Shown in pieces: positions 1 to 64,000 of a stretch of 64,000 nucleotides of DNA; positions within the stretch are counted from its first letter, which is position 1, and the number at the start of each line of letters is the position of its first letter. Source of the stretch: Tepidiformaceae bacterium. GTDB lineage: Bacteria; Chloroflexota; Dehalococcoidia; Tepidiformales; Tepidiformaceae. Under the pieces are notes generated by a model. That model was not told the origin of the DNA, searched no databases, and worked only from the letters and a program-made list of their open reading frames with translations. The stretch is from positions 768 to 64,767 of the forward strand of contig JBDSJC010000163.1 of assembly GCA_039917655.1 (NCBI GenBank), in the 5' to 3' direction. Both the position numbers and the translations under genes were made by a program.

Positions 1-963
1 TGGGTGCATGTGAGCGAAATCCATACGTTTATCGAGGGCGCTATTGAGCCGGTGGACATTGCGGGGATTGAGGATCGCGTCAACACGCTTTCGCCAGAAG
101 CGGACCGCGCGGAACTGCTCTCGCTGCTGAAAACGTGCAGCATCGACCAACTCGCGCTCGTCGAACAGCTCTTCCACATAATGCCGCCGATCCTCATCAG
201 GCAAGCCCTGGGGCTCTCAGCCATTGACCCCGAAGCGCAGGCGATTGCGGACCACGTGCGCCAACTGATCCGCGACGGCGACACCATCCAGGTGGGCGTT
301 GGCCAGCCGAGTTCGCTCATGTTCAAGGCGGGCGCCTTCGACGACGCGCAGCATCTCGGACTGCACACCGAACTCGGCTCGCCCGGCCTGGCCCGGCTGT
401 GGGAGCGCGGCATTCTCGATAACTCGATGAAAACCATCCACCGCGGGAAGTCGGTCGCCGTCGCCTGGAGCGGTTGTGATGGCGCAGACTTGAAAATCAT
501 CGCGAACAACCCCGCATTCGAGCTTTACGACCCGGATTACCTGCTCAACCCGCTGCTGATGGCCCAGAACCGCAACATGACGTCGATCAACAGCGCGATC
601 GCCGTCGACCTCATCGGCCAGATCGCGAGCGAGGATCGATTTGGCGGGCACATGGTCAACGGCACCGGCGGCCAGCCAGATACCCACCTCGCGGCCTCGC
701 TCTGCAAGGGTGGCAGGGCCATCACGGTGATGCGCTCGACGGCGCTGGAAGGCGCCCTCTCGAAGGTCGTCGCCCGGCACGAGGCGGGCACGATGATTAC
801 CATCCCGCGCTACCTCGCAGACACGATCGTGACGGAACACGGCATCGCGCGGCTGCTCGACAAGAACCACCGCCAGCGCGCCGAGGAGCTAATCAGCATC
901 GCCCATCCGGACTTCCGGGCCGAACTGCGCGACCAGGCGAACGAACTGGTGGGGAGCCTCTAA
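1..963 (+). CDS. acetyl-CoA hydrolase/transferase family protein (4-hydroxybutyrate CoA-transferase-like), 5'-truncated by window edge
   Basis: The frame is open from base 1. The C-terminal domain signature NGTGGQPDTHLAA...AITVMRST and the ending IAHPDFRAEL are typical of the acetyl-CoA hydrolase/transferase C-terminal domain. Its stop overlaps the convergent MaoC gene stop by 3-4 nt. Confidence 0.8.
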   Translation, partial: WVHVSEIHTFIEGAIEPVDIAGIEDRVNTLSPEADRAELLSLLKTCSIDQLALVEQLFHIMPPILIRQALGLSAIDPEAQAIADHVRQLIRDGDTIQVGVGQPSSLMFKAGAFDDAQHLGLHTELGSPGLARLWERGILDNSMKTIHRGKSVAVAWSGCDGADLKIIANNPAFELYDPDYLLNPLLMAQNRNMTSINSAIAVDLIGQIASEDRFGGHMVNGTGGQPDTHLAASLCKGGRAITVMRSTALEGALSKVVARHEAGTMITIPRYLADTIVTEHGIARLLDKNHRQRAEELISIAHPDFRAELRDQANELVGSL

Positions 964-1430
964 CTCCCCGCGCCCGGTCTCCGGCGAATCAACACCCGGC
1001 GTTCGCCTTCGAACACGGTCTTGCCATCCTGGTTCAGCCCAAGGTGGCGAAAGAGCACTTCGCCGGCGTCGGCACGGTCGCCGTTAGCGGTCTCCAGAAC
1101 TTCACTATAGGCGTAGAGCGTGTCTCCGTGAAACACCGGCGAGCGGAAGCGGATCTTGCCGAGCGTCAGCTCTCGCAGCGCGTTCTCACCCGTGTCCTGC
1201 ATCGCCAGCCCGATGACCATCGCGGCGGTGATCCCGCCGAAGACGATGCGATGCTGCAGCGGCCCCTTCGCCATCTGGTCTTCGTTGAAGTGGCCCTGCG
1301 CAGTGTTCATCACCAAGTTGGTGATCAGCACGTTGTCCATCTCCGTGACCGTCTTCCCGCGAGCATGTTGATAGGCGTCACCAACGTGGTAGTCCTCGAA
1401 GTAGTTGTCGTTGCCCGTGAGCCAACTCAT
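960..1430 (-). CDS. MaoC-like (R)-specific enoyl-CoA hydratase / hot-dog fold dehydratase subunit
   Basis: Internal start MSWLTGNDNYFEDYHVGD... within ORF 960..1670. The ATG at 1430..1428 overlaps the TGA of the upstream acyl-CoA dehydrogenase (ATGA). The pattern NxxxGHFNE...RFRSPVFHGDTLY is typical of hot-dog fold proteins. Confidence 0.8.
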   Translation of the reverse strand: MSWLTGNDNYFEDYHVGDAYQHARGKTVTEMDNVLITNLVMNTAQGHFNEDQMAKGPLQHRIVFGGITAAMVIGLAMQDTGENALRELTLGKIRFRSPVFHGDTLYAYSEVLETANGDRADAGEVLFRHLGLNQDGKTVFEGERRVLIRRRPGAGS

Positions 1431-2590
1431 CAACGGTCCCCGATGATCCGGTCCGAGATGATCCGCAGCTGGATCTCGCTTGTGCCCTCGAAGATCTTGG
1501 TCAGCCTTGCGTCTCGCCAGTAGCGTTCGATCGGCAGGTCGGTGGTGTAGCCGTAGCCGCCGTGGATCTGGAGGCCCTGGCTGGTCACGCGTTCCGCCAT
1601 CTCGCTGGCAAACCACTTCGCCATCCCTGCCTCCTTGTCGCAACGGCGACCGGTGTCGATGGCGTCGCACACGAAGTAGGTGAGTTGCCGCGCGGCTTCG
1701 ATTTCGGCGGCCATCTCCGCCAGCTTGAAGCGAATCGCCTGGAAGCTGGCGATCGGCTGGCGGAACTGAACGCGTTGCTTGGCGTAGACGATCGAATCGT
1801 CCAGGGATCCCCGTGCCAGGCCGATGGCCCGCGCCGCGGTGTGGGCGCGCGCCCCTTCAAGGAATCCCACGGCCGATTTGAAGCCGGAGTCGTTGCCGGC
1901 ACGATCCTGGCCCAACTGCGCCGAGAGCGGCACGCGGAAATCGTCGAACCGAAGCTCCCACGTCTTCCACCCGTGGTAGCCGATCTTGTTCACCGGCGTC
2001 CCGGTCACACCTTCCGGCAGCTTCCCGCGTTCCTTTTCGAAGAAGAACATACTGGTGCCCGCGTGGCGGCGCTTGTCGTCCATGTCCTGCGTCCGGCAGA
2101 GCACGGTCATGTAGTCCGCGCCGTCGGCGAAGGTGCACCACATCTTGTTGCCGGTGATCACCCATTCGTCGCCGTCGCGGCGCGCGCGGCACTGGATGTT
2201 CGCCAGGTCCGAGCCGGCATCCGCTTCAGACAGAGCGACGGCGCCCAGGAACTCGCCCCGCGCCATCCGCGGCAGGTAGTTCTGCTTTTGCTCATCGCTG
2301 AACCCGCCTCCCAGCCCGTTGCCGCGGGCGATGATGCTCGCCACGCTCATCCAGCTTCGGGCCAGCTCCTCCGTGACCAGGATGTACTCGAACACCCCCA
2401 GTTCCGAGCCACCGTAGCGTTCCGGGATGCGCATCCCGAAGTAGCCAAGCTTCCCCATCTTGTCTCGCAGGTCCATGGGGATGTCGCCCTTGATCTTGTC
2501 CAGCTCGTTGGCGACCGGCAGCACTTCTTTCAGCGAAAAGTCGCGCGCCGTCTGCTGGATCATCAGCCGTTCTTCGGTCAAATAGCTCAT
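1430..2590 (-). CDS. acyl-CoA dehydrogenase
   Basis: Internal start MSYLTEERLMIQQTARDF... within ORF 1430..3097. ACAD hallmarks are present (GxxGxxxPExYGG, WITNG-like WVITGNKMWCT, C-terminal QIHGGYGYTxD...YRDARLTKIFEGTSEIQ). Its start overlaps the stop of the upstream MaoC gene (ATGA). Confidence 0.92.
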   Translation of the reverse strand: MSYLTEERLMIQQTARDFSLKEVLPVANELDKIKGDIPMDLRDKMGKLGYFGMRIPERYGGSELGVFEYILVTEELARSWMSVASIIARGNGLGGGFSDEQKQNYLPRMARGEFLGAVALSEADAGSDLANIQCRARRDGDEWVITGNKMWCTFADGADYMTVLCRTQDMDDKRRHAGTSMFFFEKERGKLPEGVTGTPVNKIGYHGWKTWELRFDDFRVPLSAQLGQDRAGNDSGFKSAVGFLEGARAHTAARAIGLARGSLDDSIVYAKQRVQFRQPIASFQAIRFKLAEMAAEIEAARQLTYFVCDAIDTGRRCDKEAGMAKWFASEMAERVTSQGLQIHGGYGYTTDLPIERYWRDARLTKIFEGTSEIQLRIISDRIIGDR

Positions 2591-3075
2591 TGGCCCCGCC
2601 TTTTCATCACAAAGTTCGTCCGTTTGAAATCGATGACACGCTCGTTGCGCTGGTTGAAGCCCTCGGTGTGCCAGGTGACGATGCCCTGCTCTGGACGGCT
2701 GTCGGATTCGCGCTTGTCCATTACCGTGCTCCGGGCTGTGAGTGTGTCGCCCGGATAGCAGTCCTGCCAGAACGTCAGCTCTTCGACGCCGAGGAACAGT
2801 CCGCCGGATTCGCTGTTGTCTTCGACCGACAGGCCGAACACGGTCAGGAAGACGAGGTTCGCGTTGAGAAGGATGCCGGGGTGGCCGTTCGCCTTCGCGT
2901 ATTCGGCGTTGAAGTAGTGCGGGTTGTAGCTCAGCGTCAGGGTCGAAAAGAGGCTGTTGTCCCCGTCGTTCAGCGTCCGTCCCCAGTGGTGTTCGAAGAC
3001 CTGCCCCACAGTGAAATCCTCGAACTGGTTGCCCTTGGGGTGTTTGACGGCGCGCGCCACAAGCTCTTCGGTCAT
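2587..3075 (-). CDS. MaoC-like dehydratase / hot-dog fold hydratase subunit (second paralogue)
   Basis: 162-aa ORF with FEDFTVGQVFEH...NPHYFNAEYA...GILLNANLVF, a MaoC dehydratase-like pattern. It has ATGA overlaps at both ends (with PrpD-family upstream, ACAD downstream). Confidence 0.8.
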   Translation of the reverse strand: MTEELVARAVKHPKGNQFEDFTVGQVFEHHWGRTLNDGDNSLFSTLTLSYNPHYFNAEYAKANGHPGILLNANLVFLTVFGLSVEDNSESGGLFLGVEELTFWQDCYPGDTLTARSTVMDKRESDSRPEQGIVTWHTEGFNQRNERVIDFKRTNFVMKRRGQ

Positions 3076-4436
3076 ACCGCCGCGCCCTGCCGAGCAACCG
3101 CCAGCGACACCAGATCGGCCATCTTCTGCTCGCCCTCGAGGCGGCTGATTCTTGCTAGCAGGGCGTCCGCGGCATCCTCTCCGATCACCGGCCTTGCCAG
3201 CGAAAAGAACTTCGCCTCCAGGCGCGCCCGCTGTAGTTCCAGGTCGTTGGCCGGCGTTTCAAGGTTCACGGAAGTACGCAACTCCGCGCCCGACGTTGTC
3301 GTGATTGTGACCTCGGTCCCGGCGCCCTTTTCGCGTGCAGCAACGGTCACGCGATCACGCAACTCCACCAACTCTGGCAGGCGCACCGCACTGTCGGTGA
3401 ACGCCTGTTCGCTCGTATCGTTGCCGGTCATCGCCAGGGCGGCGGTGAAGCGCAGGCTGAACTTCCCTTCGAGCGCCGTCGATGGCTCCTGGATATTGCA
3501 CATCGCGAGATTGCCGCGCGGCACAGTGAGCTGGATCTGGCGAATATCGCCGGGCAGCAGGCCGTGTTCGTCCTTGAGGCGCAGGACGCCCTCGATCGTT
3601 TCGTGGGTGCCGTAGCAGGCAGCGTGATACTTAAACAGCACTCCCCGAATGGCGAACTCCTGGCCGAGCCCGCTTAAGGCACGCTCCGGGTTCGGCGTCG
3701 TCGTTTGTGTGGCGGCGAAGCCTTGCGCAACTTCGAGCACCGCCGGGTTGCTCGTGAATCCCCGACCCGCCAGCGTCGCCGCGAGCAGCCCGTTGGCCGA
3801 GGCCTTGCCCGCGTGCAGCGGCTTGCACATCGTCCCGAACATCGACTTCAGGCCCGCCGCCTGCGCGCCGGCGATGCCAAGCGCGTTCAGCCACTGCTCT
3901 TCGCTCAGCCCCATCAGGTGGGCGCACGCTGCCGCCGCGCCAAACGTCCCGAGGGTACCCGTGGCGTGGAAGCCTGTGCTGTAGTGCCCCGGCATTACCA
4001 GTGCGCCGACCCGGCACTCGACTTCGAAGCCAGCCACGAACGCCGCGATGAAGTCCGCTCCCGAAGCACCTCGATGTTCAGCCAGCGCCAGCAGGGCGGG
4101 GATCACCGGGACGGAGGGGTGGCCGCTCATCGTCATCTGTACGTCATCGAAATCGAGGGCGTGAGAGGCCGCGCCGTTGATGAGTGCCGCCTGCTGCATG
4201 CTCGTCCGCATTCCGCGACCGATGACCGTCGCCTGCGGGTTGCCGCCGCTCTCCAGCGCCTCGTCTCGGAGGATGCGTGCGAGCGGCTCGTTCGCCCCCG
4301 CGAGCGTCACGCCAAACCAATCCAGCACGCACTGGCGGGCCAGGACGACGACATCGGCTGGCAAAGACTCGAACGAAATAGCGCGTGCGCTCGCCGCGAT
4401 TGCGCGAGTGACCCCATCCATCGGGGATACAGTCAT
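3072..4436 (-). CDS. MmgE/PrpD family protein (2-methylcitrate dehydratase superfamily)
   Basis: 454 aa. The N-terminus (FESLPADVVVLARQCVLDWFGVTLAG), the mid region (GHPSVPVIPALLALAE, FHATGTLGTFGAAAA) and the length match the MmgE/PrpD family. Confidence 0.85.
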   Translation of the reverse strand: MTVSPMDGVTRAIAASARAISFESLPADVVVLARQCVLDWFGVTLAGANEPLARILRDEALESGGNPQATVIGRGMRTSMQQAALINGAASHALDFDDVQMTMSGHPSVPVIPALLALAEHRGASGADFIAAFVAGFEVECRVGALVMPGHYSTGFHATGTLGTFGAAAACAHLMGLSEEQWLNALGIAGAQAAGLKSMFGTMCKPLHAGKASANGLLAATLAGRGFTSNPAVLEVAQGFAATQTTTPNPERALSGLGQEFAIRGVLFKYHAACYGTHETIEGVLRLKDEHGLLPGDIRQIQLTVPRGNLAMCNIQEPSTALEGKFSLRFTAALAMTGNDTSEQAFTDSAVRLPELVELRDRVTVAAREKGAGTEVTITTTSGAELRTSVNLETPANDLELQRARLEAKFFSLARPVIGEDAADALLARISRLEGEQKMADLVSLAVARQGAAV

Positions 4437-4753
4437 TGATCCACCTCCGCAGCCGTCTCACTGCCTGGACACTCTAGCGCCGGAAGGCAAGGTTGCCAAA
4501 ACGCACGGAGGCTGGGCGGATTCCGGGCCTTGGGGGAGGGCGTGGAGATGCGGTTGCTACTCGCAGCGCAGCGCCTCCGCCGCCAGACGCGGGGTGCGCC
4601 GCCCGCGCTGAGCAACACGTCGGGATGACACCGTTGGCGCGGCTAGGGTTGGGCGCGACGACTTCCAGGGGCCGGCAACGAAGTAGGATCTGGAGGCAAA
4701 GAGGGAGTGAATGCAGCAGCCGGCGATGCCCTGGTCGGACGTCCGGTTGGAGG

Positions 4754-5503
4754 TCACACGTTGACGAGGTCGAAGTGCTTTGCCCAGGGGGAACCTACGA
4801 ACCGCTGTACTCGGCCTCGCAGCGCCTCCGCATGTTCGGTAGAGGGTAGGACGAAAAAAAGCCGAGTGGTTCCACGACGGTAGCGTAAGCACAAGACTGG
4901 CTCCGTCACCGAACCTCGAAGCTGGTTGGCCCACCGCTGCGCCTGCGTCGAGACGTTCGCACTGCGGTCGGCGTGGTGGTAAACGATTACGGATTGTCCT
5001 CGCTCGCGGAGCGCCGTCAGCTCCGCCAGCCCCGCGAACTTCTCGCCGAATTTCGAGAGCAGCTTCACTGGGTCGATGGCGATGCCGTTGTCTGGGTCGC
5101 AGAACACTAGCTGGGATTCTTCGGTCGCTCGAAGCGCTGCTCCCCACCACAAAGCCCGGCTGGTTTCGCGCTTGCCATGCTGTAGACCAGAAAGCTCCAA
5201 ACGGTCGTCGAAGTACACCGTCCCGGGTGGGAGGACGCCCATGTCGGGGAGAAGCGTAACGGACCGACGCCTCGATACAGCCCCCTTTAAGGCGTCGAAT
5301 AGTTTGGGGTCGCAAATTCGATACTTGTCGGCTTTGTCGAGGTACCCAACGTGCTTCCCGTCGCTATTGTGCGTTTCGTCGCCGACCAAGTACCAGACGA
5401 TTCCCAGCCGTAGGGCCAGATCCTGCGGTTGCACACCGCAGAGAGCCCGAAGCAGTCCATACTTCCCGAAGTCACCCACATCGCCGAAGTACCGATCCTG
5501 CAT
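4754..5503 (-). CDS. hypothetical protein (conserved-looking, no family recognised)
   Basis: 249-aa ORF with coding-like composition, starting MQDRYFGDVGDFGKYGLLRAL and containing LVFCDPDNGI. It is flanked by ~300 bp non-coding spacers on both sides. Confidence 0.6.
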   Translation of the reverse strand: MQDRYFGDVGDFGKYGLLRALCGVQPQDLALRLGIVWYLVGDETHNSDGKHVGYLDKADKYRICDPKLFDALKGAVSRRRSVTLLPDMGVLPPGTVYFDDRLELSGLQHGKRETSRALWWGAALRATEESQLVFCDPDNGIAIDPVKLLSKFGEKFAGLAELTALRERGQSVIVYHHADRSANVSTQAQRWANQLRGSVTEPVLCLRYRRGTTRLFFVLPSTEHAEALRGRVQRFVGSPWAKHFDLVNV

Positions 5504-5796
5504 GGCAAAAGAATATCAGCGGCCGCCGAACGCGCAGAGGGTTCGCCAGCTGCCGGTGCGGATGAGTCGCGCCGGGTTCTTCCCCATGCCTCGTCGCTGG
5601 TACTCATTCGGCCGACCGGTCGTTGGGTATCATCGCCCGATTGAATCTGAGACTCCTCTGCCCGCTGGGCGAGGCGCGTGGCCGCGATCGGCGGGGAAGT
5701 CAAGATCACGGGCGACGGCGTCCCTGGCGGCACGCTGGTAAACGCCTGGGTGCCGGTCTCCGAGTAGCGCCCGCGTTGCTCTGCTATCCTCGATAG

Positions 5797-6672
5797 GTGG
5801 ACTTTCTCCAAGTTGATCGCCGGCCAGACCTTCACGACCCCGTCGCGGTCGTAGCCTTTGCCGGCTGGAATGATGCCGCCTCAGCAGCGACCAATGCCGC
5901 CCGCTTCGTTGTCCGCCGGCTCGGCGCGCGCAAGTTCGCTAGCATTGACCCGGAGCCGTTCATCGACTTCCGCGAGACGCGACCGACAGTCCGCATCAAC
6001 AGCCGCGATGAGCGCGAAATCAGCTGGCCAGCAAACGACTTCTTCTACGCTCGCAACCCTGCCGGGCCGCACGACATTGTGGTGGCCGTAGGCATCGAGC
6101 CAAACCTCCGCTGGCGAACTTTCGCTGACGCCTACGCGGATCTGTTCCGCGAGATGAACGTGAAGCTTTCGGTTTCGCTTGGGGCGTTGATGGCGGAAGT
6201 CCCGCATACGCGCGACGTACGCGTCACGGGCAGCGCCTTCGATCCGTCGGTCGCGAAAGATCTCGAGTTGAGCGTCTCCAACTACGAAGGGCCAACCGGG
6301 ATCGTGGGAATACTCCACCAGCAACTGCGTGAACGAGAACTGCCAGCGGCGAGCCTCTGGGCCAACGTGCCGCACTACATCACAACGTCCCAGAACCCGC
6401 CGGCGACCGTGGCCTTGCTGAAGCGCCTACAGAAACTTCTCGACATCCAGTTCGACTACAGCGAACTGGAATCGGCTGGTTCACGATTTGTCGATGAGAT
6501 AAATACCGCCATCTCGGGCAACGCCGATGTGCTGGAGTACGTCCGCCGGCTGGAGACAGCGATGGACTCCGGAGAGGACAGGCCCACGACGGAAGGCACC
6601 CCGCTCCCTCCCGGTGAGGATATGGTGCTCGACGTTGAAGCGTTCCTCCGCAGCCAGCGGGACGACGACTAA
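5797..6672 (+). CDS. PAC2 (proteasome assembly chaperone 2-like) family protein
   Basis: 291 aa with a GTG start. The pattern L..PV.VVAFAGWNDAASAAT.A...........F..IDPE.F.DF...RP, the downstream GPTGIVG, and the acidic C-terminal tail are typical of bacterial PAC2 proteins. Confidence 0.7.
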   Translation: MDFLQVDRRPDLHDPVAVVAFAGWNDAASAATNAARFVVRRLGARKFASIDPEPFIDFRETRPTVRINSRDEREISWPANDFFYARNPAGPHDIVVAVGIEPNLRWRTFADAYADLFREMNVKLSVSLGALMAEVPHTRDVRVTGSAFDPSVAKDLELSVSNYEGPTGIVGILHQQLRERELPAASLWANVPHYITTSQNPPATVALLKRLQKLLDIQFDYSELESAGSRFVDEINTAISGNADVLEYVRRLETAMDSGEDRPTTEGTPLPPGEDMVLDVEAFLRSQRDDD

Positions 6673-6680
6673 TCGCCGGT

Positions 6681-7199
6681 CTAGATCCCGAAGGGCAGCC
6701 CCAACTGACCTTTATGCGCGTTGATCTCTCCAAGGTGCATGAATCCGTGGGTCATGATCACCTGGCGGAAGACCTTCCAACGCGGCATCTCGCCGAGCGG
6801 CTTGATCATCTGCACCTCTTCGAGCGTTTCCAGCGGCACGTCTTTCAAGAACGCCGCGCAGTTTTTCGCAACCGAGGCTGAATACTCCAAGAGCATCGCG
6901 AGGTCCGCAATCTGAATGGCGCGGGCGTCTTCGAGGGCCATCCCCGTGCCCTGGGCGACCTTCGGGAGCCCCATCCTTTCGACGAAGCCATCCTCCATCC
7001 AGACGGGGTTTTTGCGCTGCATCACGAAGTTCGTGATGTTGTCCTGCGTGCGCAGGATGTGCCAGGCGTTGAAGCCGATGCTCAGCGACTGGCCCTCCGG
7101 CAGCCAGTTCAGCTGCTCCGGGCTTACCTCGTTCAGCGCATTGTCCAGCCACTCATTGAGCTGGCCAATACCGTCGATCAGGATGTCGCGGATGTCCAT
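6681..7199 (-). CDS. DinB family (DinB_2 four-helix bundle) protein
   Basis: 172 aa with His residues spaced as in DinB-fold metal sites (NAWHILR ... THGFMHLGEI). Confidence 0.7.
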   Translation of the reverse strand: MDIRDILIDGIGQLNEWLDNALNEVSPEQLNWLPEGQSLSIGFNAWHILRTQDNITNFVMQRKNPVWMEDGFVERMGLPKVAQGTGMALEDARAIQIADLAMLLEYSASVAKNCAAFLKDVPLETLEEVQMIKPLGEMPRWKVFRQVIMTHGFMHLGEINAHKGQLGLPFGI

Positions 7200-7265
7200 G
7201 TTCGATCACTCCTCTTGCGGGGTTGCTTTCAGGTTGGCGCAGTCTAGCGGCCCCCCACGTGCACT

Positions 7266-8258
7266 TCAAACAACTGACGGTGGGGCAACAGCCAGGTCCG
7301 CGGGGGCGAGCGCTGTCAGCTCGCCGCGCTGCCGCCTGCCGGCCGCCCGGACGAGCGCATAAAGCGTTTCGACGGCCGGTGGGTCCACTCCCAAACGTCG
7401 CGCCCGCCTCAGCGGCTCGCCAAAGATCGCCTCACTCTCCATCCCACGACCGAGCACGAAATCGATCACCATGCTGGTGCGGTACTCCCCCATCGTGCCG
7501 GTCTGGGCGAACATCCGGTCCACCACGGCCTCCGGGTCCAGCCGCGCGCTTGCCCCCGAGGCTGCCAAATCGGCGTTGCCGATGGCGATCACCTCACGCA
7601 TCGCGCGCTCCGCGGTGGCCCGCATTGGCCCATCCTGGACGATGCTCTGGGTGCCGATCCCGCCGCCGGCCACACTCAGCCCGTTGAAAGGGATGTTCCA
7701 ACAGAGCTTCTCCCAGCGAGCGTACCGCAGGCTGGGAGCAGTGGTCACTTCGATATCGGCCGATTCAAGCACTGCTTGAAGCCGGGCGAGTTCGTTGGGA
7801 CTGTCCTCGAAGTGCCCGATGGACACGCGGCCGTACTCAAGGTGGTGAATCACTCCCGGTTCGCCGCGGTTGATGCACACGAAGGCCATCCCACCGAACA
7901 CGCGTGCGGGGCCGAACCAGGCAGCAAACTGCTCTTCGACGCCAAGTCCGTTCATCAACGCGAGGATGCGCGTCTCCGGCCCGAGGCAGGGCGCAACCAG
8001 CTCCCGCGCCTGCCCGATCGCCGTGGCCTTGAGCGAGCAGACCACCCAATCCACCGCGCCGATCTCCTCGGCCGTGGCGAACGCGGAGACCGACGGGAGC
8101 CGGAAATCTCCGCGGATGCTCCGCACGTCCAGGCCATCGCGGCGCACAGCAGCCAGGTCGCCGCGCATCAGGAAGCGGACATCGTGGCCGGCGCGCGCGA
8201 GGAGCGCGCCGTAGTAGCCGCCCACCGCACCCGCGCCGATCACCGCAATGGAAACCAT
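7266..8258 (-). CDS. panE: 2-dehydropantoate 2-reductase (ketopantoate reductase, ApbA/PanE family)
   Basis: Internal start MVSIAVIGAGAVGGYYGALLARAGHDV (Rossmann GxGxxG) within ORF 7266..8426. The C-terminal ApbA_C-like region contains KLCWNIPFNGLS and EYRTSMVID. Confidence 0.8.
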   Translation of the reverse strand: MVSIAVIGAGAVGGYYGALLARAGHDVRFLMRGDLAAVRRDGLDVRSIRGDFRLPSVSAFATAEEIGAVDWVVCSLKATAIGQARELVAPCLGPETRILALMNGLGVEEQFAAWFGPARVFGGMAFVCINRGEPGVIHHLEYGRVSIGHFEDSPNELARLQAVLESADIEVTTAPSLRYARWEKLCWNIPFNGLSVAGGGIGTQSIVQDGPMRATAERAMREVIAIGNADLAASGASARLDPEAVVDRMFAQTGTMGEYRTSMVIDFVLGRGMESEAIFGEPLRRARRLGVDPPAVETLYALVRAAGRRQRGELTALAPADLAVAPPSVV

Positions 8259-8515
8259 CGGCCAAGGATAGCGGACGCGCGCAGGCCCCGGAGAGTCGCC
8301 AGGTTGACGGGGTGACATAACTTCGATAGCTCCGGGGCACCATATTGAGCGGATTCCGCGATTACGACCGGTGAGCTTGCGCCAGCACGGGAGAGAACGA
8401 TGTACAGACTCACAGCCGAACGCCACTTACTGGCCGCCGCAGTGGCTTTCACGGCCTTTGCGGGGCTGTTGACCCTAATTAGCTAGCCCCAGGCACGGCG
8501 GCAGCAGCTACAATG

Positions 8516-8529
8516 CGAACATCGGTTCG
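8516..8529 (+). promoter_or_regulatory. LexA (Cheo/SOS) box CGAAC-N4-GTTCG in front of dinB
   Basis: The exact sequence CGAACATCGGTTCG lies 4 nt upstream of the dinB ATG (8533). It sits immediately downstream of a TACAAT -10-like hexamer (8509-8514). It matches the Gram-positive-type LexA operator consensus CGAACN4GTTCG. Confidence 0.6.
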
Positions 8530-8532
8530 CCT

Positions 8533-9729
8533 ATGATCTTTCCGCGCAAAGCCTCGATCCTTCACGTTGACCTCGACGCCTTCTTCGTTTCGATGGAGTT
8601 GCTGCGCCGCCCCGAACTGCGCGGTAAGCCGGTTGTCGTCGCTGGTGGGCTTGGAGCGCGTGGGGTGGTCAACACGTGCAGCTACGAAGCGCGCGCATTC
8701 GGCGTCCGCTCGGCCATGCCCGTTAGCCGCGCGCACCAATTCTGCCCCCATGCGGTCTTCCTCGAATCCGACTACGCCTACTACAGCGAAGCCTCACGCG
8801 CGTTCCACGCGATCTTGCGGGACTACACGCCGCTCGTGGAGCCCGCGGGCGCAGACGAAGCGTACTTGGACGTAGCTGGCAGCGAACGGCTCTTTGGCGA
8901 GCCGGAGGTGATCGCCCGCGATATTCGCCGCCGCATCCTGGTCGAAATCGGGATCACGGGGTCGGTCGGCGTGTCCATCAACAAGCTCGTTTCGAAGGTT
9001 GCAAGCGACGCCGGGAAGCCGGATGGCCTGGTAATCGTGCCTGCGGGAGACGAAGCCGCCTTCTTCGCGCCTCGCCCACTGCGCGAGCTGCCGATGGTGG
9101 GACCGAAGACCGCCGCGACGCTCGCCTCGCTGGGCGTCCATAGCATCGGCGACCTCGCCGCCGTGCCCCTCCCGGTGCTCGAATCACGCTTCGGCAGGCA
9201 CGGCGCGGAGCTGCACAGCCGCGCCCAGGGCGTGTACGACTCGCCGGTCCTTTCCGGCCGGGGCGAGGCAAAGTCAATCAGCCGCGAGACAACCTTTGGC
9301 GAAGATGAGCCCGATGGCGCTCGCCTGCGAGGAGTGCTCCTCGGTCACGCCGAGCGAGTCGCCGCTGACCTCGAACGTGAGCGCCGCGCCGCAAGGACGG
9401 TGACGCTCAAGCTGCGCTTCCCGCCCTTTGAAACGCTCACCCGTTCGGTCACCAGTCCGCAGCCGTTTCACCTCGCTGGCGAACTCTTTGAGGCAGCCGC
9501 GGCACTGTTCGAACGCGTCTGGGCCGAAAACGGCAAGCGGCCTGTGCGGCTCGTCGGGCTCGGCGCGACGAACCTCCAGGAGCGCGCTCAGCAGCTGCGT
9601 CTTGGCGAAACGCTAGAGGCGGATGACCTGGCCAACGCGTTGACTGGCTTGCGCGAACGTTTTGGCGACGGCGTGATCAGCCGGGCGGCGGAGATCGGCC
9701 ACCGCCGGGGCGCGCCAAATCATGATTGA
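8533..9729 (+). CDS. dinB: DNA polymerase IV (Y-family translesion polymerase)
   Basis: 398 aa with ILHVDLDAFFVSMELLRRPELRGKPVVV, SYEARAFGVRSAMP and EAYLDV motifs. Confidence 0.93.
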   Translation: MIFPRKASILHVDLDAFFVSMELLRRPELRGKPVVVAGGLGARGVVNTCSYEARAFGVRSAMPVSRAHQFCPHAVFLESDYAYYSEASRAFHAILRDYTPLVEPAGADEAYLDVAGSERLFGEPEVIARDIRRRILVEIGITGSVGVSINKLVSKVASDAGKPDGLVIVPAGDEAAFFAPRPLRELPMVGPKTAATLASLGVHSIGDLAAVPLPVLESRFGRHGAELHSRAQGVYDSPVLSGRGEAKSISRETTFGEDEPDGARLRGVLLGHAERVAADLERERRAARTVTLKLRFPPFETLTRSVTSPQPFHLAGELFEAAAALFERVWAENGKRPVRLVGLGATNLQERAQQLRLGETLEADDLANALTGLRERFGDGVISRAAEIGHRRGAPNHD

Positions 9730-9778
9730 CATGGCACCTTCCAACTGGAAGGATTGGCAACCTTACTGAGGTTTGCTA

Positions 9779-10432
9779 ATGTCCGATGACGTACCCGTCT
9801 CGCCCCGCCAGAGATGGCTCACCCTCGGCTCCGCCAGTAGCCTCCTGGGCGTCAGCGAGTCTACGATCCGGCGCTGGGCTGATGCCGGCGAAATCGGGTC
9901 GTTTCGTACGCCTGGCGGGCATCGGCGGATCCTGGAGGACGACCTCAAGCGCTTCATGGCATCGACCCCCGGCGCCACCCCCGCGCGGGACACCGACCGG
10001 ATCAGTGACATAGCGCTCGCGCGGGTGAAGCGGCGCATCAGCCGCGGGCGTCAGACACACTCCATGGACGCTTTCAACACGCTCTCGGATGACGTCCGAG
10101 ACCGGCTGCGGTTGATGGGCCGGCAACTGGTGGATCTCTTTGCGCGCTACATCGCCTCGGATTCGAAGAAAGAACGCTTCACCGAGGATGCGCGAACCAT
10201 CGGGCACGAATATGGCCGGACGCTGGTTGGCTCCAAAGTGCGTCTCACCGTCGCTGTCAGCACGTTCAACAGCATGCGCCGTTCGCTCGAAGAGACCGCA
10301 TCGCAGATAGCGACTGAGGCCGGGCTTTCGACGGAAGAGGCGGTGGTCGCCATCGAAAACATCCTCGACCTCGCGGATGTTGTGATGGAAGGGATGGCGC
10401 AGATGTACGAGAACGCCCCGGCCGCGCGGTAG
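9779..10432 (+). CDS. MerR/excisionase-type HTH DNA-binding protein with helical C-terminal domain
   Basis: The N-terminus WLTLGSASSLLGVSESTIRRWADAGEIGSFRTPGGHRRI is an HTH_17/excisionase-like motif. The ATG at 9779 is preferred (GAGG 7 nt upstream). The ORF track starts at TTG 9773. Confidence 0.65.
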   Translation: MSDDVPVSPRQRWLTLGSASSLLGVSESTIRRWADAGEIGSFRTPGGHRRILEDDLKRFMASTPGATPARDTDRISDIALARVKRRISRGRQTHSMDAFNTLSDDVRDRLRLMGRQLVDLFARYIASDSKKERFTEDARTIGHEYGRTLVGSKVRLTVAVSTFNSMRRSLEETASQIATEAGLSTEEAVVAIENILDLADVVMEGMAQMYENAPAAR

Positions 10433-10459
10433 TCCTCTTTCGGAATCCGCTGGGGGAAT

Positions 10460-11554
10460 CTACGAGGCCGGGTCCATCGCCTCGTTGAAACCGTAGCGTG
10501 GGTACGGGCCGATGACGATGATTTCGAACACGCCCATGCCCTCCCGCCCGCCCGCCGTAACCTGCGAGAGCGTCTGGACGTGCAGGTTGGCCATGGGGTT
10601 CTCTTCGGAGAGGACGTATTCGCCGCCATCCTGCTCATCCGGCCCCACCCACATGCCGTGTCCCCACTTCGGTTCCCCGTAGCCGATACCTTTCATCAGG
10701 AAATGGTATAGCGGCTTGAACGTCACTTCGAACGGGTCGCCCACGCCGGGTGTCAGACGGATTTTCGAACCATCGCCGATCCACCGCGTCCCCTTCTCGA
10801 ACTTCAGGTCGTGCGAAACGACCGCTCGCGTGGCCGTCGCCTCCGGATAAGGTGTCAGGATTTCGCCGGATTCGTGCCAGCGCGTGCCATCGGGTAGTTC
10901 GGAGGTTGTGAAAAGCGTGCAGCGGTCTTCGAAGTTCAGCGGCGCCCAGTTCCAGTAGAACTGCGGGGCCGCGGTAAGTGGTGCACCACGCGGGTCGCGC
11001 CCGCCGACGTTGCGGATCCCCCAAGAATGGTCACGGGAACCCCACCAGGCGTCCGGGCGCACCTCGAAGGTCGTGCCGTCGATTGTGATCGTGCCGCTCC
11101 ACTGGCCGTGCTGCGTCATGCGGGTGTAGTCCATGGCCAGCAGCGGCCCGTTTCGGCGCAGGAAGTGCGGTTCTTCCATCGGCAGGGAGCGGGCTTCGAA
11201 AACGAGGTCCGCGCTCACTCCCCACTGGTTCGGGGCGACCGTGACACGGATGCGCCTCAGCGGCTCTATCACTTCCACGGAGATAGCGCCCGCGGAGGTG
11301 TTCATGCGGTCGGGGCCCAACGCCCGAGACGCACGGACGAAGCGTTGGCGTCCGTTGTGCACCACGCTGAACGCGCAATCGAACACGCCCAAGTTCGGAT
11401 ACAGCCCCATGGCCACTGCGAAATAGACCTCGCCGTCTCTCCGGTAACCGTTAAAGAAGTAGCGATCGTAGAAGTTGCGGTCGCTCGTCCCGACGGTGTC
11501 GAAGGTGTACGGCGTCTGGTGGGTCAGATATTCGTCGGCTTGGGTAAGTGGCAC
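10460..11554 (-). CDS. conserved hypothetical protein (beta-rich, unknown function)
   Basis: 364-aa ORF with non-repetitive, coding-like composition (MPLTQADEYLTHQTPYTFD..., SRDHSWGIRN). No family was confidently recognised. Confidence 0.6.
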   Translation of the reverse strand: MPLTQADEYLTHQTPYTFDTVGTSDRNFYDRYFFNGYRRDGEVYFAVAMGLYPNLGVFDCAFSVVHNGRQRFVRASRALGPDRMNTSAGAISVEVIEPLRRIRVTVAPNQWGVSADLVFEARSLPMEEPHFLRRNGPLLAMDYTRMTQHGQWSGTITIDGTTFEVRPDAWWGSRDHSWGIRNVGGRDPRGAPLTAAPQFYWNWAPLNFEDRCTLFTTSELPDGTRWHESGEILTPYPEATATRAVVSHDLKFEKGTRWIGDGSKIRLTPGVGDPFEVTFKPLYHFLMKGIGYGEPKWGHGMWVGPDEQDGGEYVLSEENPMANLHVQTLSQVTAGGREGMGVFEIIVIGPYPRYGFNEAMDPAS

Positions 11555-11682
11555 GAGGCGTCTCCAGGGCTGTGGCTGGAGGCGAGACTACGCAGGTGCA
11601 CTTCGCCCGGCAACTGAGTGGGTCTCGCCGCAGGTCGTGCTCGTGGTGCCGAGCGCGAGCCTGCGGCGGAACCGGTTCCTGT

Positions 11683-11904
11683 CTAGGTGTGGTGCGTGTG
11701 GTGCGTGAGGTGGTGGTGCGTGAAGTGGAAGTGTGCGGCCCACCCGATCTTCGGGAGAGCGAGCCTGAACTTTCGCGCGTTTAGCGAGTTCCCGGTCCGG
11801 GCACACCCGCGGCGGGCTTCGGCGGAGAGCAGCAGGGCGGCCACTTCCAGCTCGCGGTCCATCATGTTGGCGCGCATAAGTTGGTCTAGTTCCATCTGAT
11901 ACAT
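11683..11904 (-). CDS. small hypothetical protein with His/Thr-rich C-terminal tail
   Basis: The ATG at 11904 is preceded by AAGGAG at 7-nt spacing. The 73-aa product is MYQMELDQLMRANMMDRELEV...AAHFHFTHHHLTHHTHHT. The tail is encoded by degenerate GGTGCGTG-type repeats at 11683-11730. Confidence 0.5.
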   Translation of the reverse strand: MYQMELDQLMRANMMDRELEVAALLLSAEARRGCARTGNSLNARKFRLALPKIGWAAHFHFTHHHLTHHTHHT

Positions 11905-12082
11905 GACGTTTCTCCTTGTCTGGGTTCTGGGTGACCTGACTCTGGCAACCTGTTCCCGGCCCATTCGCCCGTCTATGCGGCAGTTCACTGAGGGGGCCGC
12001 TGCCGCCGACAAGGCTCGCCGTGAGTGTGAAGCATCCTGCAGAGTGCTCTCGCCAAGCGGCGGCGGGCGCTACCATTCGCGC

Positions 12083-12712
12083 ATGGCCAAAGGTGACCCG
12101 CTCCCCAGCCTCAAGTTCGAAAAAGAAGCCTGGGCCGCCGGCGCCCTCTGGGTGGCGGGCGTGGATGAGGTGGGCTGCGGGCCGCTCGCCGGGCCGGTGG
12201 CGGCCGGCGTCGTCGCCCTGCCCGCGGGCAAGCGCTTCCGCTGGTACTCCAGGGTGCGCGACTCGAAGGTGCTCTCGGAGAGGGCGCGCGATGAGCTCGC
12301 GCCGTTGATCCGGGCGTCCGTCCCCTTCGCCATCGGCTGGGCGTCGCATGAGGAGATCGACCGCATCGGCATCCTCCCGGCGCGGCGGCTCTGCATGCTC
12401 CGCGCCTTCGAGCAGCTTTCGATCAAGCCCGATGCGATCATCTCCGATGCGCTGGACTTGCCGTTGCCGAACCTGCGTGCCGTGATCAACGGCGATGCGC
12501 TGAGCGTCAGCGTTGGTGCGGCGAGCATCGTCGCGAAGGTGGCACGGGATGCGCTGATGACCGAGATGTGCGCCCGTTACCCTGGCTACAACTTCTGTCA
12601 GAACAAGGGCTACCCCACCCCCCAGCACAAGATGCTGCTGCGGCAGCGTGGTCCGTGCCCGATTCACCGCCACAGCTATGCTCCCGTTGCCCAGTCCGTG
12701 TTCAGATGGTGA
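12083..12712 (+). CDS. rnhB: ribonuclease HII
   Basis: Internal start MAKGDPLPSL within ORF 11903..12712. It contains VAGVDEVGCGPLAGPVVAA, DSK.LS, GDA.S.SVGAASIVAKV.RD and YPGY.F..NKGY.T..H. Confidence 0.9.
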   Translation: MAKGDPLPSLKFEKEAWAAGALWVAGVDEVGCGPLAGPVAAGVVALPAGKRFRWYSRVRDSKVLSERARDELAPLIRASVPFAIGWASHEEIDRIGILPARRLCMLRAFEQLSIKPDAIISDALDLPLPNLRAVINGDALSVSVGAASIVAKVARDALMTEMCARYPGYNFCQNKGYPTPQHKMLLRQRGPCPIHRHSYAPVAQSVFRW

Positions 12713-13074
12713 CCCCTCGGAAAGCGCTCGGTGATTTCGGAGAACGGGTCGCGGCGCACCGGCTGGAGTCTGAAGGGATGCGAGTGCTCGCGCGGAACGT
12801 GCGCACTCGTGGTGGGGAGATCGACCTAGTTGTCCAAGATGGCACGGACCTCGTGTTCGTCGAGGTGCGCACGCGGCGCACCGTGCCCGGGGTGGCGGCG
12901 GAATCCCTGACTCCCGCGAAGCTGCGCCGGATGTGGCAGTGCGCCATGGACCACTGCGAGACAAACGCCGTCTCGCCGGAGCAAGCGCGCATCGACCTCG
13001 TGAGCATCGACCTCGGCCCCAATGGCGAACCAGCGCGCATCGAGCATTTCCGTGGCCTCGAAATACCGGACTGA
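12706..13074 (+). CDS. yraN: YraN family endonuclease (UPF0102)
   Basis: The start ATG at 12706 overlaps the rnhB stop. The pattern G...E..A...L...G...LARN.R.R.GEIDLV..DG..LVFVEV..R fits, and the rnhB-yraN pairing is conserved. Confidence 0.85.
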   Translation: MVTPRKALGDFGERVAAHRLESEGMRVLARNVRTRGGEIDLVVQDGTDLVFVEVRTRRTVPGVAAESLTPAKLRRMWQCAMDHCETNAVSPEQARIDLVSIDLGPNGEPARIEHFRGLEIPD

Positions 13075-13137
13075 AGGCCGTTCAGGATTTCCCCCAGCCT
13101 CATCGACAATGAGCGCAGGGCAATCGACAATCCTGCT

Positions 13138-13485
13138 ATGCCCATCTACGAATTCCGCTGCGCCGATTGCGGCAAAGTTACCAACCACTTCACGCGCAAG
13201 GTCGATACCGAACTGAAGGTCGCCTGCGAGCACTGCAAGAGTGCGAAGACGTCGCGCTTGATGTCCAAGTTCGGACGGACGTACAGCCGCGCGGACATCA
13301 TCGATCGCTATGGAGACCCGGCCGACGGTGGTGGAGGCCCGGACGCCTACCGGGACCCACGCCAGATCGGATCCTGGGTCGAAAAGAAATTCGACCAGTA
13401 CGGCATGGACCTTCCAGACGGCGCCCGCGAAATGATCGACGCCGCGCGCGAAGGCGAACTGCCGGACGCGGTCAAAGACCTGTAG
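13138..13485 (+). CDS. FmdB-family zinc-ribbon putative regulatory protein
   Basis: MPIYEFRCADCGKVTNHF...VACEHCKS matches the CxxC_CxxC_SSSS signature. Confidence 0.8.
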   Translation: MPIYEFRCADCGKVTNHFTRKVDTELKVACEHCKSAKTSRLMSKFGRTYSRADIIDRYGDPADGGGGPDAYRDPRQIGSWVEKKFDQYGMDLPDGAREMIDAAREGELPDAVKDL

Positions 13486-13555
13486 TGAGTTTGGATTAAG
13501 AACTGGCCAAACCGCAATTCCACGTCCAGATCCAAAATCCAAAATAGGAGTCGTC

Positions 13556-14179
13556 TTGCCTGACACCACTCCCCTCGACTCGATCATCCCACGCATCGTC
13601 AAGCACTTCGATGCCAAGAACGCTGCCCGCGAACGGGGCCTTGCAGCGAGCCGCACGCTGATCAGGATGAGCGCCAACAGCATTCGTGCTGTCCACCGTG
13701 GGGAGTTCGCGAAAGCCGCTGCGATGCTCGATGAGGCGAAGGCAATTCGCGACGACGCGGTCGCTGCGCTTGCCGATCATGCAGACATCTACCACGCTGG
13801 CTTTCTGCACGACGCCCAGAAGGAGTACGCGGAGGCGCGAGCAACGCTCGCGCTGGTCTCGGGCGGCACGCTCCCCTCGCCCGAAGAGCTGGGCGTGGAG
13901 TATCCGGCGTATCTGAACGGCATCGCCGAGGCGGTCGGAGAGATGCGCCGACTATTGCTCGATCGGCTTCGCAGCGGCCAGTACGCGGGCTGCGAGGAGA
14001 TCCTCCGGGCGATGGACGACATCTATTCGGTGCTCGTCACCATCGATTTTCCTGACGCAATGACCGGCGGTCTCCGGCGGACAACGGACCAGACGCGCGG
14101 CATCCTTGAAAGGACGCGAGGAGACCTGACGATGGCGATAGTCCAGCGCCGTGCGATGCCCTCGCGCCCGGAGGACTGA
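13556..14179 (+). CDS. translin family protein
   Basis: TTG start with AGGAG 6 nt upstream. The all-helical 207-aa product contains HDAQKEYAEA..L, YLNGIAEAVGEMRR and DRLRSG, typical of translin/TRAX. Confidence 0.65.
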   Translation: MPDTTPLDSIIPRIVKHFDAKNAARERGLAASRTLIRMSANSIRAVHRGEFAKAAAMLDEAKAIRDDAVAALADHADIYHAGFLHDAQKEYAEARATLALVSGGTLPSPEELGVEYPAYLNGIAEAVGEMRRLLLDRLRSGQYAGCEEILRAMDDIYSVLVTIDFPDAMTGGLRRTTDQTRGILERTRGDLTMAIVQRRAMPSRPED

Positions 14180-14438
14180 TCACTCGTTGGCTTGCCGGCC
14201 ACTCAGCCACCGACCACAAGACGATGCTGAGCACGAGGGCCGTGGTCGCAACCATCGCGGCGAAAATCGCAGCCACCGCCAGCCCGGTGCTGCCACCGCG
14301 CCGGTGGTTGGCGAACAGATGGCCGCGGCCAGGACGTACACCGCCATGGCTGCCCATCCGGCGACGAACGCCAGTGGGATCGCGATCACGTGAGGGCGGT
14401 CGAAACCTGGCCCTTCCTGTCGTCCCTACCGCAGCGCC

Positions 14439-15446
14439 TCAGACTTTCGGGATAACCTGCGCAATGACGGCCTTGGTGAAGTCCATTGTACTGAGCTTGC
14501 CGCCGAGGTCGCCGGTCTTTGCGCCCGTGGCGATGCAATCGTGGACGGCATCGACCAGGCGCCGGCCCATGTCGTGGTGGCCGCAATACTCCAGCAGGTA
14601 GCCGAACGCCTCGATCGCGCCCGCCGGGTTGGCGATCCCCTTACCCGCGATGTCCGGCGCGGTGCCGCCAGCAGGATCGAAGATGCCGATCGACGGCTGG
14701 TGGCTGGGGGTGAAGGCGTATGAAGCGCTCGCGCCCAGGCCGATGGAGCCGATCAACCCGTAAACGGCGTCGCTGAGGAAGTCGCCGTATTCGTTTGGCG
14801 TGACGATCACGTCGTAGCGCTCTGGGTGCATGATCAGCTTCGCCAGCAGTGAATCGAACAGTTCGCGATGGTGCTCGGTGTTGCGGTACTCGGCGGCCAC
14901 CTCATCGACGACCTCTTCGAACAGCCCGTCGGCGGCCCGTTGGATGGTGTACTTGCTCGTCGAGACGACGCTGTGACGTTGCCGTTCGGCGAGGCGGAAG
15001 GCGAAGTGGGCGGCGTGTTCAACCGGCGTACGCTCCATCACGCGGATGCTCACAGCGGAATGGTAGCCGAGCCGTTTGCCAGCATCTTCGTAGGTGCCAC
15101 CGGTGGCTACGCGCACCACGTGGAGGTCGATCTTGCCCGTGTAGTTGGTGCTCACGCCGGGGTAGGTACGGCAAGGGCGGTGGATCACGGCGAGGTCCAG
15201 CTTGTCGCGCAGCACCTGGTTGGGGCTGTCAGTCTTCGTGACGGTGGGGTACTTCATAGCGGCGCCAAGTGTCCGCGTCAGTTCGATCCCTTCGTCCATC
15301 GCGGCGGATGAGACCTCGCGCCGGTCCACGCTCCAATCGACGGGCCGGAAGGCGATCAGGCTGCCAAGCGCTTCGTTGAGGGAGTGGATCGCGTCCCGCA
15401 GTTCGGCCGCGATCCCGTCGCCGTTCAGTTCAGCTACTTCGCGCAT
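14439..15446 (-). CDS. isocitrate/isopropylmalate dehydrogenase family protein
   Basis: Internal start MREVAELNGDGIAAEL (GGGGAG RBS). It contains NEYGDFLSD, GLGASASY and FDPAGGTAPDIAGKGIANP motifs. Substrate specificity is not assignable by eye. Confidence 0.8.
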   Translation of the reverse strand: MREVAELNGDGIAAELRDAIHSLNEALGSLIAFRPVDWSVDRREVSSAAMDEGIELTRTLGAAMKYPTVTKTDSPNQVLRDKLDLAVIHRPCRTYPGVSTNYTGKIDLHVVRVATGGTYEDAGKRLGYHSAVSIRVMERTPVEHAAHFAFRLAERQRHSVVSTSKYTIQRAADGLFEEVVDEVAAEYRNTEHHRELFDSLLAKLIMHPERYDVIVTPNEYGDFLSDAVYGLIGSIGLGASASYAFTPSHQPSIGIFDPAGGTAPDIAGKGIANPAGAIEAFGYLLEYCGHHDMGRRLVDAVHDCIATGAKTGDLGGKLSTMDFTKAVIAQVIPKV

Positions 15447-15745
15447 GGTGGTTCTCCCCAGCGATCTTTGCGATTTAAGGTACGGCACGACAGGTTAAAG
15501 CGGTTGGAGACTGCCGGGGCGAGCCTGGCGGTCACCCGGCTGCCGTCTCCATGGATGAACGGATCATTGGCACCTTGATGCAACCCTTTCACTGAGCAGC
15601 GACAGGCTGGAAATGTAAGTGGCTCGTAAAGTTTCGGCTTGCTAGACTCCGCACGCTTCGGCGCGTCTTTGGGGCGGCCGTCGGTTCCGCGTGTCCTAAA
15701 ACGGGGAGGGCACACACTCAAACTATCGGTGGAGGGGGAGGTTCC

Positions 15746-18193
15746 ATGCTCCTGGCCCAGATCATGATCCCTGCGGCAAGCGCCGCGGCGGTCCTATTTG
15801 CCATCTGGCTTGCCTATGACGTCCTGCGCAGGGACAAAGGCACGCCGGAAATGCAAGAGGTCGCCGGTACGATTCTGGAGGGCGCAAATGCCTTCCTCAG
15901 CCGCCAGTACCGCACTATCGGCATCCTCGCGCTGGTCACTTCCGTGGTGGTCGGTGCGATCGTCGCTATCTTCAAAGGGTCCGGTGAGGCCGGCGTCCTT
16001 ACGGGCGTCGCCTTCATCGTCGGGGCAATCGCTTCCGGCCTCTCGGGCTACATCGGCATGTCGATCGCAGTCCGGGCCAACGGCCGCACAGCGTCGGCGG
16101 CCCAAAATAGCCTCGCCGACGCAATTAACACCGCGCTCCGTGGTGGCGCAGTCTCCGGCTTTCTGGTCGTGGCGCTCAGCCTCATCGGCGTTTCAAGCAT
16201 CTTCGCGATCTACAGCCGGGTGCTAGGCAACAACATTGATGAGACGCCGTTCCTGATCGTCGGCTTCGGCTTCGGCGCGAGCTTCGTCGCCCTGTTCGCG
16301 CAACTCGGTGGCGGCATTTACACGAAGGCCGCCGATGTTGGCGCGGACCTGGTTGGTAAAGTCGAAGCCGGAATTCCGGAAGACGACCCACGCAACGCAG
16401 CCGTCATCGCTGACCTCGTCGGCGACAACGTTGGTGACTGCGCGGGCCGCGGCGCTGACCTGTTCGAATCCATGTCCGCCGAAAACATCGGCGCCATGAT
16501 CCTCGGTGTTGCCATCTTCACGGCCACCGGCCGGGTGGAATGGATCCTCTTCCCGCTCGTGCTCCGTTCGTTCGGCGTGTTCGCCACGATCATCGGCATG
16601 TTGACCGTCCCTTTCTGGGCGAAGCGGATCAAGGACCCGATGGGCGCGCTGAACGGTGGTTACTGGGTGATCACCGCGCTGAGCGTCGGCGGTTTGGCCA
16701 TCGCTACCTACATGATGATGGACTCCGGCTCGTGGTTCTGGTTCTTCCTCTGCGGCGTGGTCGGTATTCTCACCGGTATCGCTTTCGTCTACATAACGCA
16801 GTACTACACCGCGGGCGCCTGGCGTCCCGTGCAGGAGATCGCCCGCGCCAGCAAGACTGGCGCCGCGACGAACATGATCATCGGCACCGCGGTTGGATTC
16901 GAAACCACCGCTGTGACCGCAATTACGGTCGGTATCGCGCTCGTCGTCTCGTTCGTCCTCGGACAACAGGCCGACCCTGAGGGGGCCGCCGGCATCACGG
17001 CGCACGTGAGCAACGTCTCGACCGGCGTCTTCGGCACAGCCGTGGCGACCATGGGCATGTTGATGTCCGCCGCCTATGTGCTGGCCATGGACACCTTCGG
17101 CCCGATCACCGACAACGCCGGTGGCATTACGCAGATGGCAGCCGGCACCAAGCCTGAAGCGCGTGAGATCACGGACCAGTTGGACACCGTCGGAAACACG
17201 ACGAAGGCGCTCACGAAAGGTTACGCCGTCGGTTCCGCCGCGCTCGCAGCCTTCCTGCTCTTCACGGCGTACCTCGATGAGGTGCGGGTCGAGTTCGGAA
17301 AGATCGCCCACGAAGACGCTTCGCGATATGCGGACCTGATCCAGGACCTGGACCTCACTCGACAAGGGTCGGACGAACAGGCCGCCGTGACAGCGGCGAT
17401 CAGCAAGCATTCAGCGGCCCTCAAGGCTTGTGGCCTGAACGACAAAGGCATCGAGACGCTGCTGACCGCGGACCGTAACGAAGCGACCGCGTACATCAAC
17501 AAGCTCGCCAAGGACAAGAAGTCCGGCTCCGATTGCGCCATCGGCGCGGAGGGCAGCCCGTTCCCGCTACCGCGAATCATGCCAATCAACCTTGGCAAGG
17601 TTGAGGTCTTCGTCGGCGCTCTGCTAGGCGTAATGCTTGCATTCCTCTTCAGCTCGCTCTCGATTCGCGCTGTTGGCAAGGCGGCCGGGGGCATCATCGA
17701 AGAGGTGCGCCGCCAGTTCCGCGAAAACCCGGGAATCATGACCGGCGAGGTCCGCCCGGACTATACAAGGGCGGTGGATATCACCACCCGCGCGGCCCTG
17801 CGCGAGATGGTGGTGCCGGGTGTCCTCGCAGTCGGACTGCCGATCGCTGTCGGCGTCGTCTTCCGCTACGCCTTTGGTGGAGACGGCAACGAAGGCTGGC
17901 TCGCGGTGGCCGGGATGCTGATGGTCGGCACCATTGGAGGCGTCCTGTTGGCGACGTACTTGAACAACGCGGGTGGCGCGTGGGACAACGCCAAGAAGTT
18001 CATCGAATCCGGTGGACTGAGGGACGACAAGACCGGTGAAGTCATCGGCAAGGGTACCGATACTCACGCGGCGGCCGTCGTGGGCGATACCGTGGGTGAC
18101 CCCTTCAAGGACACCGCCGGGCCAGCGCTCCACGTCTTGGTGAAGCTGCTGAGCACGATTACCCTCGTGCTGGCGCCGCTGTTCATCAGCTAA
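15746..18193 (+). CDS. hppA: membrane-bound proton-translocating pyrophosphatase (K+-independent type)
   Basis: 815 aa and polytopic. It contains ADLVGKVE, DNVGDCAGRGADLFES, DNAGGI, GNTTKA (Lys at the K+-independence position), GGAWDNAKK and GDTVGDPFKDT. Confidence 0.93.
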   Translation: MLLAQIMIPAASAAAVLFAIWLAYDVLRRDKGTPEMQEVAGTILEGANAFLSRQYRTIGILALVTSVVVGAIVAIFKGSGEAGVLTGVAFIVGAIASGLSGYIGMSIAVRANGRTASAAQNSLADAINTALRGGAVSGFLVVALSLIGVSSIFAIYSRVLGNNIDETPFLIVGFGFGASFVALFAQLGGGIYTKAADVGADLVGKVEAGIPEDDPRNAAVIADLVGDNVGDCAGRGADLFESMSAENIGAMILGVAIFTATGRVEWILFPLVLRSFGVFATIIGMLTVPFWAKRIKDPMGALNGGYWVITALSVGGLAIATYMMMDSGSWFWFFLCGVVGILTGIAFVYITQYYTAGAWRPVQEIARASKTGAATNMIIGTAVGFETTAVTAITVGIALVVSFVLGQQADPEGAAGITAHVSNVSTGVFGTAVATMGMLMSAAYVLAMDTFGPITDNAGGITQMAAGTKPEAREITDQLDTVGNTTKALTKGYAVGSAALAAFLLFTAYLDEVRVEFGKIAHEDASRYADLIQDLDLTRQGSDEQAAVTAAISKHSAALKACGLNDKGIETLLTADRNEATAYINKLAKDKKSGSDCAIGAEGSPFPLPRIMPINLGKVEVFVGALLGVMLAFLFSSLSIRAVGKAAGGIIEEVRRQFRENPGIMTGEVRPDYTRAVDITTRAALREMVVPGVLAVGLPIAVGVVFRYAFGGDGNEGWLAVAGMLMVGTIGGVLLATYLNNAGGAWDNAKKFIESGGLRDDKTGEVIGKGTDTHAAAVVGDTVGDPFKDTAGPALHVLVKLLSTITLVLAPLFIS

Positions 18194-18215
18194 GCGTCGA
18201 TCCCGAATCAGCAGC

Positions 18216-18250
18216 GAAGGCCGTGGAGCAATCCACGGCCTTCGTCTTCG
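18216..18250 (+). terminator. intrinsic terminator after hppA
   Basis: Perfect 12-bp stem GAAGGCCGTGGA / TCCACGGCCTTC with a 4-nt loop, followed by GTCTTCG. Confidence 0.6.
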
Positions 18251-18407
18251 CGTCTTAAGAATTGGCGCTGGAAGAACCAACTTGGCCTGGGTAAATCGCG
18301 AAGCGGTTGCACCCCGCACGGATCGCCGCCGCGCTGGCCGAAGCACGTAAGGAAGGGCATCGAGTGTTCGCTTGAACAGCTGGCCGTGAAGAGGCTATTC
18401 TAGCCAT

Positions 18408-18701
18408 ATGAAACGCGCGTCGATTACAGAAGTGAAAAACGGCCTGAGTGCGCTGCTTGACCAGGTGAAGGCGGGCGAGACGATCGTCATCACCGATCGT
18501 GGCATCCCGGTTGCGCGGATTGTTAGCGATGTGGGCGCGGATAACGACCATGGAAGAGTGGCTCGCCTGATCCGAGATGGCGTCGCGACAACGAGGGGCG
18601 GACCGTCGCCCCTAGAGCGCATCCTCCGCCCGTTCCCGCCCGGTTCCAAGCCAGCCGGCGTCCTTGAGGCGCTGCTCGAAGAGAGAAGAGAGGGGCGTTG
18701 A
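18408..18701 (+). CDS. type II antitoxin, Phd/YefM family
   Basis: MKRASITEVKNGLSALLDQVKAGETIVITDRGIPVARIV is a typical Phd/YefM N-terminus. Its stop overlaps the start of the downstream PIN gene. Confidence 0.8.
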   Translation: MKRASITEVKNGLSALLDQVKAGETIVITDRGIPVARIVSDVGADNDHGRVARLIRDGVATTRGGPSPLERILRPFPPGSKPAGVLEALLEERREGR

Positions 18702-19129
18702 GGTTCTGGGATGCGTCGGCCGTCGTCCCGCTGCTCGTCGAGGAAGCCACCACCTCGACGATGGTGCGAGGACTGGGAAACGATCAAGAGATGGTCGTCT
18801 GGTGGGGCACCGAGGTTGAGTGCATGTCGGCCATCGCACGTCGCCGTCGGAGCAACTCGCTCACTCAAGGCCTTGAGCGCGACGCTATCGACCGTCTCCG
18901 CCACCTGTCGAGATCGTGGAAAGAGATCGACCCGGCTTCAGCCGTCCGCGAAACGGCCATCCGGCTGCTCCAGACCTACGACCTTCGAGCCGCGGACGCA
19001 CTCCAGCTGGCTGCAGCGTTTGCGGCCGCGGAGGGCCGTCCATCGACGTTGGCGTTCGTCTCGTTGGATGCGCGGCTGAACGAAGCGGGGCTACGTGAGG
19101 GGTTCCGATTGCTTGACCTCGCGACCTAG
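18698..19129 (+). CDS. vapC: type II toxin, PIN-domain ribonuclease VapC
   Basis: It starts FWDASAVVPLL.EE and contains LR..DALQLAAA...... followed by FVSLDARL. These are PIN acidic-residue positions, and the gene is coupled to the antitoxin. Confidence 0.8.
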   Translation: MRFWDASAVVPLLVEEATTSTMVRGLGNDQEMVVWWGTEVECMSAIARRRRSNSLTQGLERDAIDRLRHLSRSWKEIDPASAVRETAIRLLQTYDLRAADALQLAAAFAAAEGRPSTLAFVSLDARLNEAGLREGFRLLDLAT

Positions 19130-19314
19130 AAGTTTTGTGTTGCGATCGCCGATGCGTTTGCGCTAGTCTCCTTGAAAGATGTTGAAGCTCGCTACCCGCG
19201 CCGTCCCTACCCATGCGACGATCGCCGCTTTTGCTGCGAGCATTGGTGGGAATACGCGTGGAGTCCGGTGGGCCGCTTCTTCGTAGTTCGCAACAGCACC
19301 GGCGAATCGCAGTA

Positions 19315-19347
19315 AGGCCCATCAAATCGATGGGCCTCTTCGTTTCT
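19315..19347 (+). terminator. hairpin with T-rich tail (possible terminator, orphaned)
   Basis: Perfect 9-bp stem AGGCCCATC / GATGGGCCT with a 5-nt loop, then CTTCGTTTCT. No intact gene lies immediately upstream. Confidence 0.4.
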
Positions 19348-19372
19348 CCGGAGCAACGGGAGAAGGTACCCG

Positions 19373-19510
19373 GAAAACGAACGTGCGGTCCACTGCTACG
19401 AGAAGTTGGGCTTCGTCATCGAAGGCCGGACGCGTGATGCGATGTTCAAGCACGGCGCCCACCACGACCTGATCCTGATGTCCGTCCTCGCGGGCGAGCT
19501 GAAAAAACAA
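19373..19510 (+). pseudogene. C-terminal remnant of a GNAT acetyltransferase (paralogue of the adjacent intact gene)
   Basis: The frame-2 translation is ENERAVHCYEKLGFVIEGRTRDAMFKHGAHHDLILMSVLAGEL. It aligns with the C-terminus of the neighbouring GNAT (ENARAIHVYEKVGFQLEGTRRQAMFKFGRYQDLRVMGLLEGEL). There is no start codon or N-terminal domain in frame, and an in-frame TAA lies at 19313. Confidence 0.7.
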
Positions 19511-19521
19511 GGAGAAGCAAC

Positions 19522-20064
19522 ATGGAGTCATCACCTTTCGAAGGACGACTGGTCCGCCTGAGAGCGCGGGAGCCCGAAGACGAACCGCTGCTCTACGAGT
19601 GGTTCAACGACCCGGAGGTCACGCAGCATCTCACGATCCGCTACCCGCTCTCCCACGCCCAGGAAAAGGAGTTCATCGAAGGCGCGTCGCGAGTTGGATA
19701 CAACCTGGCGTCGTTTGGCGTGGAGACGATTACCCTGAGCCGGCTGATCGGCGGCGTGGGGCTGGAAAGCGTGTCGCCAGAGAACCGAAGCGCAATCCTC
19801 GGGATCGCGATCGGCGACAAAGCGTTCTGGAACGGCGGCTACGGGACGGATGCGATGCGCGTCCTCTGCCGCTTCGGCTTCGAGATGATGAACCTGCACC
19901 GCATCGAGCTGGAGGTGTACGCCGAGAACGCCAGGGCCATCCACGTCTACGAGAAGGTTGGCTTTCAGCTCGAAGGGACACGCCGCCAGGCGATGTTTAA
20001 GTTCGGCCGCTACCAGGATCTCCGCGTGATGGGCCTGCTGGAGGGAGAACTGCGCTGGGACTAG
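19522..20064 (+). CDS. GNAT family N-acetyltransferase (RimJ/RimL-like)
   Basis: 180 aa with LRAREPEDEPLLYEWFNDPEV, GYGTDAMRVLCRFGFEMMNLHRIELEVYAENARAIHVYEKVGF. Confidence 0.88.
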   Translation: MESSPFEGRLVRLRAREPEDEPLLYEWFNDPEVTQHLTIRYPLSHAQEKEFIEGASRVGYNLASFGVETITLSRLIGGVGLESVSPENRSAILGIAIGDKAFWNGGYGTDAMRVLCRFGFEMMNLHRIELEVYAENARAIHVYEKVGFQLEGTRRQAMFKFGRYQDLRVMGLLEGELRWD

Positions 20065-20249
20065 CCCCACTCGTCATGGCGGCGCCAGTGTTCAGGAGCG
20101 TCTCCGCCGCGGCTGTCCGCGGTATATCGAAGGGTTGAGCTGTGGAATCGCGCTGAGCCCAATCCGGGATAACCCTGATTACGTTCGGTTCTTATGCCCA
20201 CCTACCGGTAAATCTGTGAAGAAAAGTGCAATCATTCTGCAATGGAGGG

Positions 20250-20279
20250 TTGACACCCTTACCACAGAGTTGTTAGCGT
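20250..20279 (+). promoter_or_regulatory. candidate sigma-70 promoter (TTGACA - 18 nt - extended -10 TGTTAGCGT)
   Basis: TTGACA at 20250-20255 and TG-n-TAGCGT at 20271-20279, in a locally lower-GC spacer about 55 nt upstream of the riboswitch P1. Confidence 0.4.
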
Positions 20280-20336
20280 CAGGTGGTAGGCGAGCAATTG
20301 CCCACATACGCGCTCGGTTCTAACACTTGTGCACCA

Positions 20337-20450
20337 CTGCCTAGTGCGCCTCAGGCGCAGCGGGGGATCCAACATCCCGGGGTGAATTCGGCCACCAGCG
20401 GCCGATAGGGCGTCCTTCTGCCCGAACCCGTCAGCTAACCCCGTCGGCAG
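20337..20450 (+). promoter_or_regulatory. c-di-AMP riboswitch (ydaO-yuaA / kimA class)
   Basis: The conserved blocks occur in the right order. They are P1 CTGCC...GGCAG, hairpin GCGCC-TCA-GGCGC, GCGGGGGAUCCAA, GGGGUGAAUUC, AUAGGGCG and CCCGAACCCGUCAGCUAACCCCGUCGGC. Compare B. subtilis ydaO: GCGGGGGACCCA, GGGGUGAAUC, GUAGGGCG, CCCGAACCCGUCAGCUAACCUCGUAAGC. Confidence 0.8.
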
Positions 20451-20549
20451 CAGGAAGGCCTGGCGAGCAGGTAGCTCGTTTCGAGGTCAGTTTCTCACCC
20501 CTCGAATGACCAATTGATACCGCCTTATGTGCGATGGAGGAATAGATCT

Positions 20550-20768
20550 ATGCCCGCTTTGCAAGAAGCCCCGCCCAAGTCATGTCCGAAGTGCCGCGGC
20601 TCGATGATCGTTGAACGCGATTGGCATGGGACCTACGGCAGCTGCATCATGTGCGGCTACGTCCACGAAGTGCTTACGAGTCCGCCTGTCGATCTTGCCG
20701 CCGAAGAGGCCGCGTTGCCGCAGCGGCAGCGACGCCGTCAGCCTTCCCACGGCAAACTTCGGCTCTGA
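20550..20768 (+). CDS. small zinc-ribbon protein (CxxC-N17-CxxC), function unknown
   Basis: The ATG at 20550 has GGAGGA 8 nt upstream. The product is MPALQEAPPKSCPKCRGSMIVERDWHGTYGSCIMCGYVHE... with a basic tail RQRRRQPSHGKLRL. It is the first ORF downstream of the riboswitch. Confidence 0.6.
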   Translation: MPALQEAPPKSCPKCRGSMIVERDWHGTYGSCIMCGYVHEVLTSPPVDLAAEEAALPQRQRRRQPSHGKLRL

Positions 20769-20791
20769 GCTGAACGGATGACGAACACCAG

Positions 20792-20828
20792 GGGCCCCCG
20801 CCTGTCATAGGTAGGGGCCCTTTGCTTT
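20792..20828 (+). terminator. intrinsic terminator after zinc-ribbon ORF
   Basis: Stem GGGCCCC ... GGGGCCC with a 15-nt loop, followed by TTTGCTTT. Confidence 0.5.
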
Positions 20829-20883
20829 CCCTAGCGCGCCGGATTCCCTAGACTGCGCCCGTTCCTGTAGTGAGAGGGGTCGA

Positions 20884-21171
20884 ATGCCATACATCCGCCT
20901 GTCCATAGCCAAGCCACGCCGCGGAGAGGAAGCTCGCCTCGAAGAGGTCATGCGCAAGCTCTCGGACCTCTCCACTTCCCAAGACGGTTGTCTCGAGAGT
21001 TTCGTGCTGCGCCCGCACGATGACAGCGGCGAGGTCGCGCGCATCGCGATCTATTCCGACGAGGTGACCGCTGAACACATCGCCAACTCTCAGTCTTTCC
21101 TCGCGCTGCGCTCCGAACTGCACCTGATCGCTGAGCCCGGCCAGGTGGAGCGCGCGTTTTTTAGCATTTAG
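20884..21171 (+). CDS. ABM/Dabb-like (antibiotic biosynthesis monooxygenase fold) small protein
   Basis: The 95-aa product MPYIRLSIAKPRRGEEARLEEVMRKL...GCLESFVL...ARIAIYSDEVTAEHI fits a ferredoxin-like ABM pattern. A GAGAGGGG RBS is present. Confidence 0.5.
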   Translation: MPYIRLSIAKPRRGEEARLEEVMRKLSDLSTSQDGCLESFVLRPHDDSGEVARIAIYSDEVTAEHIANSQSFLALRSELHLIAEPGQVERAFFSI

Positions 21172-21549
21172 CCCCGGCGGCGTTTCGCCAGGGCGATGAC
21201 TCGGAACGCCAGGCACGCGCACGTTTTGGGGCGGGGGCATGCCGCTCGTTGGGTCTTCGCTCGGGTGTTTACCACCACGGGGAATCGCTTCGTGGGCATC
21301 GATGACAGATTGTCGGAAGCTGGGCATCATGCCGGAGGGAACGGAGGGTTTCGGTTTGGGAACGTCTCGGGGTTATTGCGATGGTTATCAGGGTAATCCC
21401 CTATACGCGTGTGTTGTTCGTTCACTAGACTAGACAAAGTCTTAAGGGTTTTCGCCACCCAGTGCGAACCCTTTCCCGTCGGGTCGCCTCAGGTCAATCG
21501 TTGGCAGGAGTTCGATGGGGGACGATTTGCCGGAGGAACAAGAGAAAGA

Positions 21550-22356
21550 ATGAACAATTCACGAACACCAGGCCGTCCCATTGGGCTTCGCACGTCAGCC
21601 GCCCCTTCGAACCAGACGCAACAGCAGAACCGCAATCAGCACCCCATCCGCATCCTGCTGGTAGACGACCACGCCGTGATCCGCCAGGCCCTCCGGATGT
21701 TGCTGGAGAGCCAGCCTGAACTCGAAGTCGTCGCCGACGTTGAGAATGGCCGCGAAGCGGTTCAGGCGGTCGAGAAGCTTTCGCCAGACGTGGTACTGAT
21801 GGATGTGGTGATGCCCGGCCTGAATGGCCTGGAGGCCACCCGCCAGATCCGCCGCTCTTCCCCCAGCACGCGCGTGGTGATGCTCAGCGGCTTCGTTGAT
21901 GAAGACCAGCTGCTGGACTCGATCCGCGCCGGCGCCTCGGGCTACATCATCAAGAAATCGGATGTCTCCGAACTCGTCCTCGCCATTCAGACGGTCCATC
22001 GCGGAAACAGTTACTTCTCGAGCGCCTTGAGCGAAGGGTTTGACCTTGCGGAAGTTCTCTACCAGGCGAAGCGCTCCGATCAGCGCACCGGCGTCGAAGC
22101 GCTCACCTCTCGCGAGCGTGAAGTCCTTCAACTGATCGCCGAGGGCCACACCAACCAGGGGATCGCCAACGAGCTCTACATTTCAGTGAAGACGGTGGAG
22201 GCGCACAAGGCGCACATTATGGCCAAGCTTCACGCCCGCAACCGCACGGACCTCATCCGCTACGCCATCCGCAAGGGCATCGTGCGCCTCGAAAGCATGG
22301 AAGAGGCCGAGAGAATGATGGTCAACATGGGCGGCGAATCGAGCGTCGCTGGGTAG
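21550..22356 (+). CDS. NarL/FixJ (LuxR-type HTH) response regulator, no cognate kinase adjacent
   Basis: Internal ATG at 21550 (GGAGGA upstream). The receiver domain contains IRILLVDDHAVIRQAL...DVVLMDVVMPGLNG...VVMLSG. The LuxR HTH contains LTSREREVLQLIAEGHTNQGIANELYISVKTVEAHKAHIMAKL. There is a 36-aa Q/N/S-rich N-terminal extension. Confidence 0.88.
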   Translation: MNNSRTPGRPIGLRTSAAPSNQTQQQNRNQHPIRILLVDDHAVIRQALRMLLESQPELEVVADVENGREAVQAVEKLSPDVVLMDVVMPGLNGLEATRQIRRSSPSTRVVMLSGFVDEDQLLDSIRAGASGYIIKKSDVSELVLAIQTVHRGNSYFSSALSEGFDLAEVLYQAKRSDQRTGVEALTSREREVLQLIAEGHTNQGIANELYISVKTVEAHKAHIMAKLHARNRTDLIRYAIRKGIVRLESMEEAERMMVNMGGESSVAG

Positions 22357-22386
22357 CCCAGGACCCCTGGAAGCAACCCCAGCAGG

Positions 22387-22420
22387 AGCCCGGCGAGATG
22401 CGCCGGGCTTTTCGCATTTC
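22387..22420 (+). terminator. intrinsic terminator after response-regulator gene
   Basis: Perfect 9-bp stem AGCCCGGCG / CGCCGGGCT with a 5-nt loop, followed by TTTCGCATTTCC. Confidence 0.6.
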
Positions 22421-22508
22421 CAGCCCCGTGGGGAGCGCGGCAGTCGCCGGGAGAGATAGGGAGCCGCGCTCTCGCCCTCGGGGAATACGCCCCCGAGCCG
22501 GGGGATTT

Positions 22509-22520
22509 CCCCGATAACCG
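22509..22520 (+). promoter_or_regulatory. candidate FliA (sigma-28)-like -10 element CCCCGATAACCG upstream of flbD
   Basis: It resembles the sigma-28 -10 consensus GCCGATAA and lies 56 nt before the flbD ATG. A near-identical copy lies upstream of fliP (26675-26686). No clear TAAA -35 element is present. Confidence 0.3.
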
Positions 22521-22575
22521 CCACTCCCACCCGACTCTAACCTGACTGCACCTCTGGTACTCCCGGGATACGACG

Positions 22576-22776
22576 ATGATCCAACTGACACGCATTGATG
22601 GCACCAAGTTCTACATCAACCCGGACCTCATTGAGGTGATGGAGGCGAGCCACGATACCCACGTGACGCTGACGAACGGCCACCGGTATGTCTGCGCGGA
22701 GAGCCCCGACGACGTTGTCCAGCGCATCGCCGAATTCCGCCGTTTGAGCATGGGCGCAATCCGGAGGAGCGCCTAA
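22576..22776 (+). CDS. flbD: flagellar protein FlbD
   Basis: MIQLTRIDGTKFYINPDLIEVMEASHDTHVTLTNGHRYVCAESPDDVVQRI is the classic FlbD pattern. The gene directly precedes motA. Confidence 0.88.
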   Translation: MIQLTRIDGTKFYINPDLIEVMEASHDTHVTLTNGHRYVCAESPDDVVQRIAEFRRLSMGAIRRSA

Positions 22777-23576
22777 TGGACCTCGCAACCGTCATCGGAC
22801 TGGCGCTCGCCTTTGGCGGGATCATCGGTGGAAACATTCTGGAGGGCGGAAACCCAGCGGCGCTGTTCAATATCCCCGGAATCTTGATCGTCATAGTCGG
22901 GACGTTCGGCGCCGTGATGATCTCTCAGCCTCTGCCGGTGATGATCGGGTTGCCCAAGTTCATCCTCAAGGCCGTGATGGGCGGCAAAGGCCACAACTCG
23001 GCCGTCACCGTGGACCTTTTTGTGACGATGGCCGATAAGGCGCGGCGCGAGGGCTTGCTCGCCCTGGAAGCCGATGTCGGCAACATTCACGATGAGTTCA
23101 CGCGCAAAGGCGTGCAGCTCATGATCGATGGCACGGACCCCGAACTGCTCCGCGAGATCATGGAGATCGAAGCGGACTCCATGAAGCACCGCCACGAAGG
23201 GAACTTCGCCGCCCTGGAGTTTATGGGCGGCATTGCGCCCACGATTGGCGTGCTTGGCGCCGTGATGGGGCTGATGGGCGTCATGGCCCACCTCGATCAA
23301 CCAGAAGAGATCGGCCCCGGCATCGCGACAGCGTTCGTGGCCACGTTCTACGGCGTGTTCACCGCCAACGTCCTTTGGCTTCCGCTGGCGGCGAAGTTGA
23401 AGAACAACTCCAAGCACGAGATGCACGCCCTTAACGTCGTCGTCGAAGGGTTGATGTCCATCCAGTCCGGCGACAACCCCCGGATTGTGCGGGAGAAGCT
23501 GGAAGGCTTCCTCACACCCAAGGAGCGCCAAAAGAAAGACTCGGGCGGCGCCGAAGCGCAACGGGAAGCGGCGTGA
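22776..23576 (+). CDS. motA: flagellar stator protein MotA
   Basis: 266 aa and polytopic. It contains GGNILEGG, REGLLALE, the C-terminal AFVATFYGVFTANVLWLPLA plug/TM3-4 pattern, and a TAATG overlap with flbD. Confidence 0.9.
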   Translation: MDLATVIGLALAFGGIIGGNILEGGNPAALFNIPGILIVIVGTFGAVMISQPLPVMIGLPKFILKAVMGGKGHNSAVTVDLFVTMADKARREGLLALEADVGNIHDEFTRKGVQLMIDGTDPELLREIMEIEADSMKHRHEGNFAALEFMGGIAPTIGVLGAVMGLMGVMAHLDQPEEIGPGIATAFVATFYGVFTANVLWLPLAAKLKNNSKHEMHALNVVVEGLMSIQSGDNPRIVREKLEGFLTPKERQKKDSGGAEAQREAA

Positions 23577-24337
23577 GCAGAAAGCCGCCCGAGCCGGAGA
23601 AGCCAGAGAACCACGAACGATGGATCGTGAGCTACGCGGACATGCTCACGCTCCTCTTCGCGCTTTTCGTGGTGCTCTACGCGACCAGCGATGCCAACCC
23701 GAAGAAGCTCCAGACCGTCAAATACTCCATCGATCAGGCGTTCAGTGTGGGCGTCCTCCAAGGCTCCAACGGTTCGTCGCCCATTTTTAATACCGGCGGC
23801 GGGCTAACGCCGAGCATCGACGAGATTAAGTCCAAGAACTTCGAAGGGTTGGCCAAGACGCTCGGGTCGTTCGCCAGGCTCAACGGCCTGGAGAACAAGA
23901 TCACCATACGCAGCGACGTTGATTCGATCACGATCAGCCTCGCCGACAACCTCCTGTTCGATTCTGGTAACGCAGACCTGAAGCCCGGCGCGCAGGACGT
24001 GCTCGCCCAGGTGGCCTCCGCGCTCGTTGGGTTGCCGAACGCTCTGCGCATCGAAGGCCACACGGACAACGTGCCCGTGAACAGCCCGGACTTCGCCACC
24101 AACTGGGAACTCTCCGGCGCCCGCGCTTCGCGGGTGCTGCGGTTTCTGGAGTCCGCGGGCCCGCTCGTACCGGACCGAATTTCGCTCGCCGGCTATGCCG
24201 ATACTCGAGCTGTGGCAGACAACGCCACGTCCGAGGGCCGGGCCCTTAATCGCCGGGCCGACATCGTCATCGTCTATCCCACGAAGGAGGACCTGCAGCG
24301 AATTCTCAGCGCGGCAGGGTCGAAACCAAAGCCATGA
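23573..24337 (+). CDS. motB: flagellar stator protein MotB (OmpA-like peptidoglycan-binding domain)
   Basis: WIVSYADMLTLLFALFVVLYA carries the conserved Asp. The C-terminus has an OmpA-like LRIEGHTDNVP...NWELSGARA...NRRADIVI. Confidence 0.9.
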   Translation: MSRKPPEPEKPENHERWIVSYADMLTLLFALFVVLYATSDANPKKLQTVKYSIDQAFSVGVLQGSNGSSPIFNTGGGLTPSIDEIKSKNFEGLAKTLGSFARLNGLENKITIRSDVDSITISLADNLLFDSGNADLKPGAQDVLAQVASALVGLPNALRIEGHTDNVPVNSPDFATNWELSGARASRVLRFLESAGPLVPDRISLAGYADTRAVADNATSEGRALNRRADIVIVYPTKEDLQRILSAAGSKPKP

Positions 24338-24822
24338 TGAAAGACAAAAAGGTCCTTGCCGGGGTCGCTGTGCTGCTGCTGGCGGCGTTCTGGTTCTACA
24401 TAAAGCCCCACTACCTGGCAGCCAAACCGCCGCCCGTCTACACCGAGGAGCAGCTTTCGGCGGCTCCGAAACCAACCGTGCAACTGGAAGAGCGCGTCCT
24501 CAATCTTAAGGCGCCCGCGACCGCTCCGAACTACGTGAAGCTCGTGCTGGCGCTGCAGTTCACTGATCCCAAGCATTCATACCTTGGCCTCAAAGGCGAG
24601 GCCTTGACCGCCAAAAACCTGGCCTTCACCGGCGAAATCAAGCCTGAGCTGCCACGAGTCTGGGACGCCGTCACCACTATTCTCGCCAGCAAGACTGTTG
24701 AGCAGGTTTCGGCGGCAGAAGGCCGCGACCAACTCAAGGCTCAGATAGTGGCAGCGATCAACAAAGACCTCCACGAGCTCCAGGTCGATACCGTCTACTT
24801 CGTCACATTCATCACGCAATGA
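24334..24822 (+). CDS. fliL: flagellar basal-body-associated protein FliL
   Basis: 162 aa with a single N-terminal TM. It contains NLKAP....YVKLVLALQF and a C-terminal L..QI...IN..L....V..VYF..F. It occupies the FliL position after motB. Confidence 0.8.
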   Translation: MMKDKKVLAGVAVLLLAAFWFYIKPHYLAAKPPPVYTEEQLSAAPKPTVQLEERVLNLKAPATAPNYVKLVLALQFTDPKHSYLGLKGEALTAKNLAFTGEIKPELPRVWDAVTTILASKTVEQVSAAEGRDQLKAQIVAAINKDLHELQVDTVYFVTFITQ

Positions 24823-24831
24823 GGTTCACCA

Positions 24832-25956
24832 ATGTCCGCACCGCATGAGGTCCTATCGCAACTGCTTTCCGCCGCGCAGGCCGACACGCTCGATTCGGCG
24901 GGCGCGAGCGTGTGGGCCTCCGCAGCCCAGACGTTGCAGTCGGTGCTCGGTTCGCTCCCTTCGCTGCAAGAGGTGGATGGGCGGCTGGTGATGCCGGACG
25001 AAATTGTGGGCGAGTTCAGCGATCCCCATCTCGTGGTCCCGCTGGAACTCTCAACCAGCAAAGAGCAGTCCGCGACAGCGTACCTGGTGGCGCGGACTGC
25101 TGTCGCCGCGATGTTCCTCGATTCGCAGGCTGATGACCCAACGGACGAAGAGCAGCAGACGCTTGTGGTGGCCTCAACGATCCTCGGGCAGGTGGTCCAA
25201 GCGCTGAACACCGCCGTCTTCGGCGCATCCCCGGTCGGTCTTGTCATTTCGCTGGACGACATGGTGGCGAACGCCATGCCCACGCTGCTCGGCACGATGG
25301 ACGAACCGGCGATGCTGCTGACCGCCGCCATTCAGGGCGGACGGATGCTTCCGTTCTCTTTGGTGCTGCCGGGGACGTTCCTCGACATTGTCGCTAGCGC
25401 AATGCCGGCCGAGGCGGCCGCGGCCGCTGACATGCCATCGACCGGTGTGTCGGCGGCAGTATCGCTGCTCGACTCGTTACCATTTACGCTGACCGAGGAC
25501 GAACTCGACGCCGCCGAACTTATTGACGACCGCCGCACGGGGCCGCGACCCTTCGCGGGAATGCCCCTGGAGAGCGAAGCGCAGCCGCACTCTCAGCCGC
25601 AGCAACCGCGCGAACCGACGCCAATCGCGCAGGGCCCAGCGGCGCACCGGGCACGATTCGCACCCATCCCCGATGCCCAGCCGCCAGTCGGCAGAAGCCC
25701 GATCGACCTGCTCGCCGGGCTACAAATGAACGTCGCTGTCGAGCTCGGCCGGACCGAGCTCACGGTCTCCGAAGTGCTCGGCCTCGGCCCGGGCTCGGTG
25801 ATCGAACTGGACCGCCTGGCTGGCGAACCTGTCGATATCCTCGTTAACGACCGTCTCATCGCCCGCGGCGAGGTCGTGGTCGTCGATGAGAACTTCGGCA
25901 TCCGCGTCGTTGAGGTTGTACGCCGATCAGCCGACCAGGAAGAACGGGTCTCGTGA
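24832..25956 (+). CDS. fliN: flagellar motor switch protein, FliN/FliY family (CheC-like N-region + FliN/SpoA C-domain)
   Basis: The C-terminus [72 protein letters not shown] is a canonical FliN domain. The length of 374 aa is similar to FliY, and the N-region has two CheC-like helices lacking the catalytic E/N residues. Confidence 0.8.
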
Positions 25957-26576
25957 ATGACCCTCGCGCCCGCAAACGTTTAATTTGGGCGGGCGCCCTC
26001 GCAGCGACGCTGGTTGTATCGTTGCTTTTCATCTCGCTCTTTTCACCGTCCGGCCCCACGCAGACGGGGATACCGGAGGTGCGAGTCTCGGACAGCACAC
26101 TGGTGCAGGCGGCCGCGACGCCCAAGGCCTCGACGGCCGGCGCCAAGACGGAGAGCGGCGACGGTTTCAGCCTCGGCGGCGGGCAGATCGTTTCGTTGGC
26201 GTGGCGGCTCGCACTGGTCGCGGTGATCATCGGGGTCTCGATCGTCGGCCTTCGCTGGTGGGGCAAGAAGACGGCTGGGCCGCGGAGCGTGACCGGCTTC
26301 TTGCGTGTGGTGGATACGCTTTCGATCAGCAATGGACGGACGATCCACCTGGTCGCCCTCGGCGAGCGCGTCATCGCCATTGGCGCGACGACGCAACAAC
26401 TCACGATGCTGAACGAACTGACCGAGGACGAGGCGCGGAACGTGCTCGCAGAACTGCCAGCCACCAGCGAGCAGCCGGTCATCGCTTTCGCCAGCGAACT
26501 CTTTCACTCGATGCGGCGGGGAAACCGCCAACCGCCCCTGGACGCGCCTTCGATCGTCACCCGAGACCGGGGCTAA
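25953..26576 (+). CDS. fliO: flagellar biosynthetic protein FliO/FliZ
   Basis: A single central TM ([22 protein letters not shown]) is followed by L.VVD.LSIS.GRTIHLV.LG.RV..IG.T...L. It occupies the position between fliN and fliP. Confidence 0.7.
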
Positions 26577-26674
26577 ACAGCCGGGGCGAGCGCGGAAGCT
26601 TGGGCTGCCCACTGGGGCGATTCGGTGGGGCGGACGCTCTGCCTCAGGGATTTCCTCCCTGCGCAATGGGCCTT

Positions 26675-26686
26675 CCCCAATAACCG
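26675..26686 (+). promoter_or_regulatory. second copy of CCCC(A/G)ATAACCG motif, upstream of fliP
   Basis: CCCCAATAACCG lies 48 nt before the fliP ATG. It sits in the only sizeable (157 nt) intergenic gap of the flagellar operon. Confidence 0.3.
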
Positions 26687-26733
26687 GCCCAACCACTGCT
26701 CCCTACGCTACCCAGAGTTCGAATCATTCGGAC

Positions 26734-27540
26734 ATGCGAGAGAACGTGCGCGTCAGTTGGCCCCGTAAGCGAATCTCCCGGCGCCGTTTCCTGCTTAGTC
26801 TGGCGGTGCTCAGCCTCGCCGTCCTGAGCCTTACCAGTTGTGCCACGCAGACGGCCACCGGCGGCGGTGGAAGCGGTGGTCAGGGCCAGATGATTGACTC
26901 CCAGAGCCCGCAGAACGTCTCGGCCGCGATTCAGATTCTGTTGCTCGTGACCGTCGTCTCCCTCGCGCCAGCAATCCTTGTGATGGTCACTTCGTTCACG
27001 CGCATCATCGTGGTGCTTTCGCTGGTGCGGAACGCCATCGGCATCCCGCAGCTTCCCCCGAACCAGGTGCTGGTGGGGCTCGCGCTCTTCCTCACCGCAT
27101 TCGTCATGGCCCCGGCGATCAAGCAGATCAACAAAGAAGCGGTGCAGCCATATCTGAACGGCACCATCACCCAGCAAGACGCCTACTCCAAAGGTGAAGC
27201 GCCCCTGCGCACGTTCATGCTGAAGCAGACGCGTGAGCAGGACCTCGGCCTTTTCCTGAAGCTCAGTGACACCCCCAAGCCAGCGACAGTCGCTGACGTC
27301 CCGACGTACGTCCTGGTACCAGCCTTCACGATCTCGGAGCTGAAAACGGCGTTTCAGATGGGCTTCGTGATGTTCGTGCCATTCCTGATTATCGACCTCA
27401 TTGTGTCATCGGCGCTGCTCAGTATGGGCATGATGATGCTGCCGCCGGTGATCGTCTCGTTGCCTTTCAAGATCCTGCTCTTCGTCCTCGTCGATGGGTG
27501 GTACCTGATCATTGGCTCTCTTGTCGGGAGCTTCAGCTAA
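26734..27540 (+). CDS. fliP: flagellar type III export apparatus protein FliP
   Basis: It contains ILLLVTVVSLAPAILVMVTSFTRIIVVLSLVRNAIG...PNQVLVGLALFLTAFVMAP and GFVMFVPFLIIDLIVSS. The N-terminal signal peptide carries RRRFLL and the lipobox-like LTSC. Confidence 0.92.
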   Translation: MRENVRVSWPRKRISRRRFLLSLAVLSLAVLSLTSCATQTATGGGGSGGQGQMIDSQSPQNVSAAIQILLLVTVVSLAPAILVMVTSFTRIIVVLSLVRNAIGIPQLPPNQVLVGLALFLTAFVMAPAIKQINKEAVQPYLNGTITQQDAYSKGEAPLRTFMLKQTREQDLGLFLKLSDTPKPATVADVPTYVLVPAFTISELKTAFQMGFVMFVPFLIIDLIVSSALLSMGMMMLPPVIVSLPFKILLFVLVDGWYLIIGSLVGSFS

Positions 27541-27561
27541 CTTGCCAGGGAGGCGCGCGTA

Positions 27562-27831
27562 GTGAACGAAGCTGTTGTTTTGGGCCTGATGAAAGAGGCG
27601 CTCACCGTGTCCCTATTGGTCGGCGCGCCGATCCTCGGGGTGACGCTCGTGGTTGGCATCGTCGTCAGCATTATCCAGGCGGTCACGCAGGTGAACGAGA
27701 TGACGCTGACGTTCGTGCCCAAGCTGATCGGGGTCTTCGTGGCGATGTTGATCTTCGGCCCGTGGATGATGGAAACGCTCTTGAACTTCTCCTCGGGCCT
27801 GTTCGCGAACATGGCCAACTACGGACGATGA
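27562..27831 (+). CDS. fliQ: flagellar export apparatus protein FliQ
   Basis: 89 aa with a GTG start and a GGGAGG RBS. It contains LLVGAPILGVTLVVGIVVSIIQAVTQVNEMTLTFVPKL. Confidence 0.92.
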   Translation: MNEAVVLGLMKEALTVSLLVGAPILGVTLVVGIVVSIIQAVTQVNEMTLTFVPKLIGVFVAMLIFGPWMMETLLNFSSGLFANMANYGR

Positions 27832-27844
27832 GGCCACACCAGAG

Positions 27845-28615
27845 ATGAATCTCTCGCCGGACCTCAGCTACGGTTTTCTGCTCATCCTTATCAGGACGAG
27901 CGGGATGCTGGTGTCCGCGCCGCTGCTCAGTCACAAGGGCATCCCGGCGCAGACGAAGGTGGGGTTCGCCGTTTTCTTCGCGCTCGTACTCGTCCCTGTG
28001 ACACGGGACGCCGCGCCGGTCGCGCCCTCGCAGATCGGCGGCGTGATCGACGGCGTGATGCGTGAAGTGCTCTTCGGCCTGGCGCTGGGCCTCTCGATGA
28101 ATCTCGTCTTCCTCGGCGTGCAGATGGCTTCACGAATCATCGGCGTGCAGATGGGATTCGGGCTCGGCGGCGTCTTCGACCCCATCACCAACCAGGACCA
28201 CGGCACTTTCGACCAGTTTTACTTGCTGCTCATTACGCTCGTGTTTTTCAGCATCAACGGCCACTACATGGTCATCCAGGCGCTCGCTGAGACGCTTCGC
28301 GCGGTGCCTCTCGGCACGTTCGACCCCGGGTCCTTCAGCGGAGGAGCGATCGCGCCCTTGATGGCCGGGCTGACGGTGACGGCGGTGCGCATCGCCATGC
28401 CCGTGATGGCCGCGCTCTTCCTCACCGACCTCGGCATGGGCTTTGTAGCGCGCACGGTGCCGCAGATGCAGGTCCTTGTGGTTGGCGCGCCGGTGAAGAT
28501 CGTTGTCGGGGTGATCGTCCTGGGCGCTTCGCTCCCGGCCACCATGCAGCTGATGAACGGCGTCATCAACACCACGCTCACGGGCTCCAGCCAGCAGCTC
28601 CTGGGGGTGCGATAG
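27845..28615 (+). CDS. fliR: flagellar export apparatus protein FliR
   Basis: 256 aa and polytopic. It has a LLILIRTSGMLVSAPL start and occupies the position between fliQ and flhB. Confidence 0.9.
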   Translation: MNLSPDLSYGFLLILIRTSGMLVSAPLLSHKGIPAQTKVGFAVFFALVLVPVTRDAAPVAPSQIGGVIDGVMREVLFGLALGLSMNLVFLGVQMASRIIGVQMGFGLGGVFDPITNQDHGTFDQFYLLLITLVFFSINGHYMVIQALAETLRAVPLGTFDPGSFSGGAIAPLMAGLTVTAVRIAMPVMAALFLTDLGMGFVARTVPQMQVLVVGAPVKIVVGVIVLGASLPATMQLMNGVINTTLTGSSQQLLGVR

Positions 28616-29713
28616 ATGTCGCAGGAGCGAACAGAGGCCCCGACCGCGCAACGGGTGAAGCAGGCCCGCAGCCGGGGAGAGGTCTCCAAGAGCGAAGAGG
28701 TCGTCTCGATCGGCGTCTTGCTGGTGGCGGTTATCGGCATGCGGATGATCGGCCCCGGGTTGTGGGAGGGGATGGCGGACATCCTTCGCGATGGGTTGAT
28801 GCACCCAACTCAGGAGGAGTTCACGCGCTCCTCCGCGATGCAGTTCGGCCGCGATGCGGCAGGCCAGACGATCCTTGCGCTGCTCCCGCTGTTCGCCATG
28901 CTGGCGATGGCCGGCGTCGCGCTGAACGTGGCCCAGACCGGGCTCGTCCTTTCGGGCGCCAAGCTGAAGCCGAAGCTCAGCCATGTCAACCCGGGGGCGG
29001 GGGCCAAGCGCCTGGTCTCCAAGGAGGCCGGGATACGCCTGTTCAAGTCGCTCGCCAAGATGGGTGTCGTTGGGATCGTCGTCTACGTGACGATGAAGAG
29101 GCGAATGGCAGAGATATCAAACATGGGCGAGATGGACATTGCGCCGGCGACGGCCCGCCTCGCAACGCTGGCGTTCGACATCGCCATCTGGGCGGCAGTG
29201 GTGCTCTTCATGCTGGCACTGGGCGATTTCGCCTGGCAGCGCCGGCAGCATCGCAACCGGCTGAAGATGACCAAGGACGAGGTCAAGCAGGAGATGCGCG
29301 AGAGCGACGGCGACCCGCAGATCAAGCAGGCCATCCGCCGTCGCCGGATGGCGCTGCTCAACCGCATGATGGCCGCTGTCCCCAACGCCGACGTGATCGT
29401 TACGAACCCGACGCACTACGCCGTGGCCCTGAAGTACGACCCGGTGACCATGCAAGCCCCGATGGTCATCGCTAAGGGAGAAGCGCTGCTTGCGCAGCGG
29501 ATCAAAGAGGTCGGCCGCAAGGCTGGTGTGCCGGTGCTCGAAGAGCCGCCGCTGGCCCGTGCGCTGTTCGCTGCCGTGCCCGTGGGCCAGTACATCCCCG
29601 CGAATCTGTTCCACGCTGTCGCCGAAGTGCTTGCCTGGGTCTACGCCCTGAAGACCAAGATCCCGTTCGCAGGCCGCCGCGCCCCGTTGGCCGCCGCCGG
29701 GGGTGACGCATGA
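28616..29713 (+). CDS. flhB: flagellar export apparatus switch protein FlhB
   Basis: It begins with a SQERTEAPT..R...AR..G.V.KS N-terminus. It also contains KMTKDEVKQE.RE.DGDP..K and the NPTHYAVAL autocleavage site. Confidence 0.93.
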   Translation: MSQERTEAPTAQRVKQARSRGEVSKSEEVVSIGVLLVAVIGMRMIGPGLWEGMADILRDGLMHPTQEEFTRSSAMQFGRDAAGQTILALLPLFAMLAMAGVALNVAQTGLVLSGAKLKPKLSHVNPGAGAKRLVSKEAGIRLFKSLAKMGVVGIVVYVTMKRRMAEISNMGEMDIAPATARLATLAFDIAIWAAVVLFMLALGDFAWQRRQHRNRLKMTKDEVKQEMRESDGDPQIKQAIRRRRMALLNRMMAAVPNADVIVTNPTHYAVALKYDPVTMQAPMVIAKGEALLAQRIKEVGRKAGVPVLEEPPLARALFAAVPVGQYIPANLFHAVAEVLAWVYALKTKIPFAGRRAPLAAAGGDA

Positions 29714-31815
29714 CCGTGCGCGCCCCATCGGCGAACTGGGCCAAGGTACTCGGCCAGACCGACATTCTGCTGGCCGTCGGGATCATCGGCATCGTTGGGA
29801 TGCTCATCATCCCGCTCCCCTCGGCGCTGTTGGACATGCTCCTGACGATCAACATCGCCACTGGCGTTGTCGTCCTCCTCGTTGCCATCTACACCGAAGA
29901 CCCGATGAAGTTCTCGGTGTTCCCGTCGCTTCTCCTGATCACGACCCTCTTCAGGCTGGCTCTGAACGTCTCGACGTCGCGTCTCATCTTGCTGCATGGC
30001 GACGCTGGTAGCGTCGTCCACTCCTTCGGAAACTTCGTTGTCGGCGGCAACCTGGTTGTTGGCCTTGTCATCTTCCTCATCCTCGTCGTCATTCAGTTCG
30101 TGGTTATTACGAACGGTGCGGGCCGAGTGGCGGAAGTAGCGGCGCGCTTCACCCTGGACGCCATGCCGGGCAAGCAGATGGCGATTGACGCCGACCTCAA
30201 CGCCGGGCTGATCGACGAGAAGGCGGCGCGCGAGCGGCGCAAGGCGATCTCCTCGGAGGCCGACTTCTATGGTGCGATGGACGGCGCCAGTAAGTTCGTC
30301 AAAGGAGATGCGATCGCCGGCATCGTGATCATTCTTGTGAACATCATCGGTGGCCTCGCGATCGGGGTGTTGCAGCAGGGCGTTGGCCCCGCCGAGGCGC
30401 TGCAAACCTACGCACGGCTGACCGTTGGCGACGGGCTGGTCTCCCAGCTCCCGGCGCTCCTCATCAGTACCGCGGCGGGCATCGTCGTTACGCGCTCGGC
30501 GGGCAGCAACAACCTTGGCCTCCAGATGTTCTCGCAGCTTACCAATCAGTCCCGGCCGCTCTACGTGGCTGGCGGCATGCTCGGCGCGTTTGCGATGCTG
30601 CCGGGGCTGCCGAAGCTGCCGTTCCTCGCTATCGCCGCCATTTGCATCGGCAGTGGCTACTTCATCAAGCAACAGCGCGACCGCCAGGATGTCGCCGACC
30701 GCACGCCGCTGCCATCGACCGGGGAGAAGGAACCAGAGCAGCTGGGGCCGCAGCAGGTGATCCAGATGATGGCCGTCGACCCGCTAGAAATTGAGGTGGG
30801 CTACGGCCTGATCCCGATCGTGGACGAACAGGCCGGCGGCGGCCTGCTGCGCCGCATCACTATGATCCGCCGGCAGATCGCGCTCGACCTCGGCCTTGTC
30901 CTGCCCACCGTGCGCGTGCGAGATAACCTGCAACACGCACCGACGACCTACGTGGTGAAGCTTCGCGGCGTGGAGATTGCCCGCGGCACGCTGGTCCCGG
31001 GCCAGTTTCTTGCGATGGACCCCGGTACCGCGGAAGGCGATGTGCCCGGCACGGAGACGCAGGAGCCGGCATTCGGGCTTCCAGCGCGCTGGATCGTGCC
31101 CGCCCAGAAGGAGCGAGCGGAACTGCTCGGCTACACGGTGGTGGACGCCGAATCCGTCCTCGCGACTCACCTGACCGAGCTTGTGAAGCGGTTCGCCCCT
31201 GACCTGCTGAGCCGCCAGGACACGCAGAACTTGCTGGAAAACATGCGCACGGACTACCCGGCGCTCGTCGAAGAGCTCGTCCCCGCCAACCTGACCGTGG
31301 GCGAAGTGCAGGAAGTGCTGCAGAACCTGCTGGCCGAGCGCGTTTCGATCCGCGACCTGGTGACCATCTGCGAAACGCTCGCCACCCAGGCCCGCGTGAC
31401 GCGAGATGTTGACCTGTTGACCGAGTACGCCCGCGCTTCGCTGGCCCGCCAGATCAGCCGCCAGTACGCCGGAGACGATGGCGTCCTGAACGTGATTACC
31501 GTGGGTTCGCGCACTGAAGATGAGATCGCCTCGTCCATTCAGCAGGCCGACCGAGGGAGCACCATCGCGATGCCGCCGTGGCAGCTCCAGCGCCTGTTGG
31601 GCGTGGTCGGCACGGAGGTGGAGCGCGTGGCCGGGTCCGGACGCGACCCGATCATCCTCTGTTCGTCACGCATCCGTCTCGCGTTCCGGAGGCTGCTTGA
31701 ACGGAGGCTCCCGAACGTGGTTGTCCTGTCATTCGCAGAAGTAACCCCGCAAACGTCGGTAGAGGCGGCGGGCAGTATTGAGGTGAACGTTGGAACCGAA
31801 GCGCTACATCGGTAA
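29710..31815 (+). CDS. flhA: flagellar export apparatus protein FlhA
   Basis: 701 aa with FPSLLLITTLFRLALNVSTSRLIL, VVITNGAGRVAEVAARFTLDAMPGKQMAIDADL and a C-terminal cytoplasmic domain. Confidence 0.95.
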   Translation: MTVRAPSANWAKVLGQTDILLAVGIIGIVGMLIIPLPSALLDMLLTINIATGVVVLLVAIYTEDPMKFSVFPSLLLITTLFRLALNVSTSRLILLHGDAGSVVHSFGNFVVGGNLVVGLVIFLILVVIQFVVITNGAGRVAEVAARFTLDAMPGKQMAIDADLNAGLIDEKAARERRKAISSEADFYGAMDGASKFVKGDAIAGIVIILVNIIGGLAIGVLQQGVGPAEALQTYARLTVGDGLVSQLPALLISTAAGIVVTRSAGSNNLGLQMFSQLTNQSRPLYVAGGMLGAFAMLPGLPKLPFLAIAAICIGSGYFIKQQRDRQDVADRTPLPSTGEKEPEQLGPQQVIQMMAVDPLEIEVGYGLIPIVDEQAGGGLLRRITMIRRQIALDLGLVLPTVRVRDNLQHAPTTYVVKLRGVEIARGTLVPGQFLAMDPGTAEGDVPGTETQEPAFGLPARWIVPAQKERAELLGYTVVDAESVLATHLTELVKRFAPDLLSRQDTQNLLENMRTDYPALVEELVPANLTVGEVQEVLQNLLAERVSIRDLVTICETLATQARVTRDVDLLTEYARASLARQISRQYAGDDGVLNVITVGSRTEDEIASSIQQADRGSTIAMPPWQLQRLLGVVGTEVERVAGSGRDPIILCSSRIRLAFRRLLERRLPNVVVLSFAEVTPQTSVEAAGSIEVNVGTEALHR

Positions 31816-33094
31816 CGACCTGGCACGCATCTATCAGCGCGTGCGCCGCGAACTTGGCCCGGATGCGGTCATCGTGGAGACGCGCAGCCTGTTGCGCGAG
31901 GGCGCCGAGGCGCTCATCGAACTGCTCGCCTACGGTCCGGACGACGATGGCCTCTCGCTCGAACTCCAGCAGCAGATGGTCAGCGGCGTGCTCGCGCGAG
32001 TAGAACGCCAGCCGCTGCCACGGACGGTCGGCGACCTCGAAGACCTGGCGGCGCGCGAGCACGATTTCCCGCAAGAACTGCAGGTGCTGCCCACCCCGTT
32101 TCCGCCGGACGAGCTGAGCGATCTGCCTGAGTGGCTGGAAGGTTTCGTCGAACACGCCCCCTCCGCACCTGGGTCTCAGCCAAGGTTGAGGAGCGAGGAG
32201 CTGGAGCAGCTGCCTCCGCTGAAATTCGCCGCCCGCCCCGTGCCAAGGGCTTCGCAAAGCCAGACCGAAATGCCGAGCGCGGAGCGTTTGCCGCTCCCCC
32301 ACCTGGACCCCGCCCACGAACCGGTTGCCGGGCCATTCGCGGCCGCCGCGGCGGCCCTGGGTGGCTATCTCACCGCTGCCGGGTTCTCGCAGGCGGCAGC
32401 CCTGGCGGTGGGGCCCTTCGCCCTGCCTGGCCGCAGCATGGAGGACGCGCTCGGCGAAGCTCTCTCCGCCTTGCCTGTCGCCTATCCCGACGAACGCCGT
32501 ACCTCAATCATCTCCATCCAGGGCGCTGCTGGTTCTGGTCGCACGACGGCGCTGATCCGCATGGCGCTGGATTGCGCCGACAGCGGGCGCACGGCGCTGT
32601 TGGTGGCAGCCGATAACAGCCGGATCGCCGCCCGCGAGCAGATTCACGCCTATGGGGAGGCGCTTGGGCTACAGGTGATCGATGCTTACTCCAACCAGGA
32701 GTTGGTCCAGGCGGTCACTTCGGCAGCCCGTGGCGCCTGCCTGTTTGTGGACGTCCCGGCCGGCCCGTGGCAGCCTCCGGCTGTGGCGTCCGCGGCGCAC
32801 TTCGCCTACCTCGCGGTCCCCGCGCACTGGCAGCCGCTGGCGCTGGCGAACAGCCTCGCCCCGTTCCCCCAATCGAACTTTGCTGGTGTTGTCCTCACGT
32901 GCACGGACATCACCGGGGCGTTTGCGGCGGCGTTGAGCGTCGTCCTCGAACGCCGGGCCGGGGTGGCATTTCTCTCTTGTAGCCGCGACGTGAGCACGGG
33001 GATCGCGGTCGCTGATCTCTTCACACTGGCATCAGGGATCTTCACTACTCCTTCGGGGGTGATAGCCAATGGGCGACTCGTTGCCAGCGCATAA
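31790..33094 (+). CDS. flhF: flagellar biosynthesis protein FlhF homologue (SRP-type GTPase fold, degenerate G motifs)
   Basis: The N-terminus is FlhF-like (YIGNDLARIYQRVRRELGPDAVIVETR). The NG domain is recognisable, but the motifs differ from canonical: G1 is GAAGSGRTT (canonical GPTGVGKTT), G3 is DVPAG (DTAGR) and G4 is TCTD (TKLD). The TTG start overlaps the flhA end. Confidence 0.7.
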   Translation: MEPKRYIGNDLARIYQRVRRELGPDAVIVETRSLLREGAEALIELLAYGPDDDGLSLELQQQMVSGVLARVERQPLPRTVGDLEDLAAREHDFPQELQVLPTPFPPDELSDLPEWLEGFVEHAPSAPGSQPRLRSEELEQLPPLKFAARPVPRASQSQTEMPSAERLPLPHLDPAHEPVAGPFAAAAAALGGYLTAAGFSQAAALAVGPFALPGRSMEDALGEALSALPVAYPDERRTSIISIQGAAGSGRTTALIRMALDCADSGRTALLVAADNSRIAAREQIHAYGEALGLQVIDAYSNQELVQAVTSAARGACLFVDVPAGPWQPPAVASAAHFAYLAVPAHWQPLALANSLAPFPQSNFAGVVLTCTDITGAFAAALSVVLERRAGVAFLSCSRDVSTGIAVADLFTLASGIFTTPSGVIANGRLVASA

Positions 33095-33767
33095 CAATCC
33101 GTTCATGGCACAAGGGCTCGTTCCCGGAACCCGGCTCCGCATGGAAGTTTCCGTGGAGAGTGGCGTGGAATCTCACGTCACTTCGGTAGAGGACGTGTCC
33201 GAGGCCGGGATCACGATCCTCACGCCGATGAAGAACCTTCGCACGCGGCCGTTCGCCAAGGGCACCGTGGTGCACGCCGCCTATGTCCACGAACGGAGAC
33301 GGTGGCGCTTCCTCACGCAGTTCACGGGTTCAGGGCTAGGCGGCCAGTTCTCGCAGCTCCGTGCGCCGGTGAGGATTGAGGACTCCGAGCAGCGCGGCTT
33401 CTTCCGCCTGCAGACGGCCGTCAAGCCGACCTCGATCTATCGCCTCGTGATGGATGCCGGGCGCGTTGCGGACGACGAACCACAGACGCTCGAAGGGACC
33501 ATCGTTGACCTGAGCGAAGGCGGCATCTGCTTAACATCGCGTCAGCTGGCGCTCGCCGGTGAACGGCTCGGAATCCAGGTAGACCTGCCTGAGTCCGGTC
33601 GGATCCACGCTCGCATTCGCGTCACCAGCGTCGAAGAACCGATCGCCGGCAACCGCAATCGCCGCATCCATTGTCAGTTCACGGACATCTCTCAGGGTGA
33701 CCGCGATCGAATCGCGCGTTACCTCATGCGCCGGCAGCTCGAGATGCGCCGCCGGGGTCTGCTGTGA
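33069..33767 (+). CDS. PilZ-domain c-di-GMP receptor (YcgR/MotI-like flagellar brake candidate)
   Basis: RxxxR (RGFFR) and DxSxxG (DLSEGG) motifs are present at canonical spacing. An N-terminal PilZN-like beta-barrel region is also present. An alternative start ATG lies at 33105. Confidence 0.8.
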   Translation: MGDSLPAHNNPFMAQGLVPGTRLRMEVSVESGVESHVTSVEDVSEAGITILTPMKNLRTRPFAKGTVVHAAYVHERRRWRFLTQFTGSGLGGQFSQLRAPVRIEDSEQRGFFRLQTAVKPTSIYRLVMDAGRVADDEPQTLEGTIVDLSEGGICLTSRQLALAGERLGIQVDLPESGRIHARIRVTSVEEPIAGNRNRRIHCQFTDISQGDRDRIARYLMRRQLEMRRRGLL

Positions 33768-34012
33768 TGCTCGCCCCGTACACCGTTGCTCGCTACGGCC
33801 TCTACTTCGCGATCGCTGTCGCTGTGTTGAGCGTGTGGCTGGGGCAACAGGCCGGCGCCTCACTTGATTTTTCGCTCCTGAGGGCGGTCTTCGTCTTCTT
33901 GCTGTTCACCGTGGTCGCCTTCCTCGCGGAAGCTGTGCTCACCTTCCGTGTCCCGCCCAGGGCGGCAATCGCAAAACTCCCTGGCAACGGGAAACAGGAC
34001 GATGACGTCTGA
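33764..34012 (+). CDS. small two-TM membrane protein, unknown function (flagellar operon)
   Basis: 82 aa with two hydrophobic helices. The start overlaps the PilZ stop, and the stop overlaps the fliA start (TGATG). Confidence 0.55.
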   Translation: MMLAPYTVARYGLYFAIAVAVLSVWLGQQAGASLDFSLLRAVFVFLLFTVVAFLAEAVLTFRVPPRAAIAKLPGNGKQDDDV

Positions 34013-34767
34013 TGAGAGGTACCTCCATGGCTCTGGCAACCGAGGCAAGGACCCCAACCGGGGACCGCGATGCCACAATCCAGCAGTACGCGCCGCTGGT
34101 GAAATACGTGGTCGGCCGGCTGGCGATCGGCCTCCCCGCGATCCTCGACTACGAGGACATCTTGAGCTACGGCACGATCGGCCTGATCGAAGCGCTCGAC
34201 CGCTTCGATGACAGCAAGGGCGTGAAGTTCGAGACCTACGCCATCAGCCGCATCCGGGGCGCAATCATTGATGCCCTGCGCGCACTGGACCGCCTCCCGC
34301 GCTCGGTGCGTCAGAAGGCGAAGCGCATGGACGCCGCGAACCTCGAACTGACCGCTGCCAATGGGCGCGAGCCAACCGGCGCCGAACTAGCTGAAGCGAT
34401 GGGCCTGACGCTCACGCAGTACCACCAGACGCTTGTCGATTGCAGCTGGGTGACGATTTCGCTCGATGGCCTGTTGGACCGCGACGAGAACAACGACGGT
34501 GGTGCACCGACAGAACTGCCCGCCGATCCGAACCAGGAAGACTTCACGGGCCGGCTGGAAAAGAAGGAGATGCTTGATGCCCTGACCGGGGCAGTCAAGG
34601 GTCTGCCGGAACGCGAGTGGCTGATCGTCAGCCTTTATTACCGCGACGAAATGACGATGCGCGAAATCGCCCAGATCCTGGACATCTCGGAATCGCGCGT
34701 CTGCCAGCTGCACGGCCGGGCGCTTGGCCGGCTACGGGGCCGACTTTCTCGCGAACGCGCAGCCTAG
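34012..34767 (+). CDS. fliA: RNA polymerase sigma factor FliA/WhiG (sigma-28)
   Basis: It contains YAPLVKYVVGRL......DYEDILSYGTIGLIEALDRFD..KGVKFETYAISRIRGAIIDALR..D.LPRSVR and the region 4 sequence MTMREIAQILDISESRVCQLH. Confidence 0.9.
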   Translation: MRGTSMALATEARTPTGDRDATIQQYAPLVKYVVGRLAIGLPAILDYEDILSYGTIGLIEALDRFDDSKGVKFETYAISRIRGAIIDALRALDRLPRSVRQKAKRMDAANLELTAANGREPTGAELAEAMGLTLTQYHQTLVDCSWVTISLDGLLDRDENNDGGAPTELPADPNQEDFTGRLEKKEMLDALTGAVKGLPEREWLIVSLYYRDEMTMREIAQILDISESRVCQLHGRALGRLRGRLSRERAA

Positions 34768-34780
34768 GAGGGATCCAGCC

Positions 34781-35170
34781 ATGAACGATGCAATCGCCTT
34801 GCTTGCCATCTCCCAACTGATCTGCCTCGGCGGGATCGTCTACCTGTACGGACAGCTGCAATCGCTGCGCCGCATTGCCCCCGTCCGCCGCAACCGTTCG
34901 AACCGTGTGCACCCGCTGCCCGCAGCGACGCAGGTTGCCGCGCGAGAGGCGGCGAACGTCGCCGCTCGCCACGCCTACCGGGCGACGGGCCAACGGCCTG
35001 AGCCTCGCCCCGTGCTGGCGCTACAGCCACGCGGGTTCGGGGTGTCCGTGCCCAGCCTTGCCATCCGCGCCAACGAAGCCGGAGTGGATGTGACTGCGAT
35101 AGCGCGGCGCATGCAGAAGAGCGAAGAAGAAGTCCGGCTGCTGCTCCGCCGCCAGGGGATTGCAAGCTAA
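34781..35170 (+). CDS. single-TM protein with C-terminal HTH-like segment (DUF2802-like), unknown function
   Basis: The ATG at 34781 has an AGGAGG RBS. It has an N-terminal TM (AIALLAISQLICLGGIVYLY) and the C-terminus GVDVTAIARRMQKSEEEVRLLLRRQG. It lies directly after fliA. Confidence 0.55.
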   Translation: MNDAIALLAISQLICLGGIVYLYGQLQSLRRIAPVRRNRSNRVHPLPAATQVAAREAANVAARHAYRATGQRPEPRPVLALQPRGFGVSVPSLAIRANEAGVDVTAIARRMQKSEEEVRLLLRRQGIAS

Positions 35171-35796
35171 TGCTGGGAACGCGAATCGCCGCGGGCCTCT
35201 GTGCCCTGGCCGTCGCGCTGGCATCGCTGCTGAGCGCGGCGCCCGCCGTCCAGGCGAACGGCGTGCCGCAGCTCGTGAAGTTGACCTACCTGGAAGGGCT
35301 CTCGAACTGGGGCCCCAAAGATGGCGAAGGCGTGCTTGAGTTCAGCTTCGCCGAGGCCTACGCCCGAGTGGATGTGAAGAACCTTAAGCTCACCGACGGG
35401 TTCAGCTACGAAGGTTGGCTGACGGGAGGCCAGGGCGAACCGCTGCTCGTCGGCAAAATTTCGGTCCAACCCTCCGGCCTCGGTACGCTGGAGACGAAGC
35501 TTCAAAGCCTCAAACGATTCGACTATGACACGTTCGTGGTTGCTGGCCGTGGCCCCGCGGAGCCCGAAGCCGCCTATCCAGCGCGGCGATCAATCGCAGG
35601 GCGCTTCACGGTGCTCAAGGATGGCTCCACCAGCACCGCCGCGGACACCCGTCCCGCGGTTCTACCCAACACGGGAGAGACGGCGGCGCTTTCGACCTCC
35701 ACGCGCTTGCTGCGGGTGGGACTGGCGGTACTCGCCGCGGGCGGCCTGGCGGCGGTTGTCCTGCGCACCAGGAAGCGGAGGGATTCGCGTGATTAA
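35170..35796 (+). CDS. secreted LPXTG-anchored protein with RskA-like (anti-sigma-K C-terminal-like) ectodomain
   Basis: It has a signal peptide (LCALAVALASLLSAAPAVQA) and a C-terminal LPNTG motif followed by a hydrophobic stretch and RTRKRRDSRD. The ectodomain motif VKNLKLTDGFSYEGWLTGGQGEPLLVGKI parallels VANLPVLPADKAYQAWFIRDGKPEPSTVF in the anti-sigma factor at 40761..41501. It has a TAATG overlap upstream and an 8-nt overlap with the rod gene downstream. Confidence 0.7.
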   Translation: MLGTRIAAGLCALAVALASLLSAAPAVQANGVPQLVKLTYLEGLSNWGPKDGEGVLEFSFAEAYARVDVKNLKLTDGFSYEGWLTGGQGEPLLVGKISVQPSGLGTLETKLQSLKRFDYDTFVVAGRGPAEPEAAYPARRSIAGRFTVLKDGSTSTAADTRPAVLPNTGETAALSTSTRLLRVGLAVLAAGGLAAVVLRTRKRRDSRD

Positions 35797-36553
35797 AGGT
35801 CTCTATTCGGCGTTTAACGCCCTTGAAGCGGCGTGGCGTTACCAGGATGTGCTGGCGAACAACATCGCCAACGCAAACACCGCTGGCTTCAAACGCGAGA
35901 TTGCCTCGCAGGAGTCGTTCGCCGATGTCTTGCTTTCGCGGCAGTCGCCGGTGCCGGCGCCGCTGCCAGCGCGCATCCAGCAGGTCATCGGCCAGATCGG
36001 CACCGGTAGCTTCATCGCCGAGTTCGCAACCGACTACCAGGACGGAGTCCAGCAGCCCACTGGCAACGAACTGGACCTCGCGACCACGCAGGGATTCTTC
36101 CAGGTTGAGTCTCCAGATGGCACGCGGTTCTACACCCGCGACGGCCGATTTGGCCGAGACGCCGCGGGCGATATGGTGACGAGCCACGGTTACCACGTGC
36201 TCAACGCGAATGGCGGCCACATCAACCTCCCGGCCGAGCGGACCTCCATCGACGCCGCTGGCAACATCGCTCGTGGCGATGGCAGCGTTATCGATCAGGT
36301 GGCGACGTACGACTTTTCGCCAACGGCGCTCAAGCGAGCGGGTGAAGGCTACTTTCTTGCCAGCACCGGTGGGCAGGCAACTCCGGGCGGTGTCCGGCAG
36401 GGCTTCCTGGAAGGCTCGAACACCAACCTCGTCGAGGAGATGACAACTCTCCTCGCCGTCCAACGCACATTTCAGGCGAACCAGACCGTGCTCGCGAAGC
36501 TCGATGGGACGCTTGACCAGGCAGCAGGCCAACTCGGCCGGTTTGGGGCATAA
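35789..36553 (+). CDS. flgF: flagellar basal-body rod protein, FlgF/FlgG family
   Basis: GTG start (GGAGGG RBS). The N-terminus is IKGLYSAFNALEAAWRYQDVLANNIANANTAGFKR. The C-terminus is GFLEGSNTNLVEEMTTLLAVQRTFQANQTVL. Confidence 0.8.
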   Translation: MIKGLYSAFNALEAAWRYQDVLANNIANANTAGFKREIASQESFADVLLSRQSPVPAPLPARIQQVIGQIGTGSFIAEFATDYQDGVQQPTGNELDLATTQGFFQVESPDGTRFYTRDGRFGRDAAGDMVTSHGYHVLNANGGHINLPAERTSIDAAGNIARGDGSVIDQVATYDFSPTALKRAGEGYFLASTGGQATPGGVRQGFLEGSNTNLVEEMTTLLAVQRTFQANQTVLAKLDGTLDQAAGQLGRFGA

Positions 36554-36556
36554 CTC

Positions 36557-37300
36557 ATGGTCACGATTCTTGGCGCGGCGGCGAGCGGGCTCGCCCACAA
36601 CCAATCCGTGATGGACGTCATCGGCCACAATCTGGCGAACGTCAACACGCAGGGCTACAAGAAGTACCGGGCACTGGCCGAAGGGCGCCCGGACCCCGCG
36701 CAACTGCCAGAAGGCGGACGCCTCGGGGTCGCCGAGACAACCCGCGACCTGATCTTCAACCAGTCCACTTCCCAGTCGACAGACGATGCCCTCCACTTTT
36801 CGATCCAGGACGACACGTTCTTTCGCGTGCGGGATACGGACGGATCGACGGCCCTCACGAGGCTCGGCTCGCTGAGCGTGGATGCCGCACGCAACATCAC
36901 GGGCTATCGCGGGCGATTCCTACAGCCGCCGGTAACGCTCCCCGAGGGCATGTCCCAGCCGGGCATCGACCAGGCGGGCCTTATCACGGCGCGGGACGAA
37001 ACCGGCGCCCGCCAGCCGATCGGCCAGGTGACGCTGGTCCGCTTCACCAACCCGCAAGGTCTGGAAGCGATGGGCGACGGCCTCTACCGCGAAACGGTGA
37101 ATAGCGGCCCGTCCAGCGAGGGGAACCCAACGGAGCAGGGATTTGCTGGGGTTATCCCAGGCAGCCTTGAGGGTTCCAACGTAGAGATTGCCGAAGAGTT
37201 TACGAACATGATTATCGCACAGCGTGCTTACCAGGCCGCTGCAAAGACCTTCAGTGTCGGCGACGAGATGCTGGCTATCGCCACCAACCTTACCCGCTAA
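36557..37300 (+). CDS. flgG: flagellar basal-body rod protein FlgG family
   Basis: It contains GLAHNQSVMDVIGHNLANVNTQGYKK and SLEGSNVEIAEEFTNMIIAQRAYQAAAKT. Confidence 0.8.
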   Translation: MVTILGAAASGLAHNQSVMDVIGHNLANVNTQGYKKYRALAEGRPDPAQLPEGGRLGVAETTRDLIFNQSTSQSTDDALHFSIQDDTFFRVRDTDGSTALTRLGSLSVDAARNITGYRGRFLQPPVTLPEGMSQPGIDQAGLITARDETGARQPIGQVTLVRFTNPQGLEAMGDGLYRETVNSGPSSEGNPTEQGFAGVIPGSLEGSNVEIAEEFTNMIIAQRAYQAAAKTFSVGDEMLAIATNLTR

Positions 37301-37311
37301 GGAGCACCACC

Positions 37312-37626
37312 ATGACGCGAATCGACGGCCTCAACCCACTCAACACAAGCCGCACGATGAGCGGCCTCGGCGCAACTGGCGTCGAGCCGTCCGATGGCGA
37401 CCACGCATCCCAAGCATCGCGCGCCGCCGGCCGCCAGGATGTGCTTGCGCTTTCCAGCCGCGGCCGTGTGGTTGCCGAAGCAGCTCACGCCGTCCACAAG
37501 GCGCCCGATGTTCGATCCGACAAGGTGCTGGCTCTGCAAACTTCCATCGCCAACGGCACGTACACCTCAGATGCCCGCCAGATCGCGCAGCGCCTGCTGG
37601 CCAACGCCGGGTTCATGGCGGACTAA
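37312..37626 (+). CDS. flgM: anti-sigma-28 factor FlgM
   Basis: 104 aa. The C-terminus VRSDKVLALQTSIANGTYTSDARQIAQRLL is the FlgM signature. Confidence 0.85.
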   Translation: MTRIDGLNPLNTSRTMSGLGATGVEPSDGDHASQASRAAGRQDVLALSSRGRVVAEAAHAVHKAPDVRSDKVLALQTSIANGTYTSDARQIAQRLLANAGFMAD

Positions 37627-37629
37627 CCG

Positions 37630-38112
37630 ATGAACGCCGCCGCGGACGAGCTTCGCGCAATTCTTGCGGTCCTCCTCGAAGAAGAGCAGGGCCTGTTGCG
37701 CCTCAACGCGCTCGCTCTCGCCGAGCAGCGGGCGCTGGTCTGCTCCGACTACGAAGAGATCGAGCGCGTGAGCAATGAGATGCAGGTGGTGGCCGATCAG
37801 ATCGAGTCCGGTGAGTTGCGCCGGGCGCGCATGATGGGCGCCGTGGGCAAGCCCGAGGCCACGCTCAGCGAAATCCTCCCCCTCGCCGACCTGCACGAAG
37901 TGGACGGCCTGCGTGAGGCGTCAACCCGAATGATCTTGCTCGCCGACCAGCTTCGCGAAGCACAGGAAGGCAATGCGCGCCTGCTGCTCAGCGCCGTCAA
38001 GCTGCGCGAACGCTGGGTGAATCATGTCGCTGGCATGCACGCCTCCACCTATGGGGCCGAAGGCAAGCAGCAGATCCGCCAATCGCGCGGGATCGTTTCG
38101 CGGAGTGCCTGA
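37630..38112 (+). CDS. flgN: flagellar export chaperone FlgN family
   Basis: 160-aa helical protein (LRAILAVLLEEEQGLLRLNALALAEQRALV). It occupies the position between flgM and flgK. Confidence 0.7.
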   Translation: MNAAADELRAILAVLLEEEQGLLRLNALALAEQRALVCSDYEEIERVSNEMQVVADQIESGELRRARMMGAVGKPEATLSEILPLADLHEVDGLREASTRMILLADQLREAQEGNARLLLSAVKLRERWVNHVAGMHASTYGAEGKQQIRQSRGIVSRSA

Positions 38113-38121
38113 GGCAGCCCC

Positions 38122-39849
38122 ATGAGCCTGTCAATCGGCCTGGACACCGCCGTCAAAGCGCTACGCGCTCACCAGCTGGCGGTGGACGTTGCTTCACACA
38201 ACATCGCTAACGCGCAATCGCCGGGCTTTTCACGCCAGCGCGTCCTGCTGCGGCCGATCGGCATCACCAACGCCGACCGGAACAGCCATGATGCGCTCCT
38301 CGGGCGCACGGGCATGGGCGTGGACGCCAGCGATGTCCGCCGCATGCGCGATATTTTTCTCGATTTCCAAGCGCGGCAAACCATGGGCACCAAGGGCCAA
38401 TACTCCGCCTACTCCGCACCGCTGTCGCAGGCCGAAGTCGTCTTCAACGACCCATCGGACGATGGCATCTCCAGCCTGCTCGGGAAATTCTGGTCGGCCT
38501 GGCACGATGTCGTAAACGACCCCGAATCGTCCGCCGCTCGCACTGCTCTCGTTCATTCCACGTCCACCCTCACGTCGCGTCTGCAACGCGCCCACGCTGA
38601 CCTCACCCAACAGCGGACGGACCTGAACATCCGCGTCTCTTCGATTGCCGGCCAGATCAATTCGGCGGCGTCGGAGATCGCCACGCTTAACTTCCAGATC
38701 AAGCAGGTCGAACTGAATGGCGACCAGGCGAACGACCTCCGTGACCGTCGCGATGTCCTGCTCGACCAGCTGTCCGGCCTCGCTCAGATCACCTACACCG
38801 AGCAGCCCGACAAGACGGTCACGGTCTACCTCGGAAACCACGAGCTAGTGACCGCATCAACCTCACGAGACGTGGCCGCAGTGACGGACACGGCCAACGC
38901 CGGCATGAACAAAATCGTCTTTGTCGGCGACCAGACCGACCTGACAACGAACACGGGCGCATTGCGCGGGGTGTTGGATGCCCGAGACGTGCAGTTCCCG
39001 AGCGTCATCGCCAAGCTGAACACCTTCGCCCAGGGCCTCATTGCCTCGATCAACAGCGTCCACCAGAACGGCTACGGATTGGATAACTCCACTGGCAACG
39101 CGTTCTTCACAGGCACTGACGCGTCCAACATCGCGATCAACCCAACGCTCGTCAGCAACGCGAGCAAGATCGCTGCAGCAAGCGCCGCCGGCCGGCCAGG
39201 CGACGGCGGCCAGGCGCTCGCCGTCGCAAACCTGCAACTCGCGGCTTCGATGATCGCCGGGACGGCGGCGGCCAACCTCGCCGTTGGCGAGAGCCTGAGC
39301 GCTGGGAACACCGCCACGGGAGTGACGATTTCGAACGCTATCCAGCCGGGCACGTACTTCTTGACGGCCAGCGGCGCGAACGTCGATCTGCGCTACGGTT
39401 CGGCCACCGGCCCGGTCGTCGGGACGGCGATTCTGGCGGCGATGGCGGCGGGCACGAGTCCGATCGCGTTCATGAGTGGCGCCAACACCGTGGCCACTAT
39501 CCAGGTCACGTCCGCCGGCGGCTACAGCGCCGCGGCCCAGCAGGCGGACCTGCTCGCCGCCGGCAACAACACCCTTCAGATTGAAAACTCGCCAGACGCG
39601 TTCTACGCCAACCTTGTGAGCGTGCTCGGATCGGACGTCAACTCCGCGAAGGGACTGGCGGACTCCAGCGATCTGCTGAATACGCACCTCGAACAGCTCC
39701 GCCAGTCAACGTCCGGGGTCAACCTGGACGAAGAGGTCTCGAACATGAACGCGGCACAGAAAGCCTACCAGGCAGCGGCGCGCTGCATCACCACGATCGA
39801 TGAGATGCTCGACACCCTGATCAATCGCACCGGCATGGTTGGCCGCTGA
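38122..39849 (+). CDS. flgK: flagellar hook-associated protein 1 FlgK
   Basis: 575 aa. The N-terminus is GLDTAVKALRAHQLAVDVASHNIANAQSPGFSRQRV. The C-terminus is SGVNLDEEVSNMNAAQKAYQAAARCITTIDEMLDTLIN. Confidence 0.92.
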   Translation: MSLSIGLDTAVKALRAHQLAVDVASHNIANAQSPGFSRQRVLLRPIGITNADRNSHDALLGRTGMGVDASDVRRMRDIFLDFQARQTMGTKGQYSAYSAPLSQAEVVFNDPSDDGISSLLGKFWSAWHDVVNDPESSAARTALVHSTSTLTSRLQRAHADLTQQRTDLNIRVSSIAGQINSAASEIATLNFQIKQVELNGDQANDLRDRRDVLLDQLSGLAQITYTEQPDKTVTVYLGNHELVTASTSRDVAAVTDTANAGMNKIVFVGDQTDLTTNTGALRGVLDARDVQFPSVIAKLNTFAQGLIASINSVHQNGYGLDNSTGNAFFTGTDASNIAINPTLVSNASKIAAASAAGRPGDGGQALAVANLQLAASMIAGTAAANLAVGESLSAGNTATGVTISNAIQPGTYFLTASGANVDLRYGSATGPVVGTAILAAMAAGTSPIAFMSGANTVATIQVTSAGGYSAAAQQADLLAAGNNTLQIENSPDAFYANLVSVLGSDVNSAKGLADSSDLLNTHLEQLRQSTSGVNLDEEVSNMNAAQKAYQAAARCITTIDEMLDTLINRTGMVGR

Positions 39850-40736
39850 TGCGAATCACCGAGCAATCTCGCCTTTCGAACCAGGTCGATTACCTCAACT
39901 CCGCCGCCGAGCGGATGGACCGTATCCAGCAGCAGTTGGCCACTGGCAAGCGTATCGAGCGCGCCAGCGACGACCCGAGCGGCGCGGCACTGGCGCTTTC
40001 GCACCGCAAAGGCATCGCGTTCGAAACGCAGATGCGACGCAATATGGAGAACGGCACGGCCTTCCTCAACGTCACCGAGTCCGCCCTCAATGGTGCGACG
40101 GAGCTCCTCCAGCGGGCCCGCGAACTCTCGGTGCAGGCCGCGAACGGCACGAACGGGCCGTCCGAGCGAGCGTCCATCTCGGCCGAGGTCGGGCAGATCA
40201 TCCAGGGTTTAGCGCAAGTCGGCAACAGCAATTTCGGCGGCGCGTACATCTTCAGCGGCTTCCAAACTCAGACGGCGGCCTTCCAGCTCACCGGCACCCC
40301 TCCCACGGCGATCACCTACCAGGGCGACAGTGGGCAGCGCATGCACCGCATCTCGGCGCAGGACACGGTGGCCACGAACGTCGTCGGCTCAACAGCGTTC
40401 GGATCGATCTTCACGGACCTCATCGCCCTCCGGGACAACCTCAGCGCGAATGCACCGGTGGCCACAATCAGCGCAGGCATAGCGAACATCGATAGCGCCC
40501 TCGACCGCGTGCTACAGGCCCGTGCGGATGTAGGCGCGCGCGTCAACCGCTTTGAGTCATCCAAGACGCGGTCCGAAGATACTGACACCTCGCTCCAGGG
40601 CCTGCGCGCCAACATCGAGGACATTGATCTCGGCGAAACGATCGTGAGGATGACCGCCCAACAGAACGCTCTGCAGGCGGCCCTGGGGGCGATCGGACGC
40701 AACTCCAACAACTCGCTGTTGAACTTCCTGCGCTAG
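39849..40736 (+). CDS. flgL: flagellar hook-associated protein 3 FlgL (flagellin family)
   Basis: 295 aa with MRITEQSR........L......R...QQLATGKRI.RASDDP.GAA.AL and a C-terminal flagellin_C-like DIDLGETIVRMTAQQNALQAAL. Confidence 0.88.
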   Translation: MRITEQSRLSNQVDYLNSAAERMDRIQQQLATGKRIERASDDPSGAALALSHRKGIAFETQMRRNMENGTAFLNVTESALNGATELLQRARELSVQAANGTNGPSERASISAEVGQIIQGLAQVGNSNFGGAYIFSGFQTQTAAFQLTGTPPTAITYQGDSGQRMHRISAQDTVATNVVGSTAFGSIFTDLIALRDNLSANAPVATISAGIANIDSALDRVLQARADVGARVNRFESSKTRSEDTDTSLQGLRANIEDIDLGETIVRMTAQQNALQAALGAIGRNSNNSLLNFLR

Positions 40737-40760
40737 TTCATGGCCGTTAGGCACACTTCC

Positions 40761-41501
40761 CTAAAGTTCGACGGCGACGAACGGGGCCGTGGTCGGCGTT
40801 TTCGCGCCGCCGCTGTCTTCGATCGTCAGCGCCATGGTACCGAACCGTTCGATTGCATCGCCCGCCGCGATCCAGACCCCGCCGGAGCCTTTGCTGAAAA
40901 CGGTGCTCGGTTCGGGCTTTCCATCGCGGATGAACCACGCCTGGTACGCCTTATCCGCCGGGAGCACAGGGAGGTTCGCGACCCACACGAAGGCCTCTCG
41001 CTGGCCGGGCGCTCGTATCAGCGTGACCAATGCGCCGCCCTGCTCACCGTGCGAGCTGGAGGCGGTGCCCTGGGCGAAGGCCTGCACGAGGCTGGCCTGC
41101 CGCCCACTGTCGGTATTCGAAGCTGAACCACCAAACTGGCTGGCGCCGAACACCGCGCCACTGACCAGCAGGACAGCGGCGGCGGCGGCGATTGCCGTGG
41201 CCCACTGCCAGCGCGGGCGGCTCTGAGGAAGGGCGCGAATCGGACGTGGTTCCGCCGCAATCCGTTCCAGCAGGCCAGTTTTCACGGAGGGCTCCGGGAC
41301 GATGTCTTCGACGATCAGCGGCAGCAGCGAGGCGACGCGCTCCATCTGCGAAAGCTCGGCCGAGCAATCCACACAGGTTGCCAGATGGGCGTGCGCTTCC
41401 GCGGCTTCGCCCTCAGGGAGCACGCCGAGGGCGAGCTCCGCCAGGAGGTCCAACGGATGTTCGAAATTCTCAGTCAACCGCCACCAAGCCTTGAGTCTCA
41501 A
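40761..41501 (-). CDS. anti-sigma factor (zf-HC2 N-domain, single TM, RskA-type C-terminal domain)
   Basis: It contains HLATCVDCSAEL (an H-x3-C-x2-C motif), a central TM (WATAIAAAAAVLLVSGAVFG) and the C-terminus YQAWFIRDGKPEPSTVF...ALTIEDSGG. It overlaps the upstream sigma gene. The exact start is uncertain (TTG 41501 or TTG ~41476). Confidence 0.75.
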   Translation of the reverse strand: MRLKAWWRLTENFEHPLDLLAELALGVLPEGEAAEAHAHLATCVDCSAELSQMERVASLLPLIVEDIVPEPSVKTGLLERIAAEPRPIRALPQSRPRWQWATAIAAAAAVLLVSGAVFGASQFGGSASNTDSGRQASLVQAFAQGTASSSHGEQGGALVTLIRAPGQREAFVWVANLPVLPADKAYQAWFIRDGKPEPSTVFSKGSGGVWIAAGDAIERFGTMALTIEDSGGAKTPTTAPFVAVEL

Positions 41502-42045
41502 GGACGCCGCCGAGCTTTAAGAGCCCGAGCCGCAGACGGCTGCGCACCGTTGGCGCGGGCACCCCGAGGATGTTGCCGACCTCCTGGCTGGAGAGGCCGT
41601 GGAAGTACACCAATTCGATTGCGCTCCGCTGTTCGCTGTTGAGCGCCTTGAGCGCTTCGCGGACTTGCGCGCCGAGGATTGCCCGTTCGGCGGTCACGTC
41701 AGTCCGTTCGGAATCCGCGAGATCCAACGCGCCGTCCATGGTGGGCAGTTGAGGGACTCGCCGCCGCCGTCTGCGCAACTCGTCCAGGCAGAGATTGCGG
41801 GTGATCGATAGCACCCAGCTGCCGACGCCCGCCTTCGCCCGGTCGTATTGCCCGGCGTTGCGCCAGACGCGGACGAACGTCTCCTGGACAGCTTCCTCCG
41901 AGTCTCCCTCTGCCCCCAGGATGCGAAGCGAGAAGGCGAAACACTGCCGGTGGAACCGATCGTAGAGCACCGAGAGGGCCGCATCTTGACCGGCCGCGAT
42001 GGCGAACACGAGGTCGGTGTCTTCTGCCAGCGAATAGTCACTCAT
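41470..42045 (-). CDS. ECF-type RNA polymerase sigma-70 family factor (SigK-like)
   Basis: Region 2 contains LYDRFHRQCFAFSLRILG...EEAVQETFVRVWRNAGQYD. Region 4 contains SQEVGNILGVPAPTVRSRLRLGL. Confidence 0.88.
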   Translation of the reverse strand: MSDYSLAEDTDLVFAIAAGQDAALSVLYDRFHRQCFAFSLRILGAEGDSEEAVQETFVRVWRNAGQYDRAKAGVGSWVLSITRNLCLDELRRRRRRVPQLPTMDGALDLADSERTDVTAERAILGAQVREALKALNSEQRSAIELVYFHGLSSQEVGNILGVPAPTVRSRLRLGLLKLGGVLETQGLVAVD

Positions 42046-42130
42046 TCACCCAATCTACGTGGTTGGCGGCCCTTCTGATCACCGGCAAGCTTGCAATCTG
42101 TAAACAAATCAGGAGCCTTGTGTGCAGACT

Positions 42131-42364
42131 CTACGCGAGCGCATCGTTGGTTGTAAGGAGTGCCTTGAGGCTTTCGATCGACTCGACCGGCCTCGGCCCG
42201 AGCGTGTCGAGGGCATCGATCACGTCGTCGTTGGCGTTCTGCGCGTAGGCCAGGTCCACAAGGTCTCCGCGGTTTGGCGTGAGACCCTGGTCGAACCAGT
42301 CTTTCACGAGAGTCTCAACGTCAGACCAGTTTGCTTTTGCCACGGGAACTCCTTCGCGGGCCAA
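42131..42364 (-). CDS. DUF2795 domain-containing protein
   Basis: 77 aa. The pattern NRGDLVDLAYAQNANDDVIDALDTLGPRPVESIESL fits DUF2795 (K..L...A...GA.D.V...L..L....). Confidence 0.6.
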   Translation of the reverse strand: MAREGVPVAKANWSDVETLVKDWFDQGLTPNRGDLVDLAYAQNANDDVIDALDTLGPRPVESIESLKALLTTNDALA

Positions 42365-42403
42365 CCAGGCCTGCTGTGTGAGCCTTCGTTGATAGCATCC
42401 GGC

Positions 42404-43087
42404 TCAGCGGAAGAGTTCGCCCTTTGGCGGCGCGTCGTAGTTGATGTACGGCGGCCACAGGGTCTCGAGTTCCGCGCGAATCGGGTCGCCGTCCGGCAGG
42501 TAACGGTGGAACTGCGGTTCCACGTCCCGCCGCGCCCAGCCCTTGCCGATCGTGTCCTTCTTAATTTTGTCCTGGAGCAGCATGATCCCGGTGAGCAGTG
42601 ATTCTGGCCGTGGCGGGCACCCCGGGACGTACACATCAACGGGTAGCAGTGTGTTCACGCCCGGCGTAACGCTGTAGGCGTAAGCAAAAGGGCCACCCAT
42701 GATCGCGCAGCCGCCCATGGCCAGCGCCCACTTCGGCTCGGGCATCTGCAGCCAGATTCGGCGCACCGCCGGCGCCATCTTCCAGGTTACCGTGCCGGGC
42801 ACGATCAACAGATCGGCCTGCCGTGGGGAAGCGCGGAAGATCTCGGCGCCGAAGCGCGCGAGGTCGTACCGCGGCGTCACCGTCGCGATCATCTCCATGG
42901 CGCAGCAGGCGAGCCCGAACATCGCTGGCCAGAGCGAAGAACGCCGCGCCCAGTTGAGCACCTGGTCAACGCTGGTTACAAGGACGTTCTGCTGGACTTC
43001 TTCCTCAACAGCACTGTTGAGGGAGAGGAGTGGAAGCGGCTGGTAGACCCTGTTCGTCTGCTCGACCATGTTCGTGCAGTCTATCAC
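42404..43087 (-). CDS. nuoB: NADH-quinone oxidoreductase subunit B family protein (orphan copy)
   Basis: It contains [38 protein letters not shown] and VPGCPPRPE, so all four N2-cluster Cys are present. No other nuo genes are in the window. The start codon is uncertain. Confidence 0.85.
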
Positions 43088-43135
43088 AAGCCCCGCGACG
43101 GTTCGCGAGTGGGGCCAGGGATGGACAGCTCTCCT

Positions 43136-43339
43136 TTAGCGGCGGCTCATGTGCATCTGGCCGTCGTTGATCGGCTCGTCGATGTAGAGCTCGCCGTTGC
43201 GGATTTTGATGTTGTAGCCGCAGTCCGGATTCGTGCAGACCCACGCCTTGAAATGGATCGGAGCGCCCTGGCTACCGAAATCCGAGAACGGCACCAGATC
43301 ACCATCATCACACTTACGACATTTCGGAAACTGATACAT
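43136..43339 (-). CDS. small Cys-rich (zinc-ribbon-like) hypothetical protein
   Basis: The product is MYQFPKCRKCDDGDLVPF...WVCTNPDCGY. AAGGGGAG lies 6 nt upstream of the second ATG. The ORF track starts two codons earlier, at 43345. Confidence 0.5.
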   Translation of the reverse strand: MYQFPKCRKCDDGDLVPFSDFGSQGAPIHFKAWVCTNPDCGYNIKIRNGELYIDEPINDGQMHMSRR

Positions 43340-43423
43340 CCCCATCTCCCCTTGCAGCGCCGGAATACTACCAGCCGGTCTTTACGGGAGCAATTCGGCG
43401 CAGGGCGAAGGGAGCGGGTGGGG

Positions 43424-44296
43424 CTATTCCTGGATGTCGCGGCGCTGAAACCGCCAGAAGACCGTGAGCACGAAGATGGCGATCCAGATGGCGAGCACGA
43501 CGCCCCCCCGCCACACCGGTGGACCGGTATCGGGGATCGAAAATGGGCCGCCTTCCCCGCTGCGGCCAAGCACCCCGTTCGCGCGCATCACGGCATCGCC
43601 GTTGATGTTGAACAGCGCCTCTGGCACGTGCGAAAGGAAGCCCCGAGCGTTGTTCAGCAGGCTGGTGAAGATCCCTTCGATGAAGTAGAAGCCCAACGAA
43701 GCGCCGACCGCCTGGCCAGCGGAACGCCACTGCGTGGCGAAGACCAGCGACATAAAGACGAAGGGGAGGATCACGAAGCTGGTCCGCCCCGCACTCGCAA
43801 AGATGTCCACGACTCGGGCCGCGCTGAACGTGCCAAAGGGAAGCTGATAGAGCTGGCTGAACCATGCGCTGCAGATCATCGCCACGATGAAGCAGAGCGC
43901 CACCGTCAGCAGCGTGAACGCGAGGCTCGAAACGACCTTCGCAAAGATGAAGTGCCAGCGCTTTACGCCCCGTCCGGTAACCACCCCGACGGTTCGCCAG
44001 TCGTATTCGTTGCCCATCATGGTGCCGGTGAAGATCACGCAGACCAGCGTCGCAAAGAATCGTTCGAGCGCGAAGCCGTAAGGCACAACGTTCTTGAACG
44101 ACATGCCGTCCTTGAGCGCCAACAGACGCACCAATCCGTTGACGCCGGGGTCCGGTCCGTCGCGGATACGCAGCCAGAGGATGACGTAGAAGAGGGCGGT
44201 TAGCCCCATGGCGGCGGCGAGCAGGATGTAGGTCATCCGGCGGTGGGAGACTTTGAACCACTCAGCGCGAAGGGCGTCAGCCATGGGCCGGCTCAC
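43424..44296 (-). CDS. ABC-2 type transporter permease
   Basis: 290 aa with about six hydrophobic segments. The N-terminus ALRAEWFKV....MTYILL is typical of ABC-2 permeases. It overlaps the upstream ATPase gene. An alternative start ATG lies at 44284. Confidence 0.75.
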   Translation of the reverse strand: MSRPMADALRAEWFKVSHRRMTYILLAAAMGLTALFYVILWLRIRDGPDPGVNGLVRLLALKDGMSFKNVVPYGFALERFFATLVCVIFTGTMMGNEYDWRTVGVVTGRGVKRWHFIFAKVVSSLAFTLLTVALCFIVAMICSAWFSQLYQLPFGTFSAARVVDIFASAGRTSFVILPFVFMSLVFATQWRSAGQAVGASLGFYFIEGIFTSLLNNARGFLSHVPEALFNINGDAVMRANGVLGRSGEGGPFSIPDTGPPVWRGGVVLAIWIAIFVLTVFWRFQRRDIQE

Positions 44297-45191
44297 CGGT
44301 CAGTTCGAAGAAAACATCTTCGAGACTGGTGCGGATCGGGCGGATCACTGAAGCGTACTGCCCGCCCGCGGACAGCAGCCGGTTAATCGCTTCCCCCTGC
44401 TCGCCGGCGCCCTCGATCAGGAGTACGCCGTCGGATCGCGAAAGGCTCGCGGCCCATTGCGAACCGCGCAGAAGTGCCTCGCTCGCCGCCATGTCCGGAA
44501 CGCGAATCTCAAGCCGGGTGCGCGTCCCAATCAGGTCCTTAGTCCGCCCTTGCGCAACGACTCGCCCCTTCTGAAAGATGGTCACCGCGTCGCAAACCTG
44601 CTCCACCTCATAGAGCAGGTGGCTGCAGAGGACGATCGTGCGGCCTTCGGCGGCCAACTCCGGGATCAGGGCGCGCACTTCTCGGGTGCCCTGGGGGTCC
44701 AACCCGTTCGTCGGTTCGTCCAGAACGATCAACTCAGGGTCGTTGAGGATCGCCGCGGCGATGCCCAGGCGTTGCTTCATCCCGAGCGAGTAGTTCTTGA
44801 ACCGCCGGTGCGCCGCCTCGGAGAGGTTCACGCGTTCGAGAGTGTGTTCGATGGTCGAGTTCGTGGGGCCGGGTGTGTACTTCGCCAGCAGCTTGAGGTT
44901 GTCGCGACCGGAAAGGTACGGCACGAAGGCGGGCGTTTCGACTACCGCCCCGACACGTTTGAGCAGAGACGAGGAGTCGTGCTTCAGCGGCTTGCCGAAG
45001 AGCTTCACTTCGCCCTTATCCGGCTTCGCCAGCCCAAGCAGCATTCGAACCGTGGTTGATTTGCCCGATCCGTTGGGTCCAAGCGCGCCATACACGCGCC
45101 CGCGTTCCACCACCAGGTCCACCTGATCGACGGCCACAACCTCGCCGTATGCCTTCCGCAGCCCGTGGGCCTCAATGACGTAGTCAGGCAT
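44277..45191 (-). CDS. ABC transporter ATP-binding protein
   Basis: Walker A is GPNGSGKST, the signature is YSLGMKQRLGIA, and Walker B is LIVLDEPTNGLD. Confidence 0.92.
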   Translation of the reverse strand: MPDYVIEAHGLRKAYGEVVAVDQVDLVVERGRVYGALGPNGSGKSTTVRMLLGLAKPDKGEVKLFGKPLKHDSSSLLKRVGAVVETPAFVPYLSGRDNLKLLAKYTPGPTNSTIEHTLERVNLSEAAHRRFKNYSLGMKQRLGIAAAILNDPELIVLDEPTNGLDPQGTREVRALIPELAAEGRTIVLCSHLLYEVEQVCDAVTIFQKGRVVAQGRTKDLIGTRTRLEIRVPDMAASEALLRGSQWAASLSRSDGVLLIEGAGEQGEAINRLLSAGGQYASVIRPIRTSLEDVFFELTGEPAHG

Positions 45192-45215
45192 GCGGTGGTC
45201 TCAGGGGGTGGTTTC

Positions 45216-45677
45216 TCACGAGGAGGCAGCGGCCTTTTCGGCTGCTTTCAAGTCGTGTTCAAGCAGCTTGAAGTCTGACTCCGGGATCTCGTGCAGATTG
45301 CCCTGGTAGGCGAGCGTCCAGTTTGCCCGCGGCCATTTCTGCGTCCATTCGAACCGGTCGTGGTATGGCTCGGCGTCCAGCCAGTGCGATTCGCCGGGAG
45401 TGACCACGGGCTCGATATCCGCGCGGTAGGGGTACAACTCGTCTGGCTTCTTGGAATTGTGCCAGATGCGAGTGCGCTCTTCGGCGACGTTCGAGGTGAC
45501 CCGCGCAATCGCGCCAAACTGCTTCTTGCCAGTGATGTAAAAGGCGAGCAGATCTCCCGGTACGATCTTGTGCGCCATCACCCGCCGGGTGCTCTTGAAA
45601 CCCTGTCGCGTAAAACCCATCTCGCGCGTTTTTTCGAACACTTCAGGTCCGCCGACGACAATCCAATAACGTGGCAT
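45216..45677 (-). CDS. EVE (PUA-like) domain-containing protein
   Basis: 153 aa. The pattern MPRYWIVVG....F.........GF.......M..I.PGDLLAFY..G...F.AIARV.S fits an EVE/PUA-like fold. Confidence 0.6.
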   Translation of the reverse strand: MPRYWIVVGGPEVFEKTREMGFTRQGFKSTRRVMAHKIVPGDLLAFYITGKKQFGAIARVTSNVAEERTRIWHNSKKPDELYPYRADIEPVVTPGESHWLDAEPYHDRFEWTQKWPRANWTLAYQGNLHEIPESDFKLLEHDLKAAEKAAASS

Positions 45678-45789
45678 GTGCCCTCCAATGTTGACAGACG
45701 AAAGGGAAAGACCGCGATTAGGTTCCCGATCCCCTCCGTTCCATGTGATATTCGCAGGGGCCGCCCGCCGCTGAGCCGAGTCGAGACGT

Positions 45790-46902
45790 TTAGGATGCGA
45801 GCCGCGGAGACCAGTGCCCGGTGTTCCCGCGAATGAGCACGTCGGGGGGCAGCTGCTCCACTAGCACATCTGAGAGGCGGAGCGCGTCGGTCATCGAGCG
45901 ATTGCCGAGGCCCCCGATCGCTGGCAGGCCGTCGCCGCCAATGAGCGTGGGGGCGACATAAGCCCACACTTCGTCCGCATGACTGCCCGTCAGCAAGGAA
46001 CCGAGCAGAGTCCCGCCACCCTCCGCCCAGATCGAGCCCACATTCCTCTGGCCGAGGGCTGAGAGCAGTTGGCCGAGGTTGACTCCGCGCTCCTCCGCTT
46101 CGCATTCGATGAGCGTTGCCCCTCGGCCAACCATCGCCTGCCTCCAATCGCGCGGCGCCGCCTGGGAAGTCGCGATGATCACTGTGCCCGGCTGACCGAA
46201 GAGCGCCGCCCCGGCTGCTGTGCGTCCCCGCGAGTCAAGGATGATTCTCACGGGCTGCCGCGCCGCCAGTTCGCCGCCGGGCCGGGCGGTGAGCGAGGGG
46301 TCATCGGAGAGCACTGTGCCGCTGCCGATCATCACTGCGTCCACCCACGCCCTTTGCTGGTGTGAGTGCTCGCGAGCTGCTTGGCCCGTGATCCACTTGG
46401 AATCTCCGTTGATGGTGGCCGTGCGGCCATCAAGGCTCGCCGCGAACTTGGTGATCACATACGGGAGACCTGTCTGGGTGTGTTTCAAGAACGGCCGGAT
46501 CAACTGTACGGCGTCTTCGCGCCCATCGCCGACCTCCGCCGTGATGCCCGCTTCGCGAAGCATCGCCACGCCGCGGCCAGCGACCCTGGGGTCGGGGTCC
46601 AGCATCGCGACCACGACTCGCCGGACGCCTGACTCGACAATCGCCTGGGCGCAGGACGGGGTGCGCTTGCCCTCGAACGGGGCGCATGGCTCGAGCGTCA
46701 CGTACAGTTCCGCACCACGGGCGTCTTGACCGCGCAGGGCGGCAGCTTCGGCGTGGTCACCGCCGGGTGGGGAGGTCGCGCGTTGAGCGATAACGTCATC
46801 CCCACGCACAAGCACCGCCCCCACCCAGGGGTTCGAAACGGTGATTCCGCGCGCGGAAGCGGCGGCTTCGAGGGCGAGCTGCATGAAACGAGAAGGCGCC
46901 AC
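45790..46902 (-). CDS. ribD: bifunctional diaminohydroxyphosphoribosylaminopyrimidine deaminase / 5-amino-6-(5-phosphoribosylamino)uracil reductase
   Basis: The deaminase domain contains NPWVGAVLV, HAEAAAL and YVTLEPCAPFEGKRTPSCA. The reductase domain contains ITKFAASLDGR, and the C-terminus contains GGGTLLGSLL. Confidence 0.92.
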   Translation of the reverse strand: MAPSRFMQLALEAAASARGITVSNPWVGAVLVRGDDVIAQRATSPPGGDHAEAAALRGQDARGAELYVTLEPCAPFEGKRTPSCAQAIVESGVRRVVVAMLDPDPRVAGRGVAMLREAGITAEVGDGREDAVQLIRPFLKHTQTGLPYVITKFAASLDGRTATINGDSKWITGQAAREHSHQQRAWVDAVMIGSGTVLSDDPSLTARPGGELAARQPVRIILDSRGRTAAGAALFGQPGTVIIATSQAAPRDWRQAMVGRGATLIECEAEERGVNLGQLLSALGQRNVGSIWAEGGGTLLGSLLTGSHADEVWAYVAPTLIGGDGLPAIGGLGNRSMTDALRLSDVLVEQLPPDVLIRGNTGHWSPRLAS

Positions 46903-46939
46903 GCCCCCAAGTCTAGCGAGCGGGGTTCGCTACTGGCAG

Positions 46940-47725
46940 CTACCGCGCGATCAGCGGTGCGCCTCCGAGGTGCGCGCCGGCGTCGACGATCAGTATCTCG
47001 CCGGTAATCAGGTCCGCCCCCTCCACAAACCAGACGGCCGCCTGCGCCATATCCTCGGGAGTGCCGGCCTTGCGCAATGGCGTGTTGCGTTCCTGCGCCG
47101 CTTTGGCCGCCTCGTACACATCGTCGCCCATCCCGCCACGCAGCCAACGGCCCTGGATGAAGCCCGGGCAGATGGTGTTGACACGGATTTCGGGGCCTAG
47201 CGCCCTGGCGAGCGAGAGGGTCATCGTGTTCAACGCGCCTTTCGATGCGGTATAGGCGATCGAGCTGCCTACTCCCATCACGCCGGCAATCGACGAGACG
47301 TTCACAATTGCGCCGCGGCCCGCAGCTTTCATGTGCGGCGTGACGGCGCGGGTCATCTGGAACGGCCCGATCACGTTGACGGCGTAGATCCGCTGGAAGT
47401 CCTCGGCGTCGAGACCTTCAAGGTCCGCGTGGTTGACGAACTGCGTGGTGCCTGCGTTGTTGATAAGCGCGTCTATCCGGCCCCACTTCTCGAACGCGGC
47501 GGCGGCCATCCGCCGACAATCTTCGTCCTTCGAAACGTCCGCCTGACAGAGCATCACCTCCACGCCTAGCGCCTCGCATGCCGCCGCGGATTGCTTCGCC
47601 TCGGCCTCGCTCTTCGTGTAGTTGATGACCACGTTGCAGCCTTTACCCGCCAGCATCTTCGCCGCCGCTGCGCCAACCCCCGTCGCCGAACCGGTGACGA
47701 TCGTCACTCCGCCTTTGATCTCCAT
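46940..47725 (-). CDS. SDR family oxidoreductase (FabG-like)
   Basis: Internal start MEIKGGVTIVTGSATGVGAAAAKML (TGxxxGxG). It contains NNAG and S...Y.ASK catalytic motifs. Confidence 0.88.
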   Translation of the reverse strand: MEIKGGVTIVTGSATGVGAAAAKMLAGKGCNVVINYTKSEAEAKQSAAACEALGVEVMLCQADVSKDEDCRRMAAAAFEKWGRIDALINNAGTTQFVNHADLEGLDAEDFQRIYAVNVIGPFQMTRAVTPHMKAAGRGAIVNVSSIAGVMGVGSSIAYTASKGALNTMTLSLARALGPEIRVNTICPGFIQGRWLRGGMGDDVYEAAKAAQERNTPLRKAGTPEDMAQAAVWFVEGADLITGEILIVDAGAHLGGAPLIAR

Positions 47726-47830
47726 CAATGTGCCTGCCTTCTGCCTTGGTGGCCGAAGTCTACCCGTAGCGGCGGCGCGCGGCACGTCAACCGGTGTGAG
47801 CGCGGAGAGCGATTCGTATACACTCCAGCG

Positions 47831-48568
47831 ATGTCCCGCTGGCAGCGTCACGGAGAACAACGATCGATGCCGGTGGGCGTGGAACGCGGCCGCGATGGCT
47901 TCGCATCGGCCTGGGCCCTTGACCTCCCCGGCTGCTACGCCCTCATCCCCCCGGGCGTAGACGTGATCGAGCGCATGAACATCGCCATGCTCGAATTCAC
48001 CACATGGGCCCACCATCGTTCCGCCGACCGTGCAGTCATCGACGATAACTCCCTCCAGATCGTCCAGACGGTCGATACCGGTGACGACCTGCGGGGGGGC
48101 GACAGCACGGCTTTCTTCGTTCACGATGCCGAGCCTCCCGGCCCGAAGGAGTTCCCGCTCTGGGCCAACCCGCACGACCGCGCCCTCGATGAACTCCGGG
48201 ACCTCGCACTGTCCCTCCCCGCGGCGCTTCAGGACCACCGTCTGGATGCGGAAGGCAGAACGCTCATCGGCGTTGTCCAACACTGCGCCGCCACCGAGCG
48301 GTTCTACGCGGGCCAACTCCGGGAAGGCGGCATGCCGGCCCCCAGGGGTGGCCCGGACCCCTCTCTGCGCGAACTACAGGACGCGCACATGTGGATGCAA
48401 CAGGTGGTCTGCGACGTGCCCCCGGCCCTGCGCGTCAAACGAGCGTCGTCCGCCCTGCACGAATTTGAGGAGTGGTCGGTGCGCAAAGTCATGCGCCGCT
48501 CCATCTGGCACCTTCGCTATCACACCTGGGAGTTGCGCCGGGCGATCGGCGGGATCTGGCTCGATTGA
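47831..48568 (+). CDS. HicB-like (UPF0150) N-domain fused to DinB-like C-domain protein
   Basis: GFASAWALDLPGCYALIPPGVDVIERMNIAMLEF resembles the HicB/UPF0150 DLPGC motif. The C-terminal part has DinB-like helices with His (HCAATERFYAGQ, IWHLRYHTWEL). The start is uncertain (47831 or 47867). Confidence 0.5.
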   Translation: MSRWQRHGEQRSMPVGVERGRDGFASAWALDLPGCYALIPPGVDVIERMNIAMLEFTTWAHHRSADRAVIDDNSLQIVQTVDTGDDLRGGDSTAFFVHDAEPPGPKEFPLWANPHDRALDELRDLALSLPAALQDHRLDAEGRTLIGVVQHCAATERFYAGQLREGGMPAPRGGPDPSLRELQDAHMWMQQVVCDVPPALRVKRASSALHEFEEWSVRKVMRRSIWHLRYHTWELRRAIGGIWLD

Positions 48569-48639
48569 GCCGGCCATCCCGTTTGACACCGGTTTACCGC
48601 TCGGAAACAATCCCGGTGCTTGAGAAAGTGGAGGCGACC

Positions 48640-49716
48640 ATGAAGGCTGCTGTGATGTACGGGGCTAATCAGCCCCTGGTAATCGAAGACATCGAAATCG
48701 ACGAACCCCAGACCGGTGAAGTGCTGATCAAAACGGGGGCGAGCGGAGTCTGCCACTCGGACTTGCACTTCATGGAAGGCAAGTGGATGTACCCCACGCC
48801 CGTGGTGCTCGGGCACGAGTCCGCGGGTACCGTCGAGAAGATCGGTCCTGGGGTAACAAACGTCAAAGTCGGCGACCGCTGCGTGGTCGCCTTTGTGCAA
48901 TCCTGCGGAAAGTGCGACCGCTGCATCACCGGCCGGCCGGTGCTCTGCTCGAACTCCATGTCGTTGAACCGCATGGGCCGGGTGAAGCTGAACGGACAGC
49001 CGATGATGCAGTTCGCCGGGATGTCCGCGTTCGCCGAGTACATGCTGGTCAGTGCGAATGCCTGCGTCCCCATGCCGGATGGCGTGCCGATGGAAGTCGC
49101 CTGCCTGGTTGGCTGCAGCGTGATGACCGGCGTCGGCGCGGTCACCAACACAGCCAAGATCGCTGTCGGGTCGACGGTCGCCGTGATTGGGGCGGGCGGC
49201 GTCGGCCTGAACATCATCCAGGGCGCGAAGCTGGCCGGGGCGTCGCGCATCATCGCCGTTGACCTGCTGGAGAATAAGCTGGCCGCCGCGCGTGAATTCG
49301 GTGCAACGGACACGGTTGACGGCTCGAAGGGCGACGCCATCGCCCAGGTGCAGGCGCTCACTGGCGGGGGCGTGGACTGGGCCTTCGAAGCGATCGGGCT
49401 GATGAAGACGGCCCAACAGGCGTTCGAAATGGCACGTCGCGGTGGCACGGCGGTCATTGTTGGCATGCTGCCCCTTGGCGAAGAGCTGACGATCCCCAAT
49501 GCGGGAGTGAGCTTCCTCGGCGAGAAGCAGATTATCGGGAGCTTCTATGGCTCAACCCGCCAGACGTACGACATGCCGTGGATGATGGAGCTCTATCGTC
49601 AGAAGCGGCTCAAGATCGACGAACTGATCTCGCGGCGGTACAAGCTGAGCGAGATCAACGAAGCCTACGACGCCTTGAAGAACGGGGAAGTCAATCGGAG
49701 CGTGATCGTTTTCTGA
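48640..49716 (+). CDS. zinc-dependent alcohol dehydrogenase (class III-like, medium-chain)
   Basis: Internal start MKAAVMY with a GGAGG RBS. It contains GVCHSDLH, GHESAGTVE, a structural zinc site CGKCDRCITGRPVLC, and GAGGVGL. Confidence 0.9.
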   Translation: MKAAVMYGANQPLVIEDIEIDEPQTGEVLIKTGASGVCHSDLHFMEGKWMYPTPVVLGHESAGTVEKIGPGVTNVKVGDRCVVAFVQSCGKCDRCITGRPVLCSNSMSLNRMGRVKLNGQPMMQFAGMSAFAEYMLVSANACVPMPDGVPMEVACLVGCSVMTGVGAVTNTAKIAVGSTVAVIGAGGVGLNIIQGAKLAGASRIIAVDLLENKLAAAREFGATDTVDGSKGDAIAQVQALTGGGVDWAFEAIGLMKTAQQAFEMARRGGTAVIVGMLPLGEELTIPNAGVSFLGEKQIIGSFYGSTRQTYDMPWMMELYRQKRLKIDELISRRYKLSEINEAYDALKNGEVNRSVIVF

Positions 49717-49750
49717 GTGCTGAGTGCTGAGGCCCGACGGACACGACGAA

Positions 49751-49775
49751 GGGGCGCCAGAAGGGCGCCCCTTTC
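49751..49775. terminator. bidirectional hairpin terminator between convergent adh and peroxiredoxin genes
   Basis: Stem GGGGCGCC / GGCGCCCC with a 5-nt loop, followed by TTTCC on the + strand. Confidence 0.55.
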
Positions 49776-49799
49776 CGGTCTCCATCGCCGGCACGGCGG

Positions 49800-50273
49800 T
49801 TAGTCTTTCGAGCAGACCATCACCGGGTCGTAGTTGGGCATATCGGTAATCTTTTCGGTCGGCTGGATCCAGGCGATTTTGCCATTCTTGCCAACGACGA
49901 CAACCACGCGGTTGGCGACCATTCGTGGCTCGATGGCGACGCCGTACTTCTTGGCTGTGGCGCCCAGCGGATAGAAGTCGCTCAGGATCGGGTAGCTCAC
50001 GCCGAGTTCCTTCTTCCAGGCAGCCTGCGCCCAAGGGCCGTCGCTTGAGATGGCGACTGGGATTGCGCCCTGGGTCTTAAACTCCTCCTGTTTCTTCTCA
50101 ATCAGAGGGAGCTGCGTGCTGCACGCGGGGGAGAAGGCTGCGGGGACGAAGTTGATGACGACGGCGTTCTTTCCCCGGTAGTCGCTCAGCTTGAACTTGT
50201 CGCCCGTGGGGCTGGAGGGGAGTTCGAAATCGGGGGCTTCATCGCCCACCTTGAGCGTGGCGGTTTCAGACAT
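49800..50273 (-). CDS. peroxiredoxin (AhpC/TSA-redoxin family, Prx5/BCP-like)
   Basis: It contains VGDEAPDFELP, NFVPAAFSPACSTQLP (peroxidatic Cys) and ISSDGPWAQAAW. Confidence 0.85.
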   Translation of the reverse strand: MSETATLKVGDEAPDFELPSSPTGDKFKLSDYRGKNAVVINFVPAAFSPACSTQLPLIEKKQEEFKTQGAIPVAISSDGPWAQAAWKKELGVSYPILSDFYPLGATAKKYGVAIEPRMVANRVVVVVGKNGKIAWIQPTEKITDMPNYDPVMVCSKD

Positions 50274-50423
50274 AGGTACCTCGTGTTGATTTGGCTTCCA
50301 ATCAATCGTAGCCGAGACCCCCGGTCCGGAGGCAAGGGCTCAATCAGCATCCCCGGCCAGCTCGAGTTTAGCGCCGTGCCTCAGACTCCGAACGGCGTTG
50401 CGGGTATCACGCTGCCGGCCGCG

Positions 50424-52859
50424 CTACGGGCTAAGGTTGGCGCCGCCTTCGGTAGCTGAGCCCCCGGCCGGTGCGCCGTCTGCCGAAGCGGCGCGCGATG
50501 TCCCGTCCGCGGGAGATTCGTTGGCCGGGACATCGTCCTGGCGCGGCTCGGAAGGCGGAGTGGTGCGGATCAGGGGGCCGTTGCGAAGAGCCAGGCCGTA
50601 GAACCGCAGGTAGGTAGCTTCCATGGATTCCCAGTAGGCGCCGGAATGGCCACCTTCAAACTCGTTGAACGTGTGCTCGATACCGCGAGCGAGGAAGATG
50701 GCATGGAGCAGTTGCGCCCCGGGCAGCCAGTCATCTTCGAGACCAATGTCGAAGTAGATGGCGGGCAAAGAGTTCAGGTCATTGCTGCGGGCAAGAGCGA
50801 TTGGGTCGTATTCCCCGAATCGCTCTTCGGGGATCGCTGGCGCCTGGAGGTCGGCGTACTCCCCCAGGGCGGGGCTGTGCAGGCCGAGCGCGCCGAACAC
50901 GCCGGGGTACTTCAGGGCGAGGTCGAATGCCCCGAACGCCCCACGTGAGATTCCGCCGAGCGCCCGCCCTTGCGGGGAGGCGATGGTGCGATACTTGGCC
51001 TCGATGTGCGGCAAAAGGTCGAGCAGGAGGTAGTCCGCCCACGCTTCGCCAGCACCGGAGAGCCCGTTCACCCAATACCCCAGGTCGCCCTCCGGCATGA
51101 CGATGATCATCGGTGCGATCTCGCCGCTTTCCATCAGGGTGTCGGCCGCTCCCTGCATTCCGTAACGCGGCCACTCGGTGTAATCGCCGCCCGCGCCGTG
51201 GAGCATGTAGAGCACCGGGAAAGTGCGCTCCAAGTCAATTTCGTAGGCAGCTGGCAGGTAGATCGCATACGACATTTTCCGGCCGAGGGCAGCGCTGAAG
51301 AAGGTATCGCTGAATAGCGTGCCGTCGGTCGCTGGCGGTATGCCTTCAGACCCTCCCGCCGTGGCTGGGGCGCTCGCCGTTGGTCGGCCCTTAGGCAGGC
51401 GTGACGGCGTGACGGTGGTTACCGGGTTGTTGTAGGCCTGCCTGCGCGCCGTGAGGGCCTGGACGGCCTCTGGACCGGCGGTCTCGGCGGCCCTGGCCTC
51501 AGCGGTAGCCGCTGCATCGTCACGTACCCAGCCCTGCCAGGCGGTAAACGAGAGCAGGGCCACCGCTACCAGAGAGAAGGCCGGCCGCGGCATCGGGTTC
51601 CACGCCGGCCGTTGCCCAGCCCCCCGGAATGGGGGCGAACCGAGCCACGAAACGAAAGGTTGACCTACCCGGAAACGCGCCGCCACCCACAGCGCGGCGA
51701 GTCCAGAAAGTTCGATGATGAGAGTGACGTTGTCTGCCGAGAGAGGGCCTGGCACGTTGGCGTCCTGTAGCTGCGCCCGGGCCGCCTCCACAACGAAGAC
51801 GATGACCACGTGCGCCGCATAGGCGTACAGGGCCGCGCGGCCGAGTGGCAGAAGGAGCGGCCCGAGGAAAGCGTTGAACGGTCGCCAGGCACGGGTGACG
51901 AGCGTCCACGCGAACGCGAAGACGAGCAGGCAGGCAAGCAATCGCGGGAGGGGAAGCGATGACTTGTCGAACCAGCTGTCCAGCAGTCTTGCGCCTTCCC
52001 CGGCGCCCGCAAAACGGTCGATGATTCGGGCGTCTGTGACGTGCAGCCAGACGAGTAGGCCAACGGTAATAAGCAGTGGCCCGAGAGCGCCTCCGGGCAG
52101 CCGCCCCAACGAGACACGTTCGAGCAAGCTCCCAAGCGAATCTCGGTAGTAGCCGAGAATGAGTCCAACGAAGAATAGCACCTGCCACGCCGCAAAGTGG
52201 AAGATTGCGTTATCGACGATGTACCAGGGCACGTGCGTGGTCGATGGCCAGAGTTGAAAGTCGAGCCAGAGGGCCGCCGAGACCAAAAGCAGCGGTGGCC
52301 ACCAGCCGCGCTTCAGAAGCCAGATGGCGACAGGAGCCAACGCCATCAAGAAGGCGTACAAGAGCATCACGTCTACCAGGTAGAACGTGCGCCGCATCAG
52401 CACGATGTCTCGCACGAAGCGCGCGGGATCGGCGGAGAAGGCGGTGCCTTTCGGGAGATCGAGCAGCGCCGCCCCGGCGGCGAACGCCAGACCCAGCCAG
52501 ATTGCCACGGCGTAGAGGGTCCACGCCCGGCCAAGCCCTCGGCGGGTTGCGGCGCCCATTGTGTAGCGGCCGTAGACCATGCCCACGGTCACGCCGGAGA
52601 CGAAGACGAAGGCCTCAGCGGCCGAGACGAAGAACCGGTTGCCGCCCGTGAGGAGGTGGAGGGCATGGCCGCCCCCGATGTGGTCGATTGCCATCGCGAA
52701 CACAGCAAAGCCGCGCAGGAGATCCAGGCGCAGGTCGCGCTGCCCGGACTGCGCGTATCTCCAGTTGTCTGTCAACGCTCGCATGGCGGTGCGCCAACCT
52801 CCGGCTGCGGGGTGCGGGAGGTCCCAGGTGAGTGCGGCGGGTCGCTCACGAAAGTCCAC
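50424..52859 (-). CDS. fusion protein: OpgC/acyltransferase-3-like polytopic membrane domain + C-terminal esterase-D-type alpha/beta hydrolase
   Basis: The N-terminus RLDLLRGFAVFAMAIDH is followed by about 10 TM segments. After a linker comes FPVLYMLHGAGGDYTEW, a GxSxG nucleophile elbow (GGISRGAFGA), and HSGAYW. The start is uncertain. Confidence 0.7.
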   Translation of the reverse strand: MDFRERPAALTWDLPHPAAGGWRTAMRALTDNWRYAQSGQRDLRLDLLRGFAVFAMAIDHIGGGHALHLLTGGNRFFVSAAEAFVFVSGVTVGMVYGRYTMGAATRRGLGRAWTLYAVAIWLGLAFAAGAALLDLPKGTAFSADPARFVRDIVLMRRTFYLVDVMLLYAFLMALAPVAIWLLKRGWWPPLLLVSAALWLDFQLWPSTTHVPWYIVDNAIFHFAAWQVLFFVGLILGYYRDSLGSLLERVSLGRLPGGALGPLLITVGLLVWLHVTDARIIDRFAGAGEGARLLDSWFDKSSLPLPRLLACLLVFAFAWTLVTRAWRPFNAFLGPLLLPLGRAALYAYAAHVVIVFVVEAARAQLQDANVPGPLSADNVTLIIELSGLAALWVAARFRVGQPFVSWLGSPPFRGAGQRPAWNPMPRPAFSLVAVALLSFTAWQGWVRDDAAATAEARAAETAGPEAVQALTARRQAYNNPVTTVTPSRLPKGRPTASAPATAGGSEGIPPATDGTLFSDTFFSAALGRKMSYAIYLPAAYEIDLERTFPVLYMLHGAGGDYTEWPRYGMQGAADTLMESGEIAPMIIVMPEGDLGYWVNGLSGAGEAWADYLLLDLLPHIEAKYRTIASPQGRALGGISRGAFGAFDLALKYPGVFGALGLHSPALGEYADLQAPAIPEERFGEYDPIALARSNDLNSLPAIYFDIGLEDDWLPGAQLLHAIFLARGIEHTFNEFEGGHSGAYWESMEATYLRFYGLALRNGPLIRTTPPSEPRQDDVPANESPADGTSRAASADGAPAGGSATEGGANLSP

Positions 52860-52922
52860 AAGGCGGACCGGGAGTGGCGCGAAATCGTGAGGGCGGGTAC
52901 GCTCCGCGGGATAGTCACGGTG

Positions 52923-53927
52923 ATGTTAAGAATCCCCTTGCTTGCCCTTCTCATGGTTGTCATTTTGTGGTTCGGCGCAACCCTTCCAAGAGATGTGCGC
53001 GGTGAAGATTCTGTTTCAGCCGTCCTAAGTGTAAACGGTGACTTAGAACTCTTTACCCCGGGCGACCTGGCCCCTCGTTTTAGCCTTGCGATGGACGGCC
53101 CGAGCCTTGGCCTTGGTCGCTCTTTCGGGTGCCTACAGAAGCGACTGGCCGGTCAGGCGGGAGTGACGCAGGTCAAGAAACTGGCATTCGGCGGGCTGGA
53201 GCGCGATTATCGCGTCCACGTCAGCGCCCGCGCCTCAGCAGAAACAGCGCAGCCGATCGTACTGGCCTTTCACGGCCGCGGCGGCCGCGGCGCAGACTTC
53301 GAAACCTCCTCCGGGCTGCTCCCGGTGAGCGACCACGAAGGATTTCTGTTGGTCAGCCCGGATGGCACGGGCACTCCACGAGGTTGGGGGGCTGGGGCCT
53401 CCATGCCGTCCTGGCCCGTGGACGACACCGCCTTCGTGGGAAGCCTGCTCGACCGGCTCGAGACAGACTTCTGTGTGGATACAACGAGGATCTACGCCGT
53501 TGGATACTCCAACGGCGGCTTCCTTGCGTCTCGCATTGGATGTGCCCTAAGCGACCGCATTGCTGCCATCGTGCCGGTCGCCGGGATCTCCTTGCCCGCG
53601 GAGCCGTGCCACGGGGCGGTGGCCGTACTCACCTTCCATGGCACCGCCGATGACGTCGTGCCCTTCAACGGCGGCCCGGTGCGGACGGTGTACACCTACG
53701 CAGGTGTTCGAAGCGTGCTTTCGGCATGGTCGGCGCTTGCTCGTTGCAGCGGGGCGCCAGTTTTACAACGGATTTCGGCCCGGGTTGTGCGCGAAAATCA
53801 CCAGAGTTGCGCCCGCCCGGTTTCGCTGGTGCAGATAACTGGCGGGGGCCACGAATGGCCCACCGATACGGACGTGAAGGTCGCCGACACGATCTGGACG
53901 TTCCTCAAGGACCAGCACCAGCCCTGA
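52923..53927 (+). CDS. secreted esterase, PHB depolymerase/LpqC (CE1-like) family
   Basis: Internal ATG at 52923 gives a signal peptide MLRIPLLALLMVVILWFGA. It contains LAFHGRGG, GYSNGGF (GxSxG) and FHGTADDVVPF. Confidence 0.75.
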   Translation: MLRIPLLALLMVVILWFGATLPRDVRGEDSVSAVLSVNGDLELFTPGDLAPRFSLAMDGPSLGLGRSFGCLQKRLAGQAGVTQVKKLAFGGLERDYRVHVSARASAETAQPIVLAFHGRGGRGADFETSSGLLPVSDHEGFLLVSPDGTGTPRGWGAGASMPSWPVDDTAFVGSLLDRLETDFCVDTTRIYAVGYSNGGFLASRIGCALSDRIAAIVPVAGISLPAEPCHGAVAVLTFHGTADDVVPFNGGPVRTVYTYAGVRSVLSAWSALARCSGAPVLQRISARVVRENHQSCARPVSLVQITGGGHEWPTDTDVKVADTIWTFLKDQHQP

Positions 53928-53966
53928 ACGTGTAGGCGTGGAGGTCCGGCCTTCGGTCCTACGCCT

Positions 53967-56663
53967 TTGGTACGCACAGCCGATGATCCGTTAACAATGG
54001 CCAACGCAGTGGACACGATCATCGATTCCCTGACCAGCGCTCTTCGCCCCGGGCTGAGCATCTCGGCACTTTCGGAGGTCTTCGCTCGCACGATGGCGGA
54101 CCTGGCTCTGCTCGTGCCTTTCGATGACGCGACGCTCGCGCGGTGCGAGGAGAACCCCGCCTGGGTGCGCACGATCGGCGCCTATTCGAACGGGGCGGGT
54201 TTCTTGCCGGAGAAAACCCTGCGCAAAGCAACCGATATTGGGCTGACCATCGTCAACGCCTTTCCCGATGGTCTGGAATTCGTCCCAAAAACCGGCGGTT
54301 CCTCGGCCGCCGCCGAACTCGCCACGGCCGGCATCGCAGTCGTCTGGGTGACTCCGCTCTGGTCGGCCGGCGTCAGTCACGGGCTGTTCTCGGTCAATCG
54401 CAAGACCGCCGTGTCGTTTAACGCGGCGGAGGTGGAAGTCCTGCGGCGAATTGGTGCAGCCTTCGCGGCGCCGTTAGGCGAGGAGTGGTCTGCGACGGTC
54501 CCGGCGCAGGAGGCTAGCCGCCGCGAACTAATTGCCGCGGTTTGCCGCTGGCCTGATGGCGGAGGGACGCTGGCCGAACTGTTCGAAGGGAGCCGCCTCA
54601 CGCTGCACAGAGCGTTGCCGACGGACGCCCTGGGGCTCTTCCTCAATATCGCTCAGCCGGATCTGCCTGGCTCTTTCAATGGGGGATGGGCGAACGTTCT
54701 TGCCCAGAACACGTACCTGAACGGTTGGTTGCCTCCCACGGACGCGACCACGGACGCGACCACGGACGTTCACGAACGCCGCGAGGCCCAGCACGCCGAA
54801 CACGACTCGCTGGGCTGGCTAGTCTCGGCGCGCCTCCGGCAGGGCAGCGATGTGCTCGGCTACCTTGTCCTGCGACGCCGTTCTCGAGTGCCCCTCGGCG
54901 AAGCCGACCACACCTTTCTCGAAGTGCTCGCCATGGTCCTCAGCCAGTCGATCTGCAGCCAGCGCAGGGAGGCACAACTGCGGACGGCTCAGGATCGCTA
55001 TCGGGAGCTGTTCGAAGACGCGCCGGCGATGTACGTGATCACCCGCCACGAGGCCGGTGGCCCGGTCATCTCTGACTGCAACGACCTGTTCGTCCGGGCT
55101 GTCGAGAGCGAACGGCGCCACGTCATCGGTCGCCGCCTGTCTGACTTTGATGCCGCCATCCAACGGCCAGGGGGCGAACACCGGTTGACCGTCAGCGGCG
55201 AGGAACGGCAGCTGATTGGCAAGGAGGGCCGCGTGACCGATACCCTCCTGAGGGCCACGCCCGAGCTTTCGCCGGAAGGCCAAGTTGTGGGGACGCGCGC
55301 GATGTACATCGACATCGCCGAACGCAAAGCGTTGCAACAGCAGCTGACTCACCAGGCGTTTCACGATTCGCTCACAGACCTGCCGAACCGCGCGCTCTTT
55401 CTCGATCGCTTGGGCCACACGATCGAGCGGCAGGCGGTGCGGCAATCCCTGACGGCGGTCGCGCTACTGGACCTGGACGACTTCAAGGTGGTCAACGACA
55501 GCCTCGGCCACGCCGCCGGCGACGAGCTGTTGGTGGCCGTGACCATGCGGCTGCGCTCCTACCTGATGCCCGGCGATACGCTCGCTCGCCTCGGTGGCGA
55601 CGAATTCATGGTACTGCTCGAAGACGTGGGCGAGTCGGCGATGGCCCTCGAGCGGCTCGAAGCGCTCCTCCAGGTATTCGACGTCCCATTCAAGCTTGGC
55701 ACCCGCCAGGTGTTCGTCAACGGCAGCATCGGGTTGGTGGTCACCGAAGGCGCCGAAGTTGGCGCCAATGAGCTCTTGCGCCGGTCCGACGTTGCCATGT
55801 ACGAAGCCAAGAGGCTGGGCAAGGGCATCGTCCAGTTGTTCGATGAGACGTTTCAGAGCCGGGCCAGCCTCCGCCTCGACCAGGAATCCGAACTACGCCA
55901 GGCGATCGAGAACGGCGAGATCGAAGTCCACTACCAACCCGTGATCGACCTTGCCGACAGTTCGGTGGTTGAGATGGAGGCGTTGGCGCGCTGGCAGCAC
56001 CCGGAACGCGGTCTCCTGCCGCCGAGCGAATTCATCACGCTCGCCGAGGAGAGCGGCCAAATCGCCGCACTCGGCCGCGAAGTCCTGAAGACAGCCTGCT
56101 CCGACGCCAAGAAGTGGCTCGCTGCACCGGGGGTCTCACCCGCTTTCCGCGTCTCGGTGAACATGTCGGTGAAGCAATTGGAGCGCCCGCGGATCGTCGA
56201 TGAGGTACTCCAGGTGGTCAAAGAGTCGGGCCTCGCGCCAGCCAACCTCAAGATCGAAGTTACGGAGAGCACGATGATGGGCGACGGCGAAGCGGCCGTC
56301 TCCAAGCTTCGGCTGCTGGCAGAGGCGGGCGTGAGCATCGCCATCGATGACTTCGGCACGGGCTATTCGTCCCTCAGCTACCTGAAACGCCTGCCCGTGG
56401 ACACCGTCAAAATTGACCGGGCGTTCATCACCGGCCTGGGATCGGACAGGAGCGACACAGCAATCGTCCAGGCGGTCGTCGCTTTCGCAGCCTGCATGGA
56501 TCTGACGGTGACCGTGGAGGGAGTCGAAACTGCGACACAGCGCGAGGCCGTACGGCGCATGGGCTGCGACCGCGCCCAGGGCTACTACTTTTCGAGGCCG
56601 ATGCCGGAAGCGGAAGCGGCGAAACTGCTCGCGAATCTCTCTGGCTTCATCGCCGCGGCCTAA
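53967..56663 (+). CDS. GAF/PAS sensor-containing diguanylate cyclase/phosphodiesterase (GGDEF + EAL)
   Basis: The intact GGDEF motif is ARLGGDEFMVLL. The EAL domain contains EMEALARW and DDFGTGYSSLSYLKRLPVDTVKIDR. A PAS-like segment lies around YRELFEDAPAMYVI. The start is TTG 53967 or ATG 53997. Confidence 0.9.
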   Translation: MVRTADDPLTMANAVDTIIDSLTSALRPGLSISALSEVFARTMADLALLVPFDDATLARCEENPAWVRTIGAYSNGAGFLPEKTLRKATDIGLTIVNAFPDGLEFVPKTGGSSAAAELATAGIAVVWVTPLWSAGVSHGLFSVNRKTAVSFNAAEVEVLRRIGAAFAAPLGEEWSATVPAQEASRRELIAAVCRWPDGGGTLAELFEGSRLTLHRALPTDALGLFLNIAQPDLPGSFNGGWANVLAQNTYLNGWLPPTDATTDATTDVHERREAQHAEHDSLGWLVSARLRQGSDVLGYLVLRRRSRVPLGEADHTFLEVLAMVLSQSICSQRREAQLRTAQDRYRELFEDAPAMYVITRHEAGGPVISDCNDLFVRAVESERRHVIGRRLSDFDAAIQRPGGEHRLTVSGEERQLIGKEGRVTDTLLRATPELSPEGQVVGTRAMYIDIAERKALQQQLTHQAFHDSLTDLPNRALFLDRLGHTIERQAVRQSLTAVALLDLDDFKVVNDSLGHAAGDELLVAVTMRLRSYLMPGDTLARLGGDEFMVLLEDVGESAMALERLEALLQVFDVPFKLGTRQVFVNGSIGLVVTEGAEVGANELLRRSDVAMYEAKRLGKGIVQLFDETFQSRASLRLDQESELRQAIENGEIEVHYQPVIDLADSSVVEMEALARWQHPERGLLPPSEFITLAEESGQIAALGREVLKTACSDAKKWLAAPGVSPAFRVSVNMSVKQLERPRIVDEVLQVVKESGLAPANLKIEVTESTMMGDGEAAVSKLRLLAEAGVSIAIDDFGTGYSSLSYLKRLPVDTVKIDRAFITGLGSDRSDTAIVQAVVAFAACMDLTVTVEGVETATQREAVRRMGCDRAQGYYFSRPMPEAEAAKLLANLSGFIAAA

Positions 56664-56797
56664 CCGAGGGCAAGAAGCCGCTCCAACGGGTTTCCAACAT
56701 TCAGTGCCCGCTGGCCGTCCGCACTCTCAAGATCGAATGGATATCTCCGATATCTCTAAGGGGACCCACCACCGTGGTTGACCCCCGGAGTAGTTGA

Positions 56798-59700
56798 ATG
56801 CTTCACAAACTTGCAGAACTCTCGGTGCTGGCCATGACACCTCCGGGCGCCGTCACGCTCGAGGAGGTGCTGCTCACCTGTGAACTGGTGTGCGAACTGC
56901 TGGAGGCCCAGGACGTGTACATAATCCGCGCCGGCGACCCCTACTTTATCCGCCTTGGCGATGATGGCGACCCGCGCCAGTACGAAGTGAAACAGCGCGG
57001 TTATTGGCTGGCCTGGAAAGAGCTCGCCGAAAACATGCATTCGCCAGCAAGCATGTTCACCGTGAGTGACCGCCTGGTGAAAGACCCTTTTCCCCTCGCC
57101 GTCGGCATGCCCGCCACGCATATCGGCAGCATTCTCCCTGGGGACGAGAGCAACTCCGAGATGCTGATCATTCGCGGCAACTACCCGAGCGGCCTGACCC
57201 AGGATCAGGTGGACCTGACGACCACCGTCCGGCCGCTTCTCGCCTGCTTGACAAGCAGCTTCCTCGATTCGCAGCGCCAGGCGCGTCTCGGCAGCCAGTT
57301 GGGCGCCCTCGCTGACGTGGCCGAGGCGTTTAGCCGGGCGGACGAAATGGACACCGTGCTCACGTCGCTGGCCACCGCCCTCGCGAAAGCGGCGGGGATC
57401 GATTGGGTGACGATTAATCTCGTGGATGCCGGCATCGCACAGGTCATCGAGCGTGCGCTGAGCTTTGCGCGGCACTCCGGCACGGAGACAGCAGCGCAGT
57501 CCCGCACCGGCTCCAGTTCCGGCCACCTGGACCTGGCTGTCATTCGCCGCATGGCCAAAACGCGCAAGCCGTATCTCGTCCCAGACGTCTTCGACCAGAG
57601 GGAGACGCTCGCCATGGACGACGACCTGCGCCGCTACTACGAACGCGCCCACATTCTTTCCACAGCGTCGTTCGCGATCACCTTCCAAGAAAAGGTGCTC
57701 GGCGCGGTCCGATTCTCCTCGTCCTCCAAGCGGGACTTCGGCGCGCCAGAAGTGGAGTTTCTCAAAGCGTTGGTTTCGCAAGCGGCGAACACTGTCGCGG
57801 GCCTACAGATGAACCGTGATTTGCGCGACGCGAACGCGGAACTCGAACAGGCAAGTCTCACCTCCCTGGAACTGGCGATGGAGGCGGAAGCCTCAGCCCG
57901 TGCTAAATCCGAATTCATCGCCAACACCAGTCACGAGATCCGCACGCCGATGAACGGGGTCATCGGCATGACCTCGCTGTTGCTGGACACCAACCTCGAT
58001 GTCGAACAGCGTGAGTACGTTGAAACCGTGCGCGACAGCGCGGACGCGCTGCTCACGGTGATCAACGACATCCTCGATTTTTCCAAGCTCGAAGCGGGGA
58101 AGATGACCTTTGAGGTGATCGACTTCAACCTCCGCAACACCATCGAAGAGGTGGCGAACCTGCTGGCGCCGGCCGCGCAAAAGAAAGGCGTGGAGTTCAC
58201 CGTTTCCACGACGCCGCCGATCTTCCATTGGCAGCTTCGCGGCGACCCGGGGCGGCTTCGCCAGGTGCTCACGAACCTTATCGGCAACGCATTGAAGTTT
58301 ACAGAGCGTGGCGAAATCTCGGTCAGCGCCAGCATCGTCTCGGAGAGCGCATCCGATGTCATGGTGCGGCTGGCGGTCGCGGATACTGGCATCGGTATTT
58401 CGAAGGAGCGCCAGGCGGCGATCTTCGAAAGCTTCACCCAGGCTGACGGCACATCGACGCGGAAATACGGCGGCACAGGCCTGGGTCTGACGATTAGCAA
58501 ACAGATCGCCGAGCTAATGGGCGGATCGATCAACGTGGAGAGCGAGCCAGGCGTGGGGAGTGTGTTCTCCGTCGTTGTGCCACTAGCCAGGCAGATGACC
58601 GCCGCCGCGCCAGCGCCGGCCGAATCCAACCTCCGCGGACGCACGGTGCTCTTCGTGGATGACAACGCCACCAACCGGCGCATCCTGCGGGAACAGTTGA
58701 CCTCCTGGGGGTGCTTTCCCCTGGAGGCCGAGAGTGGTGCGGACGCGCTGGCGATCCTGCGCACCGTTTCTTCGGTCTCTCTGGTCCTGATGGATATGCA
58801 GATGCCGGGAATGGACGGCCAGGAAGCTACCGAACGCCTCAAACAACTGCCGGGCTACGCCGGCGTGCCCGTGGTCTTGCTCTCTTCGGCTGGGTCACTC
58901 CGCGCGGAGGACGTGACGGCGGGCGGATTCTCTGCCGCTCTGGTCAAGCCAGTGCGTCAATCTGCGCTCTACAACACGCTCGTCGAGGTGCTCCAGCCGG
59001 CGGGGCGCGCTCCCGAGGCGCCACCAGCAGTGCTCTTGCCCGGCGCACCCATGCGCCTCGGCCTGCGCGTCCTCCTGGCGGAGGACAACGCGATTAACCA
59101 GAAGGTTGCCTCACGGATGCTCACAAGGTGGGGCTGTGAGGTCGATATCGTGGCCGACGGGCAGTCGGCGCTCGACGCGCTCTCCGCCAACAGGTATGAC
59201 CTGGTGATGATGGACTGTCACATGCCGGTGATGGACGGCTACGAGGCCACCGCCGCCATCCGGAGCCGCGAGAAGCACACCGGTCAACACATGCCGATCG
59301 TTGCCATGACCGCCAACGCTCTTGCCGGAGACCGCGAGCGCTGCATCGCAGCCGGCATGGACGACTACGTGCGCAAGCCGGTAAAACCAAAGGACCTGCT
59401 CGACGCGTTGCGTCGCTGGGGTGGCATGAGGCAGGCCGCCGAGTTGGCCAATTCACGTTGGCCCGCGCTAGCCGTGTTCGACCCTAGGCAACTGCTCGAG
59501 GCCTGCGGCGGCGATCACGAATTGGCCGGCGAGATCACCGCGGAGTTCGCGAGCACCGCGCCCGCTGCCTTTGATTCCGTCGCCTCCGCGATCGCCGGAG
59601 CCAACTTTGGCGCCCTGGCGGCGGCGGCGCACAACCTGAAAGGGAGTTGCTGGGCGATTGGCGCGGCGGCCCTCGGGGCCACCCTCCAGGAACTGGAGTT

Positions 59701-59815
59701 GATGGGGAAGGCTGGCGACCTCTCGAACGCGGGCCAGACCCTGCGAGTTGCCAGGGCGCAACTCGCCGAACTCCTTATGACCCTTGCTTCCTTGACCATC
59801 GAGCGGGCTGCCTGA
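56798..59815 (+). CDS. hybrid sensor histidine kinase (GAF - HisKA - HATPase_c - REC - REC - Hpt)
   Basis: The H-box is SHEIRTPMNGVIGM, and the N/G boxes are NLIGNALKFT and GGTGLGLTIS. The two receivers contain VLMDMQMPGMDG and VMMDCHMPVMDG. The C-terminal Hpt contains AAHNLKGS. Confidence 0.92.
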   Translation: MLHKLAELSVLAMTPPGAVTLEEVLLTCELVCELLEAQDVYIIRAGDPYFIRLGDDGDPRQYEVKQRGYWLAWKELAENMHSPASMFTVSDRLVKDPFPLAVGMPATHIGSILPGDESNSEMLIIRGNYPSGLTQDQVDLTTTVRPLLACLTSSFLDSQRQARLGSQLGALADVAEAFSRADEMDTVLTSLATALAKAAGIDWVTINLVDAGIAQVIERALSFARHSGTETAAQSRTGSSSGHLDLAVIRRMAKTRKPYLVPDVFDQRETLAMDDDLRRYYERAHILSTASFAITFQEKVLGAVRFSSSSKRDFGAPEVEFLKALVSQAANTVAGLQMNRDLRDANAELEQASLTSLELAMEAEASARAKSEFIANTSHEIRTPMNGVIGMTSLLLDTNLDVEQREYVETVRDSADALLTVINDILDFSKLEAGKMTFEVIDFNLRNTIEEVANLLAPAAQKKGVEFTVSTTPPIFHWQLRGDPGRLRQVLTNLIGNALKFTERGEISVSASIVSESASDVMVRLAVADTGIGISKERQAAIFESFTQADGTSTRKYGGTGLGLTISKQIAELMGGSINVESEPGVGSVFSVVVPLARQMTAAAPAPAESNLRGRTVLFVDDNATNRRILREQLTSWGCFPLEAESGADALAILRTVSSVSLVLMDMQMPGMDGQEATERLKQLPGYAGVPVVLLSSAGSLRAEDVTAGGFSAALVKPVRQSALYNTLVEVLQPAGRAPEAPPAVLLPGAPMRLGLRVLLAEDNAINQKVASRMLTRWGCEVDIVADGQSALDALSANRYDLVMMDCHMPVMDGYEATAAIRSREKHTGQHMPIVAMTANALAGDRERCIAAGMDDYVRKPVKPKDLLDALRRWGGMRQAAELANSRWPALAVFDPRQLLEACGGDHELAGEITAEFASTAPAAFDSVASAIAGANFGALAAAAHNLKGSCWAIGAAALGATLQELELMGKAGDLSNAGQTLRVARAQLAELLMTLASLTIERAA

Positions 59816-59948
59816 AATCTGAGTATTCATGCTGGATCTGACTGCCCAGGCCCGCCTGGCGGATCGGATCGCGACCTGCGGCGGCAGCTCCATGAGACGC
59901 CGATGCCAGGGCAACTGGCGGCGCGCCTCACGCCCGCTCCATGGGCGC

Positions 59949-60191
59949 TTACTTCCGGAAGAAAGCGGCGTTGATCTCTTCGTACTCTGCCCACTTCGCA
60001 GGCAGATCGTAGTTCGAGAAGATCGCGTTCACGGGGCAGTACAGCTCACACGCCCGGCAGTCGATGCAGCGCGCCGGGTCAATGTAGAACTGTGGTGAAT
60101 CATCCCTGAATTCGATGCAATTGACGGGGCAAACATCCACGCAAGCGCCATCTTTGACATCGATGCACGGTTCGGCGATGACGTAGGGCAT
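59949..60191 (-). CDS. fdxA: ferredoxin (2x[4Fe-4S]/7Fe-type)
   Basis: MPYVIAEPCIDVKDGACVDVCPVNCI...CIDCRACELYCPVNAI. Confidence 0.88.
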   Translation of the reverse strand: MPYVIAEPCIDVKDGACVDVCPVNCIEFRDDSPQFYIDPARCIDCRACELYCPVNAIFSNYDLPAKWAEYEEINAAFFRK

Positions 60192-60272
60192 GGGCGTATC
60201 CTACTGGATCACAACGAGCCCGACTCGACGCCAGTGCGGGGCGCACTCACGAGACGCCGACGCGTCGGCGTC

Positions 60273-61184
60273 TTACCGTGAACTCGTGATCCCCGGGATA
60301 ACCGTCCAGAAGGGGAACTTGGCGCTCGCTGACGCTGCCGTCACCACGGCCGTGCCACGCGACGCTGGCCCCTGGGCGCCTGACGTGTACGAACTCAACA
60401 TGTGTGAGAGGTGGAGTTCCGTCCCGGGACAGATATAGTTGGAGTCGAACCCGTACGTCTCGTACTGCACCATCTGCACCTGACCGCCACCAAACGCGTA
60501 CTTGTCCGTGCAGCGCTGGACCGCCTGCTCCGGACCCTGCGCCCCAGCGGTCCAGATCGGGACCCTGGGGTTGTACTCAGTGCCCGCGATCAGCCGCCAT
60601 TGGTACGGCGTCCCATAAATCCCGGTCGGCAGGCGCTTCTCTTTCATGTAGTCCACCACGCCACGGACTACCTGCGCGTTTAGTCCCGTCTCGGAAGACC
60701 AGTAGTTGCCGAATTCGACGTCGAGCCACCACATGCCCGGTGTAGCCCCGGCCAGGCGAGCGCGAGCAGCGGCATCGCGGCCAATCCCGTATCCCCAGTT
60801 GTACGCTCGGCACCAGTTGTCCGTTTCGGCGCACACCCCGTAAGGCCCATTCAACGCTTCCACGCGGCCCGACCGAGGGAAATCGACGTTGACGTAGATC
60901 GCCGGGTTTCGGCTCACGCGTTGGGCCCAGCGATACTGCGCCGAGAAGCAGGCGTTGGACGTGTAAGGTCGGCCGTCGTTCAAGCCAATGACCGCGAACG
61001 ACACGGGCCCTGGCGGAAATTGCTGGGCTTCGCACTGCGGCCAAGAAATATCGAAACCTGGGACATGCGCGGCTGCGGCGGAATCATCCGCGCGGGCGGC
61101 CTGGAATCCCAGGATCAGAGCTAAGGTCGCCGCTACGGCGAGTAATGTAATGGTTCTGTAACGCGCTGTCGGGCGTGGTGACAC
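60273..61184 (-). CDS. secreted glycoside-hydrolase-like protein (GH25 / DUF1906-type TIM barrel)
   Basis: It has a signal peptide (ITLLAVAATLALILGFQAARA). GFDISWPQC...FAVIGLNDG and WWLDVE resemble GH25/Rv2525c-like domains. The GTG start and the C-terminal ~50 aa are uncertain. Confidence 0.5.
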   Translation of the reverse strand: MSPRPTARYRTITLLAVAATLALILGFQAARADDSAAAAHVPGFDISWPQCEAQQFPPGPVSFAVIGLNDGRPYTSNACFSAQYRWAQRVSRNPAIYVNVDFPRSGRVEALNGPYGVCAETDNWCRAYNWGYGIGRDAAARARLAGATPGMWWLDVEFGNYWSSETGLNAQVVRGVVDYMKEKRLPTGIYGTPYQWRLIAGTEYNPRVPIWTAGAQGPEQAVQRCTDKYAFGGGQVQMVQYETYGFDSNYICPGTELHLSHMLSSYTSGAQGPASRGTAVVTAASASAKFPFWTVIPGITSSR

Positions 61185-61323
61185 GTATTTGCAATCCCTC
61201 GATGGTACTCCGGAGAACCATAGAGTCGGATCGCCCCTGAAACATCATCGCTGTGTAAAAAGCTGACTTAGCGGTAAGGATTGGGTCAGGAATGGCACCC
61301 TTCCTTACTTTCAGTGCTACTTT

Positions 61324-61719
61324 TTAGCGTTGAACGAGTTGTGTCAGCACCCCGCCCGTGACCGACGGATGGATGAACACCTGGCCCTTCACCGGGTTCC
61401 CCGGCCCAGGGTCGCCCACGAGGCGGATCCCCTTTTCACGGAGCTCTGTCAGGGTCGCGTCGATGTCGTCCACCTTCATCGCAACGAGGTGTACCCCTTC
61501 GCCCTGTTCCGCCAGCCGCTTGGCGATCGGCCCCTGGTCACCGGTCGCGGAGACCAGTTCGATGTAGGAGTCGCCAAATCGAAAGAAAGCCATGGCCATG
61601 CCCGCCGCCGGCGCTTCGCTTCGATCGCTCACAGCAGCGCCGTAAATCGTCTCATAACGCCCGACCGCCCCATCCAGATCCTTCACTGCAATGACCACGT
61701 GGTCCACGCCTTTGAACAT
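61324..61719 (-). CDS. VOC family protein / methylmalonyl-CoA epimerase-like
   Basis: Internal start MFKGVDHVVIAVKDLDGAV..Y (GGAGG RBS). It contains IELVS and GEGVHLVAMKVDDI and ends FIHP...GGVL.QLVQ. Confidence 0.8.
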   Translation of the reverse strand: MFKGVDHVVIAVKDLDGAVGRYETIYGAAVSDRSEAPAAGMAMAFFRFGDSYIELVSATGDQGPIAKRLAEQGEGVHLVAMKVDDIDATLTELREKGIRLVGDPGPGNPVKGQVFIHPSVTGGVLTQLVQR

Positions 61720-61838
61720 GTGAATCCTCCGATACCAAAATCCCGCCCAACGGTACCCGGCTCGGACTGAATCGACAACCTTCTGTTGTCGCCTGCCCAC
61801 AGGCGGCGGCAGCCCGTTGAACCAGCTACCATTGATCC

Positions 61839-62684
61839 ATGAACGCAAGCCGGATTCTCGCAGTCTACGGTCACCCGGATGACGAAGGTCAGGTCACAGG
61901 GACGCTCGCCCACTTCATTGCGAACGGATCTGCTGTCACCCTCGTTTGCGCCACCCGCGGTGAAGTAGGCGAGATTAGTGACCCTGCTCTCGCCACGCAG
62001 GAGACGCTGTGGTACACCCGCGAACTGGAACTGCGCGCTTCGATGGCCCAGATCGGGCTCTCCGACGTGCGATTCCTGCCCTTTCGCGACAGCGGCATGG
62101 TGGGCACGCCGGAGAACGACGACCCCAGCGCTCTCCACCAACAGCCAGCGCCCGTTGTCGTCGAAGCACTCGTCCGGATCATGCGCGATGTACGCCCCCA
62201 GGCGGTGTTCACCTGGGACCCTACTGGCGGCTACGGCCACCCCGACCACATCGCCGTGCACAAACACACCGTCGAGGCGTTCGACGTGAGCGGCAATTCG
62301 GAGGCTTACCCCGGCGCTGGCGAGGCTTGGGCGCCGGAGAAGCTCTACTGGGGGAGCCGGGGGATGAAGCAGTTCGCCTCCATCTTCCTGGAGATGGAAA
62401 AACGCGGCACGCTGGCCGACCCGCTGGACGCTGAGCGTAAGGCCCGGTTCGAAAAGGCGATGCTGGCCCCGGATCCGCCGGTGAGCGTGATCCACGATGT
62501 CTCACAGTACATCCCGGTGAAGCGGCTGGCGGCGAGCATGCACCGTAGTCAATTCGGCGAAAACAGCATGTTCGCGCGCATTCCCGAGGACATGCGCGCC
62601 CGTTTCTACGGGCAGGAGCGCTTCTTTCAGGCCCGCCCCGAATGGCCAGCGGGTACGGAACCGGTCCAGGGGTTCGATTTTTAG
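61839..62684 (+). CDS. PIG-L family deacetylase (LmbE/MshB/BshB-like)
   Basis: It contains ILAVYGHPDDE and a second His/Asp cluster GGYGHPDHIAVH. Confidence 0.85.
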   Translation: MNASRILAVYGHPDDEGQVTGTLAHFIANGSAVTLVCATRGEVGEISDPALATQETLWYTRELELRASMAQIGLSDVRFLPFRDSGMVGTPENDDPSALHQQPAPVVVEALVRIMRDVRPQAVFTWDPTGGYGHPDHIAVHKHTVEAFDVSGNSEAYPGAGEAWAPEKLYWGSRGMKQFASIFLEMEKRGTLADPLDAERKARFEKAMLAPDPPVSVIHDVSQYIPVKRLAASMHRSQFGENSMFARIPEDMRARFYGQERFFQARPEWPAGTEPVQGFDF

Positions 62685-62800
62685 GCGGCCCCGTTTTTCC
62701 TGAGCCGCGCAAGTCGCTGGCCACTCCCCCACCGCGCAGGTATTCTTCGCAGGCGCGGTGGCTGCGGCTCGGCGTCCCCTACTAGCGAAAGAGTGTGTAC

Positions 62801-64000
62801 ATGGACTACGGAACCCTCCGGGTGACTACCCCCGATGGGCAGGTGCGCGAGTTTCCGATCGACGTGCCGTCGGCGATCATTGGCCGGGCTGATGGCAACC
62901 GCGTGGTCATCGACCATGTCTCCGTTTCCCGCCGCCACGCGAGCCTCACAATTGAGAACGGCCTGGTCATGCTCGAGGACCTGGGGTCGGCCTCGGGCTC
63001 TTTCGTTGGCAGTCAGCGCCTGCCGGTGAACACCCCAATGATCGTGGAAAACGGCCAATCGCTGCGCTTCGGAGACGTTGAGGCCACGTTCATCGTTGGC
63101 ACGCTGACTGCCCCGGAACCGGTGGCCGTCGGCGGTTCCACGGGCAGCATCTCCATGGGCGGGTCAATTTCTTCTCCCCAGGCTTCGGAACCGGCCCAGA
63201 CCATCGCCGTGAGCCTCGCTTCGCCGGGCGCTGCCATCGCCGCTGGCTCGCCGACCACCGCAACAGTTTCGATCCAAAACCGCGGAAACGTCGTCGATGA
63301 GTTGACCATCAGCGTGCTCGACCTGCCAGCGGCGTGGGTGAAAGTCAGCCGTCCGAGTCTCTCGCTCGTGCCCAACGCCCGAGACGAGGTGACGATCGTC
63401 ATCCAGCCGCCGCGCACGGCCGAGGCCACCGCAAAGGAGTACGCGTTCTCTGTTGCCGTGGTCTCTCGTGAAACATCGCGGGAGGTTCGGGCACTTGGCA
63501 AGGTCACCGTCCTGCCATTCGAAGGCTTCAAGATCACGCTCGATCCGGTGCGTGCGACGCGCGACTTCAAAGTGACTGCGGAGAACAGCGGAAACGTGCC
63601 GATCTCCTTCGCCCTTGTTGGCGTGCAGGATGCCAACGCGCTCGACTTTCAGTTCGAGGAAGACCAGGTCACCCTGGAACCCGGCCAACGCAAAGACGTG
63701 CGCGTCCAGGTGGTGGCCAAGAGCAAGAAGATGCTGGGTGATGCGCAGATCACACCGTTCCGAATCGAAGCCCGTCCCAAGTCCTCTTCCGTGCAGAAGG
63801 TGGCGGCGGACGGCCAGCTGCGCGTCCAGCCCCCGCTTCAACGTTGGAAGTGGCCGGTGATCGCGATCATCGCTGTTGGTGTGCTGGGCGGGATCGCCTA
63901 TGGCCTGCTGTCCCGCGGCGGTGGCGATTCCAAGGCCGCGGACCCGGCCACGCCCACCGCAGCGCCTACCTCGGCTGCCGCGCCGACCACGGCCCCCGTC
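62801..64000 (+). CDS. FHA domain-containing membrane protein with CARDB/NPCBM-like repeats, 3'-truncated by window edge
   Basis: This ORF is not in the ORF track because there is no stop before the window end. My own translation is MDYGTLRVTTPDGQVREFPIDVPSAIIGRADGNRVVIDHVSVSRRHASLTIENGLVMLEDLGSASGSFVGSQRL, a canonical FHA domain. Two beta-sandwich-like repeats follow (VSIQNRGNVVDEL..., VTAENSGNVPISF...). Then come a TM (WPVIAIIAVGVLGGIAYGLL) and a Pro/Ala/Thr tail. Confidence 0.85.
   Translation, partial: MDYGTLRVTTPDGQVREFPIDVPSAIIGRADGNRVVIDHVSVSRRHASLTIENGLVMLEDLGSASGSFVGSQRLPVNTPMIVENGQSLRFGDVEATFIVGTLTAPEPVAVGGSTGSISMGGSISSPQASEPAQTIAVSLASPGAAIAAGSPTTATVSIQNRGNVVDELTISVLDLPAAWVKVSRPSLSLVPNARDEVTIVIQPPRTAEATAKEYAFSVAVVSRETSREVRALGKVTVLPFEGFKITLDPVRATRDFKVTAENSGNVPISFALVGVQDANALDFQFEEDQVTLEPGQRKDVRVQVVAKSKKMLGDAQITPFRIEARPKSSSVQKVAADGQLRVQPPLQRWKWPVIAIIAVGVLGGIAYGLLSRGGGDSKAADPATPTAAPTSAAAPTTAPV

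Follow-up and report, generated by a model that had tools for sequence, protein, structure and literature searches.

The locus analysed here raises the question of what a c-di-AMP riboswitch might control when the first gene downstream of it encodes a 72-aa zinc-ribbon protein, which falls outside the known regulon classes of K+/Na+/osmolyte transporters, amino-acid permeases and cell-wall hydrolases. The window, that is, the whole stretch of 64,000 nucleotides from a Tepidiformaceae bacterium that was examined, appears to combine a sensor of known class with an output that is new and lineage-restricted. In the reading that we favour, to which we give a probability of roughly 0.7, the riboswitch would lie in the 5' leader of a monocistronic mini-gene and deliver a low-c-di-AMP output by means of a zinc-ribbon docking protein. 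The features on which this reading draws are collected in Table 1.

Table 1. Coordinates of the elements of the riboswitch/mini-gene locus within the 64,000-nt window
Feature	Position	Strand	Details and basis
Putative sigma-70-type promoter	20250-20279	+	-35 TTGACA 20250-20255, 18-nt spacer, extended -10 TGT-TAGCGT 20271-20279
c-di-AMP riboswitch aptamer (RF00379)	20328-20462	+	cmscan, full model
Aptamer P1	20337-20341 with 20446-20450	+	CTGCC with GGCAG, in the RF00379 alignment
Platform hairpin	20457-20488	+	GGCCU-G-GCGAGC / loop AGGUA / GCUCGU-UUCG-AGGUC; folding and covariation
Possible alternative hairpin	20480-20506	+	UUCGAGG 20480-20486 with CCUCGAA 20500-20506; weak covariation
Shine-Dalgarno GGAGG	20536-20540	+	9 nt before ATG, read from the sequence
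72-aa zinc-ribbon mini-protein gene	20550-20768	+	ORF, 87 nt 3' of the aptamer, GGAGG site
Terminator-like hairpin	20790-20832	+	hairpin 20790-20822, then UUUGCUUUCC / UUUGCUUU; dG -24.5 kcal/mol, z -2.6
ABM-family 95-aa gene	20884-21171	+	Pfam ABM, 24.6 bits against a cut-off of 23.1

The c-di-AMP aptamer and its promoter

A comparison with RF00379 had been proposed as a check, and a scan of the whole window against Rfam with cmscan returned this family as the only match at or above gathering score. The match reached 84.8 bits (E 2.5e-18), more than twice the gathering score of 38 bits, and relatives scored 54-104 bits. The alignment covers model positions 1-134 of 134 without truncation and with mostly maximal posterior probabilities, two non-canonical pairs being flagged. 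All the helices and conserved junction sequences of the family are present in order, and the blocks that the original prediction had assigned to a ydaO-yuaA riboswitch (P1, GCGCC-TCA-GGCGC, GGGGUGAAU, UAGGGCG and CCGAACCCGUCAGCUAACC) all fall inside this alignment. By its sequence, the segment is a c-di-AMP riboswitch of the ydaO class. A pseudoknot, a kind of pairing that the RF00379 covariance model does not score, is likely to form between the loop UCCUUCU (20413-20419) and the tail AGGAAGG (20452-20458), whose complementarity was found by direct reading. The aptamer lies on the same strand as the mini-gene and ahead of its ATG, in the position of a 5' leader.

A TTGACA box and an extended -10 element had also been proposed ahead of the aptamer, and both are present. 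All seven aligned leaders share TTGACACC, and six of them have TGnTAnnnT, the motif being retained even by the four leaders without an aptamer. The transcript would start near 20286. The site escaped the consensus promoter scan, because its -10 hexamer matches at just 3/6 positions. In the leaders of relatives, GGAGG or GAGGAGG occupies the same place as the Shine-Dalgarno sequence of the window.

The mini-gene and its product

The ORF behind the aptamer is a genuine gene on which purifying selection is extreme, since across 80 species-level genomes its product is 93-100% identical to that of the window, against an identity of 40-66% at third codon positions. The boundary of conservation coincides precisely with the ATG behind GGAGG, and the neighbouring proton pyrophosphatase (PPase) and MotA reach just 75-88% protein identity. 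The original prediction of a 72-aa zinc ribbon as the first downstream gene stood, but its ATG is placed at 20550 and the spacing between the cysteine pairs is N16 and not N17. The protein is laid out as C12-x2-C15-N16-C32-x2-C35, an acidic linker and an almost invariant C-terminal RQRRRQPSHGKLRL. Homologues, of which 120 were found, share C32 and C35 without exception, and C12 and C15 occur in every full-length row of their alignment, the 5'-truncated gene calls lacking that region. In the tail R61, P65, S66 and L72 do not vary, and conservation is 90% or higher at Q60, R62-Q64 and H67-R71.

AlphaFold2 modelled residues 10-42 as a three-stranded ribbon (pLDDT 83-91; strands 18-23, 27-32 and 38-42), the tail being of low confidence. 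The model has the zinc-ribbon fold, two CxxC knuckles on a three-stranded sheet, and zinc binding is predicted. No Pfam, NCBIfam or PHROG family matched the mini-protein above cut-off and no solved structure was matched; the Pfam models Zn_Ribbon_TF (PF08271) and Zn_ribbon_RPB9 (PF02150) gave 21.9 bits against a cut-off of 29 and 18.2 bits against 25.2, respectively. Neither a transporter domain, a hydrolase domain nor a signal peptide was detected.

Conservation of the aptamer-gene pair

Comparative genomics, proposed together with the original prediction, gave a far stronger result than could be known when the proposal was made, as RF00379 precedes a homologue of the mini-gene in 91 of the 95 loci examined. 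In 75 of 79 close loci the homologous ORF is preceded by the aptamer at a distance of 45-100 nt, and all 16 distant loci, which comprise eight protein clusters of 52-73% identity and have different flanking genes, carry the aptamer upstream as well. The named source bins of the pair all belong to Dehalococcoidia or a related group. As judged from these comparisons, the aptamer and the mini-gene form an ancient and conserved regulatory unit of Chloroflexota. Riboswitch control is nevertheless dispensable in some lineages, because four close loci have lost the aptamer and kept the promoter and the gene. A full-text search of the literature, the gene tables of the original ydaO papers lying outside its scope, returned no paper on this pairing of riboswitch and mini-protein.

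Expression platform and mode of control

A short hairpin followed by UUUCG had been described at 20464-20483. The hairpin is real, but it constitutes the inner part of a larger one (-14.3 to -16.4 kcal/mol) that shares 2 nt with the 3' end of the likely pseudoknot tail, and the UUUCG, although present, belongs to the 3' strand or internal loop of that stem and is not a U-tract. The larger hairpin covaries. Across 57 distinct leaders 91.3% of its cells are paired, against at most 52% in slid controls, and it shows 29 double-change cells against 9.8 +/- 2.3 in shuffles (0/500). In about 33 of these leaders (~58%) a run of U5-U8 after the stem completes a canonical terminator, while some 40% are U-poor; the run is absent in the window and in L016. 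At the same place L095 and L096 carry a quite different stem followed by U6. The window has no usable U-tract 3' of the hairpin, the one at that place, AGUUUCUCAC (20489-20498), being degraded, and the terminator scan called no terminator there.

According to the reading that we favour, the conserved promoter would start a transcript about 40 nt before the aptamer. At high c-di-AMP the aptamer would fold and the abutting platform hairpin would form, by which transcription would stop, or the transcript be silenced, ahead of the ORF. A fall in c-di-AMP would allow read-through of the leader, and the mini-protein would be made from its strong GGAGG site, the second hairpin (20790-20822) ending the transcription unit. 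The mini-protein, by means of RRRQPSHGKLRL, would then carry the low-c-di-AMP signal to a process beyond ion and osmolyte transport and wall hydrolysis. An OFF polarity would be expected by analogy with the kdp riboswitch of B. thuringiensis, a transcriptional OFF switch in which c-di-AMP promotes intrinsic termination (PMC6488665), and intrinsic termination may likewise operate in this particular window.

Termination may, however, not be the mechanism in the window, because its U-tract is degraded and about 40% of the leaders are likewise U-poor. The switch could instead act on translation through access to the ribosome-binding site, through Rho, or through RNA processing or stability, possibly with a polarity other than OFF. 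The distant leaders L081 and L090, with 33-44 nt from aptamer to start codon, a hairpin and no U-run, fit such a mechanism, as does the partly conserved alternative hairpin, which competes with the 3' arm of the platform hairpin and holds the position of the U-tract in its loop (75.6% of cells paired against at most 57% in slid controls; 18 double-change cells against 10.1 in shuffles). The textbook stem with U7 in most leaders, the unrelated stem with U6 in L095/L096 and the precedent of kdp argue the other way, and no convincing anti-Shine-Dalgarno pairing was found in the window. We regard control by means other than termination as possible, though on the unlikely side. No antiterminator pairing was found, and single-sequence minimum-free-energy folding of the leader was uninformative (z -0.46 and +0.66).

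The C-terminal module and its possible partners

The ribbon, the acidic linker and the RRRQPSHGK[LI]RL end also form the C-terminus of proteins of 190-736 aa. We count the tail as a functional module because it ends proteins whose N-terminal parts are unrelated. These N-terminal parts contain units of the type 'NPWxL(T/S)..E.T....R...G.S..E.A..L', which matched Sigma70_r4 (E 0.007-0.025 in two of seven units) and the NCBIfam sigma models (E 6e-4 to 0.01) below threshold. Their assignment as sigma-70 region-4 helix-turn-helix domains was set aside as unproven, given that the matches are sub-threshold and that Foldseek, run on an AlphaFold2 model of a long form (pLDDT 63), matched the ribbon alone. 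In Foldseek and PDB-profile searches the best fold neighbours of the ribbon were RPC10/RPB9, Elf1 and TFIIB, all of them non-significant, and no significant fold or sequence neighbour of the mini-protein was found, generic zinc ribbons appearing at non-significant scores. The idea that the tail mimics ribosomal protein bL34 (KRTfQPS...HGFRaRM) was dropped, as there was no Pfam match at E up to 10 and none by PDB phmmer.

We infer that the mini-protein may be a small docking or adaptor regulator, whose invariant C-terminal peptide RRRQPSHGKLRL would bind a conserved cellular partner. That it binds nucleic acid is a guess, the similarity found being sub-threshold and of a generic zinc-ribbon kind, and the partners named in what follows are conjectural throughout. 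Tentatively, the mini-protein could constitute an effector arm of c-di-AMP signalling: made at low c-di-AMP, it would dock by its tail on RNA polymerase, the ribosome or RNA and reprogramme it, the same module being reused in larger, possibly DNA-binding proteins of other uncultured lineages. A more specific proposal, which we consider rather unlikely, has the ribbon and tail dock on the transcription machinery or RNA, the mini-protein competing with or imitating the long proteins that bear the module behind helix-turn-helix-like domains. The module common to the long forms, the sigma-like matches of their N-terminal units, the RNA polymerase subunits among the ribbon's neighbours and the arginine-rich tail would all be in line with this proposal. 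Yet these similarities are all non-significant and the zinc ribbon is a generic fold, the Foldseek matches of the long-form model are confined to the ribbon, the likeness to bL34 is unsupported, and the long-form locus L097 has no riboswitch.

Gene neighbourhood and the flagellar cluster

The terminator that had been claimed for the mini-ORF itself is found past its stop codon, where a hairpin of considerable stability is followed by UUUGCUUU (Table 1). In 81 of 96 loci a hairpin of -12 kcal/mol or stronger is found no more than 100 nt from the stop codon, which speaks for a monocistronic unit. The ABM-family gene that comes next in the window is found in 66 of 80 close loci and has homologues in the distant loci L085, L090 and L095 (31-45% identity). 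It is always parted from the mini-gene by a hairpin and is probably a separate transcription unit.

The original prediction had located the mini-gene just before a NarL-type regulator and the flagellar genes, and had seen in this a possible link to motility. As to position, Pfam confirms a complete flagellar cluster from 22576 to about 40700, but the ABM-family gene intervenes. The close clade keeps the order mini-gene, ABM, NarL, FlbD/MotAB (57 of 80 close loci have NarL, and 27-28 of 80 FlbD/MotA, a count limited by locus length), and this order recurs in the distant L081/L082, whose mini-protein is 54% identical. This synteny, together with the complete cluster, would fit a mini-protein that couples c-di-AMP, as a measure of osmotic or cell-wall status, to motility, for instance via the NarL-type regulator or the flagellar cluster. 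Flagella are, however, ancestral and vertically inherited in Dehalococcoidia, so that shared synteny can be inheritance, and they were lost in the marine Dehalococcoidia radiation (PMC10284905). Moreover, in six other distant lineages the pair stands among leuA, cobalamin (cob), MMPL, Trm112, amtB and PBP/FtsW genes, and flagellar genes are absent for about 4 kb on either side; these lineages include the marine contigs L087-089, whose cluster has a Tara member and whose taxonomy is not established. The mini-gene also has its own promoter and terminator. The link to motility is thus one of position, and a flagellum-specific role was rejected as a general explanation on account of the distant loci without flagellar genes nearby. 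The role of the mini-protein appears not to be flagellum-specific, and we hold its coupling to motility to be improbable.

Still less probable is that the mini-ORF is incidental, the riboswitch controlling the ABM-family gene or the NarL-type regulator by read-through, or the leader being a free RNA. GC-rich hairpins with short U-runs can leak, and in four separate lineages the mini-gene is followed by the ABM-family gene. Against this, the mini-ORF is the sole constant companion of the aptamer and is under extreme purifying selection, a strong hairpin follows its stop codon, and the next gene is convergent in L087-089 and L092-094. A phage or mobile origin was discarded, as neither short nor long forms matched any PHROG, bar one weak spurious match, and the contexts are cellular.

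Comparison with known c-di-AMP riboswitch systems

Among Firmicutes, c-di-AMP riboswitches are known from kdpFABC of B. thuringiensis and from the ydaO (kimA) and ktrAB leaders of B. subtilis. The leader of the window shares with the ydaO/yuaA leaders the aptamer family and the 5'-leader position, and most relatives have the same kind of platform, a hairpin and U-tract after the aptamer. Whereas the Firmicutes leaders control K+/osmolyte transporters, the leader of the window, in Chloroflexota, precedes the gene of a 72-aa soluble zinc-ribbon protein and has a degraded U-tract. The actinobacterial c-di-AMP riboswitches lie upstream of secreted cell-wall hydrolases (NlpC/P60, M23, Rpf). With these the window has in common the aptamer core CCGAACCCGUCAGCUAACC and a high-GC context, but its product has neither a signal peptide nor a hydrolase domain. 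The marine Dehalococcoidia radiation has lost peptidoglycan (PMC10284905), and the window-type pair persists in the marine contigs L087-089, of taxonomy not established.

The reported c-di-AMP riboswitch regulon consists of transporters and wall-remodelling enzymes, with no zinc-ribbon target listed (PMC3766115). Likewise, NlpC/P60 and M23 peptidases and K+/Na+/osmolyte transporters dominate among 103 metagenomic ORFs behind the same aptamer core (NlpC/P60 29/103, M23 6/103, mini-gene 1/103), in a census that is itself dominated by actinobacterial-looking hydrolase leaders and gives no share of the mini-gene among Chloroflexota targets. These counts agree with the earlier proposal of an uncharacterised mini-protein as a target outside the known output classes. 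As for the protein, small free-standing zinc-ribbon proteins, the N-terminal ribbons of RPB9/RPC10/TFS, TFIIB and Elf1, and Thermus ZifS (PDB 8yoz), its top neighbours in Foldseek (E at least 0.067) and PDB-profile searches (hmmsearch E at least 0.026), are likewise four-cysteine, three-stranded ribbons of about 30 residues, but they lack the acidic linker and the RRRQPSHGKLRL end, the most conserved part of the mini-protein family.

Significance for c-di-AMP signalling in Chloroflexota

Because its pairing with the riboswitch recurs across Chloroflexota, the mini-protein probably represents an output of c-di-AMP signalling that has gone unrecognised, and one that is not specific to flagella. 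Riboswitch-controlled genes without an assigned function point directly to missing parts of signalling pathways. In the present case there is high confidence in the ligand class, the target family is absent from Pfam, NCBIfam and PHROGs, and the conservation of its protein exceeds that of the proton pyrophosphatase and flagellar motor genes nearby. The mini-protein may be regarded as a candidate effector of a new, small-protein kind, marked by a distinctive docking peptide at its C-terminus. To our knowledge, the targets of c-di-AMP reported so far are transporters, a few enzymes and transcription factors, and cis-acting RNAs; if true, its tentative extension through an effector arm would add a trans-acting layer to c-di-AMP signalling. 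Chloroflexota are a large and poorly studied group, of which cultured, motile Tepidiforma strains exist, and the pair described here offers a concrete and testable entry into their c-di-AMP biology.

The riboswitch and the gene behind it

The original prediction had read the conserved blocks of a c-di-AMP riboswitch ahead of a gene for a zinc-ribbon mini-protein (hereafter the mini-gene). An Rfam scan confirmed the aptamer as RF00379, well beyond chance: the match scored 84.8 bits (gathering threshold 38; E 2.5e-18), spanned model positions 1-134 of 134, contained all of those blocks and was the only Rfam match at or above gathering score in the entire 64-kb window. The prediction had also proposed counting such aptamers ahead of mini-gene homologues, and in this count 75 of 79 close loci (20/20, 15/19, 20/20 and 20/20) have an RF00379 match at gathering score just ahead of the ORF, as do all 16 distant loci (67-104 bits), which represent eight protein clusters of 52-73% identity. 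The genes flanking the distant loci (leuA and cobalamin genes, an MMPL transporter, Trm112, an ammonium transporter, PBP/FtsW) bear no relation to the window's own flanks, and only the aptamer and the mini-gene stay paired throughout.

The four negative close loci (L035, L048, L061 and L072), each from a species-level genome, stayed without an RF00379 match when the E cut-off was relaxed to 1. They retain the mini-gene and, upstream, a conserved promoter-like block, an invariant TTGACACC followed by TGnTAnnnT, and decayed aptamer fragments are still visible in L035. The aptamer has been lost or has decayed in these lineages, a naturally occurring set without the riboswitch that might be used for comparison.

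Coordinates of the features discussed (window positions unless an L-numbered locus from another genome or metagenome is named)
Feature	Location	Strand	Remarks
H+-pyrophosphatase gene	15746-18193		
Antitoxin and PIN-like genes	18408-19129	+	97 and 143 aa; 4-nt overlap
c-di-AMP riboswitch aptamer (ydaO/yuaA leader), RF00379	20328-20462	+	Rfam scan
Platform hairpin	20457-20488	+	abuts aptamer, overlaps last two bases of purine-rich tail; dG -14.3 to -16.4 kcal/mol
Alternative hairpin	20480-86 with 20500-06	+	partly conserved; overlaps platform 3' arm
Ribosome-binding site GGAGG	9 nt upstream of mini-gene ATG	+	read from sequence
Mini-gene, zinc-ribbon protein, 72 aa	20550-20768	+	ATG at 20550; stop codon ends at 20768
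Terminator-like hairpin	20790-20822	+	22 nt after mini-gene stop; dG -24.5 kcal/mol, z -2.6; then UUUGCUUU
ABM-family gene	20884-21171	+	next gene after mini-gene
NarL/GerE-type response regulator	21409-22356	+	
Flagellar cluster	22576 to about 40700		FlbD, MotAB, FliN, FliOPR, FlhBA, FlhF, sigma factor, FlgG, FlgK
MotA gene	22776-23576		
Riboswitch-less comparators	L035:2680-3003, L048:2525-2848, L061:2680-3003, L072:2680-3003		no RF00379 match
ABM-family genes, other lineages	L085:4351-4641, L095:4372-4668, L090:4314-4586		
Cobalamin riboswitches, RF00174	L081:896-1022, L082:896-1022, L090:3482-3622	-	about 40 bits
Long-form locus	L097:4918-5652		long-form proteins: P0128, P0195, P0208, P0169, P0133, P0141, P0218, P0152, P0138, P0197, P0131, P0176
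Other Cys-rich ORF	L119:1926-2150(-), L158:606-791(-), L192:1925-2128(+)		motif roughly C.NCG...I.W......G..(Y/F)C(W/C)..CA.G
c-di-AMP receptor protein genes (CdAMP_rec, PF06153)	L125:88-411, L184:2683-3063	+	directly downstream of aptamer core

Coding evidence and family

Scanning one genome per GTDB species returned 428 stretches encoding a relative of the mini-protein. The 80 closest loci encode proteins with 93-100% identity to the window's, although third codon positions agree at only 40-66%, and conservation sets in exactly at the ATG after GGAGG, the preceding in-frame codons varying between loci. By this pattern the mini-gene is translated, and purifying selection acts on it with unusual strength. 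The mini-protein outconserves the nearby membrane H+-pyrophosphatase and MotA, which show only 75-88% protein identity across related loci, an unusual situation for a protein with no assigned function.

The protein consists of C12xxC15, 16 residues, C32xxC35, an acidic stretch and a terminal RQRRRQPSHGKLRL. Its conserved parts are the two CxxC knuckles and the tail. In the tail, R61, P65, S66 and L72 never vary, and conservation reaches at least 90% at Q60, R62-Q64 and H67-R71. In agreement with its description as uncharacterised, neither Pfam nor NCBIfam gave a match above cut-off (top, Zn_Ribbon_TF, 21.9 bits versus 29) and PHROGs returned nothing. Among 5.8 billion protein clusters, 120 relatives of 53-113 aa were found; their descriptive names are all 'hypothetical protein' or guessed zinc-ribbon labels, and their named source bins are Dehalococcoidia or Chloroflexota.

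Expression platform and transcription unit

Across 57 distinct leaders the platform hairpin is paired in 91.3% of cells, against at most 52% in slid-register controls, with double-side changes in 29 cells (9.8 +/- 2.3 in shuffles, 0/500) and compensatory variants in five of six inner pairs (CGAGC/GCUCG, CGGGC/GCCCG, CGGAC/GUCCG, CGGCC/GGCCG, CGCGC/GCGCG). A U5-U8 tract follows in about 33 of the 57 leaders, making a textbook intrinsic terminator, and L095/L096 carry a very different stem with U6 at this position. The characterised kdp member of Bacillus thuringiensis is driven towards intrinsic termination by c-di-AMP and is read through when c-di-AMP is low (PMC6488665); the mini-gene riboswitch family is, on this analogy, most likely a transcriptional OFF switch. 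In the window, however, as in L016, its closest relative, and in some 40% of leaders, the stem is kept but the U-tract is degraded (AGUUUCUCAC in the window), and a terminator scan called nothing, so that for this organism we infer the switching mechanism. The degraded tract and the empty scan mean that the window switch could instead work through translation, Rho or RNA stability, although the terminators of its relatives and the behaviour of the kdp member speak for termination. The alternative hairpin is a weak candidate for a real structure, and an antiterminator pairing, sought in the leader, was not identified.

The mini-gene had been credited with its own terminator, and the strong hairpin behind its stop codon has a comparable counterpart in 81 of 96 loci. 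The ABM-family gene follows the mini-gene in 66 of 80 close loci and three distant lineages (31-45% identity), always beyond a GC-rich hairpin that separates the two, and probably lies outside the riboswitch-controlled transcript; it is a possible functional partner. Counting that of the window, four separate lineages encode a 90-98-aa member of this family as the gene immediately following the mini-gene.

Neighbouring genes and motility

A link from c-di-AMP to motility had also been proposed. The flagellar cluster is indeed present near the mini-gene, and the close clade and one distant lineage share the gene order mini-gene, ABM, NarL-type regulator, FlbD/MotAB. According to PMC10284905, flagella and peptidoglycan are ancestral traits that Dehalococcoidia inherited vertically and that the marine radiation lost, so this synteny is expected from descent alone. 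Six other distant lineages, marine contigs included, pair the riboswitch with the mini-gene but show no flagellar gene closer than about 4 kb. The mini-gene evidently survives without flagella nearby, and a motility-specific role is improbable.

In the NarL/GerE-type regulator about 80 residues of the longest ORF precede the receiver domain (Pfam from residue 82), so its true start codon is probably further downstream; L081/L082 have separate receiver-only and GerE-only genes at the equivalent position. On the other side, the Phd/YefM-type antitoxin and PIN-like genes (PIN 21.1 bits, below the 23.6 cut-off) look like a type II toxin-antitoxin pair, which occurs in only 6 of 80 related loci and is hence a variable insert between the PPase and GNAT genes. 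Near the mini-gene of two distant lineages, cobalamin riboswitches precede FecCD or periplasmic-binding-protein transporter genes, and in L090 cobalamin and c-di-AMP riboswitches stand back to back in a single intergenic region.

Fold and possible function

In the AlphaFold2 model, residues 10-42 confidently form a three-stranded ribbon (pLDDT 83-91); a short helix follows at 49-55, and confidence is low in the tail. Searching the PDB by structure (Foldseek) and by sequence profile found only generic, non-significant ribbons (E at least 0.026), namely RPC10/RPB9 N-ribbons, Elf1, TFIIB, eL43 and ZifS. A profile search of 1.84 billion representatives gave 105 proteins with E no higher than 1e-10; they include long forms of 190-736 aa that end in the ribbon, an acidic linker and an RRRQPSHGK[LI]RL tail. 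Their N-termini carry one to four copies of a helical unit, 'NPWxL(T/S)..E.T....R...G.S..E.A..L', with only sub-threshold matches to Sigma70_r4, and the structure predicted for one long form gave no clear fold. The long form P0176 is assigned to bins named Nanoarchaeia or 'uncultured archaeon', and no riboswitch was found at L097, the single long-form locus examined. Because the same module ends proteins with other N-terminal parts, ribbon and tail behave as a portable module, and a terminal peptide so invariant suggests a conserved partner that it binds specifically. Our leading guess, at a probability of roughly one in four, is a role linked to transcription or RNA. The mini-protein may be a small docking regulator made at low c-di-AMP.

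Relation to the known c-di-AMP regulon

Known ydaO-yuaA targets are osmoregulation-tied transporters and cell-wall remodelling enzymes (PMC3766115), whereas the riboswitch of the window precedes a zinc-ribbon mini-protein. In a metagenome census of 120 loci with the exact aptamer core, mostly actinobacterial-looking and thus no measure of mini-gene frequency within Chloroflexota, the first ORF preceded by a ribosome-binding site was scanned in 103: NlpC/P60 accounted for 29, Peptidase M23 for 6, the FlgD Ig-like domain (FlgD_ig) for 3, Na+/H+ exchangers, c-di-AMP receptor proteins and CAP-domain proteins for 2 each, and Kup, TrkH, OpuAC, amino-acid permeases and the zinc-ribbon mini-gene for 1 each. 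As the idea of a new output class had anticipated, the mini-gene is a target outside the usual classes. Full-text searches found no riboswitch/mini-protein pairing, the founding ydaO papers, where an earlier 'hypothetical' listing is possible, lying outside their coverage.

Three metagenome contigs carry another small Cys-rich ORF (62-75 aa) some 140-175 nt downstream from the aptamer core, and this riboswitch class may have small metal-binding proteins as a recurring, so far unstudied output. In L125 and L184, the riboswitch would control the protein receptor for its own ligand. The riboswitch of the window is itself a new member of an already well-known class; the novelty lies in what it controls, a zinc-ribbon mini-protein, unclassified and extremely conserved, that throughout a phylum is gated by a riboswitch almost without exception.

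What the first reader, a model, noticed from the sequence alone, without database searches (positions are those of the whole stretch)
35170..35796. Sortase-type LPXTG cell-wall-anchored protein embedded in, and translationally coupled within, the flagellar operon
- The 208-aa ORF has a Sec signal peptide ending AVQA.
- Its C-terminus is a textbook sortase sorting signal: LPNTG, a hydrophobic stretch, then RTRKRRDSRD.
- Its ATG overlaps the stop of the preceding fliA-adjacent gene (TAATG). Its stop overlaps the GTG of the first rod gene by 8 nt. It is therefore co-translated with sigma-28 and the rod proteins rather than being an insertion.
- Its ectodomain resembles the extracytoplasmic RskA-type domain of the anti-sigma factor encoded just past flgL. 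Compare VKNLKLTDGFSYEGWLTGGQGEPLLVGKI with VANLPVLPADKAYQAWFIRDGKPEPSTVF.
- I know of no described flagellar component that is covalently attached to peptidoglycan by sortase.
- In a monoderm without P/L rings (none are in this cluster), a wall-anchored protein could act as a bushing or stator-anchoring element, or as a wall-located sensor for flagellar assembly.
Basis: partly seen in the sequence, partly recalled or inferred. Interest (0 to 1): 0.7.

Follow-up and report, generated by a model that had tools for sequence, protein, structure and literature searches.

The report
Wall-anchored protein in Chloroflexota flagellar operons
A small secreted protein carrying a conserved signal for covalent attachment to the cell wall is a fixed, previously undescribed part of the flagellar gene cluster of single-membrane Chloroflexota, so it is a candidate for the unknown link between their flagellum and a thick wall that lacks the usual bearing rings.

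Summary
ORF 35170-35796 (+) encodes 208 aa with these parts:
- a signal peptide (AVQA|NG);
- a confidently modelled 8-strand beta-sandwich (aa 30-146);
- a disordered linker;
- LPNTG, a hydrophobic helix and an RTRKRRDSRD tail.

Its start overlaps the upstream stop (TAATG). Its stop overlaps the rod gene's GTG by 8 nt.

The window comes from a Tepidiformaceae (Chloroflexota) MAG. The protein founds a family of about 200 clusters at 50% identity. LPxTG is kept in 119/120 close members and 83/85 diverse full-length members.

In every context I could read, the gene lies between fliA plus a small membrane protein and two distal-rod genes. That covers more than 130 close loci, distant members and Thermomicrobium roseum.

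The ectodomain is a divergent RskA_C domain; 24 of 56 members hit Pfam PF10099. It matches no known flagellar structure.

T. roseum carries the orthologue (LPQTG) and two sortases. I found no sortase in the window and could not show one for Tepidiformales.

One species fuses sigma-28 in frame to this protein.

Function is inferred only. A wall-anchored rod/wall accessory is most likely (about 0.4). A sigma-28-linked envelope sensor is the main rival (about 0.3). I found no description in the literature.

The parts
35170..35796 (+). Whole gene: 208-aa secreted, LPXTG-type protein of the flagellar operon (stop TAA 35794-35796).
   Evidence: It is 100% identical to a 'hypothetical protein' of a Tepidiformaceae MAG, and 266 homologues of about 205-212 aa were found.
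35170..35256 (+). Signal peptide, aa 1-29, with predicted cleavage at AVQA|NG.
   Evidence: Read from the sequence. The model gives a helix at aa 2-21. An A-x-A|NG junction is conserved across the family. In Pfam alignments this hydrophobic segment aligns with the transmembrane part of the RskA_C model (protein 9-111 to model 3-106). No dedicated signal-peptide predictor was available.
35257..35607 (+). Ectodomain, aa 30-146: an 8-strand Greek-key beta-sandwich that is a divergent RskA_C domain.
   Evidence: The AF2 domain-only model has pLDDT 92.4 and pTM 0.87; the full-length model has pLDDT above 90 across this region. The mature N-terminus NGVPQLVKLTY..G.SN.GP..EGV.EFSF is invariant in close members. 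Pfam RskA_C hits 24/56 family members. The best PDB fold match is only the Cu,Zn-SOD core (E 5e-3, TM 0.60). The domain contains no His or Cys.
35608..35661 (+). Flexible linker, aa 147-164 (TVLKDGSTSTAADTRPAV).
   Evidence: pLDDT is 53-58 here. Length and sequence vary across the family, apart from a Pro three residues before the LPxTG.
35662..35676 (+). LPNTG pentapeptide, aa 165-169, the predicted sortase cleavage site (between T168 and G169).
   Evidence: L, P, T and G are invariant in 27 close members. LPxTG is present in 119/120 and 83/85 members.
35677..35793 (+). Remainder of the sorting signal: a polar spacer (aa 170-179), a hydrophobic helix (about aa 180-198) and the basic tail RTRKRRDSRD (aa 199-208).
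   Evidence: The model gives a helix at aa 176-207. A hydrophobic stretch followed by an Arg/Lys tail is present in all full-length members.
34778..35170 (+). Co-conserved upstream partner of about 130 aa. It has an N-terminal transmembrane helix, a basic juxtamembrane stretch and a conserved C-terminal motif LARRMxKSEEEVRLLLRRQG. Its likely start is the ATG at 34778, not the TTG at 34724.
   Evidence: It has no Pfam or NCBIfam hit. tblastn found it in 119 loci, always upstream of the target, and the alignment begins at the conserved MNDAIALL.
34012..34767 (+). fliA (sigma-28), which always lies two genes upstream. In one species it is fused in frame to the target family.
   Evidence: Pfam Sigma70 r2/r3/r4. 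The fusion is P0203.
35789..36553 (+). First FlgF/G-type rod gene. Its GTG overlaps the end of the target gene by 8 nt.
   Evidence: Pfam Flg_bb_rod, LlgE_F_G_D1 and Flg_bbr_C; sequence.
36557..37300 (+). Second FlgF/G-type rod gene.
   Evidence: Pfam. It is conserved downstream in all loci.

Best explanation
**What it is.** The gene encodes a flagellum-dedicated envelope protein found across flagellated Chloroflexota.

**Shown:**
- It is a conserved protein family.
- It has a signal peptide, an RskA_C-like beta-sandwich, a linker and a conserved LPxTG/TM/basic sorting signal.
- Its position is fixed between fliA plus a small membrane protein and the distal-rod genes, with start/stop overlaps or gaps of a few bases.

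**Inferred mechanism:**
- The precursor is exported by Sec and its signal peptide is removed after AVQA.
- The C-terminal helix and basic tail hold it in the membrane.
- A sortase cuts between T168 and G169 and joins Thr168 to peptidoglycan.
- The 12-kDa beta-sandwich then hangs on a linker of about 20 residues inside the 20-30 nm wall.

**Most likely role (inference).** It acts where the distal rod crosses the wall of a monoderm that has no FlgH/FlgI rings. It could be a wall-fixed collar or bearing element, or a factor that lets the rod pass and settle in the wall.

**Parallel.** This resembles the way the Sec-exported FlgA/FlgH/FlgI proteins are encoded beside flgF-flgG in diderms.
For: - **Family and motif conservation:**
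- **Invariant synteny and tight coupling:**
  - All 66 loci (63 species genomes plus three found by exact-protein look-up) keep the order.
  - In 65 metagenome loci, rod1 is adjacent in 40/41 and the partner in 52/57.
  - Distant members P0142, P0186, P0131 and P0161 show the same order as far as their flanks reach.
  - T. roseum trd_A0043 scores 158 bits against the family HMM and has LPQTG, a TM helix and an Arg tail.
  - Gene calls show overlaps, or gaps of at most 5 nt, on both sides in L001, L003, L067, L070 and T. roseum.
- **Structure:** a confident compact ectodomain followed by a disordered tether.
- **No ring genes:** none in the window. FlgH/FlgI are absent from nearly all Dehalococcoidia, while Tepidiforma is flagellated, monoderm and has a 20-30 nm peptidoglycan layer (PMC10284905).
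- **Sortases in Chloroflexota:**
  - They exist in Thermomicrobia, Anaerolineae and others.
  - T. roseum has a TIGR01076-type sortase and a class F sortase on the same megaplasmid as the orthologue.
  - The orthologue is transcribed in culture (supplement of PMC6776052).
- **An open question in the field:** monoderm model flagella are said to lack known bushing and rod-cap proteins (PMC12153297).
Against: - No experiment bears on location or function.
- No sortase was found in the window or shown for any Tepidiformales genome.
- The LPXTG-anchor HMMs do not score this protein. The spacer between LPNTG and the hydrophobic helix is long (13 aa, with two Arg) and reaches 30-60 aa in distant members.
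- A variable, floppy tether is not what one expects of a rigid bearing.
- The fold resembles no solved flagellar ring, disc or collar protein.
- The only known context of the RskA_C domain is anti-sigma signalling. One species fuses sigma-28 directly to this protein, which points towards regulation rather than structure.
- Oligomerisation and rod contact could not be modelled here.
Confidence: 0.4

Rival explanations
1. **Envelope sensor tied to sigma-28.** The beta-sandwich is the outside-facing sensor of a fliA / membrane-partner / ectodomain module. The module would descend from an RskA-type anti-sigma factor that lost its cytoplasmic anti-sigma domain. It would report wall state, or the passage of the rod, to FliA or to the export gate. 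The signal would pass through the upstream single-pass membrane protein, or through the membrane-embedded C-terminal peptide left behind by sortase.
For: - The ectodomain is a divergent RskA_C domain. 24/56 members hit PF10099, the best at 7.4e-12, and P0131 is above the gathering score.
- The Pfam alignment also covers the N-terminal hydrophobic segment, which corresponds to the anti-sigma factor's transmembrane helix.
- The gene always follows fliA plus a transmembrane protein that has a conserved, probably cytoplasmic C-terminal motif.
- In one species FliA is fused in frame through that hydrophobic segment to the ectodomain-LPVTG-TM. The same protein lies on 15 contigs from independent samples, with 0-1 nt differences among the four compared. 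The separate partner gene is missing there. The topology copies sigma + anti-sigma (TM) + RskA_C.
Against: - FlgM, the standard anti-sigma-28, and FlgN are already in the operon.
- The upstream partner exposes only about 4 residues outside the membrane, so direct contact with the ectodomain is hard to picture.
- Conserved covalent wall anchoring is not needed by a membrane sensor.
- The fusion is known from a single species. It could be a tolerated loss of a stop codon, because signal peptidase would separate the two halves.
- The direct similarity to a true RskA_C anti-sigma factor in the same window is very weak.
Confidence: 0.3
2. **Plain membrane anchor.** The C-terminus is only a transmembrane tail anchor. 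LPxTG would be conserved for some reason other than sortase cleavage, or would be cleaved without wall attachment. The ectodomain would then stay tethered to the cytoplasmic membrane beside the basal body.
For: - No sortase was found near any of the loci or in the window.
- NCBIfam and PF00746 did not recognise the signal. Only 1 of 56 members hit PF00746.
- The spacers between motif and helix are unusually long and variable.
- A few members lack the motif yet keep the helix and tail: P0171, P0192 (LPVSG) and P0022 (LPDAG).
Against: - L, P and T are invariant and G nearly so, with a free x, across sequences only 25-30% identical and embedded in an otherwise unconserved linker. That is the signature of sortase recognition.
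- Sortases are widespread in Chloroflexota and co-occur with the orthologue in T. roseum.
Confidence: 0.15
3. **Hitch-hiker.** The gene encodes a surface protein, for example an adhesin, that merely sits in the operon and has no flagellar role.
For: - No homology to any known flagellar protein.
- Small LPXTG proteins are commonly adhesins (general knowledge).
Against: - Every one of more than 130 loci, including members at about 25% identity and a different class (Thermomicrobia), keeps the gene at the same place inside the operon with overlapping or abutting codons.
- No family member whose context I could read lay outside a flagellar cluster.
Confidence: 0.03

Closest known systems
RskA-type anti-sigma factors (Pfam PF10099 RskA_C; e.g. 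M. tuberculosis anti-sigma-K RskA; also window gene 40761-41501, minus strand)
   Same: - Both have an extracytoplasmic beta-rich domain that follows a hydrophobic membrane-spanning segment.
- The Pfam model hits 24/56 family members, one of them above the gathering score.
- Both are encoded next to a sigma-factor gene.
   Different: - There is no cytoplasmic anti-sigma (zf-HC2) domain. The N-terminal hydrophobic segment looks like a cleavable signal peptide.
- A C-terminal LPxTG sorting signal has been added.
- The neighbouring sigma factor is sigma-28, not an ECF sigma.
- This member scores below threshold (18.5 bits). The family HMM scores the window's true RskA_C protein at only about 7 bits.
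Sortase substrates with a C-terminal cell-wall sorting signal (e.g. S. aureus protein A; TIGR01167 / PF00746)
   Same: - N-terminal signal peptide.
- LPxTG, then a hydrophobic stretch, then a basic tail at the extreme C-terminus.
- The motif is conserved while x is free.
   Different: - The spacer between motif and helix is longer and carries charges (13 aa here, up to 30-60 aa in relatives).
- The anchor HMMs do not score it.
- The cognate sortase is unidentified in this lineage.
- In the literature I could search, no sortase substrate has been described as part of a flagellar operon.
FlgH / FlgI / FlgA (L-ring, P-ring and P-ring chaperone of diderm flagella)
   Same: - They are Sec-exported rather than exported by the flagellar type III system.
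- They are encoded directly beside the distal-rod genes flgF/flgG.
- FlgH is also held in the envelope covalently, by a lipid anchor.
- They act where the rod crosses envelope layers (established knowledge).
   Different: - There is no sequence or fold similarity.
- The proposed anchor is peptidoglycan via sortase.
- Ring formation is unknown.
[quoted passage not shown]
   Same: - The target's upstream partner (34778-35170) is likewise a small single-pass membrane protein encoded straight after the flagellar sigma-factor gene.
- By the positive-inside rule, its conserved C-terminal part is probably cytoplasmic. SwrB is described in PMC12153297.
   Different: - No detectable sequence similarity was tested or found; there is no Pfam hit.
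- B. subtilis has no LPXTG gene after swrB (own knowledge).
Cu,Zn superoxide dismutase fold
   Same: An eight-strand Greek-key beta-sandwich. It is the best structural match in the PDB (TM 0.60, E 5e-3).
   Different: - About 14% identity and a marginal E-value.
- The ectodomain has no His or Cys at all, so no metal site is possible.
- It is not an enzyme of this kind.

Membership tests
Sortase substrate (cell-wall sorting signal) | N-terminal Sec signal peptide | tested here: met
   By inspection: one Arg in the n-region, about 20 hydrophobic residues, then AVQA|NG. The A-x-A|NG junction is conserved in the family. No dedicated predictor was available.
Sortase substrate (cell-wall sorting signal) | LPXTG pentapeptide near the C-terminus, followed by a hydrophobic segment and a positively charged tail | tested here: met
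   LPNTG at aa 165-169, a hydrophobic stretch at about aa 180-198, and the tail RTRKRRDSRD. The motif is kept in 119/120 and 83/85 members.
Sortase substrate (cell-wall sorting signal) | Match to a curated anchor model (TIGR01167 / PF00746) | tested here: not met
   NCBIfam gave no hit at E<=1, and Pfam gave no PF00746 hit at E<=0.1. Only 1 of 56 family members hits PF00746 (4.8e-5).
Sortase substrate (cell-wall sorting signal) | A sortase encoded in the same genome | tested here: inconclusive
   None in the 64-kb window (motif scan, Pfam scans of about 57 ORFs, and an HMM built from 120 Chloroflexota sortases). None in about 1.2 Mb of related loci. No hit labelled Tepidiformales. T. roseum has the orthologue plus two sortases. 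The rest of this MAG could not be read.
Sortase substrate (cell-wall sorting signal) | Cleavage after Thr and amide linkage to peptidoglycan | not testable with these tools
   This needs wall fractionation and mass spectrometry.
RskA_C domain (PF10099) | Score above Pfam's gathering threshold | tested here: not met
   This protein scores 18.5 bits against a cut-off of 29.4 (E 0.0026). At family level, 24/56 members hit at E<=0.01, the best at 7.4e-12, and P0131 scores 32.8 bits, above the cut-off. The family is therefore a divergent branch of the superfamily.
RskA-type anti-sigma factor | N-terminal cytoplasmic anti-sigma domain (zf-HC2), then a TM helix, then the extracytoplasmic domain | tested here: not met
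   There is no cytoplasmic domain; the protein starts with the hydrophobic segment. The window's true example, 40761-41501 (minus strand), has zf-HC2 plus RskA_C.
Flagellar P/L-ring proteins (FlgI, FlgH) or the chaperone FlgA | Sequence or fold homology to FlgI/FlgH/FlgA | tested here: not met
   No Pfam or NCBIfam hit. No ring, disc or collar protein appears among the Foldseek PDB matches; the only flagellar entry, a FliH-FliI complex, is noise at TM 0.17.
Cu,Zn superoxide dismutase | His ligands for Cu and Zn | tested here: not met
   The ectodomain sequence contains no His or Cys.
Flagellar accessory component (operational definition) | Found only inside flagellar gene clusters, across lineages | tested here: met
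   All contexts I could read lie inside flagellar clusters. A full presence/absence profile across all Chloroflexota genomes was not run.

The most novel reading that the evidence does not exclude
**Most novel reading not excluded.** Chloroflexota flagella contain a component that is covalently fixed to peptidoglycan by sortase. It would be a wall-anchored collar around the distal rod that does the job of the missing P/L rings.

**A further possibility.** Its precursor, or the membrane peptide left behind by sortase, may also signal to sigma-28. The in-frame FliA fusion hints at this.

If so, it would be the first sortase-dependent flagellar part, and a first molecular answer to how a rod is seated in a thick monoderm wall.
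Probability: 0.2. Interest if true: 0.9.

Novelty: new variant of a known kind. Interest (0 to 1): 0.7.

Why it matters
**The open question.** How flagella of single-membrane bacteria pass through, and turn inside, a 20-40 nm wall without P/L-ring bushings, a rod cap or a dedicated lytic enzyme is unresolved even in Bacillus subtilis (PMC12153297).

**What this adds.**
- It is a concrete candidate: a Sec-exported, apparently wall-anchored protein that is as fixed a part of the Chloroflexota flagellar cluster as the rod genes.
- Earlier gene inventories left it unnamed. It is 'hypothetical' in the T. roseum genome record, and the T. roseum and Tepidiforma genome papers do not discuss it.

**Why it is testable.**
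- Cultivated, motile Tepidiforma strains already exist, with cryo-tomograms.
- T. roseum has two sortases that could be used for in-vitro assays.

**A second point.** The natural FliA fusion suggests a membrane-tethered sigma-28, which would be unusual for flagellar regulation.

Tried and rejected
1. **Sortase in the window.** A TLxTC motif scan, Pfam scans of about 57 ORFs, and an HMM built from 120 Chloroflexota sortases all found none.
2. **Sortase linked to the flagellar cluster elsewhere.** None was found in about 1.2 Mb of fetched DNA, most of it flagellar loci.
3. **Sortase in Tepidiformales via database searches.**
   - I seeded the searches with the T. roseum sortase and with a profile of divergent hits.
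   - They returned many Chloroflexota sortases, but none labelled Tepidiformales or Dehalococcoidia.
   - None lies on a contig whose length matches a contig carrying the family.
   - Cluster look-ups gave only Nitrolancea, Anaerolineae and 'Chloroflexi' names.
   - A candidate sortase cluster (P0452/P0489) has 50-55% GC, against 66-70% in Tepidiformales loci, so I rejected it.
4. **Same-contig link.** A metagenome scan for a 1.57-Mb contig that carries a sortase did not find it.
5. **Other LPXTG substrates in flanking DNA.** There are none apart from this family.
6. **Plasmid collection.** tblastn of the target found nothing. The T. roseum orthologue came to light only by reading the annotated cluster.
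7. **Homology to the neighbouring anti-sigma gene.** Not significant.
8. **PDB searches.** The sequence profile search gave no hit. Foldseek with the full model and with the domain model gave only marginal SOD/Ig-like matches.
9. **Operon signals.** No sigma-70-like promoter was found, terminators did not exceed chance inside the operon, and there was no TAAA-N15-CCGAWA sigma-28 motif.
11. **Literature.** Searches for LPXTG or sortase together with flagella found nothing relevant.
Full report
**1. The observation**

ORF 35170-35796 (+) is real. Its 208-aa product reads MLGTRIAAGLCALAVALASLLSAAPAVQA|NGVPQ... and ends ...RPAVLPNTGETAALSTSTRLLRVGLAVLAAGGLAAVVLRTRKRRDSRD.
- The upstream ORF's TAA (35168-35170) shares a base with the ATG.
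- The downstream rod gene's GTG (35789) lies 8 nt inside the target's end and is preceded by GGAGG.
- Pfam identifies the neighbours. Upstream are FlbD, MotA, MotB (with an OmpA domain), FliL, a FliM/N-like protein, FliO, FliP, FlhF, a PilZ/YcgR-like protein and FliA. ORFs at the positions of fliQ, fliR, flhB and flhA were assigned only by synteny with loci that have gene calls. A small membrane protein with no Pfam hit lies between the PilZ gene and fliA. Next come a 130-148-aa protein with no family, then the target.
- Downstream are two FlgF/G-type rod proteins, FlgM, FlgN, FlgK and FlgL.
- No terminator excess and no promoter-like site interrupt this 18-kb run.
- No FlgH, FlgI or FlgA domain occurs in the scanned window ORFs.

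**2. Origin and family**

The protein is 100% identical to a hypothetical protein of a Tepidiformaceae MAG. This lineage is Chloroflexota, class Dehalococcoidia in GTDB. Its cultivated genus Tepidiforma is flagellated and monoderm, has a 20-30 nm peptidoglycan layer, and lacks flgH/flgI (PMC10284905).
- A word-indexed search gave 266 homologues, all about 205-212 aa.
- An exhaustive profile search of 1.84 billion representatives gave 201 clusters at E<=1e-3 and 100 at E<=1e-10. Nearly all are 185-260 aa with the same layout.
- In 27 close members the LPxTG residues and the mature N-terminus (A)NGVPQLVKLTY..G.SN.GP..EGV.EFSF are invariant.
- In 56 diverse members (25-50% identity), A29, G31, G54, W83, L165, P166 and T168 are invariant and G169 nearly so.
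- LPxTG occurs in 119/120 close and 83/85 diverse full-length members. The x residue varies freely (D, E, N, R, V, K, Y and others), and the linker around the motif is not conserved. That pattern is what recognition by a sortase predicts.

**3. Synteny**

A scan of one genome per species found close relatives in 63 genomes. Nearly all are labelled Chloroflexota; one, labelled Hyphomicrobiales, is probably a binning error. The complete genome of T. flava is among them.
- In all 66 loci then in hand, tblastn gives the order flhA-flhF-(pilZ)-small-fliA-partner-TARGET-rod-rod-flgM-flgN-flgK-flgL.
- In 65 further metagenome loci, the rod gene is adjacent in 40/41 and the partner in 52/57 cases with enough flank.
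- Four distant members that I looked up individually show the same order as far as their flanks reach.
- On the Thermomicrobium roseum megaplasmid, the gene between the partner and the rod genes (TRD_RS09470 = trd_A0043, 'hypothetical') scores 158 bits against the family HMM. It ends ...LPQTGEV...hydrophobic...RRAR.
- The 2009 T. roseum genome paper lists trd_A0041 as fliA and trd_A0044-5 as rod genes but does not mention A0042 or A0043 (PMC2615216).
- Both A0042 and A0043 are transcribed in culture (supplement of PMC6776052).
- Where genes were called, the junctions are overlaps or gaps of at most 5 nt.
- The gene is therefore a fixed member of the cluster, not an insertion.

**4. Domain and fold**

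- Pfam gives only a sub-threshold RskA_C match for this protein (E 0.0026). However, 24/56 members match, the best at 7.4e-12, and one member passes the gathering score.
- The match includes the N-terminal hydrophobic segment, which corresponds to the anti-sigma factor's transmembrane helix.
That gene (40761-41501, minus strand) really has zf-HC2 plus RskA_C and is paired with an ECF sigma. The pairwise relation is insignificant, and the pair is not conserved beside other flagellar loci.
- AlphaFold2 gives a confident 8-strand sandwich (pLDDT 92.4 and pTM 0.87 for the domain alone), a low-confidence linker holding LPNTG, and a C-terminal helix.
- Foldseek against the PDB finds only marginal Cu,Zn-SOD or Ig-like matches and no flagellar ring, disc or collar protein. 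A sequence profile finds no solved relative.
- The domain has no His or Cys, so it is not an SOD.

**5. Sortase**

- None is in the window or in about 1.2 Mb of related loci.
- T. roseum has a sortase (TRD_RS12705; TIGR01076, 57 bits against a cut-off of 39) and a class F sortase (TRD_RS14000). Both lie on the replicon that carries the orthologue.
- Homologues of the first are abundant in Thermomicrobia, Anaerolineae and unclassified Chloroflexota.
- I could not show one in a Tepidiformales genome. This point stays open and is the cheapest decisive test.

**6. An unexpected fusion**

- Family member P0203 (541 aa) is FliA (regions 2-4), a 45-aa linker, the hydrophobic segment with VALA|NG, the ectodomain, LPVTG, a TM helix and a basic tail.
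- The identical protein lies on 15 contigs from independent samples. The four compared differ by 0-1 nt. The context is flhA-small-[fusion]-rod-rod-flgM..., and there is no separate partner gene.
- It is a real sequence, but from one species.
- It reproduces the topology of sigma plus anti-sigma (TM) plus RskA_C, and it is a Rosetta-stone hint of a functional tie to sigma-28.
- Alternatively, it is a tolerated stop-codon loss, because signal peptidase would separate the two halves.

**7. Interpretation**

- *Shown:* a conserved, Sec-type protein with a sortase-type sorting signal and an RskA_C-like ectodomain is an invariant part of Chloroflexota flagellar clusters. Its anchoring in the envelope is inferred from those features.
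- *Inferred:* sortase links Thr168 to peptidoglycan, leaving a 12-kDa sandwich on a short tether in the wall.
- *Most likely role (about 0.4):* a structural or assembly accessory where the distal rod crosses the wall. The parallel is with the Sec-exported FlgA/H/I proteins encoded beside flgF/G in diderms. MotB's own OmpA domain makes a stator-anchor role less necessary.
- *Main rival (about 0.3):* an envelope sensor coupled to FliA through the upstream membrane protein, which is a positional analogue of B. subtilis SwrB (PMC12153297).
- *Other readings:* a plain membrane-anchor reading (about 0.15) and a hitch-hiker reading (about 0.03) are less likely.

**8. Novelty**

- Searches of the held literature for LPXTG or sortase together with flagella, and the Tepidiforma, T. 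roseum and actinobacterial flagella papers, describe nothing like it.
- The modules are known; their combination and flagellar context are not.
- I rate it a new variant of a known kind, with a real chance of being a new class of flagellar component.

Noticed in passing
window 34724-35170 (likely true start ATG 34778): The gene between fliA and the target encodes a small single-pass membrane protein. Its conserved features are MNDAIALLAISQL..., a basic juxtamembrane stretch, and the C-terminal motif LARRMxKSEEEVRLLLRRQG. It is co-conserved with the target in 119 loci and has no Pfam or NCBIfam family. By position and topology it resembles B. subtilis SwrB, which is encoded after sigD.
   Followed up: partly
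L149-L152 (e.g. L150:6001-7626; NCBI GCA_012841665.1 DUUH01000420.1): One species encodes sigma-28 (FliA) fused in frame, through the family's signal-peptide-like segment, to the ectodomain-LPVTG-TM. The identical protein is on 15 contigs from independent samples. Its cluster lacks flhF, pilZ and the small partner gene. This may be a membrane-tethered sigma-28.
   Followed up: partly
L072:36531-36914 (T. roseum NC_011961, TRD_RS09465): The T. roseum counterpart of the small partner gene is annotated 'transmembrane sensory transduction histidine kinase for metal resistance'. It is a 127-aa single-pass protein, so the annotation looks wrong. The adjacent family member TRD_RS09470 is annotated 'hypothetical'.
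   Followed up: partly
window 40761-42045 (minus strand): An ECF sigma factor (41470-42045) and a zf-HC2 + RskA_C anti-sigma factor (40761-41501) lie convergent to, and directly after, flgL. The pair is not found after flgL in the other loci that have gene calls, so the adjacency seems incidental.
   Followed up: partly
window 33069-34012: A YcgR-like PilZ protein (PilZNR + PilZ) overlaps the end of flhF. An 82-aa hydrophobic protein with no family follows it. Both are conserved in this position in Tepidiformales loci. No FlhG/MinD-type ATPase accompanies FlhF in the cluster.
   Followed up: no
window 53967-59815: A GGDEF-EAL protein (898 aa) lies next to a GAF-containing hybrid histidine kinase with two receiver domains and an Hpt domain (1005 aa). 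They could supply the c-di-GMP input for the PilZ brake in the flagellar operon.
   Followed up: no
L064 (Tepidiforma flava NZ_CP115149.1:1667126-1685655): In this 'complete' genome the family gene and several neighbouring flagellar genes are broken by frameshifts; the target switches frame near 9132 and has further indels. The strain is reported to be motile, so these are probably long-read assembly errors rather than pseudogenes.
   Followed up: partly
L074:15241-16077 and L076:4001-4756: The Chloroflexota housekeeping-type sortase keeps a Ser/Thr kinase and lgt nearby downstream in both T. roseum and Nitrolancea (immediately adjacent in Nitrolancea). The T. roseum class F sortase (L078:23620-24387) sits beside a DUF4397 protein that has a C-terminal hydrophobic tail but no LPXTG.
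   Followed up: no
proteins P0141, P0158, P0128: Three metagenomic family members run straight into rod-protein sequence, and in P0141 and P0158 the LPXTG is missing. They may be deletions, frameshifts or chimeric assemblies.
   Followed up: no
window 18408-19129: A Phd/YefM antitoxin and PIN-domain toxin pair lies about 3.5 kb upstream of the start of the flagellar cluster (flbD, 22576). A GNAT acetyltransferase, an ABM monooxygenase-like protein and a LuxR-type response regulator (21409-22356) lie in between, before flbD.
   Followed up: no
window 62795-64000: An ORF that runs off the end of the window combines an N-terminal FHA domain with several Ig-like or NEW3-type beta-sandwich domains.
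   Followed up: no
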